Source: Deltaproteobacteria bacterium (GTDB lineage Bacteria > Desulfobacterota > BSN033 > UBA1163). Taken from it: a DNA stretch of 64,000 nt. The position numbers and the translations under genes are program-made. Positions within the stretch are counted from its first letter, which is position 1. The number at the start of each line of letters is the position of its first letter. The stretch is from assembly GCA_018333535.1 (NCBI GenBank), contig JAGXTA010000071.1, positions 99,100 to 163,099 of the forward strand, in the 5' to 3' direction. The notes under the pieces were generated by a model. That model was not told the DNA's origin. It did no database searches and was given only the letters and a program-made list of their open reading frames with translations. Shown here piece after piece: positions 1-64,000 of this stretch.

Positions 1-727
1 TTACCGCCCGGCTAACTTCCCAGACCATCCTCAAGGCAATTGGTTTAATCGCAGGCCCTGAAAGTCCCCCGGTCACATTTCCCAACTCGGGTTTTTTTGT
101 ATGGATGTTAATGGCCATTGCCTTGAAAGTATTGATGAGCGAGACCGCATCCGCGCCTCCTTCCTCTGCGCTTCGGGCAATGACCGTAATGTCGGTGACA
201 TTTGGCGAAAGCTTAACGATGAGGGGCCGTCTGATGGATTTTTTCACTTCTGACACGAGTCGATACGTCATTTTAGAGTCCGAACCAAAGATGATTCCTC
301 CCTGTTTTACATTGGGGCAGGAGATATTCATTTCAAGCCCTGAAATTCCATCGAGGGAATCCAACCGTCTGGCCAATTCGACATATTCCGCTTGAGTCTT
401 TCCAAAAAAGTTGATGATGAGATTCGTTTTGATCTTTTTTAAATAGGGGAGCTTCTCTTTGATGAAGACCTGAAGCCCTGGGTTTTGAAGGCCAATGGAA
501 TTAAGAATCCCGCCATTCGTCTCAAAAATTCTTGGAGGAGGATTTCCCTGCATGGGGTTCAAAGAAATCCCTTTTGGGATAATGGCCCCGAGTTGGCTCA
601 AGTCCATAAAATTTTCAAATTCCTGCCCATATCCGAATGTCCCTGAAGCGACGATCACAGGATTTTTTAATTCCATCTTTCCGATACGGATAGATAACTC
701 AGGATGATGAACAGATTTCATCTTCAT
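1..727 (-). CDS. pyrD: dihydroorotate dehydrogenase class 1B catalytic subunit (PyrD), 3' end cut by window edge
   Basis: Minus-strand ORF with start codon (rc ATG) at 725-727: MKMKSVHHPELSIRIGKMELKNPVIVASGTFGYGQEF...LEMNISCPNV... Absent from ORF track because there is no stop inside the window. Lies directly downstream of pyrK. Confidence 0.85.
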   Translation of the reverse strand, partial: MKMKSVHHPELSIRIGKMELKNPVIVASGTFGYGQEFENFMDLSQLGAIIPKGISLNPMQGNPPPRIFETNGGILNSIGLQNPGLQVFIKEKLPYLKKIKTNLIINFFGKTQAEYVELARRLDSLDGISGLEMNISCPNVKQGGIIFGSDSKMTYRLVSEVKKSIRRPLIVKLSPNVTDITVIARSAEEGGADAVSLINTFKAMAINIHTKKPELGNVTGGLSGPAIKPIALRMVWEVSRAV

Positions 728-784
728 TCCAAGATAGATTTCCGAAAAATCTAAAAATCTCTAATCAGAGAGCGAGAAGTAGTT

Positions 785-1600
785 TTAAGAGCTCTCCCAG
801 ACGATCTCTGACAACGGGAAGACAGGTCCATCTTTGCAGACCCGTCGATATGCCATTTCGGTGTCCCTCGTCTTGACTACACATCCCCAGCAGGCCCCGA
901 ATCCACAGCCCATACGAGCCTCAAGGGAAACCTGAATGATCCATTTCTTCGATTTGAGCGCCTTTGATAGCGACTTAACCATCCCCTCCGGTCCACAAAT
1001 ATAGACATGGTGGGGTCGACCCCTATCAAACCTTTCGATTTCAGATAGAAATAGGTCAACGACGGTCCCTTTTTTGCCCAAACTTCCATCCTCTGTGGCA
1101 ATAAAAACCTTTCCCTTTGGAAAGTCGTCCTCACATAAGATATCGTCTTTTGTCTTTCCGCCGATAAAAACATATATTTTTTCTGAACACAGCGCCTCTC
1201 CAAGGGCAGAGAGAGAGGCCATGCCCACTCCTCCCCCGATTAAAATAGTTGCCGCCGGAGAGGGAAGGGGGGGTAAGATAAACCCATTGCCCAGAGGACC
1301 TATCAGATTAACCTTTTGCCCTTCTTTGAAGGTTGACATCTTCTGGGTGCCTTTCCCCACCTTTTTATATAAAATGGAAAGCTGCCCCCTTTTCTCTTTA
1401 CTGGGATGCAGGGTCGAATAGCTCTTGTAAATGGAAAACGGTCGTCTCAGAAGAGGGTGGTGATTATCGGACGTGCTGATCATGACAAACTGCCCTGGTT
1501 TTGCTTCATTGGCAATAGCAGGACAGTCTATTTCAAGCAAGAAATAGATCGATTTAATTTTTCTGTTGTTGAGGACAATCCCGTCAGTTTGGAGAGCCAT
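785..1600 (-). CDS. pyrK: dihydroorotate dehydrogenase electron-transfer subunit (PyrK), FAD/NAD-binding with C-terminal 2Fe-2S motif
   Basis: 271 aa; C-terminal CGFGACWGC cysteine cluster and ferredoxin-reductase-like fold motifs; adjacent to pyrD. Confidence 0.85.
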   Translation of the reverse strand: MALQTDGIVLNNRKIKSIYFLLEIDCPAIANEAKPGQFVMISTSDNHHPLLRRPFSIYKSYSTLHPSKEKRGQLSILYKKVGKGTQKMSTFKEGQKVNLIGPLGNGFILPPLPSPAATILIGGGVGMASLSALGEALCSEKIYVFIGGKTKDDILCEDDFPKGKVFIATEDGSLGKKGTVVDLFLSEIERFDRGRPHHVYICGPEGMVKSLSKALKSKKWIIQVSLEARMGCGFGACWGCVVKTRDTEMAYRRVCKDGPVFPLSEIVWESS

Positions 1601-1621
1601 CTTTTTTCCGAAATAAAAGTT

Positions 1622-1740
1622 ACGTTTATCGTTGTCGAAGCTCGTATCGAGACTCGCTTGTCGAAACTGGAGGCTCGGATTTTATTCGAGTTTCGGGCCT
1701 CGTGCTTCTAATTTCGATACGAGCATCGTTACCGTAAACC
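1622..1740 (+). repeat. ~110-120 bp dispersed repeat with terminal inverted repeats (GCTCGTATCGA ... TCGATACGAGC), copy 1 of 4
   Basis: Near-identical copies at 16989-17107, 18929-19036 and 23349-23456, all in the same orientation. Spurious ORFs 1406..1711 and 16827..17078 read the same peptide across it. Confidence 0.8.
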
Positions 1741-1784
1741 TCTTTTTTACTTTAACCGATTAACCTTAAATGAAACGGGCCAAG

Positions 1785-2231
1785 TCATCTCTCCATAAGA
1801 AGCGCATCATATTTTCCCTGATAAAAATTCTTTCTTTTTCCTGCTTCCTGATAAGCAAAGGATTGATAGAGTCGGAAAGCTGGAATATTTTGAGGGTTGA
1901 CCTCAAGATAATATTTCTTCACTCCTTTTTGGCAACAAAAATCAATGTAGAATTCCATTAATCTTTTACCCAGCCCTTTTTTTTGATGCATGGGATCAAT
2001 GCAGATGTTGAGGAGCTCCGATTCTTCTCCGACATTCCTAAAGCAGATAAAACCGAGAGGGACATCTTCCTCCTCCCTGCATATAAGAAAGCAATGAGAA
2101 AAGGGGTGGGCAACCTCCCCAAGCAACATATCCCTCGACCAGGGATTTAATATAGAGGTGGCGGCAATGGGGACGACCTCATCCACATCCTCTATTTCCA
2201 TCTTTTTAATCCTTAACTTTTCTGATCCCAT
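1785..2231 (-). CDS. GNAT family N-acetyltransferase (RimI-like)
   Basis: 148 aa; acetyl-CoA binding motif QKKGLGKRLM and conserved GNAT core. Confidence 0.7.
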   Translation of the reverse strand: MGSEKLRIKKMEIEDVDEVVPIAATSILNPWSRDMLLGEVAHPFSHCFLICREEEDVPLGFICFRNVGEESELLNICIDPMHQKKGLGKRLMEFYIDFCCQKGVKKYYLEVNPQNIPAFRLYQSFAYQEAGKRKNFYQGKYDALLMER

Positions 2232-2379
2232 TTATTTCATTAAAAACAGCGACATTAGTCACAGCAAAGGGTGTCATTCCTGCGAAAGCAGGAATCCAGG
2301 AAAACACTGGATTCCGTGTCAAGCACGGAATGACAGACTGAACACGATTTATGTCCTCACCTACAAACCCTCATCACCT

Positions 2380-4284
2380 TTACTTAGGTTCAATATAACG
2401 CAGTAATTCCGACGCCGCTTTTTTAAGCTCCTCATCTTTTGCCTGGTTCAGGATGGTCAGATACGATCGCTTGGCCTCCTCATATTTCCCGTTTTTCCTC
2501 TGAAGATTCCCGATTTCGAGATGGGTCAAAAAGAACCACGGCGAGCTTTCCTGAAGATATCTCAGGGCCATTTCAAAACTTTTAAACGCCTTATCGTGCT
2601 TTCCCTGCTGGTAAAATATTTCCCCCAAACTAAAGTAAGTTCCGCCCAACCATTCGGGACGGCCCCCCTTGAGGATCATGGAATAATAGTGGATCGATTC
2701 TAAAATACTGTTTTGTTTAAAAAATAGTTTCCCCAACTGGAAAGCGGCATGGGTTGCGAGAGGATGATGCGGGAAATCTTCAACGACCTTCTTAAACGCT
2801 TTTTCAGCTTCCCAATTTTCCTTTAGCGATAAGTAAATGTTTCCCGTCTGGGTTAAGGCAAAGAGTTTCCAATGAGGATATTTATCTTTCTGAGCAAGAA
2901 GCCCGTATGCCTCAAAGGCCTGGTTCCAATTTCCGGATTGACTGAAGCATTCTCCCTTAATGAAGAGGCTTTCCTCAATATTGGGAGAGTTTGGAAACTC
3001 AAGCAATAAGATGTCCAAGTTGGTGATGGCCTCTCTGAATTTATTATCATAAAAATAGGCCTTTCCGATACGGTAAAGAGCCTTCTCCCTATAGTTCGTA
3101 TTCAGGACGTTAAAATAGTAGGGAAGGGAGTCCGTGATTCTGCCCTCTAAAAAGGCTATCTCACCATTGAGCCACTGGAGAACCGCCTTTTCATCATCAA
3201 ACGCGTTCAATTTTTGGAGCCTCTGAAATACTTTATGGGCTCCCGAAAGGTCGTTCTGTTGCATATGGTTCCAGAAAAGGGAAAGGAAAGCAATCCCCCA
3301 GAATGGATTTTCCTTTGATTTTGTAAAAATAAGATTGAGTTCTTTTATCGATGAGGGATGGTCGCTGCTCTGCAGGAATATCTCTCCCAATAAATAATGG
3401 GTGAATAGAAGGAGCGGAGAATCTTTGGCCTGGGGTTTAAAGGATTGGAGGGTTTCGATCGCCTCTTTAAAATGACCGATTCGGTAATCACAAAAGGCCA
3501 TTTTCCACAAGACTTCCGGGATGACGACATCCTCCTTGAAACGTTCATTGAACGTCCCGTAGATATTCTTCGCTTCATCGAACTTCCCTTGCTTCAAATA
3601 AGTTTCGCCTAACCAGAGCAAGGCGTATTTAAAAAAAGGGGGAGAAGCAGGTTTAAGATCGGACATCATCGTCTTAAAAAACCCCGCCGCCTCCTCGAAG
3701 TGGTTCTGCTTATAAGACAAGATTCCCAGCCAGAAATGAGAGGCTTGAATGAGCTCATTGTTTTTAGAGGCAAGGGATACTTTTTTAAAATGGGAGCCTG
3801 CCTGGGAGGTTCGATTCGATCCAACATCAATCAATCCGAGGTAATAATAAACCCGATCCATGCCTTCAAATTTGGGGTATCGATTGAGAATGGAGACGAG
3901 ATATCTTCTGGCTCCTTCGTTGTTTCCAAATCTGAGTTCAATATCGGCCAACCAGAAAAGGGTGTATTCCGTATAATCAAATGCTTTGTTCTCATTGATG
4001 ATCTTTAAAAAAATGGATCGGGATTCTTTCAGCTTTTCTTTGAGATAGAGCGTTTTTCCCAGAAGATAACAGATGTCATATAATTTCCCGTGTTCAGGAT
4101 AATCACGAAGGAATTGTGAAAATTGTTTTTCGGCAATATCATAAAAGCCATCATTGAAGGCACCGGTCCCAACCCAGATCAGCTTTTCATCTTCACCAAG
4201 AATCCTTGCGAAGGCATCCTGGCCAGAAAAAAACCCCATCGACCAAAAAACAAAAAGTGTATAAAAAATGATACGTTTGGCCAT
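2380..4284 (-). CDS. tetratricopeptide-repeat protein with N-terminal signal peptide
   Basis: 634 aa; hydrophobic N-terminus MAKRIIFYTLFVFWSMGFFSGQDAFA, then many TPR-like repeats (W/LG/Y/A/F/A/P pattern). Confidence 0.75.
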   Translation of the reverse strand: MAKRIIFYTLFVFWSMGFFSGQDAFARILGEDEKLIWVGTGAFNDGFYDIAEKQFSQFLRDYPEHGKLYDICYLLGKTLYLKEKLKESRSIFLKIINENKAFDYTEYTLFWLADIELRFGNNEGARRYLVSILNRYPKFEGMDRVYYYLGLIDVGSNRTSQAGSHFKKVSLASKNNELIQASHFWLGILSYKQNHFEEAAGFFKTMMSDLKPASPPFFKYALLWLGETYLKQGKFDEAKNIYGTFNERFKEDVVIPEVLWKMAFCDYRIGHFKEAIETLQSFKPQAKDSPLLLFTHYLLGEIFLQSSDHPSSIKELNLIFTKSKENPFWGIAFLSLFWNHMQQNDLSGAHKVFQRLQKLNAFDDEKAVLQWLNGEIAFLEGRITDSLPYYFNVLNTNYREKALYRIGKAYFYDNKFREAITNLDILLLEFPNSPNIEESLFIKGECFSQSGNWNQAFEAYGLLAQKDKYPHWKLFALTQTGNIYLSLKENWEAEKAFKKVVEDFPHHPLATHAAFQLGKLFFKQNSILESIHYYSMILKGGRPEWLGGTYFSLGEIFYQQGKHDKAFKSFEMALRYLQESSPWFFLTHLEIGNLQRKNGKYEEAKRSYLTILNQAKDEELKKAASELLRYIEPK

Positions 4285-4285
4285 T

Positions 4286-4888
4286 TCAGAACGACTTCCT
4301 TATTTCTTTGATAAGGTTTATATCTTCAGGAGTATTAATATTGATAAAAGACTCCTTTGTCCGGTCTAAATTGATAAACTCGGGCTCTTCAATGATTTTT
4401 ATCCTTACCAGGGGGTAGAAATCAAGGATTTTGTATTTCCCCATATCGATAAGTTTTTTTATGGGCGGTATGCAACTTTTTGAGTAGATGGCGTGCAAGG
4501 GCTGCAATCCATCATCCGTTCGGGGCACAATCGCATCAAATCCGTCGGCCTGTTTGATGAGATACTGGATCATGGACTCCTTGAGAAAAGGCATATCGCA
4601 GGCAACACAAAAAGAGTATGAGTTCGATGCGAAAAAGAGCCCTGTATACAACCCTCCGAGGGCGCCGTGATTGACAATGAGGTCGCTTACTATCTTTGCC
4701 TTAAAACTCTCATACGATTCTTTTTGATTGGTGACAATGATAATTTCATTAAATAATTTTTCCAAAATATTATAAATCCTTTGAATGATCGGGATGCCAT
4801 CGATTTCAATGAAAGCCTTATCTCTGCCCATTCGGGCGCTTTTACCGCCAGACAGGATGATTCCCGTCACACCATATCTTTTTTCCAA
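4286..4888 (-). CDS. mobA: molybdenum cofactor guanylyltransferase MobA
   Basis: 200 aa; N-terminal GIILSGGKSARMGRDKAFIEIDG is the MobA nucleotide-binding signature. Confidence 0.8.
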   Translation of the reverse strand: MEKRYGVTGIILSGGKSARMGRDKAFIEIDGIPIIQRIYNILEKLFNEIIIVTNQKESYESFKAKIVSDLIVNHGALGGLYTGLFFASNSYSFCVACDMPFLKESMIQYLIKQADGFDAIVPRTDDGLQPLHAIYSKSCIPPIKKLIDMGKYKILDFYPLVRIKIIEEPEFINLDRTKESFININTPEDINLIKEIRKSF

Positions 4889-4929
4889 AAGGCCACCAAT
4901 AATGTCTGATAAGATATATTATGTAAACT

Positions 4930-6033
4930 TTAGCTTTCAGGTCTAAAAAACTTCTTCCAGCCTTCTCCCTCTCTACCCTTTTTTACGCCTATCTCTTCGA
5001 ATTCCCGGAGTATCTCCTCCTGTCTCTTAGTTAGGTTTTTTGGCGTTTTAACAAATATTTGAACAATAAGGTCGCCCCTGCCATACCCTCTGATTTTTGG
5101 AAAACCTTCGGCTTTAATCTTTAAAATCTCTCCGTTTTCCGTTCCCCTGGGGATTGTAAGGTTCTTTTTACCGTTTAAGGTGGGGATTTCGATCTCTGTT
5201 CCTAACGCTGCCTTGGAAAAACTGATGGGGACTTGGCAGACGATATCATCGCCATCTCTAACAAAGAATTCATGTGGTTCTACAAAGAGAAAGACGAAAA
5301 GGTCTCCAGGGGGACCGCCCCTTTCGCCCTCTTCTCCCTCTCCCCGTATTCTTAATTTTGAGCCTGTATCAACCCCAGGGGGTATCTTGATCTTGATCTT
5401 TTTGGTTTTCTTAACCCAGCCAGAGCCGCGGCATTCCTTACAGGGATGAGAGATGTATTTTCCCTCCCCATGGCATTGACCACAGGTGGTGCTGATGGTG
5501 AAAAAACCCTGTGAACGGATCGTCTGCCCTGTTCCTTTGCAATTGGGGCATTGAACCGGGGAAGTCCCTGGTTTGGAGCCTGTTCCACCGCAGACTTCAC
5601 ACGCTTCTCTTTTGGGAATTTCGATCTCATCTTCTTTTCCAAAGGCGGCTTCATAGAATGAGATCCGTAAGTCATATCTTAAGTCAGCCCCCTGTCGCGG
5701 CCTGGATCTCCCCTGAGACGTTCTCCCAAAACCAAAGAAATCTTCAAAGATATCTCCGAAAGAAGCAAAGATATCCTCGAAGCCTCTGAATCCTGTAAAT
5801 CCGGTTCCTTTTAATCCCTCTATCCCGTAATGATCGTAGATCTCTCTCTTCTGAGGGTCCCTCAAGACTTCATAGGCTTCCGAGGCTACTTTAAACTTTT
5901 CTTCCGCCTCCTTATCTCCTGGATTCCGGTCGGGATGGCACTCCATCGCCACTTTTCGATAAGCTTTTTTGATCTCTTCCTCATTGGCATTTCGCGTGAC
6001 GCCGAGGATCTTATAATAATCTCTGTTTTCCAT
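4930..6033 (-). CDS. dnaJ: molecular chaperone DnaJ
   Basis: 367 aa; J-domain with HPD (CHPDRNP), Gly/Phe-rich linker, four CxxCxGxG zinc-finger repeats and a C-terminal domain. Confidence 0.95.
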
Positions 6034-6112
6034 GCCGTTTAAGAAGCATCATCCTGGAACTTATTTTTCAACATTCCATTATTCCAATATTCCATTATTC
6101 CGGAATAGGGAC

Positions 6113-6451
6113 TTATTTGTCGTAATCCTCGAGGATCTTGCCGGTCCTTCCTCGTTCTACGATCTCATCCATTTTGGGGCCTAAATCGACTCCCATCTCC
6201 TTCATCCTTTTTTTTGCCCAGAGACCGACATTTCGGGAGTCCTTATAGAAATCGTCCCCCTTTGGTTTGGAGGTGTCAAGGCCGGCCAGACGGGATCCTT
6301 CAGTCTGGTGGACTGAAAAGGAAGATATTAATCTTTTGAGGTCATTGCCGCCACAAAACTTGCACTTGACCTTCCTGATTTCCCTTGAGTTGAGAAATAA
6401 CTGGCTGAACTCCCTTTCACATTGATTGCATCGATACTCGTAAATAGGCAT
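6113..6451 (-). CDS. FmdB-family zinc-ribbon putative regulatory protein
   Basis: 112 aa; N-terminal MPIYEYRCNQCEREF...CKFCGG with two CxxC pairs, typical of the FmdB family. Confidence 0.7.
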   Translation of the reverse strand: MPIYEYRCNQCEREFSQLFLNSREIRKVKCKFCGGNDLKRLISSFSVHQTEGSRLAGLDTSKPKGDDFYKDSRNVGLWAKKRMKEMGVDLGPKMDEIVERGRTGKILEDYDK

Positions 6452-6453
6452 CC

Positions 6454-6690
6454 TTATTTTCCCTTGCTTGCCTTTTTCTTTAACCCCTTCTTTTTAGATG
6501 GACTCTCATTTTCTGAGGACGATTCAAATTCTTCAATGTCAGCCCTATCTTCTTCCGGAAGAAATATCTTATCACTTGCATCCGGCAATCTGGACAGATG
6601 GATTTCATAGTCCTTTTGGATGATGACTCTGTCTTTGATGTTCCTTTCGATATTTCTCTTGTCGAACTTCTTACTCTCGTCTACGTGCAT
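6454..6690 (-). CDS. hypothetical acidic protein with Lys-rich C-terminus
   Basis: ORF track gives 6454..6756, but an internal start MHVDESKK at 6688-6690 has a GGAG RBS 7 nt upstream. No recognisable domain. Confidence 0.4.
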   Translation of the reverse strand: MHVDESKKFDKRNIERNIKDRVIIQKDYEIHLSRLPDASDKIFLPEEDRADIEEFESSSENESPSKKKGLKKKASKGK

Positions 6691-6922
6691 ATGAGTCTCC
6701 TTTTCGTAGAAAAAGAATTGAACGATTGGCAGCGAATGCACTGAATTCACATCCATTCGTATAATTCGTTTTCATTCGAGTTATTCGTTTAATGCTTCAT
6801 CATAAGAAATAGCATAATTCCGCATCACCTTCAAGGTGTTTCGTAACTTATTGTTAATTAAAGATAATTTAAGCATCCTGTAGACTGCCCGTTATTTATG
6901 AATGGAGAAATGTACAAAATTG

Positions 6923-6950
6923 TTGACAAATTACAAAAATGTCTATAATA
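6923..6950 (+). promoter_or_regulatory. sigma-70-like promoter candidate upstream of the KAS/histidine-kinase operon
   Basis: TTGACA at 6923-6928 and TATAAT at 6944-6949 (15-17 nt spacer depending on the -10 register), in an AT-rich spacer ~45 bp upstream of the 6992 start. Confidence 0.45.
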
Positions 6951-6991
6951 ATACGTAAGTTGTTTAACTCATTAAAAACTTTAAGAGAAAA

Positions 6992-8242
6992 ATGGACAAT
7001 CAAAAAAGAAGAGTAGTCATCACCGGTATGGGAGTCGTCGCCCCCAACGGGATCGGAATAGATAATTTCTGGGATTCCTTAGTCCACGGCCGGTCTGCAG
7101 TAAGAAGAATCACCCACTTCGACGCCTCCTCCTACCCCTGTCAAGTCGCCGCCGAAGTCCCCGATTTTGATCCCACGGATTATATGGATCCCAAAACTGC
7201 TAAAAGGTTGGACAAATTTGCCCAATTTGCTTTAGTAGCTTCAAAAATGGCTGTCGAAGATTCAAAATTTGATTTAGATTTAATTGATCCCTATAGGATT
7301 GGGGTAGCTATTGCAACTGGAATCGGTGGTGGGGAATGCAAAGAAAATCAACACATTATTTTTATGGAGAAAGGAGTCAAGAGAATAAGTCCTTTTACTG
7401 CAGTAATGATCTGTACTCATTCAGCTGCTGGTATTATTAGCTGTGAATTGGGAGTAAAAGGCCAAAATATTACAATATCTTCGGGTTGTACATCAGGGCT
7501 TGATGCAATCTACTCAGCTTATAATGCGATTCAATTAGGAGATGCTGATATAATGTTTGCTGGTGCCGGTGAAGCTCCCATTACACCTTATATTATTGCA
7601 ATTTTTTGTGCTGCCGGACTTCTTTCAAGGGATAATGGAGAACCAGAGAGAACGATTAAACCCTACGATTCTCGTGGAGAAGGAACAGTATTAGGGGAAG
7701 GAGGGGCCATATTGATATTGGAAGAGCTTCAAAGTGCTCTTAAAAGAAAAGCAAAAATATATGGCGAAATTTTAGGTTATGCTTCGTGCAATGAAGCTTA
7801 TAATATATTTAGAATAGATCCAAGCGGAGAAGCAACTGCAATGGTAATGAAAAAAGCAATAGAGATCGCTCACCTTAGCATAAAAGACATTGACTATATT
7901 AATGCTCATGGGAATGGTTCACCCGAATATGATTTAAATGAGACGGTTGCTATAAAAAAAGTTTTTGGCAAATCGGCAAACTCCATTCCTGTTACTTCAA
8001 TCAAACCAGTAACTGGGCAATCCTTTTCGGTTACTGGAATTCTCCAAATGATTACATGCCTATCAGTCATTAAACATGGTATTATCCCACCAACTATGAA
8101 TCATACAATTCCCTCAATAGGTTGTGATCTCGATTATGTGCCCAACCATTTCAGAAAGAAAGAAGTCAATATTGCCTTAATGAATGCTTTAGGATATGGT
8201 GGAGGTCATACAGCCCTGATCGCTGGTAGATTTAATTATTGA
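6992..8242 (+). CDS. beta-ketoacyl-ACP synthase II-like (FabF/KAS family), divergent
   Basis: 416 aa; active-site Cys (SSGCTSGLDA) and first His (YINAHGNGSP) conserved. The second catalytic His appears replaced by Gln (SIKPVTGQSFSV vs FabF STKSMTGHLLG). Stop overlaps the downstream kinase start (ATGA). Confidence 0.8.
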   Translation: MDNQKRRVVITGMGVVAPNGIGIDNFWDSLVHGRSAVRRITHFDASSYPCQVAAEVPDFDPTDYMDPKTAKRLDKFAQFALVASKMAVEDSKFDLDLIDPYRIGVAIATGIGGGECKENQHIIFMEKGVKRISPFTAVMICTHSAAGIISCELGVKGQNITISSGCTSGLDAIYSAYNAIQLGDADIMFAGAGEAPITPYIIAIFCAAGLLSRDNGEPERTIKPYDSRGEGTVLGEGGAILILEELQSALKRKAKIYGEILGYASCNEAYNIFRIDPSGEATAMVMKKAIEIAHLSIKDIDYINAHGNGSPEYDLNETVAIKKVFGKSANSIPVTSIKPVTGQSFSVTGILQMITCLSVIKHGIIPPTMNHTIPSIGCDLDYVPNHFRKKEVNIALMNALGYGGGHTALIAGRFNY

Positions 8243-10422
8243 ACTTGGAGAAAGATAAATTGTCCATCCCTACCATAACACTTTTATTTGCATTTTTAGT
8301 AAATTTAGGGCTTGGCCTTTTAGTATATATTAAAGCAACTTCTTACAAACGAGTAAATATTATTTTTGCCATCCTTGCCTGGTCTGCAGCCGGTTGGGCT
8401 TTTAGCTTTTTTCTGGTCTATCTTTTCACTGATAATCCTTTAAAATTATTTTTTGGAAGAATGGGTTTTGCAACATCGAGTATTATATCCACTGCATTTC
8501 TTTTATTTGCAATTATCTTTCCTAGTGAACAAAGAGCAGTTAGCTCATTTAAACTTATTATTTTGAGTTTGCCAGCTTTATTATTTTTGGGTTTATCTTT
8601 TACTGATAAGATAGTGTTTTCACTTGGCAGTGGTTTAAAAATGTTTTCCTATGGCCCATTTTATCCATTATTTTCTTTTTATTTAACAGGTTACATAATT
8701 TTAGGATTCGTTTTCTTGATAAAAACATATAGGAAGACTTCTGGACAAGAGAGACTCCAAGTTAAATACTGTTTATTGGGGATGTTTTTTACTTCGAGCC
8801 TTGGATTATTGAATAATTTATTTCTTCCGATGCTTGGGATTTCTATGCTTAATTGGCTCGGTCCGTCCTTAACAGTAATTATGGTAGGTTTTACAACCTA
8901 TTCCATTATTAAACATCGTTTGATGGATATTAATATTGTTTTTAAAAAAGGGACGACTTATATTCTTTTGTTGTTGCTTCTGTTTGTCCCCTCCTTTCTT
9001 TTAATCCTTCTTGGGCAGAAATTTTTCTATGGAAAAATTAATTATTTATTTACGGTGATGATGTTTTCGGTTCTTTTCCTGGTGGCACTCTTATTTTACA
9101 GGATCAAACCAAGGACTGAAAAGGCAGTGGACCAATTCCTTTTCAAAGAACGCTATAATTATCGCGAGACCCTGGGGGAATTGAGCAAGGCCATGGTGAA
9201 TATCCTCGATCTCCAATCACTTTTGAAGAAAATCATGGAGACCGTGACCCAAACCATGGGAGTGGATAAGGCGTCCCTGTTCTTATTGGATGACGAAAAA
9301 GGGGGTTATGATTTATTCGAATCGAAGAATATCAAGATGCCTGCCTCTTCGCCTCTCCTCCGCAAGGAGGCCCCTCTTCCCGGTTATTTACAGAAGATGA
9401 GAGAAATTGTTGTAAAAGAAGAATTAGCCAAAGGAACCAATATCCCCGAATTAAAAATGGTCATTGAGCAGATGACTTCGCTGGAAGCGGAGGTCAGCAT
9501 TCCCCTGCTTTCGAAAGGACAGCTTATCGGCATTATTAATCTCAGCCATAAATTCAATAAAGATGTCTATTATCAAGAGGACATTGAACTCCTCACCACT
9601 CTGGCCAATCAGACCGCCATTGCTGTTGAGAATGCAAGGCTCTTTGAAGACCTGAAAAGGTCAAAATCCTATATTCGCAGGGCGGACCGCCTCGCCTCCC
9701 TTGGAACCCTGACGGCAGGCCTGGCCCATGAAATTCGCAACCCCCTGGTTGCCATCAAGACGCTCACCCAGTTGTTGCCGGAACGGCTTGAGGATGAGGA
9801 ATTTCGTAATCATTTTCTAAAAATTGCCGCAGGAGAGGTCGATCGGATCTCACATCTGATCAATGAACTCCTCGATTTTGCCAGGCCTTCGATCCCAAAA
9901 TTGGAATTTGAAGATGTCAACAGCATTTTGGATGGAATGATCCTTCTGGTGTCGACAGAGAGCAAGAAAAAGAATGTTCATATTGAGAAACAATATGCGA
10001 CGGATCTTCCTTCCGTTAAGGTTGACCGGGAACAGATCAAGCAGGTTTTTTTAAACATCCTGCTAAACGCCATTGAAGCAACTCCTGAGAATGGGAAAAT
10101 CACTGTAAAAACCCATTCTTTTTTAAAACCCGGAGGGGAACCCTATCTTCAGGTCGAATTTAAGGATACGGGATGCGGCATCCCTCAAGAATATTTAGAG
10201 GAAATTTTCAATCCCTTTTATACAACGAAAACGACGGGAAGCGGCCTGGGACTGTCGATCTCCAACCAGATCGTACGGGACCACAAAGGATATATTGATG
10301 TTGAGAGTCAAAAGGACAAAGGGACCTCTTTCTTCATCAATTTGCCCGTGGACCAGGACCATCCAAGAAGAAGACGAGTTGATCTCGAAACTCAGCATAC
10401 GCCTTTTTTTGAGCCACGATGA
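8239..10422 (+). CDS. membrane sensor histidine kinase with multi-TM N-terminal domain, GAF, HisKA and HATPase_c; PEP-CTERM system kinase PrsK-like
   Basis: 727 aa; ~12 hydrophobic segments in the first ~290 aa. GAF-like region; H-box LAHEIRNPLVAIKTLTQLL; N-box LNILLNAIEA; G-boxes DTGCGIP and GSGLGLSI. Architecture matches the TIGR02916 description; PEP-CTERM proteins and a PrsT-like TPR lipoprotein lie elsewhere in the window. Confidence 0.75.
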   Translation: MNLEKDKLSIPTITLLFAFLVNLGLGLLVYIKATSYKRVNIIFAILAWSAAGWAFSFFLVYLFTDNPLKLFFGRMGFATSSIISTAFLLFAIIFPSEQRAVSSFKLIILSLPALLFLGLSFTDKIVFSLGSGLKMFSYGPFYPLFSFYLTGYIILGFVFLIKTYRKTSGQERLQVKYCLLGMFFTSSLGLLNNLFLPMLGISMLNWLGPSLTVIMVGFTTYSIIKHRLMDINIVFKKGTTYILLLLLLFVPSFLLILLGQKFFYGKINYLFTVMMFSVLFLVALLFYRIKPRTEKAVDQFLFKERYNYRETLGELSKAMVNILDLQSLLKKIMETVTQTMGVDKASLFLLDDEKGGYDLFESKNIKMPASSPLLRKEAPLPGYLQKMREIVVKEELAKGTNIPELKMVIEQMTSLEAEVSIPLLSKGQLIGIINLSHKFNKDVYYQEDIELLTTLANQTAIAVENARLFEDLKRSKSYIRRADRLASLGTLTAGLAHEIRNPLVAIKTLTQLLPERLEDEEFRNHFLKIAAGEVDRISHLINELLDFARPSIPKLEFEDVNSILDGMILLVSTESKKKNVHIEKQYATDLPSVKVDREQIKQVFLNILLNAIEATPENGKITVKTHSFLKPGGEPYLQVEFKDTGCGIPQEYLEEIFNPFYTTKTTGSGLGLSISNQIVRDHKGYIDVESQKDKGTSFFINLPVDQDHPRRRRVDLETQHTPFFEPR

Positions 10423-11990
10423 ACTATCAAGATTTAATTCACTCTCCCATCCTCTCCCCCGGGGTTGCCAAACTGGTTCAGAAATGCGCCCTGAACAACG
10501 CCCCTGTTTTTATCCAGGGCGAACAGGGGACGGGAAAAGAGCTGATCGCAAAGATCATCCATCATACAGGGGATTGGAAATCCTCTCTTTTTTACAGGGT
10601 GGATTGTCAAATCCTTCATGAGAATACTCTCTTTGACCACCTCTCTCCCCTTTTTGAAAAGATCCTTTTCGGGATGACCCCGGCGACCTTCTTTTTAAAC
10701 GAGGTGGGACGCCTCGGCCGTAGGGATCAGTTGAAACTCCTGGAACTGGTCGAGGACGGCCTGCTCCAGAACGGAGTGGAGAAAAAAACCGTTAAAAACA
10801 TCCGCTTCATCTCCTCCTCCTCGGAGAACTTAGAAGAAAAGGTGGCGCAGGGAGCATTTTCAGGGGACCTCTATTTCCGCTTAAGAACCATGGCCATCCA
10901 TGTCCCGCCGCTGAGGGACCGTCCGAGAGAAATCGGCGCCATCGCTCAATATATTCTCGAAGAGAGTGTCAAGCAGTTGAAGCTTAAAAGAATGGGGATC
11001 TCGAATGACGTCCTCAGGTTGTTGGAGAGATACTGGTGGCCCGGGAACCTGAAGGAACTGGAGAGGGTCGTCACCCGTTGCGCCATTTTATCAGAAGGTG
11101 AAAAGATTATGGAAAAAGATCTCTCGATCGAGAACGGGATGGATAGAAATTCCTTTTTCTCTTTCGTTGAAAAGGCGGAGACGAGGCCGGCGGCGCCTCC
11201 CAAGAACGAACCCTCCCGTAACCATTCCAACGGACTCAATATCCCCGATGCCTCGTATTTTTTCCTTGAATTGGTCCATCGCATCAAAAATCCCCTGGTC
11301 TCCATCAAGACCTTCACTCAACTGCTGAGGGATAAATTTAATGATGCGGAATTCAGGGGCTATTTCTACAGGATCGTCACCGAGGATATCGAAAAGATTG
11401 ACGGCGTGCTCAATGGCCTCCTCAATTACATCCGGATCAATCACCCGGTCGAGAAGAAAGACACCATTCATTTCATCATCGAAGATGTCCTGAAAAAGCA
11501 TGGGACGCAGATTGAAAACAAGAGGATCAAGCTATTCAGGAAGTTTGAAAAAGACCTTCCTGAAACGATCCTCCATGAAGAGCAGTTGCGATACATTTTG
11601 ACTTCCCTGATTCAGTATGCCATTCCTGCGATCCCAGCCAGCGGAAGCATCGGTTTTTTAACGAAGTCCCTGGATGACCGCCCGGTTCGCGTGGAAAACG
11701 GAGAAGGCCAAACGCCTTCCTCAACAGAGAGGAGATACATCGAAATCATGATGGTTTTCACCGGCTACAAGAAACCCATCGATCCGCTGGATACGTTATT
11801 GGGAGCGCCTTTACTACGCGAGGAGGAATTGACCGATCTGGAGATACGGCTCATCAAAGAGATGATCGAGAGGAACCGGGGGATGATGAAATTCGAAGTC
11901 AATGAGAAGAAGCTCAGGACCCTGGTTTCCCTGAAATTCCCCGCGGAGAGAAGAAAGGTGATCACTTATCAGGCTACGAATTCATCATAA
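10419..11990 (+). CDS. fusion of a sigma-54-type AAA+ domain (degenerate GAFTGA) with a degenerate histidine-kinase-like domain
   Basis: 523 aa; Walker A GEQGTGKELIAKIIH, arginine-finger region GDLYFRLRTMAIHVPPLRDR, GAFTGA position reads MTPATF. No HTH. C-terminal half has HisKA-like VHRIKNPLVSIKTFTQLL but no N-box Asn and no DxGxG. Paralogous to 35387..36244. Start overlaps prsK-like stop. Confidence 0.7.
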   Translation: MNYQDLIHSPILSPGVAKLVQKCALNNAPVFIQGEQGTGKELIAKIIHHTGDWKSSLFYRVDCQILHENTLFDHLSPLFEKILFGMTPATFFLNEVGRLGRRDQLKLLELVEDGLLQNGVEKKTVKNIRFISSSSENLEEKVAQGAFSGDLYFRLRTMAIHVPPLRDRPREIGAIAQYILEESVKQLKLKRMGISNDVLRLLERYWWPGNLKELERVVTRCAILSEGEKIMEKDLSIENGMDRNSFFSFVEKAETRPAAPPKNEPSRNHSNGLNIPDASYFFLELVHRIKNPLVSIKTFTQLLRDKFNDAEFRGYFYRIVTEDIEKIDGVLNGLLNYIRINHPVEKKDTIHFIIEDVLKKHGTQIENKRIKLFRKFEKDLPETILHEEQLRYILTSLIQYAIPAIPASGSIGFLTKSLDDRPVRVENGEGQTPSSTERRYIEIMMVFTGYKKPIDPLDTLLGAPLLREEELTDLEIRLIKEMIERNRGMMKFEVNEKKLRTLVSLKFPAERRKVITYQATNSS

Positions 11991-11996
11991 GGAAGC

Positions 11997-12190
11997 CAGG
12001 AAGGCAGGAAAAATTCAAATTCTAAAACCCAAATTCTTTACCTTTTTTTTATTCATGGTTTCCTGGATTCCTAATAAGGAGTAACATAATAAGGAAGCCA
12101 AGAAGGCAGGAAAAATTCAAATTCTAAAACCCAAATTCTTTATTTTTTTTTTCATGGTTTCCTAAATTCCTAATGAAAAAATTCCTAATA
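11997..12190. repeat. tandem duplication (~95 bp x2) containing the dispersed AGGAAGCCAGGAA motif, upstream of the NtrC-type regulator
   Basis: Sequence aaggaagccaggaaggcaggaaaaattcaaattctaaaacccaaattcttta...catggtttcct..attcctaat occurs twice in tandem. The ttcctggcttcct motif recurs near 20470, 40965, 43855, 51080 and 54820. Confidence 0.7.
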
Positions 12191-12194
12191 AGGA

Positions 12195-13607
12195 GTGGCG
12201 ATGGTTGGAAAGGAAGCATTGAAAAGCATTCTGGTTGTCGATGACGAGGTGGGGGCCAGAGAATCCCTAAAAATGATTTTAAAGGGGGAGTACCAGGTCT
12301 TTTTGGCGAAAAACGCCGAAGAGGCCTTTCAACAGGTCGATGGCCATATCCCTGACGTAATCCTTCTTGATATCATCCTGCCGGATATGGATGGCCTGAG
12401 GATTCTGAAAAAGTTGAAGCAGACCCTTCCCGAACAGATCGTCATCATGATCACTGCCACCAAGACAGTGAAGACAGCCGTGGAAGCGATGAAACTCGGA
12501 GCTTATGACTACGTCACCAAGCCCTTCGATGTGGATGAGCTTCGCTTGATCATCAACCGGGCCCTTTCCACAAAGGCGCTGAAGGAGGAAAACCAGCGGC
12601 TCTGGATGGAGGTTGACCGGAATTTTGGCTTTGAAAATATCGTGGGAAAGAGCAAGGGAATGAAGGATATTTTTAAAGTGGTGAAGCAGGTGGCCGATAC
12701 CCGATCCACGGTTCTGATCATGGGAGAGAGCGGAACAGGGAAAGAACTCATCTCACGCGCCATCCACTACCATAGCCCGCGGAAAAATCATCCCTTCGTC
12801 ACCATCAACTGTGCGGCCATTCCGGAGACCCTGATCGAGAGCGAACTCTTCGGCCATGAAAAGGGGGCCTTCACCAATGCGATCGAGAAAAAATTGGGTC
12901 GTTTTGAGGCGGCCCATGAGGGGACTCTCTTTCTTGACGAGATTGGTGAATTGAGCCTGATGACCCAGGCGAAGATCCTCCGGTTTCTCGAAGAGAAGGA
13001 ACTCAACCGGGTGGGAGGTTCGAAGACGATTAAGGTCGATGTGAGGCTCATTACAGCGACCAATAAAGATTTGCCCCAGCTTGTCAAGACAGGACAGTTT
13101 CGAGAGGATCTCTACTACCGGATCAATGTGGTTCCCATCATCCTTCCCCCGTTGCGAGAGCGAAGAGAGGATATCCCCCTATTGATCAGCCATTTTACAA
13201 AGAAATTCAGCGAGGAGAACCAAAAACAGTTGAAGGGGGTCAGCAAAGAGGCCTTGGAATTGCTGCTGAACTACGAATGGCCCGGAAATGTCAGGGAACT
13301 GGAGAACCTGATCGAACGGGTGATTGCCCTCACCCACAATGAGTATATCCAGCCGGACGAATTGCCCCTTCCCATCATCAATCAATCCAAGGCGAATGGT
13401 TTGAAAGAATCGGTCTTAAGCGGCCAGATCTCCTTCTCGAGGGCGGAGGAAGAATTTGAGAAGGAAATCATTCTGGATGCCCTGAGAAAAGCCAATTTTA
13501 TTCAATCGCACGCCGCAGAGATTTTAGGGATCAGTCGAAGGATTTTGAAATATAAGATGGACAAATTGGGGATCCAGCAGCAGGACCGGATCAAGCAATA
13601 CTCCTAA
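12195..13607 (+). CDS. sigma-54-dependent response regulator (NtrC family: REC + AAA+ + Fis-type HTH); PrsR-like
   Basis: 470 aa; REC domain (VVDDEVGARESL...DIILPDMDG); Walker A GESGTGKELISRAIH; GAFTNA motif; FREDLYYRINVVPIILPPLRERRED; C-terminal HTH ILGISRRILKYKM. Confidence 0.85.
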   Translation: MAMVGKEALKSILVVDDEVGARESLKMILKGEYQVFLAKNAEEAFQQVDGHIPDVILLDIILPDMDGLRILKKLKQTLPEQIVIMITATKTVKTAVEAMKLGAYDYVTKPFDVDELRLIINRALSTKALKEENQRLWMEVDRNFGFENIVGKSKGMKDIFKVVKQVADTRSTVLIMGESGTGKELISRAIHYHSPRKNHPFVTINCAAIPETLIESELFGHEKGAFTNAIEKKLGRFEAAHEGTLFLDEIGELSLMTQAKILRFLEEKELNRVGGSKTIKVDVRLITATNKDLPQLVKTGQFREDLYYRINVVPIILPPLRERREDIPLLISHFTKKFSEENQKQLKGVSKEALELLLNYEWPGNVRELENLIERVIALTHNEYIQPDELPLPIINQSKANGLKESVLSGQISFSRAEEEFEKEIILDALRKANFIQSHAAEILGISRRILKYKMDKLGIQQQDRIKQYS

Positions 13608-13841
13608 ATCTTCCACCTGCCAAATATTTAGTTCCTGCGCCGAAAGATACGGTTTTAAGTTCAAGAGGCCCGCCTAAAATGTAAACCCTTGTTCATTTTT
13701 GTACGTCCCTTTTAGCCCGATAATGCCAGAATGCCACCCTCATAACTTGTAATAACAATAGCCCTGAAATATCAACAGGTTATTATACTGAAACAATTCA
13801 ATGATTTTAATTCAAAATGGCAACATTTTTGCTTTAATAGT

Positions 13842-15005
13842 ATGTCTATTCAATCGGATCGAAAGGAAAAAAGAATGGAACCTAAAAAAAGTTTGGCCAA
13901 TATCCTGATTGTGGATGACGAAATAGGCCCGAGGGAATCCTTAAGAATGATTCTTAAACCCCATTATAACATCTTCATTGCAGAGAACGGGCATTCGGCC
14001 ATCCAGATGCTCCGGCAGACCGAGATGGATGTTGTCACCCTGGATATTAGAATGCCCGGCATGTCAGGCATTGACACCCTCAAGGAGATCAGGCTTCTCG
14101 ATCCTGATGTGATGGTCGTCATCATCACGGGCTTTGGGACGCTAAAGAGCGCGATCGAGGCCATCCGATACGGGGTGTTCGATTATATCCCGAAACCTTT
14201 TAATGTCCCGGAGATCATGTGCATTATTGAAAAATCGATCCAGCGGAGAAAATTGAACCTGAAAGTCAAGGAGATGCTTCGTCAGCGCTCCGATTCCGGC
14301 AATCAAAACGGTCCGATGGATACCGACCTTTTGCTTTCGAAGGAAATGAGCGGTCTTGCCGATTCGGGAAACGGAGAAAGAGGCGCTTCGGAAAATCAGA
14401 ACTGTCTCGAATTTTCAAAAGTTCTTGCCTTTACGCTTGAGGAGAAAGACCCTTATACGTCGGGACATTCAGAGCGCGTTTGTTACTATTCTGATTTCAT
14501 CTCAAAAAAATTGTCGCTCAATCCAAAGGACAGGAATGAAATCAGGGTCGCTTCTTACCTCCATGATATCGGAAAAATTGGCATCAGCAACCGTTTTATC
14601 AATAAGAAGGGCGCTCTCTCGTCCACCGAATGGGCCATCATCAAACAGCATACCAAAAAGTCACTCGAACTCTTGGTGCCCCTGAACCTTTCACCCCATA
14701 CCCTTTCCTATGTTCACCACCACCATGAGCGGTACGATGGAACCGGTTATCCGGATGGATTGTCGGAGGACCGGATCCCATTGGGAGCCAGGATTATTGC
14801 AATTGCGGATGCTTATGACAGCATGACCTCCGACCGGCCCTACCGCAAACCCCTAACGAATGGGGAGGCAAAAAATGAGCTCTTGAAATTTGCCGGAAAA
14901 CAGTTTGATCCCCAGTTGGTCACCATTTTTCTGAACATTCTTAGGGAGATGGAAGAGGTCTTTCTGGTCAAGGACCATGTCAGAGTTCCATCCGTTTCCT
15001 ATTAA
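13842..15005 (+). CDS. response regulator with HD-GYP phosphohydrolase domain (putative c-di-GMP phosphodiesterase)
   Basis: 387 aa; N-terminal REC (ILIVDDEIGPRESL...LDIRMPGMSG); C-terminal HD-GYP motifs YLHDIGKIGI and HHHERYDGTGYP. Confidence 0.85.
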   Translation: MSIQSDRKEKRMEPKKSLANILIVDDEIGPRESLRMILKPHYNIFIAENGHSAIQMLRQTEMDVVTLDIRMPGMSGIDTLKEIRLLDPDVMVVIITGFGTLKSAIEAIRYGVFDYIPKPFNVPEIMCIIEKSIQRRKLNLKVKEMLRQRSDSGNQNGPMDTDLLLSKEMSGLADSGNGERGASENQNCLEFSKVLAFTLEEKDPYTSGHSERVCYYSDFISKKLSLNPKDRNEIRVASYLHDIGKIGISNRFINKKGALSSTEWAIIKQHTKKSLELLVPLNLSPHTLSYVHHHHERYDGTGYPDGLSEDRIPLGARIIAIADAYDSMTSDRPYRKPLTNGEAKNELLKFAGKQFDPQLVTIFLNILREMEEVFLVKDHVRVPSVSY

Positions 15006-15022
15006 ATGAAAAGGAACCTTCA

Positions 15023-15784
15023 ATGAACCAGATCATCCGATGCATCACCTGCGATGAAATATTCACAAAAACCCCTTACGACCAGTGGCCTGAGTATGAG
15101 TATGTTTCGGTTAACCGTCCTGAGCCCAGCCGGACGATTGAAAAAGATGATTTTCAAGATTTTTTAAAACATCATCGGAACCATCCGATGGAGGACCTGA
15201 AGGTTCTGGAGGACTCCTTCGTCAGCGAAAAACCTTATTTCGAGCCGACAAAGGCCTCCTATTTCAAGGCGACAAATGGAAAAGAGATGTTTGTGATCAA
15301 GAAATTCAGGAAGAGGATCGATGAACCACTGTCCTATCAATTGATCCGGGGAGACTACTCCTTAAAACTTCTCCGCCTTGAAATCCAGGCCGAAGAGATT
15401 GTCAAACAACTTAAAAAAGAACTGAATCCCTCCCCTCTTCCGGAGCCTCAGTTAGAGGCCTTTCTCAAATTGTATCGGCAGGTTCTCAAAACCATCGATA
15501 TAAATAGCCTGGAGAGGGTTCCCGAAGATTCCCCTCATCCCCTCGAGATCTATTATAAAATGGATGATGTCAGCCTCGCTTACCTGCTAAGAAATTGCAG
15601 GACAATATTTAAAGGGCAGGAATATCAAGCCGTCGAGGCGTTTATCCAGCGTCACAGGGAGGATGGGGTTTTATTGTTGAAAGCCGTCTACCAGATTCAA
15701 ATCTCTGAGTCATCCAAGTCAAAGAAAGGCGCCCTTCCCATCCCTCACGCCATAGAAGGGAAGAAATATGTAGAGAAAACATAA
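15023..15784 (+). CDS. hypothetical protein
   Basis: 253 aa ORF with good coding appearance directly downstream of the HD-GYP regulator. N-terminal CITCDE...; no recognisable domain. Confidence 0.5.
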   Translation: MNQIIRCITCDEIFTKTPYDQWPEYEYVSVNRPEPSRTIEKDDFQDFLKHHRNHPMEDLKVLEDSFVSEKPYFEPTKASYFKATNGKEMFVIKKFRKRIDEPLSYQLIRGDYSLKLLRLEIQAEEIVKQLKKELNPSPLPEPQLEAFLKLYRQVLKTIDINSLERVPEDSPHPLEIYYKMDDVSLAYLLRNCRTIFKGQEYQAVEAFIQRHREDGVLLLKAVYQIQISESSKSKKGALPIPHAIEGKKYVEKT

Positions 15785-16017
15785 GCCCCTTCTCCCCTGG
15801 AGATTCCTGAAAAAGTCCGGCAATCTCTGTTTACACCGATTAGGAACCGATTGCACAGATTAGAAATGCATTGTTAAATAAATAAAAATCTGTGGGATCA
15901 TTTTTTAAAATCTGTGTAATCAGAGAGCGAAAATCAGTTTTTCAAAGTTTTCCTCTCTTAAAAATTGACAAGGCGCCGGAAGTCTGTTAACTTTTTAATA
16001 CAAATGCAACAAATCAT

Positions 16018-16086
16018 TAGCCCTGTAGGGCAACCCTATCAGCCAGAGGCTGATCCGCCTCAGGCGGAAAGGGTGCCCTACAGAAC
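16018..16086 (+). other. nested inverted-repeat (multi-stem) element in the ccsA leader
   Basis: Outer stem ctgtagggca/tgccctacag encloses two hairpins (atcagcc-aga-ggctgat and ccgcc-tca-ggcgg), ~40 bp upstream of the ccsA ATG. Confidence 0.4.
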
Positions 16087-16126
16087 ATTTAATACATTGA
16101 CGTCCTGATTCGATATGGAGTGAAGC

Positions 16127-16975
16127 ATGGATTTATTTTTGACAAGCCACGTCCTTTTTAATATCTCGATGGGAATTTATCTTCTCAGCTTCCTGGGCTA
16201 TCTCCTTTTTACAGCCTCACGGAGCAATCGACTGGGAACGGCTTCTACCTCTCTGCTGGTCATAGGGCTGGTCATTCACTCGGTTGGCCTGGTATTGCGC
16301 TGGCTGGAAACCCATCAGACAGGATATGGTTATGTTCCCCTTTCGAATATGTATGAATCTCTTGTCTTTTTCTCCTGGACGATTGTCCTGATCTACCTCA
16401 TCCTTGAATTCAAATACAAGCAAAAGATCATTGGCGTCTTTGTCACCCCCCTGGCCTTTTTGACAATCGCCATCCTCTCCATCATCCCAAGCGTCAGTCC
16501 CAAGATCACCCCGCTGATGCCAGCCCTCCAAAGCAACTGGTTGACCATTCATGTGACGACCTGTTTCTTCGGGTATGCCGCTTTTGCCGTCTCCTTCGGG
16601 ATCAGCATCCTTTACCTGATTCAAGATCGTAAAGGTGGACCGCAGGAGGGAATGGCAAAATGGCTGCCTGCTCTTCCCATTCTTGATGAGATTAACTACA
16701 AATCGATTGTGATCGGATTTCCGATGCTGAGCCTGGGCATCATCACCGGTGCGGCATGGGCGAATTATGCATGGGGAAGTTACTGGAGCTGGGATCCGAA
16801 AGAGACGTGGTCTTTGATCACCTGGTTTGTTTATGCGGCCTTCTTACATGCCCGTATCACACGGGACTGGAGGGGGAGAAAAGCAGCCATTCTATCCATC
16901 GTCGGGTTTGCGGCTGTCCTGTTTACCTACTTCGGGGTCAACTACCTCCTTTCCGGACTGCACAGCTACGCCTAA
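16127..16975 (+). CDS. ccsA: cytochrome c-type biogenesis protein CcsA/ResC family (heme-handling WWD domain)
   Basis: 282 aa polytopic membrane protein with Trp-rich WWD signature WGSYWSWDPKETWSLITW and conserved His residues. Confidence 0.8.
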   Translation: MDLFLTSHVLFNISMGIYLLSFLGYLLFTASRSNRLGTASTSLLVIGLVIHSVGLVLRWLETHQTGYGYVPLSNMYESLVFFSWTIVLIYLILEFKYKQKIIGVFVTPLAFLTIAILSIIPSVSPKITPLMPALQSNWLTIHVTTCFFGYAAFAVSFGISILYLIQDRKGGPQEGMAKWLPALPILDEINYKSIVIGFPMLSLGIITGAAWANYAWGSYWSWDPKETWSLITWFVYAAFLHARITRDWRGRKAAILSIVGFAAVLFTYFGVNYLLSGLHSYA

Positions 16976-16988
16976 ATCCTTAGAACAG

Positions 16989-17107
16989 ACGTTTGTCGTT
17001 GTCGAAGCTCGTATCGATGCTCGTTTGTCGAAACTGGAGGCTCGGATTATTATCGAGTTTCGAACTTCTTGCGTCTAACTTTGATACGAACATCGTCACC
17101 GCTAACC
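16989..17107 (+). repeat. TIR repeat family copy 2
   Basis: acgtttgtcgttgtcgaagctcgtatcgatgctcg...ctttgatacgaacatcgtcaccgctaacc; starts 14 bp after the ccsA stop, between convergent genes. Confidence 0.8.
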
Positions 17108-17125
17108 ATTAAAAATGCACCGTTT

Positions 17126-17551
17126 TCATAACTTATAGAGCTCATCGTCGAACATGTGGACCCAGTTCTTTTTCAGAACCTGAATCGCCTCCTCCATCTG
17201 ATCGACGCCCACGATCAACACCGTCTTTTCACCCCTGCCCAAACAGGTGTAGAGGTAATTGACATTGATTGAAACCTCTTTGAGCGGCTTTAAAACCGCA
17301 TTGAGACCACCCGGATGGTTGGGGGCTTCCACTGCGAGCACCTCGGTGATCTTAATCGAATAACCATGTGTCCTTAAGACATTGGCCGCCTTTTCAGGGT
17401 CGCTGGCGACAAACCGGATGGCGCTGACATCTGAGGCGTCAACCACGCTCACCGCTATGATATTGATCCCATTCTCTCCCAAATAATCGCTCATTTCAGA
17501 GAGCTTTCCGGGAACATTCTCAAGGCTTACGGAAATCTGTTTGACAGGCAT
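17126..17551 (-). CDS. ACT-domain protein (tandem ACT-like regulatory domains)
   Basis: 141 aa; two ~65-aa halves with ACT-like pattern (ISVSLENVPGKLSEM... / VLAVEAPNHPGGLNAVLKPL...). Adjacent to the oxidoreductase operon. Confidence 0.6.
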   Translation of the reverse strand: MPVKQISVSLENVPGKLSEMSDYLGENGINIIAVSVVDASDVSAIRFVASDPEKAANVLRTHGYSIKITEVLAVEAPNHPGGLNAVLKPLKEVSINVNYLYTCLGRGEKTVLIVGVDQMEEAIQVLKKNWVHMFDDELYKL

Positions 17552-17562
17552 AGCTTACTCCT

Positions 17563-18099
17563 TCACTTCAAATATTCGTATCCCAGCATTAAAGCTGATT
17601 TGTTCAGCTTGAAGACCGCAGGATTCTTGCCGCCGAAGGTATTTTTCAGAACCCGAATCATTGTTTCCGGAGACACCAGCCCGGATTTTTTGATGAAGGC
17701 TCCTACCATGATCACATTGGCGCCCCTATTTTCGGGAAGTTGTTTGGTCAAGTCATTGAGCGGGATCTCGTAGATCTCCAGATCTCCCCGGATGGGCCTG
17801 TCTTCGATCAGGCTTGAATTCAAAAAGATGGTCCCTCCGGATTGAACCTGATTCTGAAATCGGATTAAGGAGGGGTTATTCATCAACACCGCATATTCGG
17901 GTTCCGAGGCGACCGGAGAGGCAATCTCCTCTGAGGAGACCACCACCGTGCAGTTGGCTGTTCCTCCCCTGACCTCTGCTCCGTAAGAGGGCAAACAGGT
18001 CACATTCTTACCTTCGACCATCCCTGCGGTGGCAAGGAGGTATCCCATCATAATGACCCCCTGGCCGCCGAATCCTGAAAAAATAGTCTTAATGAGCAT
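17563..18099 (-). CDS. 2-oxoacid:ferredoxin oxidoreductase gamma subunit
   Basis: 178 aa; POR/KOR gamma-type (FSGFGGQGVIMMGYLLA...). Overlaps the beta-subunit gene by 11 nt. Confidence 0.8.
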   Translation of the reverse strand: MLIKTIFSGFGGQGVIMMGYLLATAGMVEGKNVTCLPSYGAEVRGGTANCTVVVSSEEIASPVASEPEYAVLMNNPSLIRFQNQVQSGGTIFLNSSLIEDRPIRGDLEIYEIPLNDLTKQLPENRGANVIMVGAFIKKSGLVSPETMIRVLKNTFGGKNPAVFKLNKSALMLGYEYLK

Positions 18100-18847
18100 C
18101 TTTCTTGTCTCCGGGGGTATCCTTCAGCACTCCGAGCGGGAAATGGCTCGCCATCACTTCATCGATCCATTTCGAGGCTTTTAAAGGATCCATTTTCCAG
18201 TTTGTCGGACAGGCGGACAGGACTTCGACAAGCGTGAACCCATATCCCTGTATCTGAAGACGAAATGCCTTTGCAATCGCCTTCTTTGTTTTCAAAATAT
18301 TGGCAGGGGTATTGACGGCCGTTCTCTCAATATAAGAACTGCCAGGGGCAATGGCAAGCATCTCGCTCAGATTGATAGGAAAACCTTCTACCTTTTCTTT
18401 TCTTCCGCGTGGCGAGGTGGTGGTGTTCTGTCCTAATATCGTGGTAGGCGCCATCTGGCCCCCGGTCATCCCGTAGACTCCGTTATTGACGAAGATGGTG
18501 GTAATGTTCTCCCCTCTGGCCGCCGCATGAATCGATTCTGCTGTTCCGATGGCGGCCATATCTCCATCTCCCTGGTAGGTGAAGACCACTCTATCCGGAA
18601 CGGCCCGTTTCAGTCCGGTCGCCACCGCAGCCGCCCTGCCATGGGACGCCTCGCCCATATCGATATCAAAATAGTTGTATGCGAGGACTGCGCACCCAGC
18701 CGGAGGGACGCCGATGATCTTCTCCTGAAGGTTCATCTCATCGATCACCTCTCCGATGAGCCGGTGGATGATGCTATGGCCACATCCGGGGCAGTAATGA
18801 AAAGGAGTTGTCTTCAGGGACTTCGGTCTGCTGAATATTTTTTTCAT
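18089..18847 (-). CDS. 2-oxoacid:ferredoxin oxidoreductase beta subunit (TPP-binding)
   Basis: 252 aa; N-terminal Cys motif CPGCGHSIIHRLI and TPP-binding GDGDMAAIG. Confidence 0.85.
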   Translation of the reverse strand: MKKIFSRPKSLKTTPFHYCPGCGHSIIHRLIGEVIDEMNLQEKIIGVPPAGCAVLAYNYFDIDMGEASHGRAAAVATGLKRAVPDRVVFTYQGDGDMAAIGTAESIHAAARGENITTIFVNNGVYGMTGGQMAPTTILGQNTTTSPRGRKEKVEGFPINLSEMLAIAPGSSYIERTAVNTPANILKTKKAIAKAFRLQIQGYGFTLVEVLSACPTNWKMDPLKASKWIDEVMASHFPLGVLKDTPGDKKDAH

Positions 18848-18928
18848 CGTAATATCTCAAGCCAAGTGTTTTTTCGATGGATTAGGTCGTCATAAGCTTT
18901 TTTTTAAAAGGTAACGGTAAAAAACTAG

Positions 18929-19036
18929 CGTTTGTGGTTGTCGAGGCTCGTATCGAGTCTCGTATATGGAGGCTTGATGCTCGATCTTCGTTTCCCGAGC
19001 TTCTTGCTTCGATACCAGCATCGTCACCGTAAACCC
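18929..19036 (+). repeat. TIR repeat family copy 3, between the alpha and beta subunit genes of the oxidoreductase operon
   Basis: gcgtttgtggttgtcgaggctcgtatcgagtctcg...cttcgataccagcatcgtcaccgtaaaccc; sits in the 265-bp gap between korA-like stop (19113) and korB-like start (18847). Confidence 0.8.
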
Positions 19037-19112
19037 ATTTTCTTTTTTTGCTACCCTTACCGATAACCGAAACGGGCTTCATAGCCGTAACCTTGACCGA
19101 TTGACTTTAAGT

Positions 19113-20168
19113 TTATCCCAGCCTCTTTTGGTAATACTGACTGGAGATGACCCGTGCAATTTCAAGAGGGGTGAGGATCACTCCTCCCGGCCTGCCATAG
19201 AAATGGACTTCTGCGTTTCCCTCGATGCCAAGTTTCACATCCTCCACCATCTGGCCCATATTCATCTCAAAGACAAAAAAATGTTTCACCTTTTTTGAAA
19301 AATCCTTGATCGCTTTAAAGGGAAAGGGCCAAAGAGTGATGGGCCGTAGAAGTCCGACCTTGACCCCTTCTTCTCGCAACCGTTTGATCGCCCCCTTGGC
19401 AATCCTTGCGGCAATGCCAAAAGCGATGACCATCATTTTTGCGTCGTCAGCAAAGTAGGTCTCCCATTTCACTTCTTCCCGGATGATCTTTTCATATTTC
19501 CTCATCAATTTCCAATTATGCTCTTCCTCTTTGATCGGGTCCAAAATGAGGGAACGGATGAACCGGCTTGGCCTTCCCTTGGCGCCAGTAAGCGCCCAGT
19601 CCTTAGCAGGCAATTTCTTCAAAGGAATTTCCTGTGGCAGTTCAACCGGCTCCATCATCTGGCCGAGCATGCCATCTCCCAGGATGAGGACAGGGGTGCG
19701 GTATTTATCTGCAAGATTAAACCCTTCATAAGTGAGGTCTGCCAGCTCCTGACAGGAGTTGGGGCCGAAGACGATGGTGCGGTAATCGCCATGCCCCCCT
19801 CCACGGGTGGCCTGAAAATAGTCGGACTGTGACGGAGCAATATTGCCGAGGCCCGGTCCTCCTCTCGACATATTGACAATCACAGCAGGCAATTCCAGAG
19901 CGCAAAGAAAGGAGATCCCTTCCTGTTTCAGGCTGATGCCCGGTCCCGAAGAAGAGGTCATCACCCTTCCCCCGGCCATGCTGGCTCCGATGACCATGTG
20001 GATCGATGCGATCTCGCTTTCGGCCTGAATAAAAACCCCTCCTTCCGCTTCCGGAAGTTTTTCCGACATATATTCGGGGATCTCATTCTGGGGCGTGATG
20101 GGATATCCGAAATAATAGCGGCACCCGGCACGAATAGCCGCCTCTCCCACCACATGATTTCCACGCAT
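19113..20168 (-). CDS. 2-oxoacid:ferredoxin oxidoreductase alpha subunit
   Basis: ORF track gives 19113..20276 (387 aa), which would overlap the delta subunit by 100 nt. Internal start MRGNHVVGEAAIRAGCRYYFGYPITPQNEI (352 aa) removes the overlap. The GYPITPxxEI motif is typical of the OFOR alpha subunit. Confidence 0.8.
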   Translation of the reverse strand: MRGNHVVGEAAIRAGCRYYFGYPITPQNEIPEYMSEKLPEAEGGVFIQAESEIASIHMVIGASMAGGRVMTSSSGPGISLKQEGISFLCALELPAVIVNMSRGGPGLGNIAPSQSDYFQATRGGGHGDYRTIVFGPNSCQELADLTYEGFNLADKYRTPVLILGDGMLGQMMEPVELPQEIPLKKLPAKDWALTGAKGRPSRFIRSLILDPIKEEEHNWKLMRKYEKIIREEVKWETYFADDAKMMVIAFGIAARIAKGAIKRLREEGVKVGLLRPITLWPFPFKAIKDFSKKVKHFFVFEMNMGQMVEDVKLGIEGNAEVHFYGRPGGVILTPLEIARVISSQYYQKRLG

Positions 20169-20175
20169 CAATACT

Positions 20176-20406
20176 TTAGGCACGGTGCACCTCGATGGCG
20201 ATTTCAGGGCACATGATAGCGCAAAGAGCGCATCCTGTGCATTTTCTGCCTTCTTTCTTGTGCTGGCTTTCCGCAAAAATGACGGGGGTATATCCCTTCT
20301 GGTTCAACCGATTGAAAGGTTCAATTAAATGATGAGGGCAGACAGAGATGCATAACCTGCAGTCTTTGCACAATTCAGAGTCAATTTCGATCATTCCTGA
20401 CGGCAA
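20176..20406 (-). CDS. 2-oxoacid:ferredoxin oxidoreductase delta subunit (2x[4Fe-4S] ferredoxin)
   Basis: 76 aa with two CxxCxxCxxxCP motifs (CKDCRLCISVCP and CTGCALCAIMCP). Confidence 0.8.
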   Translation of the reverse strand: MPSGMIEIDSELCKDCRLCISVCPHHLIEPFNRLNQKGYTPVIFAESQHKKEGRKCTGCALCAIMCPEIAIEVHRA

Positions 20407-20517
20407 ACTTTCCTCCTGATCGTAAGGAATCCAGGAACCCAGGAAAATTTATAAATTCTCTAATTAAATGATTTCCTGTCTTCATGGCTTCCTAATGATC
20501 TAAGTGAAGTTGAAATT

Positions 20518-20547
20518 TCTTGACCTATAAGATTAAATATTATAAAA
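20518..20547 (+). promoter_or_regulatory. sigma-70-like promoter candidate for the ArsA-family gene
   Basis: TTGACC, then a 17-nt spacer tataagattaaatatta, then TAAAAT, ~40 bp upstream of the ATG at 20587. Confidence 0.45.
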
Positions 20548-20586
20548 TCTAAAACCTATAAAATCAAACTCTTCCGGAGATAAAAG

Positions 20587-21546
20587 ATGGATTCATCGTT
20601 AAGCCGGCTCGATCAGGAGCCGAAAAGGCTGATTATGATCGGAGGGAAAGGCGGCGTAGGCAAGTCAACCTGCGCCTCATCGATTGCCCTCCACTTCTCG
20701 CTTCAGGGCAAGAAAACGCTGATTATTTCAAGCGATCCCACCCCTTCTCTTTCCGACATCTTTGAAACAGAGATCGGCGATCAGGAGACGCCCATTAAGG
20801 GAGCCAAAGACCTTTATGGCATTGAGATTAGCTCCGATGTCGTTTTAAAAAAATGGAAAGAGCGGTTTGGCCCTGAAATCTATGAGGTGGTTTCCTCCTT
20901 TGCCTCAATCGATTACGACTTTGTAGAGTATATCGGGGGAGCGCCCGGCATCGAAGAAGAGTATATGCTCAATTATATTCTCGAACTGGTTGAGAGTGAA
21001 CAGTATGATCTGGTAGTCTGGGATACGGCTCCGGCTGGACATACGTTGAAGCTGTTGCATCTTCCGCAGATCTTCCTAAGGCATCTTGAAGCTGCAACGA
21101 AATTCTATATGAATTTATATAGTTACTTTGAAAAGTTTAAGGAAAGTGTGAAGTTAAAAAAGGGGAAAAAGACCTTGCTGGAGATCATCAGTGGATGGGA
21201 GAATCTGGCTGAGAAAGTGGTCAGTTTCATTCGGGATACCCAGAAGACAGACTTTATCATCGTCACCATTCCAGAGGCGCTGGGCGTCAGGCAGACCGAG
21301 AGGATCATTCGGGACTTTGACGAATACCAGCTCAGGGTGAATCATTTGATTATTAATTATGTGATTCAGGAAGCCGATTGTGAATTCCATAAGGCGAGAA
21401 AGGAGATGCAGCAAAATTACATCAAGATCCTGAAGGATCAATATGGTTCGCGGATTCGGTTGATTGAGCTTCCCCTCCTTCCCCATGAGGTTAAAGGGGT
21501 GGAAAGAATTGGTAAGATATCGGAGATTCTGTTTAAGCAGGAATAA
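20587..21546 (+). CDS. ArsA/GET3-family anion-transporting ATPase homolog
   Basis: 319 aa; P-loop GGKGGVGKST and ArsA signature DTAPAGHTLKLL. Confidence 0.75.
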   Translation: MDSSLSRLDQEPKRLIMIGGKGGVGKSTCASSIALHFSLQGKKTLIISSDPTPSLSDIFETEIGDQETPIKGAKDLYGIEISSDVVLKKWKERFGPEIYEVVSSFASIDYDFVEYIGGAPGIEEEYMLNYILELVESEQYDLVVWDTAPAGHTLKLLHLPQIFLRHLEAATKFYMNLYSYFEKFKESVKLKKGKKTLLEIISGWENLAEKVVSFIRDTQKTDFIIVTIPEALGVRQTERIIRDFDEYQLRVNHLIINYVIQEADCEFHKARKEMQQNYIKILKDQYGSRIRLIELPLLPHEVKGVERIGKISEILFKQE

Positions 21547-21696
21547 TGGAATGGTGGAACAGGGGAATAATGGGTTGAACACTTTGAGGTTAAGGTTTAG
21601 GTTAAGGTCGAGATTTGCCTAACCTTATCCTTAGCCTTAGCCTTCTATTTTTCCAATATTCTATTATTCCGACATTCCGGTTAAAAGGAGAAAACC

Positions 21697-22893
21697 ATGT
21701 CCGTACTATCGAATCGAGCAAGAAGTTTAAAACCATCTCCTACCCTTGCCATCAATGCTAAGGCAAAGGCGATGCAGGCCCAGGGCATCCAGGTCATCAG
21801 CTTTGGCGCTGGCGAACCAGACTTTGACACTCCTCAGAACATCAGGGCCGCAGCCATTAGGGCGATTGAAGAGGGTTTTACAAAATATACCCCTGTCGGC
21901 GGGACGGATGAGTTGAAAGATGCTGTTATCAAAAAATTTCAAAGAGACAACGGGCTAACCTACAAACGATCCGAAATCATTGCCTCCTGCGGCGGCAAGC
22001 ATTCCTTCTACAACCTGGCGCAGGCTATCTTTGATGCGGGGGATGAGGTGATCGTGCCCGCCCCTTACTGGGTCTCCTACCCTCCGATGGTCGCTCTGGC
22101 CGGAGCCACTCCTGTCATCGTTGAAACAAAGGAAGAGAATGGGTTCAAATTATCGATGGAGGACCTGAAAAAGGCGGTCACGCCAAAAACGAAAGCCTTG
22201 ATCATCAATAGTCCCTCCAATCCGACTGGAAGCGCTTATACGAAAGAAGACCTGGAACGGATTGCGGGGATGGCTCTTTCGCATCACTTTTTTGTCATCT
22301 CGGACGAAATTTATGAGAAGATCGTCTATGATGGCTTCAAGTTTATAAGCATGGCTTCTTTAAGTGAGGAAATCAGGAAGAGGACGATCATCGTTCACGG
22401 AGTGGCCAAGACCTATGCGATGACAGGATGGAGGATTGGTTATACGGCAGGGCCAGAAGAGATCATCTCTGCCATGAGCAATATTCAGAGCCAGAGCACC
22501 TCAAACCCCACCTCGATTGCCCAGAAGGCATCCGTAGAGGCGCTCGCAGGGTCCCAGGAAGAAGTTTTCAAAATGGTTTCGGCCTTTGAAGAGAGGCGTA
22601 ACTATATCATTGATCGCCTCAATAAGATGCCAGGAGTCTCCTGTTTTAAACCCATTGGCTCCTTCTATGTTTTCCCCAATTTCTCTTCTTATTACGGGAG
22701 ATCCTACCAGGGAAAGAAGATTTCCAACTCGACCGAGCTGGCTGATTACCTGCTCGATGTAGCCCGGGTAGCGGCTGTCCCCGGTGTTGAATTCGGAGCG
22801 GACCCCTTTGTGCGGCTATCTTATGCGACTTCTATGGAAGATATTAAGGAAGGGTTAAATCGGATCGAGGAAGCGCTCAAAAAGCTCTTTTAA
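21697..22893 (+). CDS. aspartate aminotransferase (class I PLP-dependent aminotransferase)
   Basis: 398 aa; PLP-lysine region [14 protein letters not shown] and N-terminal [30 protein letters not shown], typical of AspAT. Confidence 0.85.
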
Positions 22894-23341
22894 AGTAGTC
22901 CTCGAGGATCGAGCGGTGGTCGAAGGCGATCTTCTCAGGAAGATTCAATTCATTAAAGATTCCGATTTCCAAGGCATCGTCCATGGCCTTAGGCTTGCCC
23001 TTAGCTTTTGCTATGTAAACCGTTGAAATGCTATGGTGTCTTGGGTCTCTCTTGGGATCCGAATACGTATGAAGTTGTTTCTCAAGTTTCACATCTAAGT
23101 TTGTCTCCTCTTTCGCCTCCCTGATAGCGGCCCCTTCCAGAGATTCTCCATAGTCTACGAACCCTCCTGGGAGGGCCCATCCCTCAGGAGGATTTTTTCT
23201 TTTGATGAGAACAATGCCTTTCGCTTCGATTTCAATGATGATATCGACCGTAGGCAAAGGGTTCTGGTAGAGTTCGATCTCATTCTTACAAACCGGGCAT
23301 GTAATGGTTCGGCGGGCCATAGACTCCAAGCTTTCGAGCAA
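22877..23341 (-). CDS. NUDIX hydrolase with N-terminal zinc-ribbon
   Basis: 154 aa; Nudix box [26 protein letters not shown]; N-terminal CPVCKNE... Confidence 0.85.
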
Positions 23342-23348
23342 AAAAAGT

Positions 23349-23456
23349 TTTTCGTTGTCGAATCTCGTATCGATGCTCGATTATAGAAACTCGATACTCG
23401 TCGAGCTTCGCTTACCGGGCCTCTTGCTTCGATACGAGCATCGTCACCGATAGCCC
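23349..23456 (+). repeat. TIR repeat family copy 4
   Basis: tttttcgttgtcgaatctcgtatcgatgctcg...cttcgatacgagcatcgtcaccgatagccc; lies between the cinA stop and the NUDIX start. Confidence 0.8.
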
Positions 23457-23522
23457 TTTTTCTCTTTCTAACCTCTACCTTCTGACAAACCACCAAACGG
23501 GCTTCGTAACCCTCACCGTCAC

Positions 23523-24755
23523 CTATTTGATCAGATATTTTCTCAGCATGTCGAGAGCGATGATGGATGCTCTTTCGCGCACCATCCAGAGCTCGCCGCC
23601 CAAAGAATATTGCTGTCTCTCTATTTCCTCATTTGTAGAAATGGAATAGAAGGTTTCTACAAGGTATTCCTCCCTGCCCTGCTCCTCAACGGTTTTCGCA
23701 ACCATGGCAAGCCCAAGGGTCGCCTCAAACTCACCCTTTGCCCTTAAGGCAAGTTGGTCGCAAAGTGTCTGGGGATCTTTTTGAAGGGAGAGAATCTCAT
23801 CTTCTGAAATCTTTAAAAAACCGGATTGGGACCTGTTGCTTGGAAGAATCAATCCCTGGATGAAGGAAGACCTTCCCGTGCTGGTTAGCTTATTGGAGAG
23901 GATGCCCCCCGTAAATGTTTCAATTACCGATAATGTGAGGTTGAGCCTTTCCATCTCCTTCATAACATTTCCATGAAGGGTCTCCTTATCCACACCGTAG
24001 ATCAGAGATCCGAGGCGTCCCCTGATCTCTCCTTCCATTTTCTCAATGAGCGATGTTGCCTCAACAGGACTATCTGCTTTTGCCGTAATGCGGATCTTGA
24101 TATCTCCGATGGAGGCAAGGGTTCCCACAGAAGGATTCTGGTTTTGCTTCATCAGGTCTTTGATCTGAAGACCGATAGCGCTCTCTCCGAGGCCGCAGGC
24201 ACGGAGGACCTTATATTGAATGATCTCGCCCTGCAATTTGAATCGTCTTCTCAAATACGGAATCACCGTGGTTTCCATCAAATATTCCATCTCCAAGGGG
24301 ACACCCGGGACGGAGATGATGGCTCCATTGGGATATTCTACGATAAATCCGGGAGCAGTCCCCTTCGGGTTTTCAACAGGGATTCCACCTTCCGGTATGA
24401 AAGCCTGTTTCCGGTTGTTTTCTGCCATCCGGAAGCCCCGCCTTTTGAATAAGGCTTCGATCTGTTCCATGAGATGGGGTTGGTATTGAAGGGGACGGTT
24501 AAAGACTTCCGCAACAGCCTCACGGGTCAGGTCATCCTCGGTCGGACCGATGCCTCCTGTCGTGATGACGATGTTCGATCTGGCGATGGCTTCTCTGAGG
24601 ACTTCCTTAATCCGCCGAAGATCATCTCCGACCGTTGCGGTCCGAATCAACTCCACGCCCGAGGCGGCCAATTTTTTCGCAATTGAAGAGGTGTTTGTAT
24701 CTAAGATTTGACCTAAGAGGAGTTCTGATCCGATGGAGACGATTTCAGCATTCAT
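23523..24755 (-). CDS. cinA: competence/damage-inducible protein CinA (MoCF-binding domain + CinA C-terminal domain)
   Basis: 410 aa; N-terminal MNAEIVSIGSELLLGQILDTNTSSIAKKL...TTGGIGPTEDDLTREAVAE is the classic CinA N-domain. Confidence 0.9.
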   Translation of the reverse strand: MNAEIVSIGSELLLGQILDTNTSSIAKKLAASGVELIRTATVGDDLRRIKEVLREAIARSNIVITTGGIGPTEDDLTREAVAEVFNRPLQYQPHLMEQIEALFKRRGFRMAENNRKQAFIPEGGIPVENPKGTAPGFIVEYPNGAIISVPGVPLEMEYLMETTVIPYLRRRFKLQGEIIQYKVLRACGLGESAIGLQIKDLMKQNQNPSVGTLASIGDIKIRITAKADSPVEATSLIEKMEGEIRGRLGSLIYGVDKETLHGNVMKEMERLNLTLSVIETFTGGILSNKLTSTGRSSFIQGLILPSNRSQSGFLKISEDEILSLQKDPQTLCDQLALRAKGEFEATLGLAMVAKTVEEQGREEYLVETFYSISTNEEIERQQYSLGGELWMVRERASIIALDMLRKYLIK

Positions 24756-24919
24756 AGATGTGGGTTATGATTAAGTCAAATGCCATCATAACACCATCGA
24801 ACGGACTTATCAAAAATTAATTTTTGCTGATAAATGGGAATTTAAAGGAGGCGTGATGGAAAGATAGAAGTGTGCAAAGTTTGCATAATATGACAATTTA
24901 TACGCCATTTTTTAAAAGG

Positions 24920-25267
24920 TTAAAACATCCCTAAAAAATCTTCAAGGAACTTCTTTCCTTTATGGTCAAGTTCGTCAAACTTAATACCTGCCTCATTTTC
25001 TTTCTGAGACGCCCAGATAACCTCTCCCTTTCCTTTCAGTCTAAAAAAATCTTCATACGTCTCAAAAAATATTTCTTTTCCTGAACGAAAAATATCCTTA
25101 GTTATTAAAGGGTTATCCGCCTTTAATTTAAATCCGCCACGGGATATATTCTGAACCCATCCAAGCATTATGGGTTCCATATCAGATGTTCGAATGGATA
25201 CCTTTGTTTCCAGATTGACTCTCGGATATTCCCGTCTCTCAGATTGGCCATCCTGGGCAATTTCCAT
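24920..25267 (-). CDS. PilZ-domain protein (putative c-di-GMP receptor)
   Basis: 115 aa; RxxxR (ERREYPRV) and N/DxSxGG (NISRGGF) PilZ motifs. Confidence 0.7.
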   Translation of the reverse strand: MEIAQDGQSERREYPRVNLETKVSIRTSDMEPIMLGWVQNISRGGFKLKADNPLITKDIFRSGKEIFFETYEDFFRLKGKGEVIWASQKENEAGIKFDELDHKGKKFLEDFLGMF

Positions 25268-25403
25268 TTTTTATCCCTTCGTAAAAAAGAGGTTTTTTAA
25301 ATTTTAATTAATCGATATTTATTAAGCAATTAATATGCCAAATAATTTCAGAGCTTTCAATAAAGACTACAAGAGAATTCGATAAAACCTTGAATCCAAA
25401 AAA

Positions 25404-25452
25404 GCGCCCCTGGCCCGACTCGAACGGGCGGCACACGGATTAGGAATCCGTT
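25404..25452 (+). repeat. attL: 49-bp direct repeat identical to the 3' part of tRNA-Arg(CCT)
   Basis: gcgcccctggcccgactcgaacgggcggcacacggattaggaatccgtt at 25404-25452 matches 34810-34858, which is inside the tRNA gene on the minus strand. Confidence 0.85.
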
Positions 25453-25580
25453 TTAGGCGCTTTCCTTTAAATTCCCACCGATTCCTTTTAATACATAATT
25501 TCCCTTGACATTCAATAATTTACCTGATACTATCTTTCCTATGAGTTCCTTTTGCTACCCTTTGCTTAATGACCGTTTTG

Positions 25581-25696
25581 GGGGACAGGTGGGGGACAAA
25601 ATTAAACGAATAATAATCCGTGTCCCAAAATTTCGTTTCAAAAAGCACATGGATAAATAATCCGTTCCCCATTTCCGGGGGACAGTGGGGGACAAC
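25581..25696 (+). promoter_or_regulatory. direct repeats between attL and int (candidate integrase arm-type binding sites)
   Basis: ggggacaggtgggggacaa (25581) and ggggacagtgggggacaac (25677); also ataatccgtgtccc (25611) and ataatccgttcccc (25658). Confidence 0.45.
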
Positions 25697-25722
25697 CAAA
25701 TCTATATCAAAGGAGAAAGGCC

Positions 25723-26922
25723 ATGTCAAGACGGAAAGCGACGGAGTTTGAGGGCGTGAGATACCGGAGCCATCCGAGCCGGAAGCATGGGATCAAGAAT
25801 GATCAGTATTTCTCCATCCGTTACCGAGTGGACGGGAAGAGAGTCGAGGAGGGTTTGGGGTGGGCCAGCAAGGGGATGACGGCAAAGAAGGCAGCGCTTC
25901 AGCTTGCAGAGCTTCAAGAGGCGCACAGGAAGGGGACAGGTGAACCTGTAACCCTTCGAGAGAAACGGAAGATTGCCAGGGCAAAGAGAGGGAAGCAAGA
26001 GAAACAGGGGATCACATTCGGAGATTATTTCATCAATACTTTCATTCCACAGGCTGTCATTGAAAAACCGAGGGAAACGAAAGATAAAAAATCCCACTAT
26101 GAACACTGGATCAAGCCGGTAATGGGCGCCCTTCCCTTCCCGGAGATCGGCGTCCTTGAATTAGAGAGGGTCAAGACAAACATGTTGACCGCTGGTAAGG
26201 CTCCCCGAACGATTCAATATGTGTTTTCAACAATTCGGCGGGTATGGAATGATGCAAAATTGAAGGGGATCGTATCAGAGGAAAGTCCGACCCGGAAGAT
26301 CAAACTGGACCGCTTCGATAACAAGCGGGCCAGGTATTTCACCCATGATGAGGCGGAAAAATTCTTGACCGAACTGAAAAAGAGAAATGGTTCGTTATGG
26401 GATATGGCTCTCGTTTCTCTTCAATCGGGCCTTCGCTTCAGTGAAATTGCGAACCTGAGATACGGGGATATTGACCTAAAGAGAAATATCATTGGGATCC
26501 GGGACAGCAAGGGAGGTTTTTCAAGATATGCCCGAATGACCGAAGAGGTCAGGAATGTTTTTTCAAGAATGGAGCCCGGGGCCAGGGAAGCCCTCATTTT
26601 CCATGATGCCGATGGAATGAGGATCAAGAGGCCGTCGAAAATTTATATGAAGGTCATAGACGGCCTGGGATTCAATAACGGCGTAACAGACCGGCGACAA
26701 CGATTGACATATCACTCTTTGCGACATACATATGCAAGCTGGCTTGTAGATCGGGGAGTCGGGCTGTATGATGTTCAAAAACTTCTCGGTCATAAGAACA
26801 GCCAACTAACCGAGCGATACAGCCATTTATCAGATACCCGGCTGGACAATGACGTGAGGGAATTCGAAAAAGGAATCAAGCAGGCCCGGAGAGGTAAGGT
26901 CGTTGCAATAGGAAAGCGTTAA
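25723..26922 (+). CDS. tyrosine-type site-specific integrase (phage integrase family)
   Basis: 399 aa; C-terminal catalytic region LTYHSLRHTYASWLVDRGVGLYDVQKLLGHKNSQLTERYSHL (R..HxxR..Y). Confidence 0.9.
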   Translation: MSRRKATEFEGVRYRSHPSRKHGIKNDQYFSIRYRVDGKRVEEGLGWASKGMTAKKAALQLAELQEAHRKGTGEPVTLREKRKIARAKRGKQEKQGITFGDYFINTFIPQAVIEKPRETKDKKSHYEHWIKPVMGALPFPEIGVLELERVKTNMLTAGKAPRTIQYVFSTIRRVWNDAKLKGIVSEESPTRKIKLDRFDNKRARYFTHDEAEKFLTELKKRNGSLWDMALVSLQSGLRFSEIANLRYGDIDLKRNIIGIRDSKGGFSRYARMTEEVRNVFSRMEPGAREALIFHDADGMRIKRPSKIYMKVIDGLGFNNGVTDRRQRLTYHSLRHTYASWLVDRGVGLYDVQKLLGHKNSQLTERYSHLSDTRLDNDVREFEKGIKQARRGKVVAIGKR

Positions 26923-27015
26923 ATTGAAAATGGGGAAATAGGCGGGCCAGCCGACAAGCCGGGAACCCTACCCGGTTTTTCCCCATTCACTACAAGGGCA
27001 GCGAAGGGGGCTGAG

Positions 27016-27597
27016 ATGGAAAAGACAGGATGGTTGGAAAATTTCTTGGAGCCATTGGAGAGGAGAGCTAATGAAATTTTAAAGACTCAATCGAATATTA
27101 AAGAGGACTCCAATTTTAAAAAACTGAATAAGGGGAAAGGTGTCTCTCGGTGGCAAGCCAATCCAAAATATCAAAGTGCGAAAGATCTTTTAAAACAGAT
27201 ACAATCTTTTAAAGAACTTATTTTAAAAAATGGAACACCGAGGGACGTTATCTATAAATTAACATGGATACTCGGAATCGCCTATGATATGGGCTGGCCG
27301 GTCCCAAGCCAATATGTGATCGGGCGCTCTAAAGGCGGGAAAGCCCCAAAGAAAAAAAAGGGAATCCTTTTAGCGATTAAATGGGCAAGGGAAAAGAGCA
27401 AACAAAAGAGTGCGCGGGGTTTATGGAATTATTTTAAAAATAAAAACTTTGAAAAAGACGAGTATGAAGTCTATTTCTATCAAGATCCGACCGGCGCGGG
27501 TGAAGATCTTCTTTGCCAAAAAATCGACAGTATAGAGAAAGGGTCTATCAAATTCGAGGCATTTAAAAAATACGTTTACAATAAAAATAATGGGTAA
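27016..27597 (+). CDS. hypothetical protein (integrative-element cargo)
   Basis: 193 aa, Lys-rich, no recognisable domain; followed by an intrinsic terminator. Confidence 0.45.
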   Translation: MEKTGWLENFLEPLERRANEILKTQSNIKEDSNFKKLNKGKGVSRWQANPKYQSAKDLLKQIQSFKELILKNGTPRDVIYKLTWILGIAYDMGWPVPSQYVIGRSKGGKAPKKKKGILLAIKWAREKSKQKSARGLWNYFKNKNFEKDEYEVYFYQDPTGAGEDLLCQKIDSIEKGSIKFEAFKKYVYNKNNG

Positions 27598-27635
27598 GTA
27601 AGCCGCTTTCTTACCTTTCCCGAATGTTATATTGA

Positions 27636-27670
27636 CCTCCAGAGAATCAAATTTTCCTGGAGGTTTTTTT
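27636..27670 (+). terminator. intrinsic terminator
   Basis: Hairpin cctccag-N14-ctggagg followed by TTTTTTT. Confidence 0.6.
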
Positions 27671-27901
27671 ATGAGGAAAACAGCAGTTGATCTTTCGGGC
27701 CTAAAGTCCAAATGGGGCTCTACCGTCGTCGCGCGGGAGGAAATTCGTAATTTTTCCGGGGGAGCGATTTCCGAGAAGTATGTTGCTAATCTGGATTCTC
27801 AGGGCCGGGGGCCTTCTGGGCGATTTCGATGCGGCCGCAAGATTTTATACCCGGTCGATGATTTGATCCGATGGCTCGAGGCTCGTTCGGAGGTTGCTTA
27901 G
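27671..27901 (+). CDS. Xis/AlpA-like helix-turn-helix DNA-binding protein (putative excisionase/regulator)
   Basis: ORF track 27632..27901 includes the terminator; the likely start is MRKTAVDL at 27671. C-terminal ...KILYPVDDLIRWLEAR resembles excisionase/AlpA HTH proteins. Confidence 0.5.
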   Translation: MRKTAVDLSGLKSKWGSTVVAREEIRNFSGGAISEKYVANLDSQGRGPSGRFRCGRKILYPVDDLIRWLEARSEVA

Positions 27902-28022
27902 ATGAGTCTCACGAATGACGATACGATAAAAGACTTCCAAATCGTGGACTTTCCCGAAGAACTAAAGGCGCAGGTTAGCGCTGTGATCCTTACAGCATTC
28001 TTCCGGGAGAAGGAGAACGGGC

Positions 28023-30245
28023 GTGGACAACAATCAGAATAATTTCCCCCCCCATCTCCAACGATTTCTTTCCAAATTACAGAAAGTCAAATACATCGGC
28101 AGTGGCCGCCACATGGCAATTTGTCCTGCTCACGATGATGGACAAGCTTCCCTGAGCATCTCACAGGGGGATGACGGTCGAGTGCTGCTAAAATGTTTTG
28201 CCGGGTGCGCGGCGCAAGACGTGATGGAGGCCCTCGGTTTGGAGATGAAGGACCTTTTTCCACCCAAGGAGGAGGGGGTATCCTCTCCCTCTCCCCCGAA
28301 AAGGCGTGCAACCGTGCAACCGTCCTGTCAAGTATCTGAAAATACTAAGAATGAACTGGTTGCAGTACCGGAAGGGTTGCATACAACCGGTTCGCAGGGC
28401 TGCACTCTACAGCAGTACGCCACCCTGAAGGGATTGCCCATTTCTTTTCTTCGGGAGCTTGGACTTTCTGATGTCAAATATATCGGGAAGGCCGCGGTAC
28501 GAACACCTTACTTTAATGCTAAACAGGAGGAGATTTCGGTTCAGTACAGAATCGCACCGGATGGGAATAATAAATTTCGCTGGAGAAAGGGATCGAAGCC
28601 CTGCCTGTATGGGACAAATCGTGATTACAAGTCGAACGGAAAGGTGATCATAGCTGAAGGGCCATCCGATGCACAGACACTTTGGAACGCCGGTTTCTCT
28701 GCCCTGGGGTTGCCCTCTGCGGACGGTTGGAAAGAGGAAAGGGATGCTACTTTGTTGGATGGAATCACTTCTATATTTGTTGTGATCGAACCGGATCAGG
28801 GTGGAGTTGCCGTCCAAAAGTGGTTGGCCACCTCTCGTATCCGTCACCGCGTCCGACTGCTGAGTTTTGATGGATACAAAGACCCTTCTGCACTTTATCT
28901 CCATGACCGCGAGAACTTTAAAACCAATATGCAGAAAGCTATGGCGAAAGCTATCCCATGGACAGAAGTGGAGGCCAGGCAGAATAAAGAAGAGAGGGAT
29001 AAAGCCTGGGCAATGTGTAAATCTCTGGCAGAGGATCCCGACATCCTGTCTTTATTTGTCGAGAAAATTAAAGGGATGGGGGTTGCAGGGCAAGAGAAAG
29101 AGGTTCAGATTCTATACCTCATGTTGACCAGTAGACATCAGAAGAGGCCTGTTTCAGGCGTTGTAAAGGGTCAGTCGGCAGGCGGGAAGAGTTATATCGT
29201 TGAAAAAGTTAAGAAGTTTTTTCCCGCATCTTCCTATATTGAGTTGACGGGGATGTCTGAGCACTCCTTAGCTTACGGAGAGGAATCCCTTTCAAATCGG
29301 TTTCTCATTATATTCGAGATCATGGGAATTTCAAATGATATTGCAAACTATCTGTTGCGCTCTCTTCTTTCAGAAGGTCGGGTTTTATACGAGACTGTTG
29401 AACCAGATTCTACCGGCAAACTGAGGGTGAGACGGATTGAGCGACAAGGACCAACCGGTACTATTATCACTACCACTCAAATTCAAATCCACCCTGAAAA
29501 CGAAACAAGACTATTATCGATCAACATTTCAGATTCACAAAAACAAACAAAAGACATTATGGTTGCCCTATCCGCTGAGGAAGAGGAGCCTGATTTGAGC
29601 GCTTGGCAAGCACTGCAAACATGGATTGATTTTGAAGAACATAAGGTGGTGATCCCTTATGCCGAGAATCTGGCAAGGCTGATTCCTCCCGTTGCGGTCA
29701 GGCTTCGGCGGGACTTTACTCAGGTGCTGAATTTGATCAGGAGCCACAGCATATTGCACCAGGCGAATAGAGGGCGGGATTCCAAGGGGAGAATTATTGC
29801 CGAGGTTAGAGATTATGCCATAGTGAGGGAGCTAACTTCCGAGATCATATCTGAGGCTATCGGATCAACAGTCTCTTCCAGAATCCGTGAAGTGGTTGCT
29901 GCGGTAAACACCATCATTACAGGGACAGACTTGGAACCCGGAAAGCCCTCTGCAACCGTACAGGCCATTGCAACCTCTTTAAAAAAGGATAAATCTACGG
30001 TCTGGAGGCAAGTTATGGCAGCCAGAAAAAGAGACTATTTGGTAAATAACGAGAAAGTAAAGGGAAAACCTGCGCAGATAGTGCTCGGAGACCCTTTACC
30101 TGACGACCTGGTTATCCTTCCAAATCCCGAAATGTTGAACGGTTGCACGGTTGCAGTCGTTTCCGAGGGAGGGGGTAGGGACGACCTCGCTACCACTAAA
30201 AATGGACGTTACGAGGTGATGAACGATGGACAACTCACTTATTGA
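28023..30245 (+). CDS. DnaG-type primase (zinc finger + Toprim) fused to a C-terminal P-loop NTPase
   Basis: 740 aa; zinc-binding CPAHDDGQASLS...CFAGC; Toprim residues VIIAEGPSDA and FVVIEPDQGG; Walker A GQSAGGKSY in the C-terminal half. Confidence 0.65.
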   Translation: MDNNQNNFPPHLQRFLSKLQKVKYIGSGRHMAICPAHDDGQASLSISQGDDGRVLLKCFAGCAAQDVMEALGLEMKDLFPPKEEGVSSPSPPKRRATVQPSCQVSENTKNELVAVPEGLHTTGSQGCTLQQYATLKGLPISFLRELGLSDVKYIGKAAVRTPYFNAKQEEISVQYRIAPDGNNKFRWRKGSKPCLYGTNRDYKSNGKVIIAEGPSDAQTLWNAGFSALGLPSADGWKEERDATLLDGITSIFVVIEPDQGGVAVQKWLATSRIRHRVRLLSFDGYKDPSALYLHDRENFKTNMQKAMAKAIPWTEVEARQNKEERDKAWAMCKSLAEDPDILSLFVEKIKGMGVAGQEKEVQILYLMLTSRHQKRPVSGVVKGQSAGGKSYIVEKVKKFFPASSYIELTGMSEHSLAYGEESLSNRFLIIFEIMGISNDIANYLLRSLLSEGRVLYETVEPDSTGKLRVRRIERQGPTGTIITTTQIQIHPENETRLLSINISDSQKQTKDIMVALSAEEEEPDLSAWQALQTWIDFEEHKVVIPYAENLARLIPPVAVRLRRDFTQVLNLIRSHSILHQANRGRDSKGRIIAEVRDYAIVRELTSEIISEAIGSTVSSRIREVVAAVNTIITGTDLEPGKPSATVQAIATSLKKDKSTVWRQVMAARKRDYLVNNEKVKGKPAQIVLGDPLPDDLVILPNPEMLNGCTVAVVSEGGGRDDLATTKNGRYEVMNDGQLTY

Positions 30246-30489
30246 TGGATGTCTCGAAGAGATCGGCAAAGGATACAGGCCGGGCCTGCTGCCGTGGCTG
30301 AAACAGCAGCCAGCCCGATGGCGACGGCTGCTGAACCTGGAGGACGCAATCAATAAGGCGGCGCTTGGGGGCGGTCAGGTAGGGTTGACGGCGGCACTGT
30401 CCGAGTACAAGGACTTCTTCCGGGAGATGGTGACGGCGTACGAAATGAGTAACACATTTCCATTATTCGAAGGCAGGGCAAATGAGTAA
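30226..30489 (+). CDS. hypothetical small protein
   Basis: 87 aa ORF overlapping the neighbours by a few codons. Weak support. Confidence 0.3.
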   Translation: MDNSLIDGCLEEIGKGYRPGLLPWLKQQPARWRRLLNLEDAINKAALGGGQVGLTAALSEYKDFFREMVTAYEMSNTFPLFEGRANE

Positions 30490-31303
30490 ACACCGAAAGA
30501 CAATAACCATCCAGGAAACAGCATATTCAATCCTGGCTGCTCATAATCCAATGACTGTCCGGCAGGTCTATTATCAGCTGGTTTCCAGACAAGTCATAGA
30601 AAATAACCGCGGCCAGTATCAGGCCGTCTCAAATGCTTTGGTTCAGGCGAGACAAGAGGGATTCATCCCATGGGAATGGATCGAGGACAGAACGAGACGA
30701 CCAAGGTCGGTCAGTATGTGGGACAACTTATCTGATTTTGGCTATACAGTTCTTTCTTCATATCGCCGCGACGTGTGGGATTCTCAACCTCATTATATTG
30801 AGGTATGGCTGGAGAAGGATGCGCTCTCAGGGATATTCGAGGGTGTACTGGAACCCTACGGAGTGACCTTGAATGTAGGCAGAGGATATGACGGCTGGGA
30901 CTCCATCCATAATGCAGCTGAGCGTTTCAATGATGGGGACGGAATGACTATCCTTTACTTTGGCGATTTCGATCCGTCCGGAGAGGACATGGCACGGTCC
31001 CTAAAAGAGAGATTAGCCTTTTTTAAGTCAAGTCCGGAAATCCTGAAAGTGGCGTTAACCTACGGGGACATAACCCGTTACAACCTGCCTCCCGACTTCA
31101 CCAAAGTAGGGGATACCAGACAAAAAAATTTCGTTGCCAAGTATGGAAATGTGGCTGTTGAGCTTGACGCTTTACCTATCGATATTCTCCGAGATCGGAT
31201 AGTTAGGGAAGTGGAGGCACGGATGGACCTGAATGCACTGGCAGGGGTGAAGCTGATTGAAGATGTAGAGAGAGAGGAACTGGCAAGGGCATTGGGGCGG
31301 TGA
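30482..31303 (+). CDS. Spo11/TopoVI-A-like protein (5Y-CAP tyrosine motif + Toprim)
   Basis: 273 aa; TVRQVYYQLV (RxxYY catalytic-tyrosine motif), IEVWLEKDALSGIF (Toprim Glu motif), ILYFGDFDPSGEDM (DxDPxG Toprim motif). Motif order and spacing match type IIB topoisomerase A / JetD-like folds. Confidence 0.55.
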   Translation: MSKHRKTITIQETAYSILAAHNPMTVRQVYYQLVSRQVIENNRGQYQAVSNALVQARQEGFIPWEWIEDRTRRPRSVSMWDNLSDFGYTVLSSYRRDVWDSQPHYIEVWLEKDALSGIFEGVLEPYGVTLNVGRGYDGWDSIHNAAERFNDGDGMTILYFGDFDPSGEDMARSLKERLAFFKSSPEILKVALTYGDITRYNLPPDFTKVGDTRQKNFVAKYGNVAVELDALPIDILRDRIVREVEARMDLNALAGVKLIEDVEREELARALGR

Positions 31304-31416
31304 TAACAGTGCGGGTCCTTCCTGGAGGTTTGGCGGTGAGACTGCGCTGCCCGCGATATTCGAGAGGGAGTGAAAATTTTTTTGACTTGACGTTTTACTT
31401 TAGCTATCAATAATGA

Positions 31417-31746
31417 GTATCCGAGGAGGGTTACCTGAAACTCGTCACTCAGGCTAAATTTGCAAAATTAAAAGGTGTCTCCAGACAGCGGGTCGGCCAG
31501 TGGGTCCGGGATGAGATCATCGAGCTGAGGGGTGGCAAGATTGATCCTATACAGGCGGATAGCGATCTTAACAACCGTCTCGATCATTCAAAGCGGCTTG
31601 ATTGGGAGTTTACCAATTTAAAGCCACCAGTTCCATTCAAGAAGATCTCTACTTTTGAGATACCAGACCTGGAATTGGATTTTAGCGCTTATTTTAAAAA
31701 AAGAGCTCTCAAAAATAAGAGAACGAAGAAAGATCGGGGGCGGTGA
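31417..31746 (+). pseudogene. HTH DNA-binding protein gene lacking a canonical start (possible frameshift relative to ATG at 31413)
   Basis: Frame encodes ...LKLVTQAKFAKLKGVSRQRVGQWVRDEIIEL... (HTH) but has no in-frame ATG/GTG/TTG. An ATG at 31413 opens a different frame (MSIRGGLPETRHSG*). Confidence 0.35.
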
Positions 31747-31846
31747 TCCTTCGGTCACACCGGTTGGTGACTATAAATCTCTTCTTGCCCGGTTGAAGCG
31801 CGGTGGCGGTGGAAACTGGCTTTAAAAAAATCAGAGGAGGATCGAA

Positions 31847-32407
31847 ATGGAAATGACGATCAAAACATTTGCTGAGCGTGAAGGAATGAATGTGGTGACG
31901 GTGGAAGAGGCCATCCAGCTGGGGATCCTTCCCATTACAGTGGACGGTTTGATTCCAGTGGATCAAGTCCAAGGGCATTTAGAATGCCTTGAACGGAATG
32001 AAAAAGAGGCCCGGGTTGCACCGATTCGGGAGGAAGTTGAGAGCCGGATATCGGGACGCCGGTCCTATTCAACCTCATTGAAGCCGAACCCGGGAGATAG
32101 TGTGGGGGAGAAAATTTCTTCTTCACGTTTCCATTCAGTCTTTCCGGAATCCCGTCCATTGGGAGAATTTTTCAGTCCAGAAGGTAAGGCGGCTTTTGAG
32201 AAGGCGGCTGCATCCGGCCAAATCCGGATCCTCCAAAAAACGGGTAGCATGAGCGTGGCCTCTTCGTCTTCTCCCCTGGAGGAGAGGGCAAAGCAGACTT
32301 GGAATAGGGATGCCGATATTCGGGAGGAATTCAAAAACAATTTTGCTTCTTATCTCGCTTTTCTCAAACAGAGCGAGGCAGGAAATGTTCGGATCTTTCG
32401 GAAATAA
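31847..32407 (+). CDS. hypothetical protein (integrative-element cargo)
   Basis: 186 aa ORF, no recognisable domain. Confidence 0.4.
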   Translation: MEMTIKTFAEREGMNVVTVEEAIQLGILPITVDGLIPVDQVQGHLECLERNEKEARVAPIREEVESRISGRRSYSTSLKPNPGDSVGEKISSSRFHSVFPESRPLGEFFSPEGKAAFEKAAASGQIRILQKTGSMSVASSSSPLEERAKQTWNRDADIREEFKNNFASYLAFLKQSEAGNVRIFRK

Positions 32408-32469
32408 ATTTTGTTCTTAGACGTATGGCAAAGATTTTTCAGTCTCGAAGCGAAAGGAGGTAAGAAAAA

Positions 32470-32697
32470 ATGGCTAACTACGAGCAAAACGTTTGGTATC
32501 AAGGAGGCGACGACGCATTGGCATTGAACGAAGCGCTCCGGACTGCCTGGTCAGAAAGACCTGCCCTGAGATCTGCCTTTGCTTCTTTGGATCAGTTTTT
32601 GGCGGTGAATCGTGTCGCCTTTGCGGCTGAGGCGGAATCTACAGGTAAAAGGTTTAGGGAAATTATTGGATACTTTCCGGTTGTTGAAAATCCGTAG
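32470..32697 (+). CDS. hypothetical small protein
   Basis: 75 aa ORF. Confidence 0.3.
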   Translation: MANYEQNVWYQGGDDALALNEALRTAWSERPALRSAFASLDQFLAVNRVAFAAEAESTGKRFREIIGYFPVVENP

Positions 32698-32762
32698 AAG
32701 AAAGGAGCGGTTATGACTAAATTGGAAGAGAAGAGGAACATTCTCTTTGAGAAAAAAAAGTT

Positions 32763-33278
32763 GTGGATGAAAAAAGACTTTCTCTCTCCAGTTTGAAAGG
32801 TCGGCAGGATAAGATGATCGCTGATTTGGCCGACAAAAAGTTTCAGCTTGAAACGGCGATGATGGAGCACCAAAGATTACAGGGCGAAGTTTCATTGGGC
32901 CAGGCTCCCGAGAAAGATCTCTTTCGGGTGGCAAAGGAGATCGAGGAGTTGAAGCTCCAGATCCAGGAGCTCGAGTTACTCAATTCGTCCTTTCCGAAAG
33001 CGAGAGATTCCCTGGAGACGGAGATCCGGAAGGCTGAAAATATTTGCCAGGGACTGACCCATGACTTTTGGTATCACATCATGGAGCTGGAAAAGGAAAA
33101 AGCAAAGGGTAATACCGCGCTCTTGAGGGCATGGGCCGCGTTTAATCTGTCAGGCGGAGGGGCTTCGTTCGGCCAGTTCCTTTCGAAGCACTTTAATTCT
33201 TACTTTGTTGAAGACGTTGAAAAAATATCGAAAGAACTTGAGGCCGAGTATTTAAAAGGAGGTGATCGGAATGGTTGA
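32763..33278 (+). CDS. hypothetical coiled-coil protein
   Basis: 171 aa, heptad-rich (LQIQELELLNSS...). An A8 tract at 32751-32758 just upstream, plus an overlapping alternative start at 32713 in another frame. Confidence 0.4.
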   Translation: MDEKRLSLSSLKGRQDKMIADLADKKFQLETAMMEHQRLQGEVSLGQAPEKDLFRVAKEIEELKLQIQELELLNSSFPKARDSLETEIRKAENICQGLTHDFWYHIMELEKEKAKGNTALLRAWAAFNLSGGGASFGQFLSKHFNSYFVEDVEKISKELEAEYLKGGDRNG

Positions 33279-33465
33279 TGTGAATTTGACAGCGATTTTT
33301 GGCGAGGTTTTTCAGGATGCCGATGCATTGAAGGCCATGGCAAAGGTTTTGAGCCGGCAACCGGAATCAATAAGAGACCGGATCATTAACGAATTGGCGT
33401 TGGCGACAAATATTACCGGAAAAGCATGGCGAGATAGAATGCGGGCATTGACCAGTAAGAGATAG
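33262..33465 (+). CDS. hypothetical small protein
   Basis: 67 aa ORF overlapping the previous gene's end. Confidence 0.3.
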   Translation: MIGMVDVNLTAIFGEVFQDADALKAMAKVLSRQPESIRDRIINELALATNITGKAWRDRMRALTSKR

Positions 33466-33560
33466 GTTCTCTGTAAATAAGACAACGCCCTCCAAGTATA
33501 ACCTTGTCCATTTTTAGACAAGGTCAGTAAGAGATAGGTTCTCTGTAAATGAGACAACGC
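33451..33560 (+). repeat. two ~36-bp direct repeats flanking a hairpin (iteron-like)
   Basis: cagtaagagataggttctctgtaaat[a/g]agacaacgccc at 33452 and 33523; the hairpin accttgtc-cattttta-gacaaggt lies between them. Confidence 0.6.
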
Positions 33561-34053
33561 CCGCGACCGAGGCGTGTATCGGCGACGATATCCATTCCTC
33601 TTTCCGAAGTAGTACCCTGGTCGGCGGTGATCCGGCCAGGGGAAGATCGGGACAACCCTTGTCATGAAAAGATGGCCTATCAGAAAAAAAAAGGAAAGCC
33701 TTCCGGACCCTCTTCCAGATCCGGGCAACTGGGGCCTTCGCTTTCTATTTTTTGAGGTTTTAAGCGAACTCCTCACCTTTTTAAAATCGAGGAATGGGAA
33801 GGGAAATATCTCTCTCCCTGGTTCTCACCGGGAGGCTAAAAGAGAAGTGATCGATAGGGGGATCACCCTTCAGGGGCTTGGAATTCGATCATGCGTCGAT
33901 GATCTTTCCGATTCATTACAGGCTAATGAGAGGTGGGCGGTCATCAATGGCAGGCCTACAAGGGTTAAGGTGAATTAAGAAAAACGGCTGTTTTTTGGAA
34001 GGTGCTTTTCGAAAGTTGCCCGGGGGTGTGCCTGGAGACGGACCCGAGAGAAT

Positions 34054-34518
34054 TCATCGAAGAGGGGATCGAAGAGTTGATTGACTTTTTAAATTATATT
34101 GAGTTTGCCATGCTCCAGGGGAAGCTCCCCTTTTGTAGGTGGGCTTTTGAGGTAAGATTGTGATACATCTATCTAAGGCGTTGATATATTGAACTTGTTC
34201 AATGGCAATAAGGGACCTTGAATCCTTTCTATTTTTATCACCTTCTTTCTGCCTTTCCTTCTCTTTCTGGTATTTGATTTCACTTATTACCGCCGTCCTT
34301 GTCGGTATATCCTCATTCTCCCTTGCCTGAGCTTTCACCTTTTCCACGATTTCGGGGTGCTTGGCGATGGCTTGGGCATGATGTAGTCGCTTATGTGATA
34401 TCCCTATTTTTTCATGTCGTGCCTTACCATCACGATGACCTTTGGGGATACCTTGATATTTTTCTGGAGGGATTTTTTCTGCCAGCTCCCCAATCCCCGC
34501 ACCAATATCCAGAAGCAT
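34054..34518 (-). CDS. hypothetical protein at the right end of the integrative element
   Basis: 154 aa; N-terminal MLLDIGAGIGELA; basic, Lys/Arg-rich middle. No confident family. Confidence 0.35.
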   Translation of the reverse strand: MLLDIGAGIGELAEKIPPEKYQGIPKGHRDGKARHEKIGISHKRLHHAQAIAKHPEIVEKVKAQARENEDIPTRTAVISEIKYQKEKERQKEGDKNRKDSRSLIAIEQVQYINALDRCITILPQKPTYKRGASPGAWQTQYNLKSQSTLRSPLR

Positions 34519-34810
34519 CTCTCAGGCTGGATCGCAAAAGGGGGAGATGGATTAATGAGAATATACCGGAGGGGGGAGCTAAGGGAATTGGAGTGCGACT
34601 AAAAACAGTCACACTCTCTAATGCAGGCATAGGCAGGAACGAAAGCCCGATACTAAGGGGATTGGCCGAGTCGCAGTCCATACGGGCGGAGGAGGTGAAC
34701 CAAATGGGAGTCTATAAGACCGTTCATGGCGGGGGACAGATGGGGGATAAACCGTGTTGGGCCAGGAAAATAAAAAAGGCTTGAAACCCTCCAAGCCTTG
34801 ATAGTCTAAG

Positions 34811-34884
34811 CGCCCCTGGCCCGACTCGAACGGGCGGCACACGGATTAGGAATCCGTTGCTCTATCCACCTGAGCTACAGGGGC
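34811..34884 (-). tRNA. tRNA-Arg (anticodon CCT)
   Basis: rc reads GCCCCTGTAGCTCAGGTGGATAGAGCAACGGATTCCTAATCCGTGTGCCGCCCGTTCGAGTCGGGCCAGGGGCG. Cloverleaf with anticodon loop TTCCTAA and T-loop TTCGAGT; no encoded CCA. Confidence 0.85.
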
Positions 34885-35149
34885 ATCTCAATCCAACAAT
34901 ATGATTTTCACGCAATTTCGTCAAGACTATTTAAAATAAATTTTACTTCAAGGCAATCCTTTATGGAGGCTACGTCAACGTTTTCCTGTCGCGACGGCGG
35001 GCCAGCACGGCGGGCCTTGCGAAACGGGCGTCTTCACCCTAACCCTTGCCGAAGAATTATTTAGAACGAATTTTTGGATGGAAGTCTGAAGGGGTGAGAG
35101 CCGAAATATTTCCTGGAGGGGGAGGCTGCTCTTCTAAATCGTTAACCTT

Positions 35150-35374
35150 CTATTTGGACTCAACTATTTGACCTGTCATCTTGTCAATGGTCACTTCAAC
35201 AAAATCCATTCTTTCCATATTCCAATCATTCCCTAAAAACTTTTTCACCCAATTCATGATCGATTCAGGGGTGATTCGTTGAGGGTCTTTTCTTCTTTCG
35301 GGGAGAATCCCAATTAAATGACGTTGGTCCTCTTGGTTGTGATGGTAGAATTCATAAGCCAATATATGTTCCAT
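35150..35374 (-). CDS. small conserved protein, paralog of 49433..49618
   Basis: 74 aa; shares YEFY...HL[IV]GILPERRK[DE]PxRIT.ESI.NWVKK with the 61-aa ORF at 49433. Located 12 nt downstream of the degenerate-kinase gene. Confidence 0.5.
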   Translation of the reverse strand: MEHILAYEFYHHNQEDQRHLIGILPERRKDPQRITPESIMNWVKKFLGNDWNMERMDFVEVTIDKMTGQIVESK

Positions 35375-35386
35375 ATTTCTTATCCC

Positions 35387-36244
35387 TTAATTGACCGATG
35401 GATAATAAACGACCTTCCTTCTCTCTACTGGAAATCTTAAAGTGATTAATGTCCTTCCCTTTTGGCCATCTATTCCAAATTCCATCACCCCTTGATTTTT
35501 TTTGACCATTTCGTCAATGAGTCTTAACTCAAAATCAAGGGTTTCTTTCTTTTCTGGGGAAGGGTCTTTGATGATGGGTCCAAATTGTTCTATCGTTTTT
35601 CTATAACCATCAAAGAGGACCGATATTTCAATATATTTTCCTTCCGCGAAGGATGGAGCGCTGACCTCTCCATGCTGCTTCTGATGGATAAACAATCTGG
35701 TCATAAAGCCAACCCCTCCATTGACAGGGATCCATCTTATGGCATACTTAAGGGTAGAGTCTAAAATATATTTCAAATGTTCATCTGGAGTGATGGTTTC
35801 GGGAAGGTCTTCTTTAAAATTTTTAAACACTCGAATCTTCTTTTCAGACATTTGGGTTTGGTTGTTCTTTAGCACATTTTCGATGAGGGCGTGTACCGTA
35901 TTTATTTTTGTTTCCGTGGAATTGACCTTGAGGTAATTCAGAACAGAGCTCAGGAGCAGATCGACCTTCCCGATCTCCTCATTGAGAATATGATGAAAAT
36001 GATCATCGAAGGTCTTATCGTTAAATTTTCCTCGGGATATTTGCGTAAAATATTTGATGGATTCCAGTGAATGGTCAATGCGTTGAATCAATTCGATGAG
36101 AAGAGAGGATTTGAATGAACCATGCAGCTCATTTGCCATCATCAGTTTTTTAAATTCGAGTGAGCCAGGATCACCCTTATCGGATTGAGGAAAAATAGAA
36201 TGGAATAAATCATTCTGGGGATTAAAAATAGAATTATTTTTCAT
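35387..36244 (-). CDS. degenerate histidine-kinase-like protein (HisKA/HATPase-like, lacks N-box and G-box residues)
   Basis: 285 aa; clear paralog of the C-terminal half of 10419..11990 (KFND, FTQ, F.K.DLPETI...YAI..IP..G..GF.T, RTLITLRFPVERRKV). The phospho-His position appears to be Gln (LIQRIDHSL vs LVHRIKNPL). Confidence 0.6.
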   Translation of the reverse strand: MKNNSIFNPQNDLFHSIFPQSDKGDPGSLEFKKLMMANELHGSFKSSLLIELIQRIDHSLESIKYFTQISRGKFNDKTFDDHFHHILNEEIGKVDLLLSSVLNYLKVNSTETKINTVHALIENVLKNNQTQMSEKKIRVFKNFKEDLPETITPDEHLKYILDSTLKYAIRWIPVNGGVGFMTRLFIHQKQHGEVSAPSFAEGKYIEISVLFDGYRKTIEQFGPIIKDPSPEKKETLDFELRLIDEMVKKNQGVMEFGIDGQKGRTLITLRFPVERRKVVYYPSVN

Positions 36245-36811
36245 ATATTATTTGGTTCTTATCCACTAAGATAAAAGCAATTTTGATACCACATTTGAGG
36301 TGGGATCCCAACTATTGATAATCATTCTATTATCGATTTATTCTGAACACTTTAAGGGTCTTAATGGTGGAAAATATTTTCCAGTTTGTCCCGATAAATT
36401 ACCACTAAAAAGTGAAAATGTTTTCCTATCCCTCATCCAAAAAGGTCTGGATAGCGGATTGGGAAGCTTCACGGCCTCGGCCTGGAGGGGGGGATCGAGT
36501 TTATGAGAAATCTCAATCAGGATTGAGGAGGGGTTGGCCAAAAGAAGACCCCAGTCAGGGCCCGCAAAAGGTTCGCAAGGTTAAAGCTTAGTTAGAAAAT
36601 AAACGTCAAGGGTCAAAAGGTAAAGGCTAACCCGCCTTCCGGTAGGCAGGTTAGCCAGTTTTGTGAATGGGTTAGGTCATTGGTCTTAAAGATTTTACCT
36701 TACCACTTCACTTTGCCTAAACTGGCTTCCTAACCATAGCCTTAACCTGAAAAATTTTCATTGTTCGTGCCTGCCTGCTGTGGGCAGGCGTAACCTGACG
36801 GCCATGAAAAC

Positions 36812-39097
36812 TTACTTTAATTTCTCTAACACACTCTTCGCCTCTTCGGCTCCTGCAAACTTAGCGTCCAATTCAAGGGCTTTTTTCAGCTCCCTCTTTG
36901 CATTTTCGTTATCACCATTCTTAAGGTAAGCCATTCCAAGATGGTATCGCATGACAGGATTGTCCGTAATTTTTTCATTCGCCTCTTTCAAATAAGTAAT
37001 CGCACGGGTGAAAATATTCTTTTTGTAATAAACCCATCCGAGGGTATCCGAGATGTGGGGGTCATCCGGAAACTGTTCCTTTGCGCCTTGAGCTAAATTC
37101 AAGGCTTCATCAATATTCTCACCCTTCTCCGCATAGAGATAAGCTAGGTTATTGGCTGCAGGGGCGAATTTAGAATTAATTTTCAGGGCCTTCTGGTAGT
37201 ATTCCTTGGCCTTCTCATACTTCTTCTGAGTGTCATAGATAATGCCTAATCCCATGAGGGCAGAAAGAGAATCCGGCGCCTTCTGGAGAGCGGCACTGTA
37301 TCCCTCGATGGCCTTCTCTGTTAAATTCTGCCGGATATAAAAACTGGCAAGGGAGGTATGAAATCCTGCAACATTGGGATTGAGTTCGATCGCCTTTTTA
37401 TAATTCGTTTCTGCCTGGTCCGCCTCTTTATTTACCTCGTAAAGACGACCCAGCATATTGTAGAAAAAAGGATTTTGTGGAGAAGCCTTAATCTGTGCTT
37501 CCACCCTCTCCAATGCCTTTTTGCTCTCTTTCTGGTTCATGTAGACGACGGCAATGAGATTAAGCGCCTCTAAAAAATTTGGCTGGAGGGACAATGCCTT
37601 CTCAAATTGGGGTAATGCATCCTTCTCCCTCTTTTGCACCAAAAGGATTCGTCCTTTATGGAAATATCCGACTGGATTATTGGGCGCGATCTGAATGACT
37701 TCTTCAAAAGACTTGCTGGCTTTCGGGATATCCCTCTTCAGGAGATAGATGTTTCCAAGGATCAGATGGGCCTGGATCGATTTAGGGTCTCGTTTCAAAA
37801 TCTCCTGTGCTTCCTCAATGGCTAAATCTAAAGCCCCTGTCCTGAGATGGATATCTGCAAGCAGCAATCTCCCTTCAATCCAATTGGGGTTCAGTTTAAC
37901 CGCCTCGGCCAGCACCGTCTTTCCCTGCTGGATATCCCTGTTGCCGAGATGGGCAAGGCCGAGGAAGTGATGGGCCATAAAAGATTTTGGATTATCTTTG
38001 AGGTAAGACTGAAATAAATTAATGGCATCATTGAATTCAGTCTTGACCAGATAGAGGCGGCCCTTGAGGAATATTCCTTCATCGCTTTTGGGATTGATCT
38101 CAAGGATTTTCGCAACCATCTCAGAGGCCTTATCAAACTTACGATCATTAAGGTGGACTTCGGCCAGTTTAGCCCTTGCAGGAATATTTTTCGAATCCAC
38201 CTCGAGCGCCTTCTGGTAGGCCTCAATGGCCTTCTCTTTCTTCCCCCAGATTAAATAGAAGTCTCCCAGATGGATGTGAGAAAGGACCTTCTTGGGATCT
38301 ACTTCGATAGATTTGATGAATTGTTTTTCTGCATCCTCCATTTTCCTTAAAGAAACGTAGAAATTTCCCAAGGCAATGTAAGTATTTCGGTCTTTAGGTT
38401 CGATTTTAATCACCTCAATCAGTTCAGCCTCAGCCAACTCGGCTTTCCCTGTTCTCCGATAGAATTCAGCCAGTCCATATCGAGCCTTTGTCGATTTTTC
38501 ATCGACCTGGATGGCCTCTTTGAATGTCTGTTCTGCCTTAGCAAAATCCTTCTTCATAATATAAAGGTTGGCTAAATGGAGATGGGCTTCAATCTTCTTG
38601 GGATCTTGTTCGATCGCCTTCTTCGCCTCCTCAATGGCCTTGTCCAGATTCCTATCCACAGTATAGATGGAGCTCATGAGCAGACGGCCCGAGGCATTGT
38701 TTGGATCTTTTGCTAGGATCTTTTCGGCCTGTTCTTTTGCCTTCTGGGGGTCTCTTGACAGGAGAAAGAGATTTCCAAGCTGAAGTCTCGCTTCAATTAA
38801 ATCGGGGTTTAACTCAATACTTTTCGAAAACTCAGAAAAAGCCTCCCGAAACTCTCTCACTCCTAAGTGGGTGAGCCCGAGTTTGTAACGGGCCTCGGCA
38901 TTCTTGGGTTCGATCTGAAGAACATTCTTGTATTCGATCATGGCTTCTTTGAATTTGTTTTGCGCGAAATACTTCTCTCCCCTCTTCCAGTGCTTCTCCT
39001 TTTTTGCTTCCTTGCTGCAACCCGATAATCCGGACAGAATGAAGCAAAAAAGAATGATAAAAACAAAAACCGATCTCCTCTTATTTAAAAAGTCCAT
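36812..39097 (-). CDS. TPR-repeat lipoprotein (PEP-CTERM system PrsT-like)
   Basis: 761 aa; signal peptide and lipobox (ILSGLSGCSKE), then >15 TPR repeats throughout. Confidence 0.7.
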   Translation of the reverse strand: MDFLNKRRSVFVFIILFCFILSGLSGCSKEAKKEKHWKRGEKYFAQNKFKEAMIEYKNVLQIEPKNAEARYKLGLTHLGVREFREAFSEFSKSIELNPDLIEARLQLGNLFLLSRDPQKAKEQAEKILAKDPNNASGRLLMSSIYTVDRNLDKAIEEAKKAIEQDPKKIEAHLHLANLYIMKKDFAKAEQTFKEAIQVDEKSTKARYGLAEFYRRTGKAELAEAELIEVIKIEPKDRNTYIALGNFYVSLRKMEDAEKQFIKSIEVDPKKVLSHIHLGDFYLIWGKKEKAIEAYQKALEVDSKNIPARAKLAEVHLNDRKFDKASEMVAKILEINPKSDEGIFLKGRLYLVKTEFNDAINLFQSYLKDNPKSFMAHHFLGLAHLGNRDIQQGKTVLAEAVKLNPNWIEGRLLLADIHLRTGALDLAIEEAQEILKRDPKSIQAHLILGNIYLLKRDIPKASKSFEEVIQIAPNNPVGYFHKGRILLVQKREKDALPQFEKALSLQPNFLEALNLIAVVYMNQKESKKALERVEAQIKASPQNPFFYNMLGRLYEVNKEADQAETNYKKAIELNPNVAGFHTSLASFYIRQNLTEKAIEGYSAALQKAPDSLSALMGLGIIYDTQKKYEKAKEYYQKALKINSKFAPAANNLAYLYAEKGENIDEALNLAQGAKEQFPDDPHISDTLGWVYYKKNIFTRAITYLKEANEKITDNPVMRYHLGMAYLKNGDNENAKRELKKALELDAKFAGAEEAKSVLEKLK

Positions 39098-39233
39098 CAG
39101 CCTTCCCCCTTCATGGATTGTTTGAATTAACCAGATTCATTTCAATTCTATCATAATACCGTCTTAAACTCAATGCCCCCCGCCTTTCCCCTGGCCAACG
39201 GGTTTCCCTATTAAAACGTCTGAGGAAACGATC

Positions 39234-39425
39234 TTGATCCGTCCAGAAAAGGACCGGCCTATCCTCAAGGCAGCAATCCATTGCAGAGCAACTCATCTCC
39301 TCACAGGAGATGTTAAAGATTTTGGACCATTTACGAACCATCCTGATCTTACAGGGGGTGTTCTTATTCAGACGGTTTCAGAATTCTTGGATAGCTTTAT
39401 GAAACCAAGGAGCAAACCCCGTTAG
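39234..39425 (+). pseudogene. C-terminal fragment of a PIN-domain (VapC-like) gene
   Basis: Short ORF (TTG start) encoding ...ILKAAIHCRATHLLTGDVKDFGPF..., which resembles the last PIN acidic motif. No upstream PIN portion. Confidence 0.4.
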
Positions 39426-39828
39426 AAATTCTAGTCCCGCTTTAGCGGGACATTATTTCTAATATCCTCATTCTCCGTCGTCCCTCGTCAATCGTCTATC
39501 CTCTCTCCTCCCTCCTCTATCGTCCATCGTTCATTGTTTATTGTTCATAGTTTATAGTTCATCGTTCATAGTCTTTCCCCTACCGCCTCCTGTGTTTTCT
39601 TTGATCTATCGTCCCTCGCTCATCGTCTTTTGCTTTCTGTCTTCTGTCTTCTGCCTCCTACCTCTTGCCTTCTCCCTTCACCTTTTTATTGTTTATTGAT
39701 CACTGTTTGCTGATCACCGATTACTGATCACTCCTCTCAAATTGCAATATTGCAGGCCTGACCCCAAAATCGAAGTTCCAAAAGTATTTTCCTTGACTTT
39801 TGTAACTTATAAATTACAATATATTACG

Positions 39829-40302
39829 ATGAAAATTCTCATGGATGCAGATTGTTTGATCAAATTGACTAAGGCTGGACTAAAAGAATTTATCTGCCAG
39901 AATGAAAAAATAGTTATCCCCGGAATCGTTAAGAGAGAAGTTGTGGATGCGGGTAAGAGCAAGGGGCATCCAGATGCTCAATTAGTTGAGGAAAATATCC
40001 GACATGGGCTCATCACTGTAGTCAAAGAAGTTACATTGAATCATGTGAAAGGTGATCAGGCCCTTGTGGCCATGTTTAAGCGAGGGCGATATACAGCCGT
40101 GGCCACCGATGACGCAAAGTTAATCCGCATTCTCAGAGCAACTGAAATTCCATTTGTTCTCCCTGCTCTGCTTATTTATTCGATTTATTGCAGAGGGTTG
40201 ATCGGTCAAGCAAAGGGCCTGAATTGGTTGGATAAACTATCGCCCTTCATTAATGAAGAGGAATATAGTGTAACAAAACTTTTATTGGAGGAAAGGCCAT
40301 GA
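39829..40302 (+). CDS. PIN-like domain protein (DUF3368-like), putative toxin
   Basis: ORF track 39742..40302; the likely start is MKILMDADCLIKL at 39829. PIN-like acidic residues (MDAD..., ATDDAKL). Overlaps the downstream antitoxin-like gene by 4 nt. Confidence 0.6.
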   Translation: MKILMDADCLIKLTKAGLKEFICQNEKIVIPGIVKREVVDAGKSKGHPDAQLVEENIRHGLITVVKEVTLNHVKGDQALVAMFKRGRYTAVATDDAKLIRILRATEIPFVLPALLIYSIYCRGLIGQAKGLNWLDKLSPFINEEEYSVTKLLLEERP

Positions 40303-40583
40303 AAGTAAAATCTATCAGAATTCCCGAGGAAATCGATCAAGCTATAGATTATGTTGCGCGTTCTGAGAAACTTGAAAAGACAAGTTCCCTTCGCAAACTA
40401 ACAAGAATGGGCTTCGAAGTTTATGTGGCAAAGTTATATGAGAGGGGTAAACTGACCCTCCGTGAAGCAGCTAATCTCTTACATCTAAACCTGATGGAGA
40501 CCATAGATCTCTTGAGTGAAATGGGTGTCAAAGGTAATATCAAAGCAAAGGATGTTATGGAAAGTTTAAAGGCATTATCTTAA
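40299..40583 (+). CDS. UPF0175-family putative antitoxin
   Basis: 94 aa; ...EAANLLHLNLMETIDLLSEMGV... matches the UPF0175 pattern. This family is commonly paired with DUF3368 PIN proteins. Confidence 0.55.
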   Translation: MKVKSIRIPEEIDQAIDYVARSEKLEKTSSLRKLTRMGFEVYVAKLYERGKLTLREAANLLHLNLMETIDLLSEMGVKGNIKAKDVMESLKALS

Positions 40584-40589
40584 ATCAAG

Positions 40590-40860
40590 AAGCAAATTAT
40601 TTTAAAAAAGTCCATTAAAGTTGAAACGTCCAAGAACAGAATATTGGAATGGAAAGCCCTTGGGAAGAAAGTCTCATCAAATTGGGATGGCCTCTCAGCC
40701 GTCGAAGAAATCCGCCAGCAAAGGGAGAAGGTACGGTGAAAAGAATAACTCTCGACAGTTCTGTAATCGTATCGTCGCTCTTAGAAAAGGAGCTTCGTCA
40801 TCAGGAAGCTTTTGAAATTCAATTCTGCGGCAGGTTGTGAATCTACTCCCCAATGGAAAA
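40590..40860 (+). pseudogene. degenerate duplicate of the antitoxin + PIN-fragment unit found at 58325-58610
   Basis: ~270 bp with >85% identity to 58325-58600; overlapping short ORFs 40621..40815 and 40649..40840 are its broken reading frames. Confidence 0.6.
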
Positions 40861-41346
40861 CCCCTTTCGTCCCTCCTAAACTGATCACCGATTACTGATC
40901 ACTTCTCACTATTTTTCGTCTCGTCTCTCGTCTGTCGTCCCTCGTCAATCGTCTTTTCTATATTCCTGCCTTCCTGGCTTCCTTATTCAACTTTGGAGTG
41001 GAATCTATTGGGGAAAAAAGAGAAAACCACTTCTACTTTTTTAAGGTCTCTAATTTACCGAAATTTAATATCACGAATGAAAACGAATGGTTACTGAATA
41101 AATAGTATTTGGCATAGGACTTGCGTTATTACTAAGCTTAGTAAAATGCTTGCATCTCGAGGAGGATTAAAAAATGCGAAAAGTACTTTTTTTAAGTTTG
41201 TTGATGTTGGGGCTCGTCTTCGGGACAACACCGGCTAGGGCTGATATCTTGGTAGTAGACATTGGGCTTTCGGTTGGACAAAACCCAAAAACAATGTTAA
41301 TTTAATTCTGGTTCTTAAACCAAAGGAGTAATGTTGGTATTCAGAT

Positions 41347-41754
41347 ATGAAAGAGGTTTTGTTTAATAAACTTCAGAGGCTTAAGGAAGAAACGAAATAT
41401 CTGGTGGATAACAAGCCTAAATTATTCCGGAACTTGAAATCCTCTGTTGAGACGAAGAAGATTGTTGAGCGTTCGGTTTATCTTTGTGCTGAAATTGTTC
41501 TCGATATTGCGGATCTGATCATCATTAAAAAAGGATATCCGAAACCGACGACTTACAGCGATTCAATCTATAAACTCGGAGAATATAACCTGATTCAAAA
41601 GGAGTTTGCTCGAAAATTTGTGCATATCGCTGGCGTCAGAAATTTCCTGGCTCATGACTATCAGAAAAATACTGTTCCCGAGTTGGAAAAGTTCCTGAAG
41701 TATGGGCTTAACGATCTCAAGAAATTTATGAAAGCTGTTGAGGCGCTATTGTGA
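41347..41754 (+). CDS. HepT-family (DUF86) toxin of a HepT/MntA module
   Basis: 135 aa; Rx4HxY motif RNFLAHDY. Confidence 0.75.
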   Translation: MKEVLFNKLQRLKEETKYLVDNKPKLFRNLKSSVETKKIVERSVYLCAEIVLDIADLIIIKKGYPKPTTYSDSIYKLGEYNLIQKEFARKFVHIAGVRNFLAHDYQKNTVPELEKFLKYGLNDLKKFMKAVEALL

Positions 41755-42152
41755 AAAAAGAAAAAAAAGCTATCGTTGAGATACTTATCAAAAGATCCGA
41801 TGTTCTTTTTGCGTACCTTTTCGGATCGAAGGTAAAGGGCTATGCAAATAAGCGGAGCGACTGGGATATTGCTATCTATTTCAATTCATCGATAAAGCAG
41901 AATAGCCATTGGCCCGCATTTGAACTCGAGGCTGAATTATCGAGAGCCGTCAAAGCGACCGTACAGGTTACTGCTCTGAATTCAGAATTATCCCCCGTCT
42001 TCGGCTTTGAAATAATTAATGACAGGGTTTTGCTCATCGATAGAGACCCAAATTTCAGAATGGATTTCGAAAATAGAATATTAAGGCATTACCATGATTG
42101 GCAATATTTTCTAAATAGGCAAATCGTTGCAGAGAGACAAACGACAATTTAA
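41751..42152 (+). CDS. MntA-family minimal nucleotidyltransferase antitoxin
   Basis: 133 aa; LFGSKVKGYANKRSDWDIAI (GSx9-13DxD NTase motif). Start overlaps HepT stop. Confidence 0.75.
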   Translation: MKKEKKAIVEILIKRSDVLFAYLFGSKVKGYANKRSDWDIAIYFNSSIKQNSHWPAFELEAELSRAVKATVQVTALNSELSPVFGFEIINDRVLLIDRDPNFRMDFENRILRHYHDWQYFLNRQIVAERQTTI

Positions 42153-42265
42153 TAAGTGCTGCTGTGTTGCAGTCCTGCTGGGAAAAACCAAGTTAATAGG
42201 TTAACAAGGTAATGAGTTAATAAGTGCTGCGGTACTGATGTGCTGCAGTTAAAGTTAAAAAACAA

Positions 42266-42299
42266 AGGCCCATTGGCCGAAAGGCTGATGGGCTTTTTT
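42266..42299 (+). terminator. intrinsic terminator
   Basis: Hairpin gcccat-tggccgaaaggct-gatgggc followed by TTTTTT. Confidence 0.6.
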
Positions 42300-42347
42300 G
42301 TGGACAAAATCGAAAAACAATGGTATTCTTAAAAAAAATTAAAAGTT

Positions 42348-42770
42348 ATGAATGAACGTCGCTTTAATTTAGAACAGATCTGTAACCATTTTGGAGTGTT
42401 GGTTCTTTATGCCTTTGGCAGTCAGTCAAAGAGGGTAAAAGAATGGTTGGAGGGACATCAAAATAGACTGCCTTTAGATTCGGATGTAGATATTGGAGTC
42501 AGAATGATACCAGGCGCGAAATGGTCTATTGTGGCTAAGGTCTCTTTGGCCCTGGCATTGGAAGACCTTCTTGGTTGTAAAAGGGTTGACCTGGTATCAT
42601 TATTAGACGCAGATCCATTTCTGGCAGCGGAGATAATTCGAGGTGAGCGATTTTTTGCCTCTGATGAACTCGGGGCCGATGAGTATGAGTTATATGTTCT
42701 AAGAAGAGCCGGAGATCTTGCCCAGCTTGAACGAGAGCGGATGGCTCTGGTTTTGGGTGAAACAACATGA
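42348..42770 (+). CDS. MntA-family nucleotidyltransferase antitoxin (second module)
   Basis: 140 aa; LYAFGSQSKRVKEWLEGHQNRLPLDSDVDIGV. Confidence 0.7.
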   Translation: MNERRFNLEQICNHFGVLVLYAFGSQSKRVKEWLEGHQNRLPLDSDVDIGVRMIPGAKWSIVAKVSLALALEDLLGCKRVDLVSLLDADPFLAAEIIRGERFFASDELGADEYELYVLRRAGDLAQLERERMALVLGETT

Positions 42771-43225
42771 CACCTCAGGCTATTTCCAAAAGGATTGTTA
42801 CGGACCGTTTTGATATAGTTGATAATCTTCTACGAGATATTCGGGCTCTTCCATTGACCGACAAATCTGACTTTTTCTCAGACAGTCGAAACATTTGGGC
42901 GGCAGAGTCGTGTCTACGTCGTAGCCTCGAAGCCCTCTTTGATCTGGGCCGTCACATCTTAGCCAAAGGTTTTGGACTTGGAGTCACGGAATATAAAGAG
43001 ATAGCCCTCCGGCTTCACAGCCAAGGTATCCTGAATGATGAAGAATCAAAATTGATGCAGATTCTTGCGGGTTACCGAAATCGATTAGTCCATTTTTATC
43101 ATGAGGTATCCGCAGAAGAGCTATACGAGATCTGTGCAAATCGGTTGGGTGACCTGGAATTGATTCGAAACGGTCTAAGGGCTTGGTTAAGAGAACATCC
43201 TGATAAATTAGACTCTACGTTATAA
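42767..43225 (+). CDS. HepT-family toxin (second module)
   Basis: 152 aa; Rx4HxY motif RNRLVHFY. Start overlaps the upstream NTase stop. Confidence 0.7.
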   Translation: MTPQAISKRIVTDRFDIVDNLLRDIRALPLTDKSDFFSDSRNIWAAESCLRRSLEALFDLGRHILAKGFGLGVTEYKEIALRLHSQGILNDEESKLMQILAGYRNRLVHFYHEVSAEELYEICANRLGDLELIRNGLRAWLREHPDKLDSTL

Positions 43226-43330
43226 TATCGCAGTTAAAAAGTTTTGAATGAGGAGTGCTGAGTTTTGAGTTATTAGACTAAAGGGCTGCGGTTAGGAAAT
43301 TCAAGTTAATAGGTTAAAAAGTTAATGAGA

Positions 43331-43367
43331 AGAGCCCATTGGCTAAAAGCCTTTGGGCTCTTTTTTT
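43331..43367 (+). terminator. intrinsic terminator
   Basis: Hairpin agagccca-N16-tgggctct followed by TTTTTTT. Flank shares ~60 bp with the terminator region at 42180-42300. Confidence 0.6.
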
Positions 43368-43604
43368 AAACCCAACAAATTTATCCCACTTGCCCCGTAG
43401 CAATAACATACGGGGTGAAATGCGGCCTGCCCTGTGGCAGTATGGAGTATGAAAACTACTCCACGGGGAGCCTATTTCACTGGGACCCAAGCAACCCAAT
43501 ATGTAGAAAGACTGGTGGACTTTTTGTTATAGATGAAACGGAAAATTTTGGTATTGATATTTGGCATTTACCATTATATAATGGCAATTATTTGGAGGGT
43601 ATCC

Positions 43605-43829
43605 ATGGAAACGACATTAGATAAATTTGGCAGGATAGTGATCCCAAAAGAAATTCGTGATGAGCTTTGTTTAAAGCCCGGGGAAGCGTTGCAGGTTGAA
43701 AAATCTAGTGATAAGGTCATCTTAAAACTGCTGAGAGAAGAACCATCATTACATATGAAAGAGGGTGTGCTGGTGTTTACAGGCACTGTGACGGGTAATA
43801 TTAAAGATGCTGTCCGTATCTTGCCTTAA
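43605..43829 (+). CDS. AbrB/MazE-family antitoxin-like protein (orphan; no cognate PIN downstream)
   Basis: Likely start METTLDKFGRIVIPKEIRDEL at 43605 with a GGAGGG RBS; ~70% identical to the antitoxin at 53096..53359. Confidence 0.6.
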   Translation: METTLDKFGRIVIPKEIRDELCLKPGEALQVEKSSDKVILKLLREEPSLHMKEGVLVFTGTVTGNIKDAVRILP

Positions 43830-43867
43830 AACCCTCAAGCGACCTTATTCCTGTTTTCCTGGCTTCC

Positions 43868-44815
43868 TTATTCTCTAAACTGTCCGGTATCGACCCACTC
43901 TTTTTTTAAAACAGACCAGAAATCCTCTGCAAGTCCCTTCACCACATACTCATAAGGCAGCCAGCCATATCCCCCTTCCCCCCAATCCTTTCCCCAGGAA
44001 TTTCGTATGAGGAGAGCGCCGGTCGTTTCCACCTTCCCGTATTTATTTTTGATCTTCATCTTATCATCATACCCAACCGCAACCACCGCATGTCCGCCTT
44101 CGATCTTTTCCCTCGGAGACGGAAAAGGGATTTTACCGCCCTTCTCTGCCTGCTCGATGGAGTTATAGACGGTAAAACCGAACATGGCGGGATGGCCCTT
44201 GGAGAGATAGGTCTTTAGCCTGTTCAACACCTCTTCGGGTTTGATCCTTGGTGGATCATGCCTGAAATACTTGATCGTCTGGTAATTCTGCGCAAAGGCA
44301 TAGCAAAAAGCCGGAGGTTCCTGATCAAACCGCTTATCATCATCCGAATAAGGCCAGTGCTCTTCGGGAGGCACCCCGAATAGCACCATTGCGCCCATCG
44401 TGCTTCGAAGGTAGGCGCCGGTATCTCCCTTCATCTTCATCAGATTGCGCGTCACCTTATAAAGAAAAAGCCTCGAGGCATCGATATGCCTTCCAAAAGC
44501 CTTTCTCTCATAATACTCAATCACCCCTGCCCCTGCATGGGCGGTGCAGGAACCGATCCGTCCCTGGTCCTCGATGGGCGAGCACCATGGCCGGAGATCC
44601 GAAGATACCGGTGTACTCCTGGCCCTTAACGAGCTTTTGGGTCCGAAGATCAACCGAACCTCATCGGTCTGGTCCGTGTAATCCCTGAAATCCGGATAAT
44701 CCGGAATCCACCCCATCCCATGTCTCTTTTCGTTATGATCCATTGTCTGTCTCCTCCCTTCTAAAGATAGATGAGAACGCAATTGAATTTCCTGGCCTTC
44801 TTTTAAGAAATTCAA
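43868..44815 (-). CDS. papain-like cysteine peptidase (C1 family)
   Basis: 315 aa; QGRIGSCTAHAG (catalytic Cys region), GGHAVVAVGYD (His), IRNSWGKDWGEGGYGW (Asn/Trp papain signature). No obvious signal peptide. Confidence 0.75.
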   Translation of the reverse strand: MNFLKEGQEIQLRSHLSLEGRRQTMDHNEKRHGMGWIPDYPDFRDYTDQTDEVRLIFGPKSSLRARSTPVSSDLRPWCSPIEDQGRIGSCTAHAGAGVIEYYERKAFGRHIDASRLFLYKVTRNLMKMKGDTGAYLRSTMGAMVLFGVPPEEHWPYSDDDKRFDQEPPAFCYAFAQNYQTIKYFRHDPPRIKPEEVLNRLKTYLSKGHPAMFGFTVYNSIEQAEKGGKIPFPSPREKIEGGHAVVAVGYDDKMKIKNKYGKVETTGALLIRNSWGKDWGEGGYGWLPYEYVVKGLAEDFWSVLKKEWVDTGQFRE

Positions 44816-45663
44816 TTTGCGCTATTCTTGAACGGTCGATAGAGTGGATCGCCTATCAAGATCATTTGCCAGGACCAGTATGGATTGGATAACGCATAAC
44901 ATTCAGCTAAGGTCAGCCGTCCCTCTATGAGAAGAGCAAAAAAAAGATCCGGCAATGGAAAGGCCTGGACATAAGGCTCAGCCACAGGTCCTATGGTAGC
45001 CGCCACCCCTTTTTCGAGCATCCTCTTGCACCAGACCTGACTTTCTTTATTCTTCAGCGTTACACATTCCCCGCTTGCAATATGAAATCCGACAGCTCCC
45101 TTAACCCAGGTAAAGGCATCCACATACCGGGCTAAACTGTACCATCCGCAATAAAGCGCGGCATCCGGACACTGTCCGGGCTGGAAAAGGGTCTGCTGAG
45201 AATCGAGGACAACCGGCATGCGACGGCTTTTTTCAACCAGATGGGCGGCGTTATATATTGCCTTATCGTAAAACGCATAGCCTGTTAACTCCCCGGCAGG
45301 TTTATCACCCGGATTCGGCCAACGCGCATCGAAATAGGCTTTACCACGAAGTCCCTCCTTTTCGGCCTCGAGACTATCATCAATCATGCGGCGGACAATC
45401 GCTTCTTCAGGACCATCCAGGCGGCTTACCAGGATGACTTGCCGAGGCATATTTTTAATCTCTTTCCCACGGAACCCCAAGAAAAATTTATTGGGAAGCA
45501 TATTCTCAAGCGGATAAGAATCCTCCCTGACCAGAGCCAACTCCGAATCAACAGCAGCCCCCAGAGAGACCTTTCGCACAGCCTGGATCTGCTTCCTGAT
45601 GCTCACCTCTTCTTCTTTCAACCCCTTCAGTTTTTGGTCATCCTTTTCCTGCTCTGCCTTCAT
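44812..45663 (-). CDS. hypothetical protein; probable C-terminal part of a larger secreted protein split at an A7 tract
   Basis: 283 aa. Its frame continues upstream (..GKKELSGLQKQYNALRDRIMKAEQEK..) to the A7 run near 45738-45744, where it would join the frame of 45660..46079. Confidence 0.5.
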   Translation of the reverse strand: MKAEQEKDDQKLKGLKEEEVSIRKQIQAVRKVSLGAAVDSELALVREDSYPLENMLPNKFFLGFRGKEIKNMPRQVILVSRLDGPEEAIVRRMIDDSLEAEKEGLRGKAYFDARWPNPGDKPAGELTGYAFYDKAIYNAAHLVEKSRRMPVVLDSQQTLFQPGQCPDAALYCGWYSLARYVDAFTWVKGAVGFHIASGECVTLKNKESQVWCKRMLEKGVAATIGPVAEPYVQAFPLPDLFFALLIEGRLTLAECYALSNPYWSWQMILIGDPLYRPFKNSAN

Positions 45664-46079
45664 GATCCGGTCACGAAGGGCATTGTATTGTTTTTGTAAA
45701 CCCGATAACTCTTTTTTTCCTGACCCGTCAGCTCAGGAGGACGGACTCGCAGCGGGAGGCCATACATGGTAACCAGACACAGGAATTTATTGCCTTCCGG
45801 ATCATTTTTCTTAAGGAACGTCCTGATGGGGGCGGCAATATACTTTTCAAAGTCATTCCTGCTGCATTCCTCCTCCGATGAGGTGTTTAGCAATATCAGG
45901 TTGTTTGAGGGAATATGCCGTTTCTCCATATAATATTTAGCCAACTCCACACTGTGCCACGCCATCTTATTGGCAACGACTACTATATTTTCAGGTGTCA
46001 ATCCCCAGCAACCGGGTTGTTCTCCAAAGATTGCGCATGGAATAAACAAAAATATAAATAAAAATATTTTAACCCTCAT
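45660..46079 (-). CDS. hypothetical secreted protein; probable N-terminal part of a frameshift-split gene
   Basis: 139 aa with signal peptide MRVKIFLFIFLFIPCAIFG. Ends 4 nt into the next ORF; the A7 tract lies ~80 nt upstream of its stop. Confidence 0.5.
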   Translation of the reverse strand: MRVKIFLFIFLFIPCAIFGEQPGCWGLTPENIVVVANKMAWHSVELAKYYMEKRHIPSNNLILLNTSSEEECSRNDFEKYIAAPIRTFLKKNDPEGNKFLCLVTMYGLPLRVRPPELTGQEKKSYRVYKNNTMPFVTGS

Positions 46080-46321
46080 GGTATCATCTAATCTTTTCTA
46101 TATCGATTTATCAACGATCAGGCTTAAAGATTCCTTCTTTCCCATTATAATTTTACTCTATCCAATTTACAATTCAAATGAATAGTTTTATCCCATGGTT
46201 TCAGAAAATCGAAGACTTTATGACGGGGTTTACTTTTTTCAAGTATCTGCTATAATCAATTTTAAATTGACCTGCCACCAGCCGGTAGATTTTCCACTGA
46301 CTGAAACCAGCCAAGGGGAGT

Positions 46322-46366
46322 AAAAAAAGAGCCTGACGATCCTATGACCGAAAGGCTCTTTTTTTC
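46322..46366. terminator. bidirectional intrinsic terminator
   Basis: aaaaaaagagcc-N20-ggctcttttttt; A-tract and T-tract flank a GC stem. Confidence 0.6.
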
Positions 46367-46392
46367 ACTTATTAACTCATTCTCTCATTAAC

Positions 46393-48813
46393 TCATTTCT
46401 TATTATTGACCTCCCTCCACGAAATCGGAAGAATCGTTGAATGCCCCTTCAGGTGCGTCGAATAGAGCCCTCCCGGAAACCCTGTGTAGGCAACAGGTCT
46501 TTTGCCCAGGGCAGAGATAACCGTGCCTGACGGAATCCCGGTCCCAATGATCTTTGAACGGTCTGAGAGGTCAATCTTTGGCCCTCCTTGATCATTTTCA
46601 GGGTTGAGATTGAAGATTGGGTTTCCGACTTTATAATTCAGGGCATAAATCCGGGCGATTCCGTCACTCTCCTGAGAAGGGGTATAAGTGGAGAAATAGA
46701 CCACTCCAAAGACAACAACCGGAGGAGCCAGGACCTTCTCCCCTTCCTTTAGACTGATAAACCAGCCCTCTTTGTTGGCAAGGGTCTGGACGGTGGCAAA
46801 ATCCTTTGTTACATCCGCAAGATTACCTTCCGATAAGGGTGAGCCGTTTCCCTTATCCATAAAGGCATAAAATTTGTCGATTCCAATCTTCACATTGGGA
46901 TGTTCCCGGTCCCCTGTTCCAAACAGGACTATTTCCCCGCCTTTTTCGAGCGTCACATCCGGCTTACTAAAAATTTTCTGCTTGCCACTACCGGTAAAAC
47001 CAAGGTTTGAATTGAAGACAACCCTTCCTGACCAACCATTCGGATCAGCCCCCTTTAAATCGAACCTCCAGAGCTTTCCTCCCATATCTCCGACATAAAG
47101 ACGGTCAATGTAACCATCGCCGTTAACATCCACGCAGGAGATCGTGCTTGGGATGGAGTGTTTCATGCCTGGATCTCTTTTAGAATCCCACCGCCAGATC
47201 TGCTGGCCGGTTAATAAATCGACCACATAAACCGCCCTTCCCTTCTTATCTTCAGCGGCCGGGGTTTTTCTGTCCTGATTCTCGTCATATCCGCCGCCAA
47301 TGATGCAGACCGCCTTTCCCCCTTTTCCATCTTTGATACGACCGAACTGGGGTTCTGACCAGGTCTGTCCTATTTCCGAAAACCCGGTGGTTTCTGGGCC
47401 GATCTTCCAGAGAAACTTCGGACTTTCAGGCTTGGTCACATCAAGGGCATAATAATTGTTTCCCCCTCTTCTTAATCCGAAAACAATGATCTTCTGTGAA
47501 TTGGTGATATAAGCCTTTGGTGAGCCATCCACGAAATATTTAAGGCCATTTCCCTGAGGCAATTCTTTTAAACGGACAAGTAACTCAGAGGGAATAAAAC
47601 CCCAGAGCTCCTCTCCTGTGGCGTCATCAAAGGCACGGAGCATCCCGTCGTTTGCTCCCACAAAGATGACCTTCTTCGAATTCCCATAAGGAATCACCAA
47701 CGGCCTTGAATTGACAATGGGGCCGAGGATCCATTTCCGTTTTTGAAGGGAGGTCTTCTCCTTGTCTTTGGCATAAGAGTCATATCCCTGAACATATTGA
47801 ATCAGTTTATCTTTTGCGGCCTTGTCCTCGGATGAAAGCCCTAACATCTCCGGCGTAATCTTCTCGTTTGAGGTAGAAAATTCGTGTAATTCGGTCGTTA
47901 AATTCGTGCTATTCGTGGCTTCAATATTTGTCAATATTTTCCTAGGCTTATCCCTCTTAAGAAGGACTTCCCCTACCCCCCCCTTATCCACGTTTTTCCC
48001 ATCGGCAGAAGAGCTCCAGGCGCTCTTAGAAGACTCCTTTATCTGATTGTTCGTGTCAAGAACAGGCGTCTTAGATGAATCCACAACCTGAACAACTGTC
48101 GACCCATTCGTGTTATTCGTTAATTCATACTTTTTGACGTTGCCAATCGCCTCGCCATCTGAACTGATTTCTGAGACGGCAACATACACCTGCCCTCCTG
48201 TATTAATCGGCGGTGAAGGCGTTGAGGTCGTTGCCGGTTCCGGGGCTGACGCAGGAGTTGGACTCGCATTCGAAGTGGGTTCGGTGGGTGAAGAAAAAGT
48301 TGACCCAGGCCTCGGCTCCGAACCTGTAAAAACTGTGGGGGGCGCGGGATCCGGCATTGACTCTGGAATAGGCGAAGGAACAATGGTGGGTGGAACTAAT
48401 GAAATTGGAGGAGAGGGTTCAATGGCAACCCCGTTTACTTCTATGGAATAATTACTTTCATTAAAATACAAATCATATGCTGTAACAGCTATATAATAAG
48501 TTTTTCCTTCCGTTAGACCCTTTAAAGGAAAAGCATTCACGTTTCCCACATCGACTGAAGCGGTATATTGCTTTGAACTCGTCCCAAAATATACTTTATA
48601 CCCGGCCAGATCGGGCTCTTTATTTGGATCCCATGCCAATCTTAGCTGGGCAGCCAATGCAGAAGGGGGAAAAAGAAGCGTAATGATAGCACAAATAATT
48701 GCAAGGGTTAGATATCGTAATCCATGGTATTGCATAAGTGAAATCCTCCGAAAAAAGTGATAATGATATCTAATAAGCAAGAAATATACCATTAATAAAA
48801 ACAAATTCTTCAC
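46393..48813 (-). CDS. PilY1-like beta-propeller protein with N-terminal FN3-like domain and Thr/Pro-rich linker
   Basis: 806 aa; alternative start at 48735 gives signal peptide MQYHGLRYLTLAIICAIITLLFPPSALAA. C-terminal ~500 aa has PilY1-like motifs (GGNNYYALDV..., VDVNGDGYIDRLYVGDMGGKLWRFDL). Confidence 0.55.
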   Translation of the reverse strand: MKNLFLLMVYFLLIRYHYHFFRRISLMQYHGLRYLTLAIICAIITLLFPPSALAAQLRLAWDPNKEPDLAGYKVYFGTSSKQYTASVDVGNVNAFPLKGLTEGKTYYIAVTAYDLYFNESNYSIEVNGVAIEPSPPISLVPPTIVPSPIPESMPDPAPPTVFTGSEPRPGSTFSSPTEPTSNASPTPASAPEPATTSTPSPPINTGGQVYVAVSEISSDGEAIGNVKKYELTNNTNGSTVVQVVDSSKTPVLDTNNQIKESSKSAWSSSADGKNVDKGGVGEVLLKRDKPRKILTNIEATNSTNLTTELHEFSTSNEKITPEMLGLSSEDKAAKDKLIQYVQGYDSYAKDKEKTSLQKRKWILGPIVNSRPLVIPYGNSKKVIFVGANDGMLRAFDDATGEELWGFIPSELLVRLKELPQGNGLKYFVDGSPKAYITNSQKIIVFGLRRGGNNYYALDVTKPESPKFLWKIGPETTGFSEIGQTWSEPQFGRIKDGKGGKAVCIIGGGYDENQDRKTPAAEDKKGRAVYVVDLLTGQQIWRWDSKRDPGMKHSIPSTISCVDVNGDGYIDRLYVGDMGGKLWRFDLKGADPNGWSGRVVFNSNLGFTGSGKQKIFSKPDVTLEKGGEIVLFGTGDREHPNVKIGIDKFYAFMDKGNGSPLSEGNLADVTKDFATVQTLANKEGWFISLKEGEKVLAPPVVVFGVVYFSTYTPSQESDGIARIYALNYKVGNPIFNLNPENDQGGPKIDLSDRSKIIGTGIPSGTVISALGKRPVAYTGFPGGLYSTHLKGHSTILPISWREVNNKK

Positions 48814-49432
48814 GCTTTATGAGGTAATAGAATAAATTGAGTGGTGTTGATTAACAAATTGAAATTACAGCATATTCTCGGTTTTTTCCTAAGAAATATT
48901 TGGGTATCAGTTTTGACAAGAATAACAAATTTGCAGCTATATTGAACTTTTCAGAATTAAAAATTTCCATGCAAGGACATTTTGTCATTTTTTTTCTTCC
49001 AGCAGGCTCTCTTGAAGGCACAGCGGGAGTTCTCACGGGTGGCGGGAAGGGGTTGGGGTATTCGGAGGCGAAGATGGCGCGGTAGCTTGGGGTGATCGGT
49101 TCTTATGGGACAAGGATTGTGGCCGAGCGGCAACTGTCGGAAGGGGTGAGATAAAGGTATAAAAAATATCTGATCAATCGGTTTGGAACAACGATACCTG
49201 TAAAAAAACGGAAATCTTTACAAAATCATTTGAATAAATACTTTCATATTATCAAATGGTTAGAAATATAATTGATCAACTTGTCAAGATTTCTTACAAA
49301 TCTCAATGTGTTCTGAAAATTAACAAAAGAAAAAACCCTAACGAAACAATAACTTCCTTTCCTTTCTTAAATCGGCATGAAAATTGTAGATAATATATAT
49401 GATTTTGAGGTGATGATCCTGTTGAGGCGAGT

Positions 49433-49618
49433 ATGTTGGTTTATGAATTTTACTGGCGCGGTGACATTGGGGATACCCATCTGGTTGGAATATTACCTGA
49501 GAGAAGAAAAGAACCCACCCGAATTACCGACGAATCGATTATTAATTGGGTGAAAAAGGTTATTGGGGATGAAATAAGAGCCAATGACATCTTCTTCTGC
49601 AAGGTAAACATAGAATAG
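49433..49618 (+). CDS. small conserved protein, paralog of 35150..35374
   Basis: 61 aa; YEFYWRGDIGDTHLVGILPERRKEPTRITDESIINWVKK. Followed by a strong terminator. Confidence 0.5.
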   Translation: MLVYEFYWRGDIGDTHLVGILPERRKEPTRITDESIINWVKKVIGDEIRANDIFFCKVNIE

Positions 49619-49629
49619 TTTTAGAAAAA

Positions 49630-49669
49630 GAAAAAACCCACAGGCTCAATTGACTGATGGGTTTTTTTT
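49630..49669 (+). terminator. intrinsic terminator
   Basis: aaaaaaccca-cag-gctcaattga-ctg-a-tggg followed by TTTTTTTT. Confidence 0.65.
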
Positions 49670-49745
49670 GAACCCCTTGAGTTTAGATCCTAGATCTTTC
49701 GCATACGCCGAGAAGCTATCCCAACCGCAACTATCCCTATCCCTA

Positions 49746-49772
49746 ACAATATACCTAATTACCGTTGCCTGG
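49746..49772 (+). repeat. 27-bp direct repeat caatatacctaattaccgttgcctggc (second copy 52905-52931)
   Basis: Exact copy at 52905-52931, where it abuts the truncated sigma-54 activator pseudogene. Confidence 0.7.
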
Positions 49773-50250
49773 CAGTATGCCGTGTAGAACATATGACTTG
49801 TCGGTTGAAGTCCGGCCGTGGGAATTCGGCAGTTCGCCCACGTAGCCGGAGGGAGGTGTAAGGGGTAACCTGAAGCACTAAGTTCCCTGACAAAGGCTCA
49901 GGAAGTGAGCCGAGCAAACCTGCGGGTTGCAGCGAAAGCGAACCTATATGTAGCCTCGTGAACGGAAACGGAGCTGCCGATCCTATTGTCAGGAGGAGAA
50001 GGCCGAAGCGGAATGCACATCAGGCAACGGAAGCATACGAAGAAAAGCAGAGAGCCCAAAATTTATCCCTACAGATATCTTTATGACAATCTTAAATTAT
50101 ACAAGATACCGACGACTGCTCCGTGGACTCAGACTGCGAAAGCTTCTGGAAGAAGATGATCGGAAAGCCGTATGCGGGAAAATCGCACGTACGGTTTGAT
50201 GAGGGGGAGCTGGAGATAGAGCCCTCGCTACTACGCCAGCTCTCTACTCT
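49772..50250 (+). ncRNA. group II intron remnant (domains V and VI present; no IEP ORF, no canonical 5' GUGYG end)
   Basis: 50165-50196 aagccgtatgcgggaaaatcgcacgtacggttt matches the domain V consensus (GAGCCGUAUGCG-loop-CGCACGUACGGUUC) including the AGC triad. It is followed by a domain VI-like helix (ggagctgg...ccagctct) with a bulge. Confidence 0.5.
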
Positions 50251-50353
50251 ACCCATTTGCACTTTTAAAAAGTAAAAAGAATTTGATAATAAGGAAAGAA
50301 TTTTTAAGGCAGTGCCTTTCATTCATAACTCAAAACTTATAATTCAACATTCA

Positions 50354-50611
50354 CTATGGAGTCTTCAGTATATCAAGAGTCCCGATTCTTCTTAAAAGAT
50401 ATGTTTCACCGGATATCTGGAATGTAAACCGATAGTCTTTTGTAACCCTCCCTTCCCAAATGTTTGGATGTCCTTTAATCTTTTTTATTCGTAAGGATGG
50501 ATGACGGGGATTTTCCATAAGAAGGACAAATTGCTTGTCAGCTCGTTCCTTAATCGCTTCAGGTAGAGTCTTATAATCTCCGTCAAAAGGCCTGGTCGTC
50601 TGAATTGTCAT
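50354..50611 (-). CDS. RelE/ParE-superfamily toxin
   Basis: 85 aa; ...NIWEGRVTKDYRFTFQISGETYLLRRIGTLD... follows the RelE-like C-terminal pattern. Overlaps the upstream antitoxin gene by 4 nt. Confidence 0.55.
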   Translation of the reverse strand: MTIQTTRPFDGDYKTLPEAIKERADKQFVLLMENPRHPSLRIKKIKGHPNIWEGRVTKDYRFTFQISGETYLLRRIGTLDILKTP

Positions 50612-50889
50612 CGTTTTTTTCTGAGATGCTGAACCAATTCATTGGCGCTTTTAAAGGGCCCTGATACTTCTCCTTTTACGATCGCTTCATCAGTTTCTTT
50701 CTCTTTTTCTTGCCATTCTTTAGTCCAAAACCAAGCTCGATCTTTGGAAATCAGTTTTTGGGGAATAAGGAGAAGTCCTTCTTCTGCCACATCTACCTCT
50801 AATAAATCACCGACCTCTAAACGAAGCTTCTCAAAAGCTTCTTTAGGAATGGTAATTTGATGTTTTTGGATAATCCTGGTGATCTGCAT
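50608..50889 (-). CDS. AbrB/SpoVT-type antitoxin
   Basis: 93 aa; N-terminal MQITRIIQKHQITIPKEAFEKLRLEVGDLLEV swapped-hairpin motif. Confidence 0.55.
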   Translation of the reverse strand: MQITRIIQKHQITIPKEAFEKLRLEVGDLLEVDVAEEGLLLIPQKLISKDRAWFWTKEWQEKEKETDEAIVKGEVSGPFKSANELVQHLRKKR

Positions 50890-51277
50890 TTCTTCCTCCG
50901 CTTTTTCCCTTTGCTGTAAAGAATTCTACCATCTTTAACGATTTTTTCAAGTTTCCTTTAATTCGTTTGGAGCAAGGCACCTAATCCCCATTAAAAAAAT
51001 CAGCCATTCAGCCAATGGGGGCGTATTCCGACACAAACACTTCCCTGTATCCTCTGCAGGAGCATCTGCTTCTCCTGTCTTCCTGGCTTCCTCATAGTCA
51101 AATATCAATAAATCAAGCTTGACCTCAATTCCTTTACATCTTATGGATGACCCCTAAACTTCTTTCGTAAACCCTGTTAGAAATTCCAGCGGGGCATTAT
51201 TTCTAACGGGGTAAATAAAAAAGGCAGATGAGAAATTATCCCACCTGCCTTCTTAATTTTAGATAGTTTTATGGAGC

Positions 51278-52042
51278 TTACTTTTTCATCCTCTTCCTAA
51301 CAAAGTACCCAAGGCCGATGAGGCCTGAGCCGAGAAGGAGAAGGGTGCTGGGTTCAGGCACAGATACAGAACCTGAATCATAAATAGCATATAACCCATG
51401 ACCATTGAATGATATGAGCACTTCTGAACGAGGGTCACTGAGAAGAATATCAAGTGCATTATTTCCATTATTTTGGTATAAGTGGTCTACTCCTGCGAAT
51501 ATTGGATGAGAGCTGCTTATTTCAATATTTCCCTGAACACCGTTATAGAAAGAACCAAACCCCAAACCGAAATAGTTTAAGAAGGTATTCCATCGCGCAG
51601 CTTCGTCTACCGGTCCGCCCCATCCTGTACCACCTGCAAGATATACATTACCGCCAGCGTTTACATAGTTAATAAGCACAGTGTTATCTGCAGAATCTCC
51701 GGCAATAAAAACACCGTCATAAGTTAAAAGTGTCGCCAGATTGAATGTGATCCCCATTGTCACATTCCAAGTATGACCAGCAGTTGTCATTGTAGATGCC
51801 AAGTGAGATCCTGTTAGACCGAAATTTGATGAGTAAGCAAGGAAATTACCAGGGGAGCCTCCGGTGAACCATTTAGCGACATTATTAACATAGGTTGCGG
51901 GGTCGTTAATTGGATTAACAGTAAATCCATAGTTGGTCAACTGCCATTCATCATTCGCAAGCACTATCTTTCCAGCCTGCGCACCAGAAGTCGACAACAG
52001 ACAGATAAACAACGCAGTAAAACAAGCTAATATCGTCTTCAT
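51278..52042 (-). CDS. PEP-CTERM domain protein (exosortase substrate)
   Basis: Likely start MKTILACFTALFICLLSTSGAQA (signal peptide). C-terminal VPEPSTLLLLGSGLIGLGYFVRKRMKK. Last ~90 nt of CDS plus ~140 nt of 3' flank are nearly identical to 60400-60560. Confidence 0.8.
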   Translation of the reverse strand: MKTILACFTALFICLLSTSGAQAGKIVLANDEWQLTNYGFTVNPINDPATYVNNVAKWFTGGSPGNFLAYSSNFGLTGSHLASTMTTAGHTWNVTMGITFNLATLLTYDGVFIAGDSADNTVLINYVNAGGNVYLAGGTGWGGPVDEAARWNTFLNYFGLGFGSFYNGVQGNIEISSSHPIFAGVDHLYQNNGNNALDILLSDPRSEVLISFNGHGLYAIYDSGSVSVPEPSTLLLLGSGLIGLGYFVRKRMKK

Positions 52043-52320
52043 AATTTCCTCCTTTCTATTGTAATTGCTTTTAATTTTAGCATGAATCATACCAAAACCA
52101 AATTAACCCGGTAATTGTTTGCAACCTATTAATTTATTTAAATAATTAAATAAAAACACAAAGAATATTCAAGGTCCACCCAAGCCCCATTTTTTAAAGA
52201 ATTGTAAAATAATTTTACAAAATCAATTCCATTCATCCCAATTGTACTAAATATAAATTAATTCAATATGTTATAACAAAATCAATCCGAATTAAAAATG
52301 TAAGCGTTTACGACATAAAT

Positions 52321-52907
52321 TTACACTTCTTTCTTGATGATTTTTAGTCTTTCCATCATTTCGTATAATGTCGGCCTGCTGATCCCCAGTTCCTCGGCCG
52401 CTTTAGAGATATTTCCCCTGCTTCTTGAAATAGCCCTTTGAATCAGGTCTCTTTCAAGTTCTTCCCGGGCCTCCCTCAAACCCTTGCCCTCATATTTTTC
52501 AAACGGTGAGGCAAGATCGAGGTCCTCTGGAGTTATCTGGGTTCCCTCAGCCATGATGACAGCCCGCTTGACCCGGTTTTCAAGCTCACGGATGTTTCGG
52601 GCCAGTTATATGTTTCGATCGCACGAACGGCCTGTGGTGTAAACCCGGAGATTCTCTTCTTGTTTTCCGATGAAAACCTCTGCAACAATGCCGTAGCCAG
52701 GAGCAAAATGTCCCCTTCCCTCTCCCGGAGAGGGGGCACCGAGATCACGACCACGCCAAGCCGGTAATATAAATCCTCTCTAAAACTGCCCTTCTTCATC
52801 CCCTCCTGCAGATCACGGTTCGAGGCGGCAATGACACGGACATCGACAGATATCTCCTCCCTGCCTCCGATTCTTTCGATCTTCTGTTCTTGAAGAAAAC
52901 GGAGCAA
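52321..52907 (-). pseudogene. sigma-54-dependent activator pseudogene (5'-truncated at the 27-bp repeat; internal -1 frameshift)
   Basis: ORFs 52533..52907 (..FREDLYYRLGVVVISVPPLRERE..) and 52321..52554 (Fis-type HTH NISKAAEELGISRPTLYE) are the C-terminal AAA and HTH parts. YNWPETSVSL.. should read YNWPGNIRELEN (one base missing near 52590). Coding stops at the repeat at 52905. Confidence 0.7.
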
Positions 52908-53095
52908 TATACCTAATTACCGTTGCCTGGCGCCATTTTCGTTTCGAGCGGCATCTGTCGGAAGAGGTTAGATTAAGATATCAAGATGGCTAGGCACGTT
53001 CCGCACGAACGTCTCCCATTTCTGAAATTTAAATGGTATTGACATTTGCCATTTGGCATTTTATTATGGCAATAATAAAAGAGGAGGTTTTTGCT

Positions 53096-53359
53096 ATGGA
53101 AACAACAATAGATAAATTTGGCAGAGTTGTAATACCGAAAGAAATTCGTGATCATCTTGGTTTGAAATCTGGAGAAGTTTTACAAATTGAGAGATTAGAG
53201 GATGAGGTTATGTTAAAACCCTTAAGAGAAGAATCCCCTTTACATATTAAAGAAGGCGTGCTGGTATTCTCAGGCGCTGCAACTGGTAATATGAAAGAGG
53301 CTGTCCGTCTCCATCGAGAGGAACAACTTAGAAAAATAGCTCTACCAAGTAAAAAATGA
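53096..53359 (+). CDS. AbrB/MazE-family antitoxin
   Basis: METTIDKFGRVVIPKEIRDHLGLKSGEVLQIE... with GAGGAGG RBS. Palindrome tgccatttggca in the upstream leader. Confidence 0.7.
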   Translation: METTIDKFGRVVIPKEIRDHLGLKSGEVLQIERLEDEVMLKPLREESPLHIKEGVLVFSGAATGNMKEAVRLHREEQLRKIALPSKK

Positions 53360-53790
53360 AAATACTATTTGATACTTCTGTTATTATCGCTGCGATTATT
53401 GAACCACACCCTATGCATTCTCGTGCTTTCCCATGGCTCAAGCGTGCCAAGTCCAAAGAATTTGATAGCCTTGTTGCGAGCCATACATTAGCTGAACTTT
53501 ATGCTGTTTTAACAACATTACCCATAAGTCCTAAAATTACACCCGGAATGGCTCGTCAGCTTATCTACAATAACATTGAGACTATCTCAAAGATTGTATC
53601 CCTTTCTTCTTCAGATTATATCTCCGTGATTCAACAGATAGCTGATCTGGGGCTATCAGGAGGCGTTATTTATGATGCTCTTATTGCGAAGGTAGCTCAG
53701 AAATCCAAGGTTGATCGCCTTTTAACTTTCAATATAGAAGACTTTAAACGTATATGGCCTGAAGGGGTAAAGCATATTTATTTACCTTAA
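53356..53790 (+). CDS. PIN-domain toxin (VapC-like)
   Basis: 144 aa; MKILFDTSVIIAAI... and conserved acidic residues. Overlaps the antitoxin stop. Confidence 0.7.
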   Translation: MKILFDTSVIIAAIIEPHPMHSRAFPWLKRAKSKEFDSLVASHTLAELYAVLTTLPISPKITPGMARQLIYNNIETISKIVSLSSSDYISVIQQIADLGLSGGVIYDALIAKVAQKSKVDRLLTFNIEDFKRIWPEGVKHIYLP

Positions 53791-54045
53791 TGCCTGGAAA
53801 ATCTTTTTAAATCCCTCCCCTCCCCACCGTCCTGTAATTTGAGAAACTCATGGGAATATACATGGCTTGACATAATTGCATGAATGCAACCCCCATATCA
53901 TACTGTGCTTTTAATGGGTGACCCCAATTCCGAAACAGGAAATAGTGACGCATTACCTTTAAAAAAACTTTTTGCTTGACATACTTCATTCATAAAGTTA
54001 TACTCTTTTCTAAAAGTTAAGTATTAGTTAAAAAGGATAAACAAA

Positions 54046-54300
54046 ATGGCTGTTGTTAAAATGCATCCCAAGGGACAAATTGTCATTCCCAAAGAAATTC
54101 GTACCAAATTGGGCGGGGTAAAACCTGGAAAGGCTTTGTCTATCACCTTCGTGAAAGACCATGCAGTAATTAGGCCCTTACCGGACGACCCCATAGAATT
54201 TTTAACGGGGTTTTTCGAAGGCCGCCCTGTTTCCCTTTCAGAGGAACTGCTAAAAGAAAGAAAGCAGGACAACATAATCGATGAAAATAATTCTCTTTGA
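54046..54300 (+). CDS. AbrB/SpoVT-family antitoxin
   Basis: 84 aa; MAVVKMHPKGQIVIPKEIRTKLG... Confidence 0.65.
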   Translation: MAVVKMHPKGQIVIPKEIRTKLGGVKPGKALSITFVKDHAVIRPLPDDPIEFLTGFFEGRPVSLSEELLKERKQDNIIDENNSL

Positions 54301-54682
54301 TGCCCATGCCATCCTGAGATGGACCCAAAAGGAGAGAGGCTATCAAAAAGTGAAAAACCTTCTTATAGCTTGTCGTGATCAATCCGCGACGGGTTATATG
54401 AATCAAATCAATCTGGGGGAGGTTTATTACAAAACAATTCGTGCCGTAGGTATCGATAGGGCTAAAGAATTCTTAGAAAATTTCTTCCGTCTTCCCGTCC
54501 AGATCATCTTGCCTGACAGCGAACTGATCTGGAGCGCTTCCGAAATCAAGGCATCGTACTCGATTTCCTATGCCGATTGTTTTGCGGCTGCAACAGCCCT
54601 CCGATTGAAAGCAACCATCCTTACCGGTGATCCGGAGTTTAAGAAACTCGTCTCTCTCGTCCCCATAGAATGGCTTTCATAG
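54281..54682 (+). CDS. PIN-domain toxin
   Basis: 133 aa; MKIILFDAHAIL...; overlaps the antitoxin by 20 nt. Confidence 0.6.
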   Translation: MKIILFDAHAILRWTQKERGYQKVKNLLIACRDQSATGYMNQINLGEVYYKTIRAVGIDRAKEFLENFFRLPVQIILPDSELIWSASEIKASYSISYADCFAAATALRLKATILTGDPEFKKLVSLVPIEWLS

Positions 54683-55139
54683 GGTTAAGGGACTAAACCC
54701 GTAACATCTTTCCTCGTCCTTCCAACATTCTGATATTCCATTTATTCCGTTACAGAAGGGGGGGCGGGTGAGAAGGAAAGTTGACCCAAAAATTGAGTCA
54801 GCGGGAGCATCTGCTTCTCCTGGCTTCCTCATAGTCAAATATCAATAAGTCAAGCCTAAGGTCCTTTCTAAAAGACGTTGGGCAACAGGAATTGTAATGT
54901 CTGTTGGCCCTGGCCATCTTTAAATCCTTAATCAGAGCAATTTAGCCCAAAATCGTCACTCTAAGACCAAAATCAGCCACTTCTTTTCAGAATAAACTCA
55001 TGAGTTCAATCACTTGACTTGGTCCGACCTCAATCGTTTTATCCACTACACTCCACCGGTTTTACCCGGTGCTTTCAATACGTCCTCAAGTCTTCGTCCC
55101 CTACTTAGCCTGGTCCGACCCCACCGCCTACAATTTCCC

Positions 55140-55514
55140 TTATACCGCAATCTCCAGGGTAATCTTCGCATAATCGACATGCGGCGTAATCCTTTTTCTG
55201 TCCTTCTTTGTTGTTTCCAGGGTGACCAAACCAATTTCGGCAAGCAACTTTAGGTCCTCGTTGACATTTTTCAAATTCCTTCCAAGCATCTTTGACAGCT
55301 CATAAACAGATTTAGGCTTATTCTCTCGAATGGCCCTTAGAATCGCAAGCCGATTATTCGTGAGAACCGACCTCATGTCATCAATGGATTCAAAATAGAT
55401 TCCCTCCTCTTTCCTCACCTTCTTCCCGGATTCCACGCTCTTCCAAGTGTCAGCAAAGTCCCTAAGGCTATCCTTCAACCTCTTTATGCCAATATCGATT
55501 CTCTTTACTTTCAT
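55140..55514 (-). CDS. helix-turn-helix DNA-binding protein (putative antitoxin/regulator)
   Basis: 124 aa; ...RLAILRAIRENKPKSVYELSKMLGRNLKNVNEDLKLLAEIGLV... is a winged-HTH-like region. Confidence 0.45.
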   Translation of the reverse strand: MKVKRIDIGIKRLKDSLRDFADTWKSVESGKKVRKEEGIYFESIDDMRSVLTNNRLAILRAIRENKPKSVYELSKMLGRNLKNVNEDLKLLAEIGLVTLETTKKDRKRITPHVDYAKITLEIAV

Positions 55515-55798
55515 ATCTCCCCTCTCCGGACCTTCTCAACATCTCTGTAGAAATCCCTGATTAGCACATCCACCCCTCTGAAAAAATAAGGGTCTTCCTG
55601 ATTCCCATGATGTCGGTGGTGTCCCTTTTTTTCGGCATTATCGTACCCAATGATTCTTTTCCCTCCCTTAACATAGACCAGGGAATACCTGACCCCCTCC
55701 GGCCTGTCTTTAGATACCGGAACTTTCCACATTTTCATTTCGATGATATCCCCGTTCGGCTCAACATTCTTTCGATGAAAAATTAACTTCGCTTTCAT
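55511..55798 (-). CDS. small protein of unknown function, translationally coupled to the downstream HTH protein (putative toxin)
   Basis: 95 aa; overlaps the downstream gene by 4 nt. His-rich segment KKGHHRHHG. No confident family. Confidence 0.35.
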   Translation of the reverse strand: MKAKLIFHRKNVEPNGDIIEMKMWKVPVSKDRPEGVRYSLVYVKGGKRIIGYDNAEKKGHHRHHGNQEDPYFFRGVDVLIRDFYRDVEKVRRGEI

Positions 55799-56531
55799 AT
55801 ATTAGGTATATTATACCTTATATTGTCCGATTGTCAATCTCTTCCAGGTCTCTTGACCGGAACGTGCCCCGTCCCGCTATTGGCGGGATGCGCAGGGTCT
55901 TTGCCCGCCGGCAGGCAGGAAGGGGCACAATAATGGTATTACATTGCCGGGAAGCCCTGGCGTGCCTGCACCGTCCTAACGGGGTGGCCGGGGAGCTTCG
56001 TTAATTTGACTGCGTCCCAAAGCATCTGGCATGTCGATGAGTTGACTTAAAAATTGAGTCAGTGAATAGTGAATCGGAGGGCTGGAAAGGTTGCTTCGAT
56101 TCTTAAATTCTAAAAATGAGACAAGAGGTCGAATCTGACTTAATAATTAAGTCAACGGGTTTGTGGGTTAGGAAAGCTTAAGTCGATTTGCCTTCCGGTT
56201 TCTTAAATAACTAAACTACGTCCCTGGAAGCCCTCCTTCAAAACAATCCTCGATCAACTCGCAAAAGATCCCTCTCTGGACCCTTATAATCTGCTCTTTC
56301 CAAACGACACGTCTTGAGAATGCTGAAAGCGGAACACCGTTGGAAAACCAGAGATTCTTCTGATCTGCTTCCTTAGAATCAGAAACGATAGCGCTATACC
56401 TTATTCTTGGCTGAACCAAAGCCCCCCCGCTTCAGTGACGCATTACCTCTCCCACTTTTTTTCTCTTGACAGAAGTTTTTAAATTCTTTAAAATGTAGTC
56501 GTAATGACCAATAAAGGAGGTTATTCTGACC

Positions 56532-56798
56532 ATGAAAGAATGCTCTGTAGCGGAGGCCAAGAAGCATTTTTCAGAACTCCTGGGACGTGTGGCTTTCGGA
56601 GGCGAACACATCTTGATATCCAAAAGAGGGAAGCCTTTGGCAATGCTTGTGCCTTCAACCGGAGAGCCAACGGAAGATCACCTCTGCAAAGTGGAAGGCT
56701 GGTTGGAAAACGACGATTCTTTCTTCGAGATTATCGATCAAATCGTCCTTGACCGAGAGAAGCATACCTCTCGTATTTTACGGTCGCAGAGAGGCTAA
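56532..56798 (+). CDS. Phd/YefM-family antitoxin
   Basis: 88 aa; MKECSVAEAKKHFSELLGRVAFGGEHILISKRGKPLAMLVP. Confidence 0.7.
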   Translation: MKECSVAEAKKHFSELLGRVAFGGEHILISKRGKPLAMLVPSTGEPTEDHLCKVEGWLENDDSFFEIIDQIVLDREKHTSRILRSQRG

Positions 56799-56802
56799 TC
56801 CC

Positions 56803-57246
56803 ATGTACCTTATGGATACGAATATGCTTAGCGAAATCATTAAAAGGAACCCCAACAAGAGCTTCATGGACAGGCTAAAAACCGTCCCATCCGCAGCCCT
56901 CTTTACGTCAACGATTTGTGTTATGGAACTCAGATTTGGTGCGCTCAAACGAGGCAGTAGCCCTTCGCTTTGGCCAAGGATTGAGCAGAATATTCTCCCG
57001 AAAGTCCGCATCTTGAGCTTCACTTATAAAGAGGCGATTAAAGCAGGAGAGTTGATCTCGCATCTATATTCTTCCGGACAGCTCATTGGAATAGAGGATA
57101 TTATGATCGGGTCGATTGCGCTCTGCAATGGGTTGACTGTAGTCAGTGCAAATACCAGGCATTTTTCTCGTATCCCGGATCTAAAGATAGACGATTGGTC
57201 TCAATCAGTTTCTGTCCCATTAGGCACAAGGCGTCTACTCCTCTAA
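56803..57246 (+). CDS. PIN-domain toxin VapC
   Basis: ORF track 56647..57246; the likely start is MYLMDTNMLSEIIKRNP at 56803, 5 nt after the Phd stop. ...IGIEDIMIGSIALCNGLTVVSANTRHF is the VapC C-terminal pattern. Confidence 0.7.
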   Translation: MYLMDTNMLSEIIKRNPNKSFMDRLKTVPSAALFTSTICVMELRFGALKRGSSPSLWPRIEQNILPKVRILSFTYKEAIKAGELISHLYSSGQLIGIEDIMIGSIALCNGLTVVSANTRHFSRIPDLKIDDWSQSVSVPLGTRRLLL

Positions 57247-58275
57247 GGAGCTCGCCACTGAACACTCGACGCCCTGCTTCTTTCCCGAAGGTGCGGAAGT
57301 TTAGCTAAGTATCCTGCCGGATTTGAAATAGTCAAATAGTAAACAACGAGTGTCTTTCCCAATTCATGTGCTTAAGTTGCATTTGAACCAACATCCCCCC
57401 AATTTTTGCCTTAATCAAATATCAATCAATCAAGCCCGACCCCAAAGCCTCGTGGGGAGCCTATTTCACTGGGACCCAACGAATTCAATAAACCCAACAC
57501 TTATCACTTTACGTATTGCCTCCAACCTTTTACCTTGATCCTTTTTCCTTTTATCCTCGCTCCTTTATTTTTTTGTTGATTGTTGAGACCTGACCCTGAT
57601 CCCTGTTTTTAAGGACAAAAGATGAAATGCCAATAAAATAGACCTGACCCTGATCCCACTGAAAGGGATTCACACAAAGAGGATCGTGAAGCTATCGGCT
57701 AAAATGCTTCTGATTGCTTGGACCTTGATGAAGAAAAAGGAGGCGTTTGATCCCACTTATCTAAACGCCGAATAAAAACACTTATCATTTTCGACGAGAG
57801 AAGCCCGATCAACAACGTTGAGGCCATAAAAGGACCTCGTGCGGGACAATGCTGGGCCTCTCGCTGAGCTTTGGAATCTGGATAAAGGATGCTGGGTGGT
57901 CGCCAGGGTGTGACACACCGGATACTGATGGAGTTTACCCTGAGCCCGTCGAAGGGCTGAGATTCAGAGTTCGTCATGGGCGAGAGATTCGTCGAGTTAA
58001 AGACAGATCTGTAATAGGATTTAAAGGGAAGAGTGTTCCCAAAATGAGAACGGGTTTATAACTTGCTGTTTTTATAAGAGATAAAATTTTTTCGTTTACC
58101 CTCCCGTGGTCGGGTCTTACCCTCTTGACAGGATCAATATAGGATGTCCCCTCAATCACCGTCTGGATGACCCCCTAAACGGCCCCAAATCCATTTTTCA
58201 ACAATACCTTTCTTTTCCTTACCCTTTTTGCTATAATAATTATTAATTGTTAATCTAAGAGGAGGATTCTTCGAG

Positions 58276-58485
58276 ATGCCAAAATCATTAGAAAGTAGAT
58301 TGAATGATTTAATTCATGAGATTACAGAAATCAAGAAGCAAATTATTTTAGAAAAGTCCATTAAAGTTGAAGCGGCCCAAAACAAAATACTGGAATGGAA
58401 AGCCCTGGGGAAGAAAGTCTCATCAAATTGGGATGGCCTCTCAGCCGTCGAAGAAATCCGCCAGCAAAGGGAGAAGGTATGGTGA
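58276..58485 (+). CDS. small antitoxin-like protein (partner of a truncated PIN)
   Basis: 69 aa; upstream RBS AGGAGG. A degenerate copy lies at 40590-40740. Confidence 0.4.
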   Translation: MPKSLESRLNDLIHEITEIKKQIILEKSIKVEAAQNKILEWKALGKKVSSNWDGLSAVEEIRQQREKVW

Positions 58486-58610
58486 AAAGAATAACACTCG
58501 ACAGTTCTGTAATCGTTTCGTCGCTCTTAGAAAAGGAGCTTCGTCATAAGGAAGCTTTTGAAATATGGACAACCATATTATCCGGGAAATATTTTGCAAT
58601 CATGCCTTAA
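58479..58610 (+). pseudogene. truncated PIN-domain gene (N-terminal 43 codons only)
   Basis: MVKRITLDSSVIVSSLLEKELRHKEAFEIW... then stop. A PIN N-terminal motif without the remaining ~90 aa. Confidence 0.5.
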
Positions 58611-58735
58611 TCCTACTAAAATTTTTCTCCCTTTTCAAAAAATAGAACCGTCCCCTTTATTCAAAAGCCTATTGTTGATTTAATTGGTTAGTTATGGTAT
58701 GATTTATTCATACTAAATAGAGGAGGTGGAATCCC

Positions 58736-58972
58736 ATGTCAAAGGTTATAAAAAAGACCATATCCTTACCTTTTGAATTGGCGAAGGAAGCCGAGGAGAT
58801 AGCCCGTGAAGAAAGGAAAACACTAAGCGCTGTTATTCAAGAGGCTTTGAGGCTTGTAAGGAAGGAGAAACTAAAGAAGGAATTTTACCAAATTCAGGGT
58901 TACTGGAGTTCAAAGGCGAAAGAGAAAGGGATACTTACCGAAAAAGACCTGAAACGGTACCTTAACCCATGA
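58736..58972 (+). CDS. ribbon-helix-helix (CopG-like) antitoxin
   Basis: 78 aa; KKTISLPFELAKEAEEIAREERKTLSAVIQEALRL. Confidence 0.65.
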   Translation: MSKVIKKTISLPFELAKEAEEIAREERKTLSAVIQEALRLVRKEKLKKEFYQIQGYWSSKAKEKGILTEKDLKRYLNP

Positions 58973-59364
58973 GAGTGGTATTTGATACGAATATCTTTAT
59001 TTCGGCTTTCGTCATTCCAGGAAGTCAGGCGGAAAAAGCGATGTTGAAGATTATCGAGGGAGAGGATGTCTTGCTCCTCTCTAAGGGGATCCTTGATGAG
59101 CTTCTTTCTGTCCTTTCGATAAAGTTCAGTCGTGACAAAGAAGAGATCAGTCGTGTGGCAGTTATTCTTTCGGAGATAGCTGAATGGGTAGAGCCATCTG
59201 AAAGTATCAAGGCCCTAAGAGATGAGCCTGACAATAGAATCCTTGAATGTGCTGTGAGCGGGAATGCTGACATTATCGTTACTGGAGATAAAGAGATACT
59301 AAGGCTTGGGGAATACGAGAAAATAAAGATCATTAGCCTGAAAGAGTATCTGGAGAAATTATAA
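58969..59364 (+). CDS. PIN-domain toxin
   Basis: 131 aa; MRVVFDTNIFISAFV...NADIIVTGDKE; overlaps the antitoxin stop. Confidence 0.7.
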   Translation: MRVVFDTNIFISAFVIPGSQAEKAMLKIIEGEDVLLLSKGILDELLSVLSIKFSRDKEEISRVAVILSEIAEWVEPSESIKALRDEPDNRILECAVSGNADIIVTGDKEILRLGEYEKIKIISLKEYLEKL

Positions 59365-59615
59365 ATTGCGGCGCTCCCGTTAAAACAAAAAACCTATCAA
59401 CCTTCTTGTTTTTAATTTCTCCCCTCTCTACCGTCTTGGAATTTAAAAACTCATTGGAACATTCAGGGCTGTTTGTAATTGCATGATTGCAAGCCTGACC
59501 CCACATATTTTCGTGAGTACCGGCACCCTTTGTAGTACGGTAATGATCCCGTAGGATGATTTCTTATTGACGGACGAACACATTTCGTGCTACAGTGCTT
59601 AATCAGGAGGTGTCC

Positions 59616-59849
59616 ATGCAGGCGGTCAAAGTTCTACCGAAATGGCAGATAACGATTCCTAAGAGGGTCAGAGAAAAGCTGAAGATACGCGTCGGCGACA
59701 CCATTGTCGTGGAGGAAAGAGAAGGTGAAATCATCCTGAAAAAGGGTAAGACCATCTTCGACTATGCCCAAAGCCTGCCTGACCTGGGGATGACCGTCGA
59801 CGAGATTAGGGAAAAGGCGATTGCCGGGGTGACTCATGAACGGAAATAA
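59616..59849 (+). CDS. AbrB/MazE-family antitoxin
   Basis: Likely start MQAVKVLPKWQITIPKRVREKLKIRVGDTIVV (ORF track starts at 59595). Confidence 0.65.
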   Translation: MQAVKVLPKWQITIPKRVREKLKIRVGDTIVVEEREGEIILKKGKTIFDYAQSLPDLGMTVDEIREKAIAGVTHERK

Positions 59850-60252
59850 GGCCTTTATTGACACAAGCGCAATTCTGAGGTTCCTGGTAAAGGATGATCC
59901 AGCCAAAACCGCCGCTGTAGAAAAGCTCCTGAAACAATCGAAAGAGGGAAATCTGACCCTATACGTGCTACCGGTCACAATTCTGGAGATTGTCTGGGTG
60001 ACAGAAAAGGTATATCGCCTGAGCAGAAGGACCATCAGAGAGCTTGTTGAAGCCATCTTGAACACGCCCGGATTAAAATGCCCCCTGGAGTATGTGTTCC
60101 GACAGGCCCTCGCCACCTATGAGACACAAAATATCAAGTTTGCGGACGCGGTCATGGGCCATTGGGGTCTGGAGGAAGGCCTTACAATAGTCTACACTTA
60201 TGACGAGAAGGACTTCAAGAAAATATCAGGCTTGCAGGTCCGCAGGCCATAA
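59836..60252 (+). CDS. PIN-domain toxin VapC
   Basis: 138 aa; AFIDTSAILRFL...; overlaps the antitoxin by 14 nt. Confidence 0.7.
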   Translation: MNGNKAFIDTSAILRFLVKDDPAKTAAVEKLLKQSKEGNLTLYVLPVTILEIVWVTEKVYRLSRRTIRELVEAILNTPGLKCPLEYVFRQALATYETQNIKFADAVMGHWGLEEGLTIVYTYDEKDFKKISGLQVRRP

Positions 60253-60466
60253 ACATTCGATGGACTGTTGAAGCCCTTTATCACTCATCAACTTACACAC
60301 CTTAACGAATTTTAGTACATCCCCAAAGCCGTTATCCAAAAAGTAGCCTGTCCCCTTTTTCTACGGCAACAAAGGCTCATTCCCATATCGAACCGGGTGC
60401 ACATAAAAAAAGGCAGATGAGAAATTATCCCACCTGCCTTTTTTGTTTCGGATAGATTTATTGATC

Positions 60467-61426
60467 TTACTTTTTTATCCTCTTCCTAACAAAGTACCCA
60501 AGACCGATGAGGCCTGAGCCGAGAAGGAGAAGGGTTGAGGGTTCTGGAACTCCAGTAGGTGGAGCGGCTCCTGCCGGCAGATCGATGACTGCTACAACGC
60601 CGGAAAGGCAATCCGAAGTGACTCCCGTGGTAAGGTTGAGATTGTTCAGCCCAGGGCTTAGGAAACTCGTGATATCAAACCGTATAATGTCCCAGAGAAA
60701 CCCATTACTTGGTCCACCGAGTCCACCGGGGACAGACGCACCTTGGAATATCGGTCCTGTAGGTACAAGTGTCAGGCCGTTGAGGATGAGAGCGTTATCC
60801 GTAAAAGTCTGCCCATCGCCTACATGCATTTCAAGAAAGGCGTTACCGGATGTGTAATTGATCCCTGAGAGGGTGATGTTCCAACCAGGGGCATCGTATG
60901 CATTGTCAATGTTGGAGTCGTTACCGTTGAATATGACAATGTCGCGATTATTATTTGTGTCACCGTCTTGGAAAAAGGCCATGAGGGAGACACCGTTGAT
61001 ATCCACTATAGGCGGCCCAGGTTTATAGAAATTGCTAAGCGAGTAGATCCCGTTACCGAGAACCAGAGATGTCACATTCGCCCTGTATGCCTGGCTGCAG
61101 GTATAACCCCAGCAATTGTCATCGGAAATTCCGAGGGGTGTGCCGGTAATATTTGTGCCGTTGAATGTGACATTCTGATTGGCGGAGAGGGCTGTGTCGT
61201 TTGAGGGTCCGTGCCAATAGAGAAGAGCACTGTCAACCGGCCCGGAAACCCCGGCGAGGCTGATGGTCCCTGTCCCTAAACCCCGCATCCCGCCATAACC
61301 TGCGGAGGTATAGTCAGTTCCGAAAACTGTTTCGAACGGCACAAGGTCTGTTGCTCCGACTCCACCGGCAATTAGAGTCATACAGAGGCTAGCCATTCCA
61401 ATAAAAATTGACAAATTCCTTTTCAT
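60467..61426 (-). CDS. PEP-CTERM domain protein (exosortase substrate), Asn/Gly/Thr-rich
   Basis: 319 aa; signal peptide MKRNLSIFIGMASLCMTLIAGGVGA. C-terminal VPEPSTLLLLGSGLIGLGYFVRKRIKK is identical to the tail of 51278..52042. Confidence 0.8.
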   Translation of the reverse strand: MKRNLSIFIGMASLCMTLIAGGVGATDLVPFETVFGTDYTSAGYGGMRGLGTGTISLAGVSGPVDSALLYWHGPSNDTALSANQNVTFNGTNITGTPLGISDDNCWGYTCSQAYRANVTSLVLGNGIYSLSNFYKPGPPIVDINGVSLMAFFQDGDTNNNRDIVIFNGNDSNIDNAYDAPGWNITLSGINYTSGNAFLEMHVGDGQTFTDNALILNGLTLVPTGPIFQGASVPGGLGGPSNGFLWDIIRFDITSFLSPGLNNLNLTTGVTSDCLSGVVAVIDLPAGAAPPTGVPEPSTLLLLGSGLIGLGYFVRKRIKK

Positions 61427-61471
61427 AACTTTAGTCCTCCTTATGAATTTATTTTTCTTATAGGATTTTTA

Positions 61472-61640
61472 TTAATTTAAGGATCTAATTTTCCTTCTTA
61501 CTAAGAAACCCAGTCCAAGAAGCCCAGCTCCAAGGAGCAATAAGGTAGCCGGCTCGGGCGTGATGATGACAGATTGTTTATTTATAATATTCCTTTGAGC
61601 GTCATATTCATAGATTTGTTTAATTAATTTGCAACTAAGG
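61472..61640 (-). pseudogene. PEP-CTERM sorting-domain remnant (C-terminal fragment only)
   Basis: Minus-strand frame encodes ...QIYEYDAQRNIINKQSVIITPEPATLLLLGAGLLGLGFLVRRKIRSLN* with no start codon or signal peptide. Not in ORF track (<60 aa). Confidence 0.5.
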
Positions 61641-61974
61641 TGCCAATAAATATTAAATTAAGTAAGTTATTTTTGATCAGAACAACTCTATGAAATTATT
61701 GATATATATATATTTCTTAGGTTGAACGCTTTTGGTTTTTCTTTTTCAAGTTTTTTAAATAATTGTAAACTATTCTGACAATTCACAAGAGTGTTAAGTG
61801 TTGAGTGTTAAGTGTTGGGAAAAATAGTTTAAAAAACAATAAATTAGGGGCTACATAATCAAAAATTTAGAAAAATTGAAATTGCAAAGAATCCCGACAA
61901 TTCGCTAAGTGTTAAATGTTGGTGATATATTGTAAAATGCAGCCAAATGGAGGGAATTGGTGATGAATTTAATA

Positions 61975-63975
61975 CTATTTTGAGAGCTTCTTTAAGATTT
62001 CTGCAGCCTGATCAGCTCCCCTGAAACTTGTGGATATATTTAAAGAAGACTGCAACGCGTTTTTTGCGTCCTTTGGATTATTATTTTTATAATAGCCAAC
62101 ACCTAAGTGGTATAGAATAACCGGGTCTTGTGGAAGGAGGCTTGAAGCCTCCTTTAATTTCTCGATTCCTTTCTTTAACTCCCCCCGCTGGACATATACC
62201 CAACCAAGTGCATCTAATGAGAAGGGATTTTGGGGTGCAAGTTCTATGGCTTTTTGGGCCATCTTCAATGCCTCGTCATGGCTTTTAGGCTGGCCCGCAA
62301 GAATTAAGGCTAATCTCTGATACGCATCCGGAGACTTAATGTTTAGCTCGACTACCTTCCTGTAGGACTGAATTGCTTTTTCTTCATCTTTTGTTTGAAA
62401 ATAGACATCGCCAAGTGCCACATAGGCGGGGCCATAAGAGGGATTAATCTCGATGGCCTTATTAAAGGCTTTCAAGGCCTTTTCATTATCATTGATTTGA
62501 CTATAGGTCTGACCAAGAGCCAGGTGGGCAGAAAATAAATCAGGAGCAATAGTTACAATCTGATTAAAGCTATTTATAGCCTCCTGGGGGTTTTTCTGTG
62601 CTATTTTTGAAAGGCCCTTGTAATACCAGGCGAAAAGATCTTTTTCATATAATTTTGTGATGGCATCGCTTTTCTGGATGGCCTTATCATACCAGGTGTT
62701 TAAAAAGAAGATCATCATCAGATTACGGTCTTCTGCTAATTTTTTCCCTTCCTTTCCGGCTGGGAAAAAGCTGATGGCCTCTTGTTTTACGCCCGGCACC
62801 ATCTCTTTTCCAGATGCCATTCCCTTTTGATAGTTATTTTTATCTCCCTTGGCCATAAAAATATTGGCCATAAGGTAATGAACAAGATATGGAGATTCAC
62901 CTTGAGATAGAGTCAGTCGCAATCCTTGTAGCGCGCGGTCGTAGTTCCCCTTTATCTGCTCGATAATCGTCATGGGGACAAAACTCCTCCCACTTTTTGG
63001 ATCTATGGCAATCACCGTTTTGAACTGTTCGTCAGCCCTGTCTATCTCACCTAATGCGAGATAGCACATTCCAGCATCATGATGAATTCGGGGAAATCCG
63101 AAGCCGCTTTTTATATAGGTTTCAATATTGCCCAGGGCATCATCCCTCTTTCCCATATTCACCTGAGCCGCTGCCTTGATGTAATATCCCCCTGGAAATC
63201 TCTTGTAAATGCCCAGAAGTTTGTCAGATAGCTTGATGGCCTCCTCGTAAGAACCTTCTATCAGAAGCTCCAACCCTCTTCTTAGATAGAGTTCTTTTAC
63301 CCCGGGGGTGTAATAAGCAAATTCAACTAAGGCCTTGGACTCTTCCTCTTTTTGACCGGTTGATTTGTAGATCTCAATCAACTGCCTCCGGTAGATAAGA
63401 TTTTCTTGATCGTTCTCTATGGCTTTTTGGTAATAGGAAATTGCCTCCTTGGCGTTCTTTCTTAACCAAAAGACCTGGCCCAGACCGGCATAGGCAGGGG
63501 CAAATGAAGCATTTGAAGCGATAACGTCTTTGAAGGCCTTTTCTGCCTTACCGAGATTATTCTGTGCAAGGTTCAAGCTTCCGGAATAATAGATAGCTAC
63601 TGGATGGGAAGGCTCTTTTTTGAGAGCCAAACCCATATGTTTTTCTGCTTCCTTAAATTTCCCTTCTTGGGCTTTTAGCATGGCTTTAATAAGCTCTGCA
63701 TAAAAGTCCTTATCGTTTACCCCCTTTAATAAAGCCAATTCTCCCTCGGCCATCTTCTTTTGGCCTGTGAGAGCATAGATCGTCCCGAGAATGCCATGAG
63801 CCTTATGATTCTGTTTATCTCTTAAAATGACAAATTGCGCATATTGAATGGCCTCCTGCATTAAACCCTGCTTTAGTCTTGTTTCAGCTAAATTAAGACC
63901 TGCGGTGGTTGGGTCCGTCTGGGTAAAATCGATTTTACCAGGTTCATCTGAAAAAGGAGCCTGAGACTCAGACAT
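61975..63975 (-). CDS. tetratricopeptide-repeat protein
   Basis: 666 aa with TPR repeats along its whole length. Confidence 0.7.
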   Translation of the reverse strand: MSESQAPFSDEPGKIDFTQTDPTTAGLNLAETRLKQGLMQEAIQYAQFVILRDKQNHKAHGILGTIYALTGQKKMAEGELALLKGVNDKDFYAELIKAMLKAQEGKFKEAEKHMGLALKKEPSHPVAIYYSGSLNLAQNNLGKAEKAFKDVIASNASFAPAYAGLGQVFWLRKNAKEAISYYQKAIENDQENLIYRRQLIEIYKSTGQKEEESKALVEFAYYTPGVKELYLRRGLELLIEGSYEEAIKLSDKLLGIYKRFPGGYYIKAAAQVNMGKRDDALGNIETYIKSGFGFPRIHHDAGMCYLALGEIDRADEQFKTVIAIDPKSGRSFVPMTIIEQIKGNYDRALQGLRLTLSQGESPYLVHYLMANIFMAKGDKNNYQKGMASGKEMVPGVKQEAISFFPAGKEGKKLAEDRNLMMIFFLNTWYDKAIQKSDAITKLYEKDLFAWYYKGLSKIAQKNPQEAINSFNQIVTIAPDLFSAHLALGQTYSQINDNEKALKAFNKAIEINPSYGPAYVALGDVYFQTKDEEKAIQSYRKVVELNIKSPDAYQRLALILAGQPKSHDEALKMAQKAIELAPQNPFSLDALGWVYVQRGELKKGIEKLKEASSLLPQDPVILYHLGVGYYKNNNPKDAKNALQSSLNISTSFRGADQAAEILKKLSK

Positions 63976-64000
63976 AATGGCTCCTGTAGCGATCCCACCA

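Follow-up and report, generated by a model that had tools for sequence, protein, structure and literature searches.

We describe a conserved protein that combines inactivated versions of the products of both adjoining genes, one a sensor kinase, the other a sigma-54 activator. Its gene lies in a 64,000-nucleotide stretch of DNA (the window) and is a genuine open reading frame for 523 residues on the forward strand, as a sequence-only reading had proposed. The protein begins with an AAA+ domain of the sigma-54-activator type, which a disordered linker connects to a histidine-kinase transmitter with DHp helices and a GHKL-fold domain. Because both the AAA+ half and the kinase half are degenerate in their motifs, the fusion is, judged by sequence, a double pseudoenzyme, and it most likely adjusts signalling between the neighbouring kinase and activator. 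Pseudo-kinases such as DivL, NifL, RetS and ChpT have repeatedly exposed non-canonical wiring in bacterial signalling, and activator homologues without GAFTGA attest to reuse of the AAA+ scaffold. The present family places inactivated copies of both two-component partners in one strongly conserved polypeptide encoded between them.

Architecture and conservation

Pfam assigns Sigma54_activat to residues 16–161 (E 6e-24; PF00158 85 bits, cut-off 20.2), AAA_lid_14 to residues 166–236, and HisKA (PF00512) to residues 281–342 (28.4 bits, cut-off 26.9); neither HATPase_c nor HTH_8 nor a receiver domain is detected, even with the threshold relaxed to E ≤ 1 (Table 1). Together with the alignments described below, these assignments uphold the earlier domain-level interpretation of an EBP-type AAA+ domain fused to a kinase-dead, kinase-like module. 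The linker is fast-evolving, with raised dN. A full-text literature search limited to the Pfam domain names returned no paper describing this architecture.

The fusion is not a chance feature: a homologue search gave 836 database matches, the best 120 of which share the architecture over their full length at 59% identity or more, and synteny is kept in 35 species. In these 35 species-level MAGs, all Thermodesulfobacteriota, the gene is flanked by one for a PrsK-like kinase and one for a PrsR-like sigma-54 activator, and the order KAS-HK-fusion-EBP-REC_HDGYP is kept in 35 of the 35 species with a long enough contig. The start codon of the fusion overlaps the stop codon of the upstream kinase (ATGA) in the window, and such overlaps are frequent among the 35 species. 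The host organisms are uncultured.

It is hardly credible that the gene is a decaying, non-functional remnant of a duplicated kinase/activator pair. Nearly all catalytic motifs are indeed lost or altered, apart chiefly from Lys in Walker A, Glu in Walker B, and His and Asn in the DHp. Against decay, the frame is intact and the protein full-length in the best 120 clusters and in 35 species, new family-specific motifs are invariant, and dN/dS is 0.04–0.20 in the N-terminal half and 0.04–0.16 in the C-terminal half. The purifying selection on both halves effectively refutes a decaying pseudogene and shows that both modules are functional.

Table 1. Coordinates of the fusion gene, its domains and motifs, and associated genes in the window
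Feature	Position	Strand	Size or basis
Whole ORF, pseudo-EBP AAA+/linker/pseudo-histidine-kinase fusion	10419..11990	+	523 aa
Sigma-54-activator-type AAA+ and lid, aa 16-236	10464..11126	+	Pfam, AF2, Foldseek
Walker A GEQGTGKE	10518..10541	+	homologue column counts
PLFEKI, GAFTGA-aligned segment	10647..10664	+	HMMER alignments, column counts, AF2
Degenerate Walker B FFLNEVG	10686..10706	+	homologue column counts
Disordered linker, aa 237-275	11127..11243	+	AF2 pLDDT <50, higher dN
DHp-like helical hairpin, aa 277-341	11247..11441	+	Pfam HisKA, AF2
H-box ELVHRIKNPLVSIKTFTQLL of the fusion	11268-11327	+	alignment
His287 codon of the fusion	11277-11279	+	alignment
CA-like (GHKL-fold) domain, aa 349-509	11463..11945	+	alignments, AF2
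Upstream cognate kinase, 7TM-GAF-HisKA-HATPase_c, PrsK-like	8239..10422	+	TIGR02916 170 bits, under cut-off 300
Downstream REC-AAA+-HTH_8 sigma-54 activator, PrsR-like	12195..13607	+	TIGR02915 461 bits, under cut-off 502.6
Sigma-54 -24/-12 element TGGCAACATTTTTGCT before REC-HD-GYP gene	13818..13833	+	kept in 31/32 homologous loci
Second response regulator, REC-HD-GYP	13842..15005	+	domain search
Standalone paralogue of the C-terminal pseudo-kinase module	35387..36244	-	285 aa; 42% identity over 252 aa, E 5e-73
PrsT-type TPR lipoprotein adjoining the paralogue	36812..39097	-	TIGR02917 424 bits, cut-off 312

The AAA+ half

The AAA+ domain is modelled with high confidence (AF2 pLDDT about 78–93, mostly 88–93), and its top Foldseek matches are NtrC1, FlrC and PspF. 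The sequence-only reading had credited it with Walker A, Walker B and the arginine-finger region and had overlooked its degeneracy; of these elements, Walker A, the Walker B Glu and one finger stand. By column counts in the best 120 of the 836 matches, the Walker A Lys40 is kept in 118/120, with Gly39 replaced by Glu in 26/120, and the finger Arg154 persists in 93/120. In Walker B, the fusion has Asn93 instead of Asp, and the same 120 homologues have K69/R21/N19/D8 at this position (Lys or Arg in 90/120). The sensor I Asn is replaced by Ser135 and the first arginine of the FRxDL finger by Ser148.

The absence of GAFTGA and of a DNA-binding domain had been read correctly, but MTPATF had been wrongly placed at the GAFTGA position. 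In HMMER alignments against NtrC4 and NifA, GAFTGA aligns to P77-L-F-E-K-I82, where only the Phe is kept, and MTPATF aligns to the strand just ahead of Walker B (xxGGTLFLDE). The family consensus at the GAFTGA position is x-L-F-[KE]-E-x (best 120 of 836), and residues 71–81, covering this region, form one continuous helix in the AF2 model. The segment is followed by a deletion of 7–11 residues, so that the L1 loop is lost. No C-terminal Fis-type HTH was found (no HTH_8 at E ≤ 1), and the C-terminus is instead kinase-like. Of the features of a functional bEBP, the fusion thus has the Sigma54_activat AAA+ domain, whereas GAFTGA, the catalytic Walker B/sensor I/finger set and the HTH are absent. 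With the L1/GAFTGA loop, Walker B Asp, sensor I Asn, one arginine finger and the DNA-binding domain all missing, the AAA+ half is predicted to be unable to remodel the sigma-54 holoenzyme, and ATP hydrolysis by it is very improbable.

Similar losses are known in TyrR, DhaR, HupR and VpsR, which have a Sigma54_activat AAA+ domain with an NtrC1/PspF-like fold and, like the fusion, cannot contact sigma-54 because the L1 GAFTGA is missing (PMC3162934). These are sigma-70 regulators that have kept a DNA-binding domain; the fusion has none, and differs further in its degenerate Walker B and sensor I and its kinase-like C-terminus.

Fold, lid and pre-sensor-I hairpin of the AAA+ domain survive without the catalytic and L1 elements, and the Walker A Lys itself is lost in several distant relatives, which suggests that the module works structurally. 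A phosphorylation-independent anti-activator could be built in this way, with the dead AAA+ domain joining the activator ring, or the DH/CA part clamping it as in NifL-NifA; poison subunits of this kind, having no L1 loop and an impaired arginine finger, would depress sigma-54 activation in step with their amount. Purifying selection on the N-terminal half and the NifL-NifA precedent agree with such a role, which we nevertheless consider rather doubtful. The N-terminal half is the fastest-evolving part of the operon (50–60% identity against 72–82% for the activator), and such a role gives no reason why His287, Asn291 and the receiver-specificity residues of the kinase-like half are strictly conserved. 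Moreover, NifL combines PAS sensors with a GHKL domain that keeps nucleotide binding, whereas in the fusion the ATP boxes are gone, an AAA+ pseudo-domain is covalently attached, and the His and the predicted receiver-specificity residues are kept.

The kinase-like half

The DHp-like region is predicted to form a helical hairpin (AF2), and its H-box is a near-match to that of the upstream kinase (LAHEIRNPLVAIKTLTQLL), a resemblance already noticed in the sequence-only reading. Beyond the DHp, the N-box Asn is replaced by Tyr400, G1 DxGxG by F-T-G-Y-K and G2 GxGLG by D-L-E-I-R, both in pairwise alignment and in a profile alignment to ZraS (9jfj), as expected from the earlier observation that these motifs are missing. 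An intact HATPase_c was found neither in these alignments nor by Pfam at E ≤ 1. The CA-like domain carries the family motifs EKDLPET, Y-x-L-x-S-x-L-Q-Y-A and F-P-x-E-R-R-K.

Within the H-box, H-R-I-K-N-P-L is invariant in the best 120 of the 836 homologues, comprising His287, Arg288 (H+1) and Asn291 (H+4). The kinase-type Glu at H+1 is thus absent and a phosphatase-type Asn is present at H+4. In CrdS, HK1190, HK4262 and HK853, the H+1 acid is needed for kinase activity only and the H+4 Thr/Asn for phosphatase activity only (Willett & Kirby 2012, PMC3510030), and by this rule the signature of the fusion is kinase-off, phosphatase-on. With no ATP-binding box left in the CA domain and Arg in place of the H+1 Glu, the fusion is predicted to be incapable of autophosphorylation.

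At H+7, 8, 11, 12, 15, 29, 32 and 36, which we take from the HK853/EnvZ literature to be the receiver-specificity positions and mapped by hand, the fusion reads VSTFLFID in nearly every close locus and the kinase VAT[L/F]LFIE. The match is equally close in the six distant loci, and the eight positions barely vary across loci in either protein. E. coli ZraS and AtoS have different residues at most of them. The likeness could equally stem from recent duplication of the kinase or from heterodimerisation. In the latter case, the DHp of the fusion would pair with that of the PrsK-like kinase in a half-dead heterodimer, as in RetS-GacS, lowering autophosphorylation or pushing the kinase towards phosphatase activity. 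The near-identical alpha1 helices, the translational coupling of the two genes, and the fact that the real kinases closest to the C-terminal half are PrsK-like 7TM-GAF proteins (P0243, P0253) are in keeping with this. It seems improbable all the same, as the alpha2 helix and dimer core differ (31% identity overall) and the conserved AAA+ module is left unexplained. Among known pseudo- or atypical kinases, DivL and RetS retain more CA motifs than the fusion, and in DivL the His, kept here as His287, is replaced by Tyr. Unlike the fusion, neither is known to carry a fused AAA+ domain or to be associated with a sigma-54 activator.

The operon and its sigma-54 elements

PrsK ranks among the top family matches of the flanking 7TM kinase, and PrsR among those of the REC-AAA+-HTH activator. 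PrsK/PrsR/PrsT is a regulatory system of PEP-CTERM/exosortase loci (Haft et al. 2006, PMC1569441), in which prsK and prsR are canonically in direct tandem; here the fusion gene lies in between, and kinase and activator score under the equivalog cut-offs. The L1 motif of the activator is GAFTNA. PEP-CTERM proteins and a perfect sigma-54 site are present in the window. Window-wide, consensus matches are not above chance (3 against 1.4 expected; 19/100 shuffles as good), and only the site at 13818 is convincing as a predicted element, by its position and cross-species conservation.

Possible functions

We tentatively favour the view that the fusion takes phosphate from the cognate regulators, as a phosphatase or sink that works independently of the kinase, while its dead AAA+ module tethers it to the activator. 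It would be a non-catalytic two-module accessory of a PrsK/PrsR-like two-component system driving sigma-54-dependent PEP-CTERM, exopolysaccharide and c-di-GMP genes. Its DHp dimer may dock the receivers of the adjacent activator and the REC-HD-GYP protein, which have near-identical alpha1 helices, and dephosphorylate them or drain their phosphate, providing a dedicated negative arm. The dead AAA+ domain on its flexible linker would tether this activity to the AAA+ domain of the activator and may also disturb ring assembly, and co-translation with the kinase could set the stoichiometry. The binding of a kinase-like DH and GHKL module of NifL to the AAA+ domain of NifA offers a precedent (PMC12998190). 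A docking role of the AAA+ module in this regulator family would also fit related proteins (P0248/L049; the P0248 neighbourhood is limited to a 2.8 kb contig) in which the same degenerate module sits on an intact GAF-PAS-HK, followed by a receiver of the same type. The earlier suggestion of a phosphotransfer, phosphatase or scaffold partner is likewise consistent with the common specificity positions, the H+1/H+4 signature and the strict synteny. Against a phosphatase speak the invariance of the His, which a HisKA phosphatase does not strictly need, and the ancestral-looking relatives (L041–L046, P0225), which have a receiver domain and a canonical H-E H-box and appear more like phosphorelay proteins.

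A histidine phosphotransferase in the manner of Spo0B/ChpT, in which His287 takes phosphate from one receiver and hands it to the activator, is unlikely. The donor could, for example, be the REC-HD-GYP protein or, in the ancestral form, the protein's own receiver, making the operon a phosphorelay of four steps or a shuttle that moves phosphate from one regulator to the other. An invariant His on a DHp four-helix-bundle element, joined to a CA-like domain that cannot bind ATP, reproduces the Spo0B/ChpT design exactly. Neither homology nor closest structural similarity to these proteins was found. Distant relatives with the order REC, dead AAA+, DHp with canonical HE and dead CA are still encoded between kinase and activator, and the operon contains two receiver proteins, 42% identical in their receivers, that share a near-identical alpha1 helix (DDE[VI]G[AP]RESL[KR]MILK). 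On the other hand, the upstream kinase is not a hybrid, the receiver has been lost in the close family of the fusion, and the His is often missing in standalone relatives. A relay would also be redundant, as the kinase has the same predicted specificity residues and could phosphorylate the regulators directly.

More speculatively, and with little probability in our estimate, the fusion could be a covalent double decoy that couples the kinase to the AAA+ ring of the activator, its DHp engaging kinase or receiver and its dead AAA+ part taking a subunit's place in the hexamer. Stoichiometry, and not phosphorylation alone, would then determine sigma-54 output, and the 'DLPET' domain would be a previously unrecognised PEP-CTERM/exosortase regulatory module. 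If the tethered phosphatase or the poison subunit is true, the family would represent a new way of building a negative arm into a sigma-54 pathway. How PrsK/PrsR controls PEP-CTERM/exosortase and exopolysaccharide (floc, biofilm) genes is poorly understood, and the fusion would supply a regulator missing from this control.

A family of standalone domains

A standalone copy of the C-terminal domain had been reported in the window and is confirmed (Table 1); it has no Pfam match and Gln instead of His (LIQRIDHSL). A candidate sigma-54 site precedes it (36291..36276, 2 mismatches), but the standalone homologues of L047 and L048 have no such site ahead of them, and the candidate, carrying little weight, was set aside. 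The standalone form, which had escaped the sequence-only reading as the commoner one, often lacks the His, kept in only about 30% of the wider standalone family. This makes phosphochemistry alone a less convincing explanation for the domain family at large, whose conserved role is probably binding. The family comprises about 100 clusters at 50% identity, is unannotated in Pfam and NCBIfam, and is recurrently linked to PEP-CTERM and EPS loci, the standalone form lying next to PrsT and EPS loci. In a metagenomic protein (P0155, neighbourhood limited to a 1.7 kb contig), the domain follows an N-terminal half resembling the XrtA-associated ATPase, just under the cut-off of that family.

A double pseudoenzyme between kinase and activator

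The fusion protein encoded between the PrsK-like upstream kinase and the PrsR-like activator joins a sigma-54-type AAA+ half to a kinase-like half, and Pfam finds no HATPase_c, HTH_8 or receiver domain in it, even at E<=1. In NCBIfam every match stays below threshold: the N-terminal half resembles sigma-54 activators (NifA, PEP_resp_reg), and aa 286-426 resemble AtoS. The boxes of the CA half were assigned by pairwise alignment with the upstream kinase and family-profile alignment with ZraS, and these alignments uphold the sequence-only reading that the N-box Asn and the G1 and G2 motifs are missing: Tyr stands for the Asn, F-T-G-Y-K for DxGxG and D-L-E-I-R for GxGLG. The H-box of the fusion (ELVHRIKNPLVSIKTFTQLL) does, as had been noticed, resemble that of the upstream kinase (LAHEIRNPLVAIKTLTQLL).

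The AAA+ half had been credited with the Walker B and arginine-finger region of bacterial enhancer-binding proteins; alignment of the best 120 of 836 homologues reveals that it is itself degenerate. The Walker B Asp is Asn93 in the fusion and varies among these homologues (K in 69, R in 21, N in 19, D in 8), 26 of which also have Glu for the Walker A Gly39. In the fusion, Ser replaces the Asn of sensor I and the first arginine of the FRxDL finger. Nor is MTPATF the equivalent of GAFTGA, as first proposed. In HMMER alignments to NtrC4 and NifA it falls on the strand preceding Walker B, and GAFTGA lies opposite P77-L-F-E-K-I82, followed by a deletion of 7-11 residues. With the AAA+ half degenerate and the kinase half dead, the fusion is thus a double pseudoenzyme rather than an active ATPase joined to a dead kinase. 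Judged by its residues and domains, the protein can neither contact sigma-54 nor bind DNA; its AAA+ half is devoid of the residues that ATP hydrolysis requires, and its CA half of those that ATP binding requires.

RetS and ChpT are examples of degenerate kinase-like proteins, beside DivL and NifL. Each half of the fusion is of a known kind, the first among GAFTGA-less activator homologues (PMC3162934), the second among pseudo-kinases such as DivL (PMC4211667) and NifL. A full-text literature search on the Pfam domain names returned no paper on the fusion architecture, and what appears to be new is a protein that joins two degenerate halves, one descended from each partner of a single system, and whose gene lies between those of the partners.

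Features of the window and of the fusion protein (aa, residues of the fusion)
Feature	Position	Strand	Remarks
Sigma-70-like promoter candidate	6923-6952	+	11/12
FabF-like ketoacyl synthase gene	6992-8242	+	Overlaps kinase start; syntenic in most loci
Fusion ORF, 523 aa	10419-11990	+	ATG overlaps stop codon of upstream kinase gene (8239-10422)
Sigma54_activat in fusion	aa 16-161		Pfam, E 6e-24
AAA_lid_14 in fusion	aa 166-236		Pfam
HisKA in fusion	aa 281-342		Pfam, 28.4 bits, narrowly over 26.9-bit cut-off
Activator gene	12195-13607	+	L1 motif GAFTNA, not GAFTGA
Sigma-54 -24/-12 element	13818-13833	+	TGGCAACATTTTTGCT; just upstream of REC-HD-GYP gene
253-aa ORF	15023-15784	+	After REC-HD-GYP gene
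Small PilZ-domain gene	24920-25267	-
Sigma-54-like site	25325-25340	-	1 mismatch; ~58 nt upstream of PilZ gene
Integrase gene	25723-26922
Standalone DLPET paralogue	35387-36244	-	42% identical; Gln instead of His
Two HepT/nucleotidyltransferase toxin-antitoxin pairs	41347-43225
Papain-family (Peptidase_C1) protein and 806-aa PilY1-beta-propeller/fn3 protein	43868-48813	-
Second PEP-CTERM protein gene	51278-52090	-
PEP-CTERM protein gene	60467-61426	-
Perfect sigma-54 -24/-12 element	61630-61645	-	TGGCAC-N5-TTGCA; 204 nt upstream of PEP-CTERM gene 60467-61426

Conservation of the fusion and its operon

The fusion is a conserved family and not an accident. A database search gave 836 matches, the best 120 of which are full-length, share the architecture at 59-100% identity and carry generic annotation only. 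Among GTDB representative genomes, 35 species have it at more than 50% identity, all of them MAGs labelled Thermodesulfobacteriota, Deltaproteobacteria, Syntrophaceae or Syntrophorhabdus. At every locus on a sufficiently long contig the gene order is the same: DnaJ on the opposite strand, then ketoacyl synthase, 7TM-GAF kinase, fusion, REC-AAA+-HTH activator, REC-HD-GYP, 253-aa ORF and a CcsA-like gene. The 253-aa ORF, present in most homologous loci (49-72% identity among close ones), has no Pfam or NCBIfam match. Within the operon, the N-terminal half of the fusion evolves fastest, at 50-60% identity versus 72-82% for the activator. By the Nei-Gojobori method, dN/dS ranges from 0.04 to 0.20 in the AAA+ half and from 0.04 to 0.16 in the kinase-like half, which places both under purifying selection and makes it highly improbable that the protein is a decaying remnant. 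The sigma-70-like candidate may drive the operon from ketoacyl synthase to activator, and no terminator-like site lies between fusion and activator.

Receiver-bearing relatives and the DLPET family

Six distant loci (L041-L046, 28-30% identity) and two representatives (P0225, P0257) hold a receiver-bearing version of the fusion, likewise between kinase and activator: a receiver, a degenerate AAA+ domain (in several without the Walker A Lys), a DHp domain whose box is the canonical H-E-x-K-N-P, and a CA domain that is again degenerate. In another relative, P0248 (L049:180-2663, 827 aa), a sigma-54 AAA+ domain of the same degenerate kind, lacking GAFTGA and with LLISGI at Walker B, precedes GAF, PAS and an intact HisKA-HATPase_c; the receiver gene that follows, starting LLIVDDEVSSRESLRM and of the type found in the window, overlaps the P0248 gene. 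The dead AAA+ module is therefore also present on apparently active kinases.

The C-terminal module alone belongs to a larger family of ~100 clusters (50% identity, E<=1e-30), most members being standalone proteins of 200-350 aa without Pfam match. This DLPET family conserves E-K-D-L-P-E-T, Tyr in place of the N-box Asn, and F-P-x-E-R-R-K; the His is retained in only ~30%. The standalone copy reported earlier in the window is indeed present and adjoins a PrsT-type TPR lipoprotein gene that exceeds its NCBIfam cut-off, and other standalone members adjoin Wzz, Wzy_C and glycosyltransferase EPS genes. In P0155 (L050, a metagenome contig; 552 aa) the domain follows an XrtA/PEP-CTERM-associated ATPase-like half, narrowly under the TIGR03015 cut-off (297 versus 324.5 bits), an architecture that ties the family to the exosortase system. 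This unannotated domain family, linked to PEP-CTERM loci, also appears to be new.

The near-invariant F-P-x-E-R-R-K tail (window 11940-11965; 35400-35440, minus strand) resembles a basic tail, HPRRRR, directly after the last CA strand of the upstream kinase (10330-10422). HP[KR]RR[KR] occurs in most close kinase orthologues checked, and is missing from one and from the distant loci.

Possible function of the fusion

At eight DHp positions that, going by specificity work on HK853/EnvZ, govern the choice of receiver, the fusion reads VSTFLFID in nearly all close loci and the upstream kinase VAT[L/F]LFIE. The activator and REC-HD-GYP receivers are 42% identical, with a common alpha1 helix (DDE[VI]G[AP]RESL[KR]MILK). 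The fusion H-box is invariantly H-R-x-x-N; in four HisKA kinases, the acid at H+1 is needed for kinase activity only and Thr/Asn at H+4 for phosphatase activity only (PMC3510030). As to function, we infer, tentatively and at somewhat less than even chance, a receiver-docking protein: the DHp dimer would dock the activator and REC-HD-GYP receivers and act as a kinase-independent phosphatase or phosphate sink, and the dead AAA+ module, through a flexible linker, would tether this activity to the activator. There is a precedent in the NifL-NifA complex, where a kinase-like DH+GHKL module can attach to the AAA+ domain of the activator and prevent hexamers from forming (PMC12998190).

A Spo0B/ChpT-like relay, for which the invariant His and the receiver-bearing relatives speak, is rather unlikely given that the upstream kinase is non-hybrid, the receiver domain has been lost and the fusion is structurally distant from ChpT. 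A RetS-like DHp heterodimer of kinase and fusion would fit their nearly identical alpha1 helices and translationally coupled genes, but it would leave the AAA+ module without explanation, and we consider it distinctly unlikely. That the fusion is a phosphorylation-independent anti-activator or poison subunit is an equally doubtful proposition.

A putative sigma-54 regulon

PrsK and PrsR are among the best family matches of the flanking kinase and activator, both under their equivalog cut-offs. In canonical systems prsR and prsK stand in direct tandem (PMC1569441), whereas in the window the fusion gene separates the kinase and activator genes. Across homologous loci the activator motif is GAFTNA (28), GAFTDA (7), GAFTHA (2) or GAFTGA (1). 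In 31 of 32 homologous loci, distant ones among them, TGGCA-N6-TTGCT occupies the corresponding intergenic site directly 5' of the REC-HD-GYP gene; with this conservation, the c-di-GMP phosphodiesterase regulator appears to be a conserved target through which the neighbouring activator works with sigma-54. Its gene probably has its true start further downstream than 13842, an alternative gene call beginning at 13875. The perfect element 5' of a PEP-CTERM gene fits PrsK/PrsR-type sigma-54 control of such genes, and the PilZ gene is a putative further c-di-GMP link.

The stretches 25723-34800 and 39700-43300 divide the putative regulon in two; they hold the integrase gene, several ORFs without family match and the toxin-antitoxin pairs and look like a mobile or defence island. 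When the PilY1-like ORF is taken from its longest possible start, a sigma-54-like site with 2 mismatches (48791-48776) falls just within it.

Follow-up and report, generated by a model that had tools for sequence, protein, structure and literature searches.

Here we report a 9.4-kb element, at positions 25402-34858 of the 64-kb stretch of DNA analysed (hereafter the window), inserted into a tRNA-Arg(CCT) gene of an uncultured deltaproteobacterium. Integration and mobility of the element are well supported. On balance, and with modest confidence, we read it as a phage-satellite-type element that integrates and replicates itself, corresponding to PICI 'type C', VEIME-like and without a terminase of its own; it most likely depends on a helper phage. 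An earlier note on this DNA had described a mobile, tRNA-integrated, satellite-like segment without virion genes, and this core reading is supported by an attachment-site repeat and by an empty attB site.

The element is flanked by an exact 51-nt direct repeat, of which 49 nt (34810-34858) belong to tRNA-Arg(CCT) as its 3' part; the 49-bp duplication at 25404-34858 given in the earlier note is thus right for the tRNA part, and the true boundary lies 2 nt further out. The two repeat copies are identical over all 51 nt, even though attL is free of selection for tRNA function. A comparison with a strain lacking the insertion, proposed in the same note, strengthens the mobile-element reading, as the metagenomic contig L005 contains a precise empty site with a single repeat copy and flanks 99.4-99.7% identical to those of the window (only 8 differences in ~2.2 kb). 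Since this strain is near-identical, gain or loss of the element must be recent. Neither a circular copy nor one derived from virions was found, and terminal overlaps were absent from every related contig examined; a 9415-nt Logan contig, considered as a circular copy, spans the interior and extends 30 nt beyond it at either end, an extent explained by an assembly-graph break at the repeat.

Table 1. Features of the element and its attachment sites, in window coordinates.
Feature	Position	Strand	Description
attL	25402-25452	.	displaced tRNA-Arg(CCT) 3' 49 nt plus 2 nt; exact match to 34808-34858
Promoter-like site	25505-25533	+	putative; TTGACA-17-TACTAT with extended TG, upstream of int; consensus scan only
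Arm-type integrase sites	25573-25695	+	putative, by sequence; two tandem pairs, GGGGGACAGGTGGGGGACA and GGGGGACAGTGGGGGACA
Tyrosine integrase	25723-26922	+	399 aa; PF00589 E 2.5e-28; phrog_1 E 7e-51
int-alpA RNA motif	26931-26998	+	Rfam RF02996; structured leader ~17 nt upstream of 193-aa gene
193-aa protein	27016-27597	+	part of conserved left-end module
AlpA/Xis-like small HTH protein	27671-27901	+	76 aa from ATG at 27671; ORF opens at 27632
46-aa ORF	27902-28042	+	truncated relative of ~95-aa protein (tblastn E 3.6e-6)
Replicase	28023-30245	+	740 aa; primase, ATPase and winged helix
87-aa protein	30226-30489	+	conserved replicase partner; overlaps replicase gene end
Mini-A	30482-31303	+	type IIB topoisomerase A-subunit-like; phrog_6247 E 1.5e-61
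543-nt gap	31304-31846	+	four GGCGGTG copies around AT-rich core; promoter-like site; possible CTG-start ORF
Possible CTG-start ORF	31435-31749		HTH-like N-terminus; inside 543-nt gap
186-aa ORFan	31847-32407	+	N-terminal Cox/MerR-like HTH (phrog_575 E 4e-5, residues 3-30)
75-aa ORF	32470-32697	+	called in ENA and JGI annotations; no family match (Pfam, PHROG, PADLOC)
171-aa protein	32763-33278	+	small uncharacterised family; long antiparallel helical hairpin and small helical C-terminal domain
67-aa ORF	33262-33465	+	no Pfam/PHROG match
Two 38-nt direct repeats	33453-33562	+	97% identical, 72-nt spacing; copies 33453-33490 and 33525-33562
104-aa ORF	33664-33978	+	coding status uncertain; called in JGI and ENA annotations; no Pfam/PHROG match
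154-aa charged protein	34054-34518	-	sole minus-strand gene
Arm-type site pair	34724-34750	+	GGGGGACAGATGGGGGATA; adjoins attR
Terminator-like hairpin and T-run	34776-34799	-	directly after tRNA 3' end, element-supplied; consensus scan, position from sequence
attR	34808-34858	.	repeat copy; 3' part of functional tRNA
tRNA-Arg(CCT)	34810-34884	-	intact; ARAGORN; Rfam tRNA 62.5 bits

The tyrosine integrase and arm-type repeats announced in the earlier note are both borne out. The integrase matches its Pfam and PHROG families (Table 1), contains the RxSE, HxxR and Y motifs, and shares 77% and 72% identity with its counterparts in two related loci, L258 and L255, respectively. The window has five GGGGGACA octamers, none of them more than 300 nt from an end of the element, and tandem pairs occur at matching places in both relatives, the left-end pair being kept in L258 at 233-252 and the GGGGGACAGATGGGGGATA pair in L255 at ~60 nt from the tRNA. 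The int-alpA leader scores 41.7 bits (gathering score 35.8) and has compensatory changes in 7 of 18 pairs among five copies from related elements. The 193-aa protein has no match in Pfam, PHROG or PADLOC and only four homologues among 5.8 billion proteins; both homologues whose contigs were examined (n=2) are encoded between an integrase and an HTH gene. The Xis/AlpA-like HTH protein has 63-66% identical homologues in the equivalent position in L255 and L258; its family match is weak (HTH_17, E 2e-4, below the Pfam cut-off). HTH_17 matches three ORFs in our census of bounded elements, and 24 related loci (window excluded) have a distinct cluster of small ORFs, with a median of 73.5 aa, upstream of the replicase. 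On the favoured reading, insertion occurred by tyrosine-recombinase crossover within the part of the tRNA gene from the anticodon loop to the 3' end, the inserted element restoring the tRNA 3' half and providing a terminator.

The DnaG-type primase fused to a P-loop NTPase, as previously proposed, was found in the 740-aa replicase, which comprises a zinc finger and DnaG/Toprim primase (residues 1-310), an MCM-like AAA+ ATPase (residues ~340-520; Walker A GQSAGGKS, E432 and R496) and a C-terminal winged helix. Its AF2 model has a pLDDT of 86, and its Walker A motif, E432 and R496 do not vary among 70 homologues; the element is probably able to replicate itself. The 46-aa ORF may resemble SpoVG; in two loci with related replicases, L251 and L090, its ~95-aa relative is encoded after the HTH gene and before the replicase gene. 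The 87-aa protein is 51% identical to an 86-aa ORF in the equivalent position in L251.

The element ORFs are tightly packed and lie on one strand save the 154-aa gene, which by the geometry of the excised circle would diverge from int across attP. The cargo proteins are ORFans or belong to tiny families. A search of 5.8 billion proteins with the 186-aa ORFan returned only itself and one fragment; it has no similarity to the small terminase of L255. Homologue searches with the CTG-start ORF found none, and the 543-nt gap that contains it is a candidate origin and/or regulatory region, the origin role being proposed by analogy. Each 38-nt repeat has an internal AGAGA/TCTCT palindrome, and the pair flanks an 8-8-8 hairpin. 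The repeat pair noted earlier exists, but nothing marks it as an iteron: elements with related replicases have no related repeat, so that an iteron, an operator and a packaging site all remain candidates. The 154-aa protein has no significant match in Pfam, PHROG, PADLOC or PDB, its best match (PADLOC Cas5, E 0.016) being taken as noise. The suggestion of defence or helper-interference cargo has found no support so far, with no PADLOC match to known defence genes among 10 element ORFs and no packaging or helper-interference gene recognisable within the element.

Scans of 12 element ORFs against Pfam and PHROGs, from which the 46-aa and 56-aa ORFs were left out, confirmed the reported absence of capsid, tail and lysis genes and likewise detected no terminase or relaxase. 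The same databases gave no coupling protein or Mob-family match, the element holds no terminase remnant, and the remainder of the window contains no phage structural genes. Small size, an integrase with an HTH protein, missing virion genes and several ORFans would also suit an integrative mobilisable element using co-resident conjugative machinery via an unrecognised oriT, possibly with a non-canonical relaxase; the repeat- and palindrome-rich non-coding regions could hide such an oriT, and many such islands have unknown helpers, according to a review (PMC11389934). This reading is nevertheless quite improbable, as no relaxase, coupling protein or Mob match was found in the element, in its siblings or among the 25 commonest families in a census of 12 bounded relatives, and the recognisable transfer-related genes of relatives encode terminase, HNH nuclease or capsid protein.

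More than 2200 replicase homologues were found, with 310 in 185,579 species genomes from many phyla and only ~6 full-length copies among 2.9 million IMG/VR contigs, where neither the element nor the 171-aa protein family is present. In fourteen relatives (5.8-15.8 kb), direct repeats of a tRNA 3' end mark the boundaries, and the commonest recognisable cargo of 12 further bounded elements is terminase, HNH nuclease, small terminase and major head protein. The closest replicases with enough context, those of L250, L090 and L251 (70%, 62% and 59% identical), each belong to an element of ~9-12 kb that encodes a large terminase and in which no capsid gene is recognisable; among elements with replicases in this identity range, the two with complete boundaries are both tRNA-bounded. 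The sibling L255 shares the attachment site (tRNA-Arg) and the leader, has another replicase and encodes a small terminase (phrog_57 E 2e-23). The element is a mosaic and belongs to a mosaic family, in which replicases and cargo are interchangeable and accompany a module at the left end (integrase, int-alpA leader, 193-aa gene and HTH gene). A terminase subunit occurs in many relatives, and none is recognisable in the present element.

Terminase genes in relatives sharing either module favour the satellite option over an integrative plasmid-like replicon that excises, replicates itself and reintegrates without a dedicated transfer route, its spread being confined to vertical inheritance or to passive routes (transformation, vesicles or generalised transduction). 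We regard the latter as unlikely. It would account for integration and replication being the only recognisable functions, both complete, for the absence of packaging, relaxase and virion genes from the scans, and for the occurrence of most replicase-family members in elements without recognisable phage genes. However, both sets of closest relatives bear terminase subunits, Mini-A is otherwise phage-associated, and the distribution of the family over many phyla and different tRNA genes argues for efficient horizontal transfer. The large terminase present in relatives but absent here, the truncated 46-aa ORF and the largely ORFan right half could instead indicate decay from a satellite or small prophage that once bore a terminase, the remnant having lost the packaging genes and ceased to spread. 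Such decay is very improbable given the identity of the att repeats despite the lack of tRNA selection on attL, the recent event recorded by the empty site, the close packing of ORFs on one strand and the intact catalytic motifs of integrase, replicase and Mini-A.

For the favoured satellite reading, we propose a three-step life cycle. First, the integrase would act at the GGGGGACA arm sites, probably aided by the AlpA/Xis-like HTH protein, to yield an excised circle with attP. The 740-aa protein would then initiate and prime replication at an internal origin, for which the GGCGGTG/AT-rich gap (31304-31846) and the 38-nt repeat pair (33453-33562) are candidates, and co-transcribed Mini-A may aid topology or resolution. 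Finally, since genes for virions, lysis and conjugation are missing from the element, a helper phage would spread the copies. Evidence, from the att repeat and the empty site, backs the first step only; the later ones we infer.

Among the classes offered in the earlier note, P4-like membership fails, with no psu, sid or delta found, and the mobilisable-element class has no support, with no relaxase found; of the five PICI core functions, only three are present. Like P4-like satellites, the element is integrated in a tRNA gene, is ~10 kb long, and encodes an AlpA-like protein as well as one large primase-helicase whose C-terminal domain is of DNA-binding type, the functional layout of P4 alpha. 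It differs in having no homologue of psu, delta, sid or epsilon and no P4-type integrase arm domain (Pfam, with PHROGs for the former), in the tRNA-distal location of its integrase, and in its MCM-like helicase, that of P4 alpha being of SF3/D5 type. The primase part of BcMCM, from a Bacillus cereus prophage, is of archaeo-eukaryotic type, and the element differs from BcMCM and SCCmec Cch in its zinc finger plus Toprim primase of DnaG type. Passages in two reports describe the BcMCM N-terminus only as weakly similar to primases (PMC2715239, PMC3273815). Compared with phage-inducible chromosomal islands (PICIs), above all those of Gram-negative hosts with int-alpA-pri/rep, and with the Pri/Rep modules of SaPIs, the element has only three of the five SatelliteFinder core functions, a state termed 'Type C' and considered ambiguous (PMC10085698). 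Unlike PICIs, it has no small terminase, Ppi, Rpp or capsid-morphogenesis gene, fuses DnaG-type primase and helicase in one 740-aa protein, carries a Mini-A gene and resides in an uncultured deltaproteobacterium. PICMIs and tycheposons are small integrative elements of the same general type as VEIMEs (virion-encapsidated integrative mobile elements). The latter, which come from environmental bacteria and are defined by sequencing from virus particles, encode an integrase, AlpA, primase/helicase and in some cases a small terminase or HNH nuclease; they lack major capsid genes, and most of their cargo is unknown (PMC9618062). Our element is likewise small and integrative, with integrase, AlpA-like and primase/helicase genes and no capsid; it is known from a genome assembly rather than from virus particles, and its replicase type and Mini-A are not among the reported VEIME hallmarks.

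The TopoVI-A-like protein of the earlier note is a Mini-A, a family that was defined by Takahashi et al. 2019 and whose reported occurrence has been limited to viruses and proviruses (PMC7671362). It matches 85 phage records at 31-38% identity, and its catalytic motifs are intact, with RQVYY, E111, DFDPSG and VELDAL aligning with phage Mini-As. Like other members, the protein is ~270-300 aa long and combines a 5Y-CAP that is shortened and contains RxxYY, a Toprim domain with E and DxDxxG, and a C-terminal xWELDAL-type box; no topoisomerase B subunit is encoded near the gene. In contrast to these members, the box reads VELDAL instead of WELDAL, and the gene lies, here and in eight related loci, beside a primase-MCM replicase in a small non-viral element.

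The 9.4-kb segment at 25402-34858 of the window is a real and recent insertion at a tRNA-Arg gene. ARAGORN and Rfam place a single tRNA in the window, tRNA-Arg(CCT), which is intact at one end of the element, and the repeat finder, confirmed by string comparison, returned an exact direct repeat of 51 nt at the two ends, 49 nt of which represent the tRNA from its anticodon stem to its 3' end. The 49-bp duplication of the 3' part of the tRNA described in the earlier note was correct, and the boundary is found 2 nt farther out. The interior holds densely packed plus-strand ORFs and a single minus-strand ORF, and the GC content of the element is not distinct from that of the flanks. Exact-protein look-ups of two flanking host genes recovered several assemblies of the same organism, among which two long contigs match the window identically. 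The empty attachment site, which the earlier note had proposed to look for, is present in a 2267-nt metagenomic contig (L005, JGI sample 3300037880) carrying an intact tRNA in the order left flank, single repeat copy, remaining tRNA and right flank, with 7 mismatched positions among 2037 nt of left flank and one among 172 nt of right flank (identity 99.4-99.7%). All three hallmarks of a tRNA-integrated island are found, namely a boundary formed by a tRNA repeat, a precise empty site, and a recombinase with intact catalytic residues. The note had also held the segment to be mobile, and conserved synteny without an att duplication, the pattern that speaks against mobility, is not what is seen.

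Features of the element and its boundaries in window coordinates
Feature	Position	Strand	Remarks
attL (51-nt repeat copy)	25402-25452		left end, followed by a promoter-like site
Arm-type sites			two tandem GGGGGACA pairs at the left end; one further pair near attR
Tyrosine integrase, 399 aa	25723-26922		PF00589, E 2.5e-28; R, HxxR and Y visible in translation
int-alpA RNA (Rfam RF02996)	26931-26998		68-nt match, 41.7 bits (gathering score 35.8)
193-aa protein	27016-27597		between int-alpA RNA and HTH gene
HTH protein, 76-89 aa	27671-27901		HTH_17 match, sub-threshold
46-aa ORF	27902-28042		between HTH and replicase genes; internally deleted remnant of a ~95-aa protein of relatives
Replicase, 740 aa	28023-30245	+	
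87-aa protein			after the replicase; partner of the replicase
Mini-A, 273 aa	30482-31303		phrog_6247, E 1.5e-61
543-nt gap	31304-31846		downstream of Mini-A; four GGCGGTG copies flank an AT-rich stretch
Open frame, 104 codons	31435-31749	+	unannotated; no ATG, GTG or TTG start; putative CTG start
186-aa ORF			ORFan; short Cox/MerR-like HTH
75-aa ORF			between 186-aa and 171-aa ORFs
171-aa protein			long helical hairpin and small helical domain (predicted model, pLDDT 90)
67-aa ORF			after the 171-aa ORF, before the 38-nt repeat pair
38-nt repeat pair	33453-33562		real repeats
104-aa ORF			right of the 38-nt repeats; doubtful coding status
154-aa ORF		-	near the right end
Right end			after the 154-aa ORF: arm-site pair, terminator-like hairpin past the tRNA 3' end, attR
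attR (51-nt repeat copy)	34808-34858		
tRNA-Arg(CCT)	34810-34884	-	

A 9415-nt Logan contig was considered as the excised circle and rejected, since it consists of the interior and exactly 30 nt of each repeat, the ends that a k=31 break in the assembly graph would leave. No circular contig was found among ~250 related loci, and the whole element had no megablast match in phage records. At the end of the empty-site contig that holds its positions 1-109, the match to the window stops at 34979, ~95 nt before the 5' end of the tRNA; beyond this point the sequences are unrelated, which points to a second strain-variable spot adjoining this tRNA at the promoter side. In the window this spot (34980 onward) contains a 74-aa ORF at 35150-35374.

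The left end carries an integration module that recurs in sibling elements. The GGGGGACA octamer occurs five times in the 64 kb, each time within 300 nt of one of the two ends of the element, and arm-site pairs lie at equal positions in the siblings L258 and L255. Four homologues of the 193-aa protein were found, and the two whose contigs were examined occupy the same position in sibling elements; searches of the 193-aa and 154-aa proteins against PDB sequences gave nothing meaningful. The int-alpA motif, which is catalogued as an sRNA in Rfam, occurs twice in the related locus L016 (312-380 and 7990-8059), as well as in L255 (732-796) and L258 (about 1590-1680). The five copies have the three-stem structure of the Rfam family in common, with compensatory changes in 7 of the 18 pairs, and each stops roughly 17-20 nt short of a start codon. 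The gene that follows encodes a member of the 193-aa family or an integrase, or is a 374-aa ORF. Because the copies closely precede ORF starts and covary, the motif looks like a cis-acting 5' leader rather than a free-standing sRNA.

The replication module is centered on a single-chain replicase. PHROG profiles matched only its first ~320 residues, as 'DNA primase'. In an AlphaFold2 model built from 70 homologues (pLDDT 86, pTM 0.72), residues ~340-700 resemble MCM AAA+ domains including the winged helix, and a beta-hairpin between helix 438-451 and strand 480-484 occupies the position of the pre-sensor-1 hairpin; no clear helix-2 insert was seen in the model. The Walker A motif (G383-S390), E432, and R496 are invariant across the 70 homologues. 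With its pre-sensor-1 hairpin, its closest resemblance to MCM and the winged helix that follows, the domain fits the MCM family of AAA+ helicases, and the replicase probably acts as both helicase and initiator. Its primase is of the DnaG type, in contrast to that of BcMCM, a protein of a Bacillus cereus prophage with an archaeo-eukaryotic type of primase. Compared with the 'pri-rep' unit of PICIs and the alpha protein of P4, the replicase is a functional equivalent in one chain. Two reports on BcMCM provide a precedent for the fusion of a primase with an MCM-like helicase (PMC2715239, PMC3273815). The ~95-aa protein, of which the 46-aa ORF is a remnant, is found in the relatives L251 (9643-9930) and L090 (3422-3859). 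We take the sequence pattern of this protein to be reminiscent of SpoVG. The GTGCAACC octamers of the replicase gene were rejected as a signal: four are present against 0.64 expected, yet 2 of 100 shuffles reach four, and no enrichment in the gene was seen when one mismatch was allowed.

The replicase family is large and widely distributed. More than 2200 homologues were found in the protein collection, 310 matches in 185,579 species genomes, and more than 568 matches in metagenomes, together with only about six full-length copies in IMG/VR. The matches in species genomes come from Rubrobacter, Rhizobium, and Microvirga isolates, as well as MAGs of Chloroflexota, Planctomycetota, Acidobacteriota, Nitrospirales, Desulfobacterales, and others. 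When neighboring ORFs were clustered for 162 loci, only tyrosine or serine recombinases and small HTH proteins recurred, the remainder being variable. In fourteen loci a directly repeated tRNA 3' end (Arg, Ala, Gly, Met, Pro, Thr, Val or Leu) marks the two boundaries, and the elements so delimited measure 5.8-15.8 kb. The left-end module is likewise combined with different replicases. L258 has attL, the leader, an integrase 77% identical to that of our element, and homologues of the 193-aa (72%) and HTH (66%) proteins, whereas its replicase is a T7-gp4-like Toprim-DnaB protein. L255, of at least 9.86 kb, adjoins a 95% identical tRNA-Arg; it shares the int-alpA motif, its integrase is 72% identical, and its replicase is yet another one. 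The element thus belongs to a modular, mosaic family. In the Rubrobacteraceae MAG OZ243918.1, members of the primase-MCM replicase family are encoded at three separate loci (L023, L034 and L049), which suggests that it holds several co-resident elements of this kind.

The gene downstream of the replication module encodes a protein resembling the A subunit of type IIB topoisomerases. The Mini-A family is defined by a length of ~300 aa, a catalytic Tyr in RxxY/FY, a Toprim E and DxDxxG, a C-terminal xWELDAL box, and no nearby B subunit (PMC7671362). The element protein matched 85 phage records at 31-38% identity, and its alignment with phage Mini-As revealed R27-Q-V-Y-Y31, the Toprim E111, D162-F-D164-PSG and VELDAL (224-230), the last with V in place of the W of WELDAL; a Pfam scan detected no GHKL B subunit encoded in the element. 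By these sequence features the protein can be assigned to Mini-A, which has been reported solely from viruses and proviruses (Takahashi et al., PMC7671362). Here and in eight related loci, it is encoded inside a small element without virion genes.

The remaining genes are largely devoid of recognizable relatives. In twelve ORFs, other than those of 46 and 56 aa, Pfam and PHROG profiles detected no capsid, portal, tail, lysis, terminase or relaxase protein, and PADLOC assigned no defense function to ten element proteins, the matches being noise-level JetD Toprim segments and a DRT primase-like one (E 8e-4). No cargo homologues were found among the ~250 related loci. The earlier note's suggestion that some of the cargo may serve in defense or helper interference is neither strengthened nor weakened by these results. 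The family of the 171-aa protein comprises 24 representative clusters; fold and profile searches with this protein returned generic coiled coils only, and IMG/VR contained no relative. The 186-aa protein was rejected as a small terminase, being an ORFan without similarity to the one encoded by L255 (phrog_57, E 2e-23), and the idea stays speculative. No large-terminase pseudogene was detected when the large terminases of three relatives were compared with the window by tblastn.

Two regions were considered as replication origins. The 38-nt repeats were rejected as replicase iterons, since elements with 59-70% identical replicases have no shared k-mers or comparable close repeats. The other is the gap downstream of Mini-A: its GGCGGTG motif occurs 10 times in the window, against 3.5 expected, and 6 of these copies lie inside the element. 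Iterons flanking an AT-rich region are the arrangement of SaPI origins, and purely by analogy the gap may be regarded as a candidate origin. The CTG of the open frame within it follows a strong Shine-Dalgarno sequence (GAGGAGG) at a distance of 5 nt, a promoter-like site lies at 31387-31414, and the N-terminus of the predicted product (TQAKFAKLKGVSRQRVGQWV) resembles an HTH. Its only matches were two weak ones in unannotated Wolbachia phage WO regions (E 0.04-0.07), with no homologue in the related loci.

The earlier note had classified the element as P4-like or PICI-like, or else as a small integrative mobilisable element. SatelliteFinder uses seven core components for P4-like satellites and five for PICIs, of which Types A and B need 4-5. 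Comparison of the element ORFs with PHROG and Pfam revealed no Psu, Sid or Delta, and epsilon was not found in the element; relative to P4-like satellites, the integrase is present, the HTH_17 match is below the cut-off, and the primase-helicase is MCM-like, not of the P4-alpha type. The PICI combination of integrase, alpA/stl, and pri-rep is found, and the helicase is of the same fold class as SaPI Rep. Neither the PICI packaging and capsid-redirection genes (terS, ppi/rpp, capsid morphogenesis) nor the cfPICI set of capsid, portal, protease, head-tail connectors, and both terminases were detected in the element, while a few distant relatives encode a large terminase and a major head protein. 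Of the satellite classes compared, P4-like, PICI Types A and B, and cfPICI thus fall away, and only the ambiguous 'Type C' pattern fits. An integrative mobilisable element would have a relaxase and/or an oriT; no relaxase or Mob match was found, and an oriT is not recognizable from sequence alone. VEIMEs are defined by DNA recovered inside virus particles; this element is absent from IMG/VR.

The case for a satellite comes from the relatives. A large terminase is encoded in all three loci that have the most similar replicases and enough context, L250 (70%), L090 (62%), and L251 (59%), and L090 also encodes a Mini-A 74% identical to that of the element. No capsid, portal, tail or small terminase was recognizable in the scanned ORFs of these loci. 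Where bounded, the three elements are ~9.5-11.5 kb and therefore too small to be phages. Among 12 further bounded elements, the commonest recognizable cargo is again a large terminase (about four elements). Less frequent are HNH nucleases and DNA methylases, a small terminase (one case) and a major head protein (one or two cases). Satellites with a large terminase alone would be unusual. In elements below phage size, terminase subunits are used by satellites to redirect packaging (PMC10085698, PMC9618062). We favor a satellite-like lifestyle for the element, mainly because relatives too small for phages carry terminase subunits. A helper prophage was sought in the rest of the window and is not there, the content being ordinary chromosomal genes and PIN and HepT toxin-antitoxin pairs. 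IS transposases interrupt two of the relatives, ISL3 in L251 and DDE_Tnp_1 in L090.

The element has intact integration and replication modules, and it is unusual in its DnaG-MCM fusion replicase, in having Mini-A in a non-viral setting, and in its int-alpA leader. In a satellite life cycle, excision would be assisted by the HTH protein, replication would start from an internal origin, and a helper phage would spread the element. A bolder and rather doubtful proposal is that it is one member of a large, cross-phylum, so far undescribed family of minimal satellites with a fused-replicase core and variable packaging, and that in this terminase-less member Mini-A and the ORFan cargo would take over helper packaging. 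Packaging in such a family might form a gradient from none through small terminase only and large terminase only to large terminase with capsid, and the HTH proteins encoded downstream of Mini-A would be candidates for an unrecognizable small-terminase analogue. If true, Mini-A would have a role in the replication or packaging of satellites that can be put to the test.

Elements with an integrase, an AlpA-like protein, and a primase-helicase form the ambiguous 'Type C' class set aside by satellite-finding tools, and to our knowledge the well-studied satellites are almost all from Enterobacteria, Firmicutes, and Vibrio. The element, whose host is an uncultured deltaproteobacterium, provides a clean case in which the boundaries are exact and the empty site is at hand. 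It is tied to a replicase family in hundreds of species of at least 10 phyla, where the recognizable cargo often amounts to a single terminase subunit. As satellites, these elements would extend the known hosts of phage parasitism and the packaging strategies known for it, and would be a compact system for the role of Mini-A, replication initiation by a bacterial MCM-like helicase fused to a DnaG primase, and regulation by the int-alpA leader. If they are not satellites, this gene set alone does not identify one.

Elsewhere in the window, Rfam domain matches at 49798-50252 on the plus strand (RF02003, 89.5 bits; RF00029, 53.5 bits) indicate a group II intron; RF02003 also matches L250 at 10624-10768, just outside the related element. 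A secondary BLAST match of L007 and L008 disclosed a ~237-nt inverted repeat of ~95% identity at about 40582-40818 and 58328-58564, in a region rich in toxin-antitoxin genes, with four PIN proteins, two HepT/MNT pairs, and one DUF3368/UPF0175 pair.

Follow-up and report, generated by a model that had tools for sequence, protein, structure and literature searches.

A 9.4-kb integrative element with a Topo Mini-A gene

The window, meaning the whole stretch of 64,000 nucleotides that was analyzed, contains a 9.4-kb integrative element (Table 1). The initial annotation had assigned the gene of interest to such an element, and its extent can now be given: a perfect 51-bp direct repeat, the tRNA-Arg(CCT) gene that contains the right copy, and a tyrosine integrase gene together define it. 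The gene of interest encodes a 273-aa protein that almost certainly belongs to the Topo Mini-A subfamily of type IIB topoisomerase A subunits, as discussed below.

Table 1. Features of the integrative element, in window coordinates
Feature	Positions	Strand	Evidence and remarks
attL, left copy of the perfect 51-bp direct repeat	25402-25452		copy of the 3′ portion of the tRNA-Arg gene
Tyrosine integrase, 399 aa	25723-26922	+	Pfam Phage_integrase, E=2.5e-28
int-alpA RNA motif RF02996	26931-26998	+	directly after the integrase stop; 41.7 bits vs gathering score 35.8, E=4.8e-6
193-aa ORF	27016-27597	+	no family match; the L001 element has a 193-aa ORF at the corresponding place
HTH_17 (AlpA/excisionase-type) DNA-binding protein, 89 aa	27632-27901	+	Pfam HTH_17, E=2.2e-4
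Primase-helicase, 740 aa	28023-30245	+	phrog_6088 'DNA primase', E=3.3e-26; phrog_239 'primase/helicase'
Iteron-like TGCAACCG copies in the primase-helicase gene	28307-30155		tandem pair 28307/28315 (+), single copy 29951 (+), tandem pair 30140/30148 (-)
87-aa ORF (p87)	30226-30489	+	20-nt overlap with the primase-helicase stop, 8-nt overlap with the Mini-A start
Topo Mini-A, 273 aa	30482-31303	+	winged-helix 5Y-CAP R27/Y30/Y31; Toprim E111, D162, D164, G167; T2BI box A-V-E227-L-D-A-L231
Terminase-small-subunit-like ORF, 103 aa, Nu1-type HTH	31435-31746	+	phrog_57 'terminase small subunit', E=1.7e-9, N-terminal HTH only
186-aa ORF, N-terminal Cox/excisionase-type HTH	31847-32407	+	phrog_575, E=4.3e-5 over residues 3-30
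attR (34808-34858) in tRNA-Arg(CCT) (34810-34884)	34808-34884	-	right repeat copy forms the 3′ portion of this tRNA gene

The terminase small subunit (TerS)-like ORF was absent from the list of open reading frames; it has a GAGGAGG ribosome-binding site and an apparent CTG start. The 186-aa ORF shows no similarity to the TerS of a related element (L001). Among the ORFs of the element, five carry no annotation, none matches capsid or tail genes in Pfam or PHROG, and none matches a Bergerat-fold, GHKL or transducer domain. Its accessory proteins (p193, p186, p75, p171, p67, p104 and m154) were not found in 176 Mini-A loci. Judged by gene content, namely an integrase, an int-alpA RNA, a replicase and a TerS-like ORF with no virion genes, the element resembles a phage satellite of the PICI-like kind.

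Motifs and family assignment

The Mini-A ORF begins with ATG, and its coordinates include the stop codon. The encoded protein contains TVRQVYYQLV at residues 25-34, IEVWLEKDALSGIF at residues 106-119 and GDFDPSGEDM at residues 161-170, which the initial annotation had read as the catalytic-tyrosine, Toprim glutamate and Toprim DxDPxG motifs. All three are real. In an alignment of 78 homologs reaching down to ~30% identity, R27, Y31, E111, K112, G161, D162, D164, P165, G167 and E227 are invariant, while Y30 is kept in at least 90% of the sequences. The RxxYY motif thus reads R27-Q-V-Y30-Y31, and the invariant Toprim residues comprise E111 and the DxDxxG motif D162-F-D164-P-S-G167. The motif matches are not due to chance, and the catalytic residues are intact. 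DNA cleavage by the protein is predicted solely because these residues are conserved.

The Mini-A subfamily was described in 2019 by Takahashi, Da Cunha, Krupovic, Mayer, Forterre and Gadelle (NAR Genomics & Bioinformatics 2:lqz021; PMC7671362), so that the protein is not of the novel kind that had been supposed. Its assignment follows from three observations. The whole protein matches PHROG 6247 ‘DNA topoisomerase’ (E=1.5e-61); it matches two records annotated ‘Topo mini-A’ (LC711082 and LC711084; 33% identity, 91% coverage, E=2e-33); and it bears the C-terminal ELDAL box. Near-full-length homologs occur in 85 phage records, including Listeria, Pseudomonas and Salmonella phages, and the same host groups are named in the original paper (PMC7671362). 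No model of Pfam or NCBIfam captures the family: Pfam TP6A_N (13.1 bits, gathering cutoff 26, E=0.09) and DUF2399 (14.3 bits, cutoff 23.4) remain below threshold, and NCBIfam returned zero matches. Mini-A is nonetheless very widespread, with ~7,700 clusters at 50% identity, and no biochemical characterization of any member was found in the literature. Since the family has no experimentally established function, the strong match does not place the protein in a family already characterized for a different role.

The protein shares with described Mini-A members a size of ~270-300 aa, a stand-alone organization in which the 5Y-CAP domain has no N-terminal B-binding part, the RxxYY, Toprim E and DxDxxG motifs, the ELDAL box, carriage by a mobile element, and the lack of a nearby B subunit. 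It differs in its carrier and in one signature residue. Carriers of Mini-A were generalized as viruses or proviruses (PMC7671362), whereas here the carrier is a satellite-like element with an integrase and a primase-helicase and without virion genes. The T2BI box xWELDAL separates Mini-A from Topo VI and Topo VIII (PMC7671362); here it reads AVELDAL (residues 225-231), with ELDAL present and five of the six signature positions kept. The signature Trp is Val throughout the subfamily to which the protein belongs (AVELDAL or SVELDAL), while homologs of the phage NP1 type have SWELDAL. This subfamily is unusually conserved, with 55-80% identity over more than 10 phyla. The replacement of the Trp counts against the explanation preferred below.

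Predicted fold

An AlphaFold2 model of the protein (pLDDT 89, pTM 0.82) begins with a single helix followed by a winged helix. Foldseek ranks the Topo VI-A structures 9o8p_A and 1d3y at the top (probability 0.99-1.0), and the best structural matches are Topo VI-A, Spo11 and MksG. Global superposition of the monomer model on Topo VI-A is poor (TM ~0.35), owing to a different relative orientation of its two domains. The family profile aligns R27/Y30/Y31 with ‘TLREAYY’ of 1d3y. The predicted fold is therefore a 5Y-CAP-like winged helix joined to a Toprim domain, akin to Topo VI-A and Spo11. The stand-alone Spo11/TopoVI-A-like architecture first proposed for the protein is borne out by profile, model and genomic context alike.

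The replication operon and a candidate origin

Mini-A is the last gene of an operon in the order HTH, primase-helicase, 87-aa ORF, Mini-A. The primase-helicase, 60% identical to its homolog in the related locus L011, combines an N-terminal zinc ribbon and Toprim DnaG-like primase with a C-terminal P-loop ATPase. The overlaps of stop and start codons through the 87-aa ORF indicate that translation of Mini-A is coupled to that of the primase-helicase. Homologs of the 87-aa ORF (55% identity) lie at the same position in loci L011-L013, and a 39% match in L009 is located elsewhere; across the family, the ORF is not a conserved partner of Mini-A. Downstream, Mini-A and the TerS-like ORF lie 130 nt apart, and a promoter-like site (31387-31414) is located between them.

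The primase-helicase gene also contains the iteron-like TGCAACCG copies. The window contains GCAACCGT eight times where 0.64 occurrences are expected, and five of the eight lie within this gene; L011 has the same arrangement. The cluster is a candidate origin. An inverted repeat, I1, is also located at this iteron-like region.

Genomic neighborhoods of Mini-A

In close relatives, Mini-A is found within one or two genes of a replicase of the DnaG/DnaB type, the Prim-Pol/D5 type or the RepB-primase/AAA_25 type, and these replicases are mutually non-homologous. HTH_17 is the commonest upstream neighbor family. In the present element, L001 and L011, the genes after Mini-A include ones of the TerS-like or HNH kind; TerS matches GP3_package and phrog_606 in L001 and L011. 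Small same-strand ORFs adjoin Mini-A in 57 of 167 loci, and those lying upstream form no single family by phmmer, so that no conserved ‘Mini-B’ partner emerges from them. When all neighbors were clustered by BLAST, only integrases (44 of 154 loci) and a single primase-helicase cluster (29 loci) emerged.

The family also occurs in virulent and temperate phages, inside replication and recombination modules. In phages NP1, LWP01 and TCUEAP2, Mini-A is embedded among genes for primase, ligase, Sak4, a Cas4-type exonuclease, helicase, polymerase and SSB. Across 67 viral contigs, its neighbors include helicases, exonucleases, RecT and DnaB; a portal protein accounts for one of 150 neighbors, and none of the 25 commonest neighbor families listed is a terminase family. 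An apparently circular 7.3-kb contig (L039) encodes only an integrase, an HTH protein, Mini-A and a DnaB-like helicase. Several small circular replicons carry Mini-A and no recognized initiator, including the Asgard element 8H_18, a Zot-bearing 15-kb Paenibacillus replicon and the skuldviruses, for whose Mini-A an initiator role has been proposed in print. Such neighborhoods carry little weight in compact elements, since every module there adjoins the others.

Proposed role and competing explanations

Coupling to the replicase, the association with unrelated replicase types and the lack of a conserved partner narrow the plausible function of Mini-A to a replication or recombination step that does not depend on the replicase. 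A role in replication or recombination through tyrosine-mediated cleavage is probable, as far as can be judged from motifs and gene context. The protein would act as a dimer, as in Topo VI-A and Spo11. Tyr31 would attack the DNA while E111, D162 and D164 coordinate Mg2+, and a 5′-phosphotyrosyl link and a free 3′-OH would result. Because no ATPase (B) subunit accompanies it, Mini-A should be unable to pass strands; most likely it would nick the element’s own DNA, or break both strands, in a controlled way during replication. The free 3′-OH could then prime rolling-circle or recombination-dependent synthesis. The preferred version, put forward tentatively, is that the primase-helicase starts theta replication, which this priming would then turn into the production of concatemers suited to packaging by the terminase of a helper phage.

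In a bolder version, Mini-A would be a ‘sigma-switch’ nickase or would form a second class of replication initiators that act through a tyrosine, independent of HUH. The replicon would be cleaved at one particular site by a Spo11-like dimer, or by one active protomer, which would remain bound to the 5′ end and free the 3′-OH for rolling-circle or recombination-dependent synthesis; in satellites such as this element, theta replication driven by the primase-helicase would thereby give way to packageable concatemers. This version is rather doubtful. The suggestion of an unusual replication or nicking initiator made in the initial annotation agrees with the published hypothesis and is a better reading than the nuclease effector offered beside it; as a primary initiator, however, Mini-A would be dispensable here, because the element has its own primase-helicase and candidate iterons.

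Mini-A could instead be a true topoisomerase that relaxes or decatenates the replicating circles of the element together with an unrecognized ATPase or clamp partner (‘Mini-B’) from the host or the element. Homology to the A subunits of Topo VI and Topo VIII, conservation of the T2BI dimer-interface box and the need of small circular replicons for decatenation speak for such an activity, and ‘DNA topoisomerase’ is the term used in phage annotations as well as in the family name as published. Yet neither the element nor the report of the discoverers (PMC7671362) offers a Bergerat-fold/GHKL gene, the small upstream ORFs are not one family, and the larger neighbors are non-homologous replicases, which makes this explanation unlikely. 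A function in the formation or packaging of genome ends was considered because the TerS-like ORF lies immediately downstream: with TerS-like or HNH proteins as partners, Mini-A would cleave concatemers at a site of the cos or pac type, and the 5′ ends might stay linked to protein. Genes for TerS and HNH proteins also follow it in L001 and L011. Operon structure and phage contexts rank this possibility lower, and it is decidedly improbable. The gap and promoter-like site before the TerS-like ORF contrast with the overlap toward the upstream replication genes, complete phages place Mini-A in the replication/recombination module and not beside the terminase genes, and the neighbor counts in viral contigs agree with this placement.

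The initial annotation had favored, as one option, a nuclease effector of the satellite directed against a helper phage or competing plasmids, in the manner of JetD or MksG. This reading is unsupported, since the family lies in the replication and recombination modules of phages, lytic ones included, and beside primases and helicases in small elements; the coupling to the primase-helicase is unlike a cargo or hotspot position, the resemblance to JetD is local, the JetABC and Mks genes are absent from the element, and a defensive role is accordingly very unlikely. Retention of the fold in a catalytically silent DNA-binding or regulatory protein, such as an excision or replication accessory factor, hardly merits consideration: not one of the 78 homologs departs from the Tyr, the Arg, the three acidic metal ligands or the T2BI Glu, and the identity maintained across phyla argues for selection on catalysis.

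The locus adds context, not a new protein class. Mini-A represents a minimal, ATPase-less form of the DNA-cleaving module common to Topo VI and meiotic Spo11, and a highly conserved subfamily of it is carried on small elements that combine an integrase with a replicase and resemble phage satellites. Elements of 7-10 kb, small circular replicons and gp49 of phage NP1 offer compact test systems. Should Mini-A prove to be a nick- or break-forming initiator, this would inform ideas about how type IIB topoisomerases and Spo11 arose. If the initiator or nickase version holds, the cleavage module of Spo11 and Topo VI would, in its bare ancestral form, be a nuclease that initiates replication in mobile elements, and the conserved subfamily with its interchangeable replicases would be a tractable model.

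Comparison with known systems

The protein is neither JetD nor Topo VI-A proper. Mini-A shares with Topo VI-A and Spo11 (TP6A_N + Toprim; PDB 1d3y, 2zbk, 2q2e, 9o8p and 8uru) a two-domain architecture with the catalytic residues in the same order. It is ~100 residues shorter and lacks the N-terminal B-interaction region: only 26 residues precede R27, as against R99/Y103 in M. jannaschii Top6A. Its T2BI box has ELDAL where Topo VI-A and Spo11 have R/KxExxA/S, and it has no Top6B or Top6BL partner, none having been found in tandem among the ORFs of the element or in 38 related loci. The TP6A_N score below the gathering cutoff and the missing Top6B/Top6BL gene rule out membership in Topo VI-A/Spo11 proper.

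Topo VIII, a plasmid-borne type IIB topoisomerase with fused B and A parts, possesses a GHKL ATPase and a transducer that Mini-A lacks. Its box reads RVELNAM and an extra Arg follows the Tyr; the present protein has AVELDAL and no such Arg. With 273 aa, no ATPase domain and this box, identity with Topo VIII is ruled out.

JetD and MksG have a different N-terminal arm domain and operate with JetABC or MksBEF. They are not known to carry the catalytic tyrosine, which is invariant in the 78 homologs aligned here. The kinship with JetD initially suggested holds for the shared Toprim fold and no further: PADLOC JetD models match just 24-48 residues around the DxD motif (E=0.003-0.02), a confinement that rules out membership in JetD. 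The accompanying remark that JetABC and Mks partners are missing is confirmed, as Pfam, PHROG and PADLOC scans of the ORFs of the 9.4-kb element found no SMC or kleisin.

The likeness to the HUH rolling-circle Rep initiators is one of function only. Their fold is unrelated to that of Mini-A, for which nicking and origin specificity are hypothetical. HUH Rep and Topo VI/Spo11-type chemistries both yield a 5′-phosphotyrosyl adduct and a free 3′-OH, and in small circular replicons without a Rep, Mini-A occupies the place where Rep would be expected.

Mini-A family membership and fold

The Topo VI-A/Spo11-like protein of the window is almost certainly a member of the 'Mini-A' family, named by Takahashi et al. 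in 2019 (PMC7671362). Mini-A proteins were defined as A-subunit homologs of ~300 residues that lack the N-terminal B-binding part of 5Y-CAP, carry RxxY/FY and E plus DxDxxG motifs, and are diagnosed by a C-terminal 'xWELDAL' T2BI (dimer-interface) box; they are carried by viruses and proviruses and have no B subunit in their vicinity (PMC7671362). The window protein has all of these features save one, the T2BI-box tryptophan being replaced by valine (AVELDAL; SWELDAL in homologs of the type found in Pseudomonas phage NP1). Its stand-alone status, without a B subunit, holds. The novelty envisaged in the initial annotation does not: the family was already known, though functionally uncharacterised, and the protein adds a new member to it. 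No characterisation was found in the literature, where papers from 2021 to 2026 still term the function unknown, and an identical protein is already an NCBI entry (hypothetical protein, Deltaproteobacteria MAG).

The family is very large, with 7,687 clusters (50% identity) at E<=1e-3 and 866 at E<=1e-30. A tblastn search recovered near-full-length homologs from 85 phage records, among them phages of Listeria, Pseudomonas, Salmonella, Xylella and Flavobacterium; several records annotate the homolog as 'DNA topoisomerase'. Two Asgard-archaeal element records, labelled 'Topo mini-A' by their depositors, match 91% of the protein at 33% identity (E=2e-33). Homologs with 28-41% identity also occur on 45 records of a plasmid collection (e.g. 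NZ_CP108601.1, NC_006571.1), mostly from Streptomyces (36 records); membership thus extends beyond viruses, contrary to what the original description of the family suggested.

Other assignments were rejected. Topo VI-A proper is disfavoured by a TP6A_N score of 13.1 bits (cutoff 26) and the absent B subunit, JetD by a match confined to 24-48 residues at the DxD motif (E=0.003-0.02), and Topo VIII by the lack of an ATPase domain and a different box.

The catalytic-tyrosine and Toprim motifs reported initially are real rather than chance matches, as indicated by residue invariance and by the match of PHROG 6247 ('DNA topoisomerase') to residues 22-267 (E=1.5e-61). An alignment of 78 homologs reaching down to ~30% identity shows no variation at R27, Y31, E111, K112, G161, D162, D164, P165, G167 and E227, and Y30 is kept in at least 90%. 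The strand opposite the ORF is crowded with stop codons.

Ties to solved structures are weak at the level of sequence: the single sequence found no match in the PDB, and a family profile reached M. jannaschii Topo VI-A (1d3y) only at E=0.035, aligning both regions in the same order with R27/Y30/Y31 opposite 'TLREAYY'. An AlphaFold2 model built from the 78-sequence alignment is confident (mean pLDDT 89, pTM 0.82), and Foldseek ranks Topo VI-A chains at the top of the PDB (9o8p_A, E=8.8e-5; 1d3y, E=4.9e-4; probability 0.99-1.0). The global TM is low (~0.35) because the two domains are oriented differently relative to each other in the monomer model. Together, the profile alignment, model and Foldseek ranking bear out the proposed winged-helix 5Y-CAP plus Toprim fold.

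A satellite-like carrier

Perfect 51-bp direct repeats enclose a 9.4-kb insertion whose listed genes all lie on the plus strand, in the order integrase, int-alpA RNA, 193-aa ORF, HTH_17 protein, primase-helicase, 87-aa ORF and Mini-A. With overlaps of 20 nt at the primase-helicase stop and 8 nt at the Mini-A start, the 87-aa ORF connects the two genes, making Mini-A the final, translationally coupled gene of a replication operon; a 130-nt gap holding a promoter-like site separates it from the next ORF. That ORF, terminase-small-subunit-like, has a GAGGAGG ribosome-binding site, 5 nt and then CTG, and is missing from the ORF listing since it lacks an ATG, GTG or TTG start. A 14-codon ATG ORF (31413) overlaps its start in a different frame, so that the apparent CTG start could instead stem from an assembly indel. 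Capsid, portal and tail genes were not detected in the element, five of whose ORFs have no annotation. Judged from gene content, the element resembles a PICI-like phage satellite.

Features of the Mini-A gene and its carrier element
Feature	Position	Strand	Details
attL	25402-25452		left copy, perfect 51-bp direct repeat
Integrase		+	Pfam E=2.5e-28
int-alpA RNA (Rfam RF02996)	26931-26998	+	41.7 bits (gathering score 35.8); immediately 3' of integrase stop
Primase-helicase		+	740 aa; DnaG-like primase fused to P-loop ATPase; phrog_6088 E=3.3e-26
TGCAACCG tandem pair	28307/28315 (28307-28323)	+	within primase-helicase gene
TGCAACCG single copy	29951-29958		within primase-helicase gene
TGCAACCG tandem pair	30140/30148 (30139-30155)	-	within primase-helicase gene
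Mini-A ORF	30482-31303	+	ATG start, 273 aa
TVRQVYYQLV motif	aa 25-34 of Mini-A
IEVWLEKDALSGIF motif	aa 106-119 of Mini-A
GDFDPSGEDM motif	aa 161-170 of Mini-A
Terminase-small-subunit-like ORF	31435-31746	+	103 aa; N-terminal HTH vs phrog_57 'terminase small subunit', E=1.7e-9
attR	34808-34858		right copy, perfect 51-bp direct repeat; 3' part of tRNA-Arg(CCT)
tRNA-Arg(CCT)	34810-34884

Other repeats were also observed. GGGGGACAGnTGGGGGAyAA occurs at 25573-25599 and 25669-25695 (inside attL, 5' of the integrase) and at 34724-34750 (inside attR); the copies are candidate arm-type sites at which the integrase or a directionality factor would bind. Direct repeats of 38 nt (33453-33490 and 33525-33562; 97% identical, 72 nt apart, 3' of a 67-aa ORF) have no Rfam match and may serve as a pac/cos-like site or in regulation.

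Conservation and genomic context

Relatives with 55-80% identity come from MAGs of Chloroflexota, Acidobacteriota, Planctomycetota, Verrucomicrobiota, Armatimonadota, Spirochaetota, Bacillota, Alphaproteobacteria and others. Relatives on viral contigs mainly show 33-45%. The layout integrase-HTH-replicase-small ORF-Mini-A recurs among the relatives. Mini-A is the best-conserved gene of these elements, far above its neighbours, when L001, L011, L036 and other loci of relatives are compared with 25723-31303 of the window: identity to L011 is 74% for Mini-A, 60% for the primase-helicase and 29% for the integrase, and to L001 73% for Mini-A and 30% for the integrase. The L001 replicase belongs to another family (RepB_primase/PriCT_1/AAA_25). 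This pairing of a conserved Mini-A with non-homologous replicases suggests modular exchange and a function independent of the specific replicase.

Pfam domains were surveyed in 30 non-redundant loci. The 82 upstream neighbours include HTH_17 (6), AAA_25 (5), DnaB_C (3), Zn_ribbon_DnaG (3) and Prim-Pol (2), as well as D5_N, PriCT_1/2 and RepB_primase. Among the 84 downstream neighbours are integrases, resolvases, methylases, HNH (2), Terminase_4, GP3_package and further replicases. In phages, the gene sits in a replication/recombination module: the NP1 order is primase, dUTPase, RNase H, ThyX, ligase, Mini-A, Sak4, Cas4-type exonuclease and helicase, and phages LWP01 and TCUEAP2 resemble it. 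Neighbours on 67 viral contigs are helicases, exonucleases, SbcC-like ATPases, RecT, DnaB, Pol III beta and methylases.

Several small replicons carry the gene. An Opitutia MAG contig (SABN01000124.1, 1-7319; 7.3 kb), probably circular given its 99-bp terminal direct repeat, has no genes beyond an integrase, one for an HTH_17 protein, Mini-A (58% identity to the window protein), a DnaB-like/AAA_25 helicase and small ORFs, and may be the excised form of such an element. In the 8.8-kb Asgard element 8H_18, Mini-A is the sole recognisable DNA enzyme. The circular 15-kb Paenibacillus durus 'plasmid' NZ_CP009289.1 encodes Mini-A at 5115-6008 (41% identity), and none of its ten largest ORFs matched a known replication initiator/Rep. 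It also carries a gene with a Zot domain, a filamentous-phage hallmark, and this morphogenesis gene marks the replicon as inovirus-like.

Possible functions

From motifs and context, Mini-A rather probably acts in replication or recombination through tyrosine-mediated cleavage. Type IIB chemistry leaves a 5'-phosphotyrosyl adduct together with a free 3'-OH, the very products that a rolling-circle initiator yields. By analogy with HUH endonucleases, Mini-A has been hypothesised in print to initiate skuldvirus genome replication, an idea that 8H_18 and the P. durus replicon fit. Mini-A would nick or break the element's own DNA in a controlled way during its replication, and the cut might shift replication to concatemer-producing synthesis before packaging; priming or such a sigma-switch as the specific mechanism is a tentative proposal.

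A topoisomerase that depends on a partner is unlikely: no conserved partner was found, the small ORFs upstream forming no single family, and a published search likewise found no hypothetical partner, 'Mini-B' (PMC7671362). A packaging or end-forming nuclease is a still weaker candidate. The defence effector entertained in the initial annotation found no support and is very improbable, and a non-catalytic binder, beside the invariant Y31, hardly credible.

The added value over the published family is modest, consisting of a satellite-like carrier, a strongly conserved subfamily paired with unrelated replicases, plasmid-borne members, and the lack of any protein partner conserved with Mini-A.

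Within the window's element, Mini-A is probably not the primary initiator, since the element has its own primase-helicase and iteron-like repeats. Where 0.64 copies of the 8-mer GCAACCGT would be expected, the window has 8, and 5 of these fall inside the primase-helicase ORF. The two TGCAACCG tandem pairs lie in opposite orientation with ~1.8 kb between them, and L011 shows the same layout, its homologous gene carrying tandem pairs of TGCAACNG at matching offsets. The TGCAACCG repeats are a candidate replication origin, and their arrangement recalls P4, in which ori and crr flank the alpha gene.
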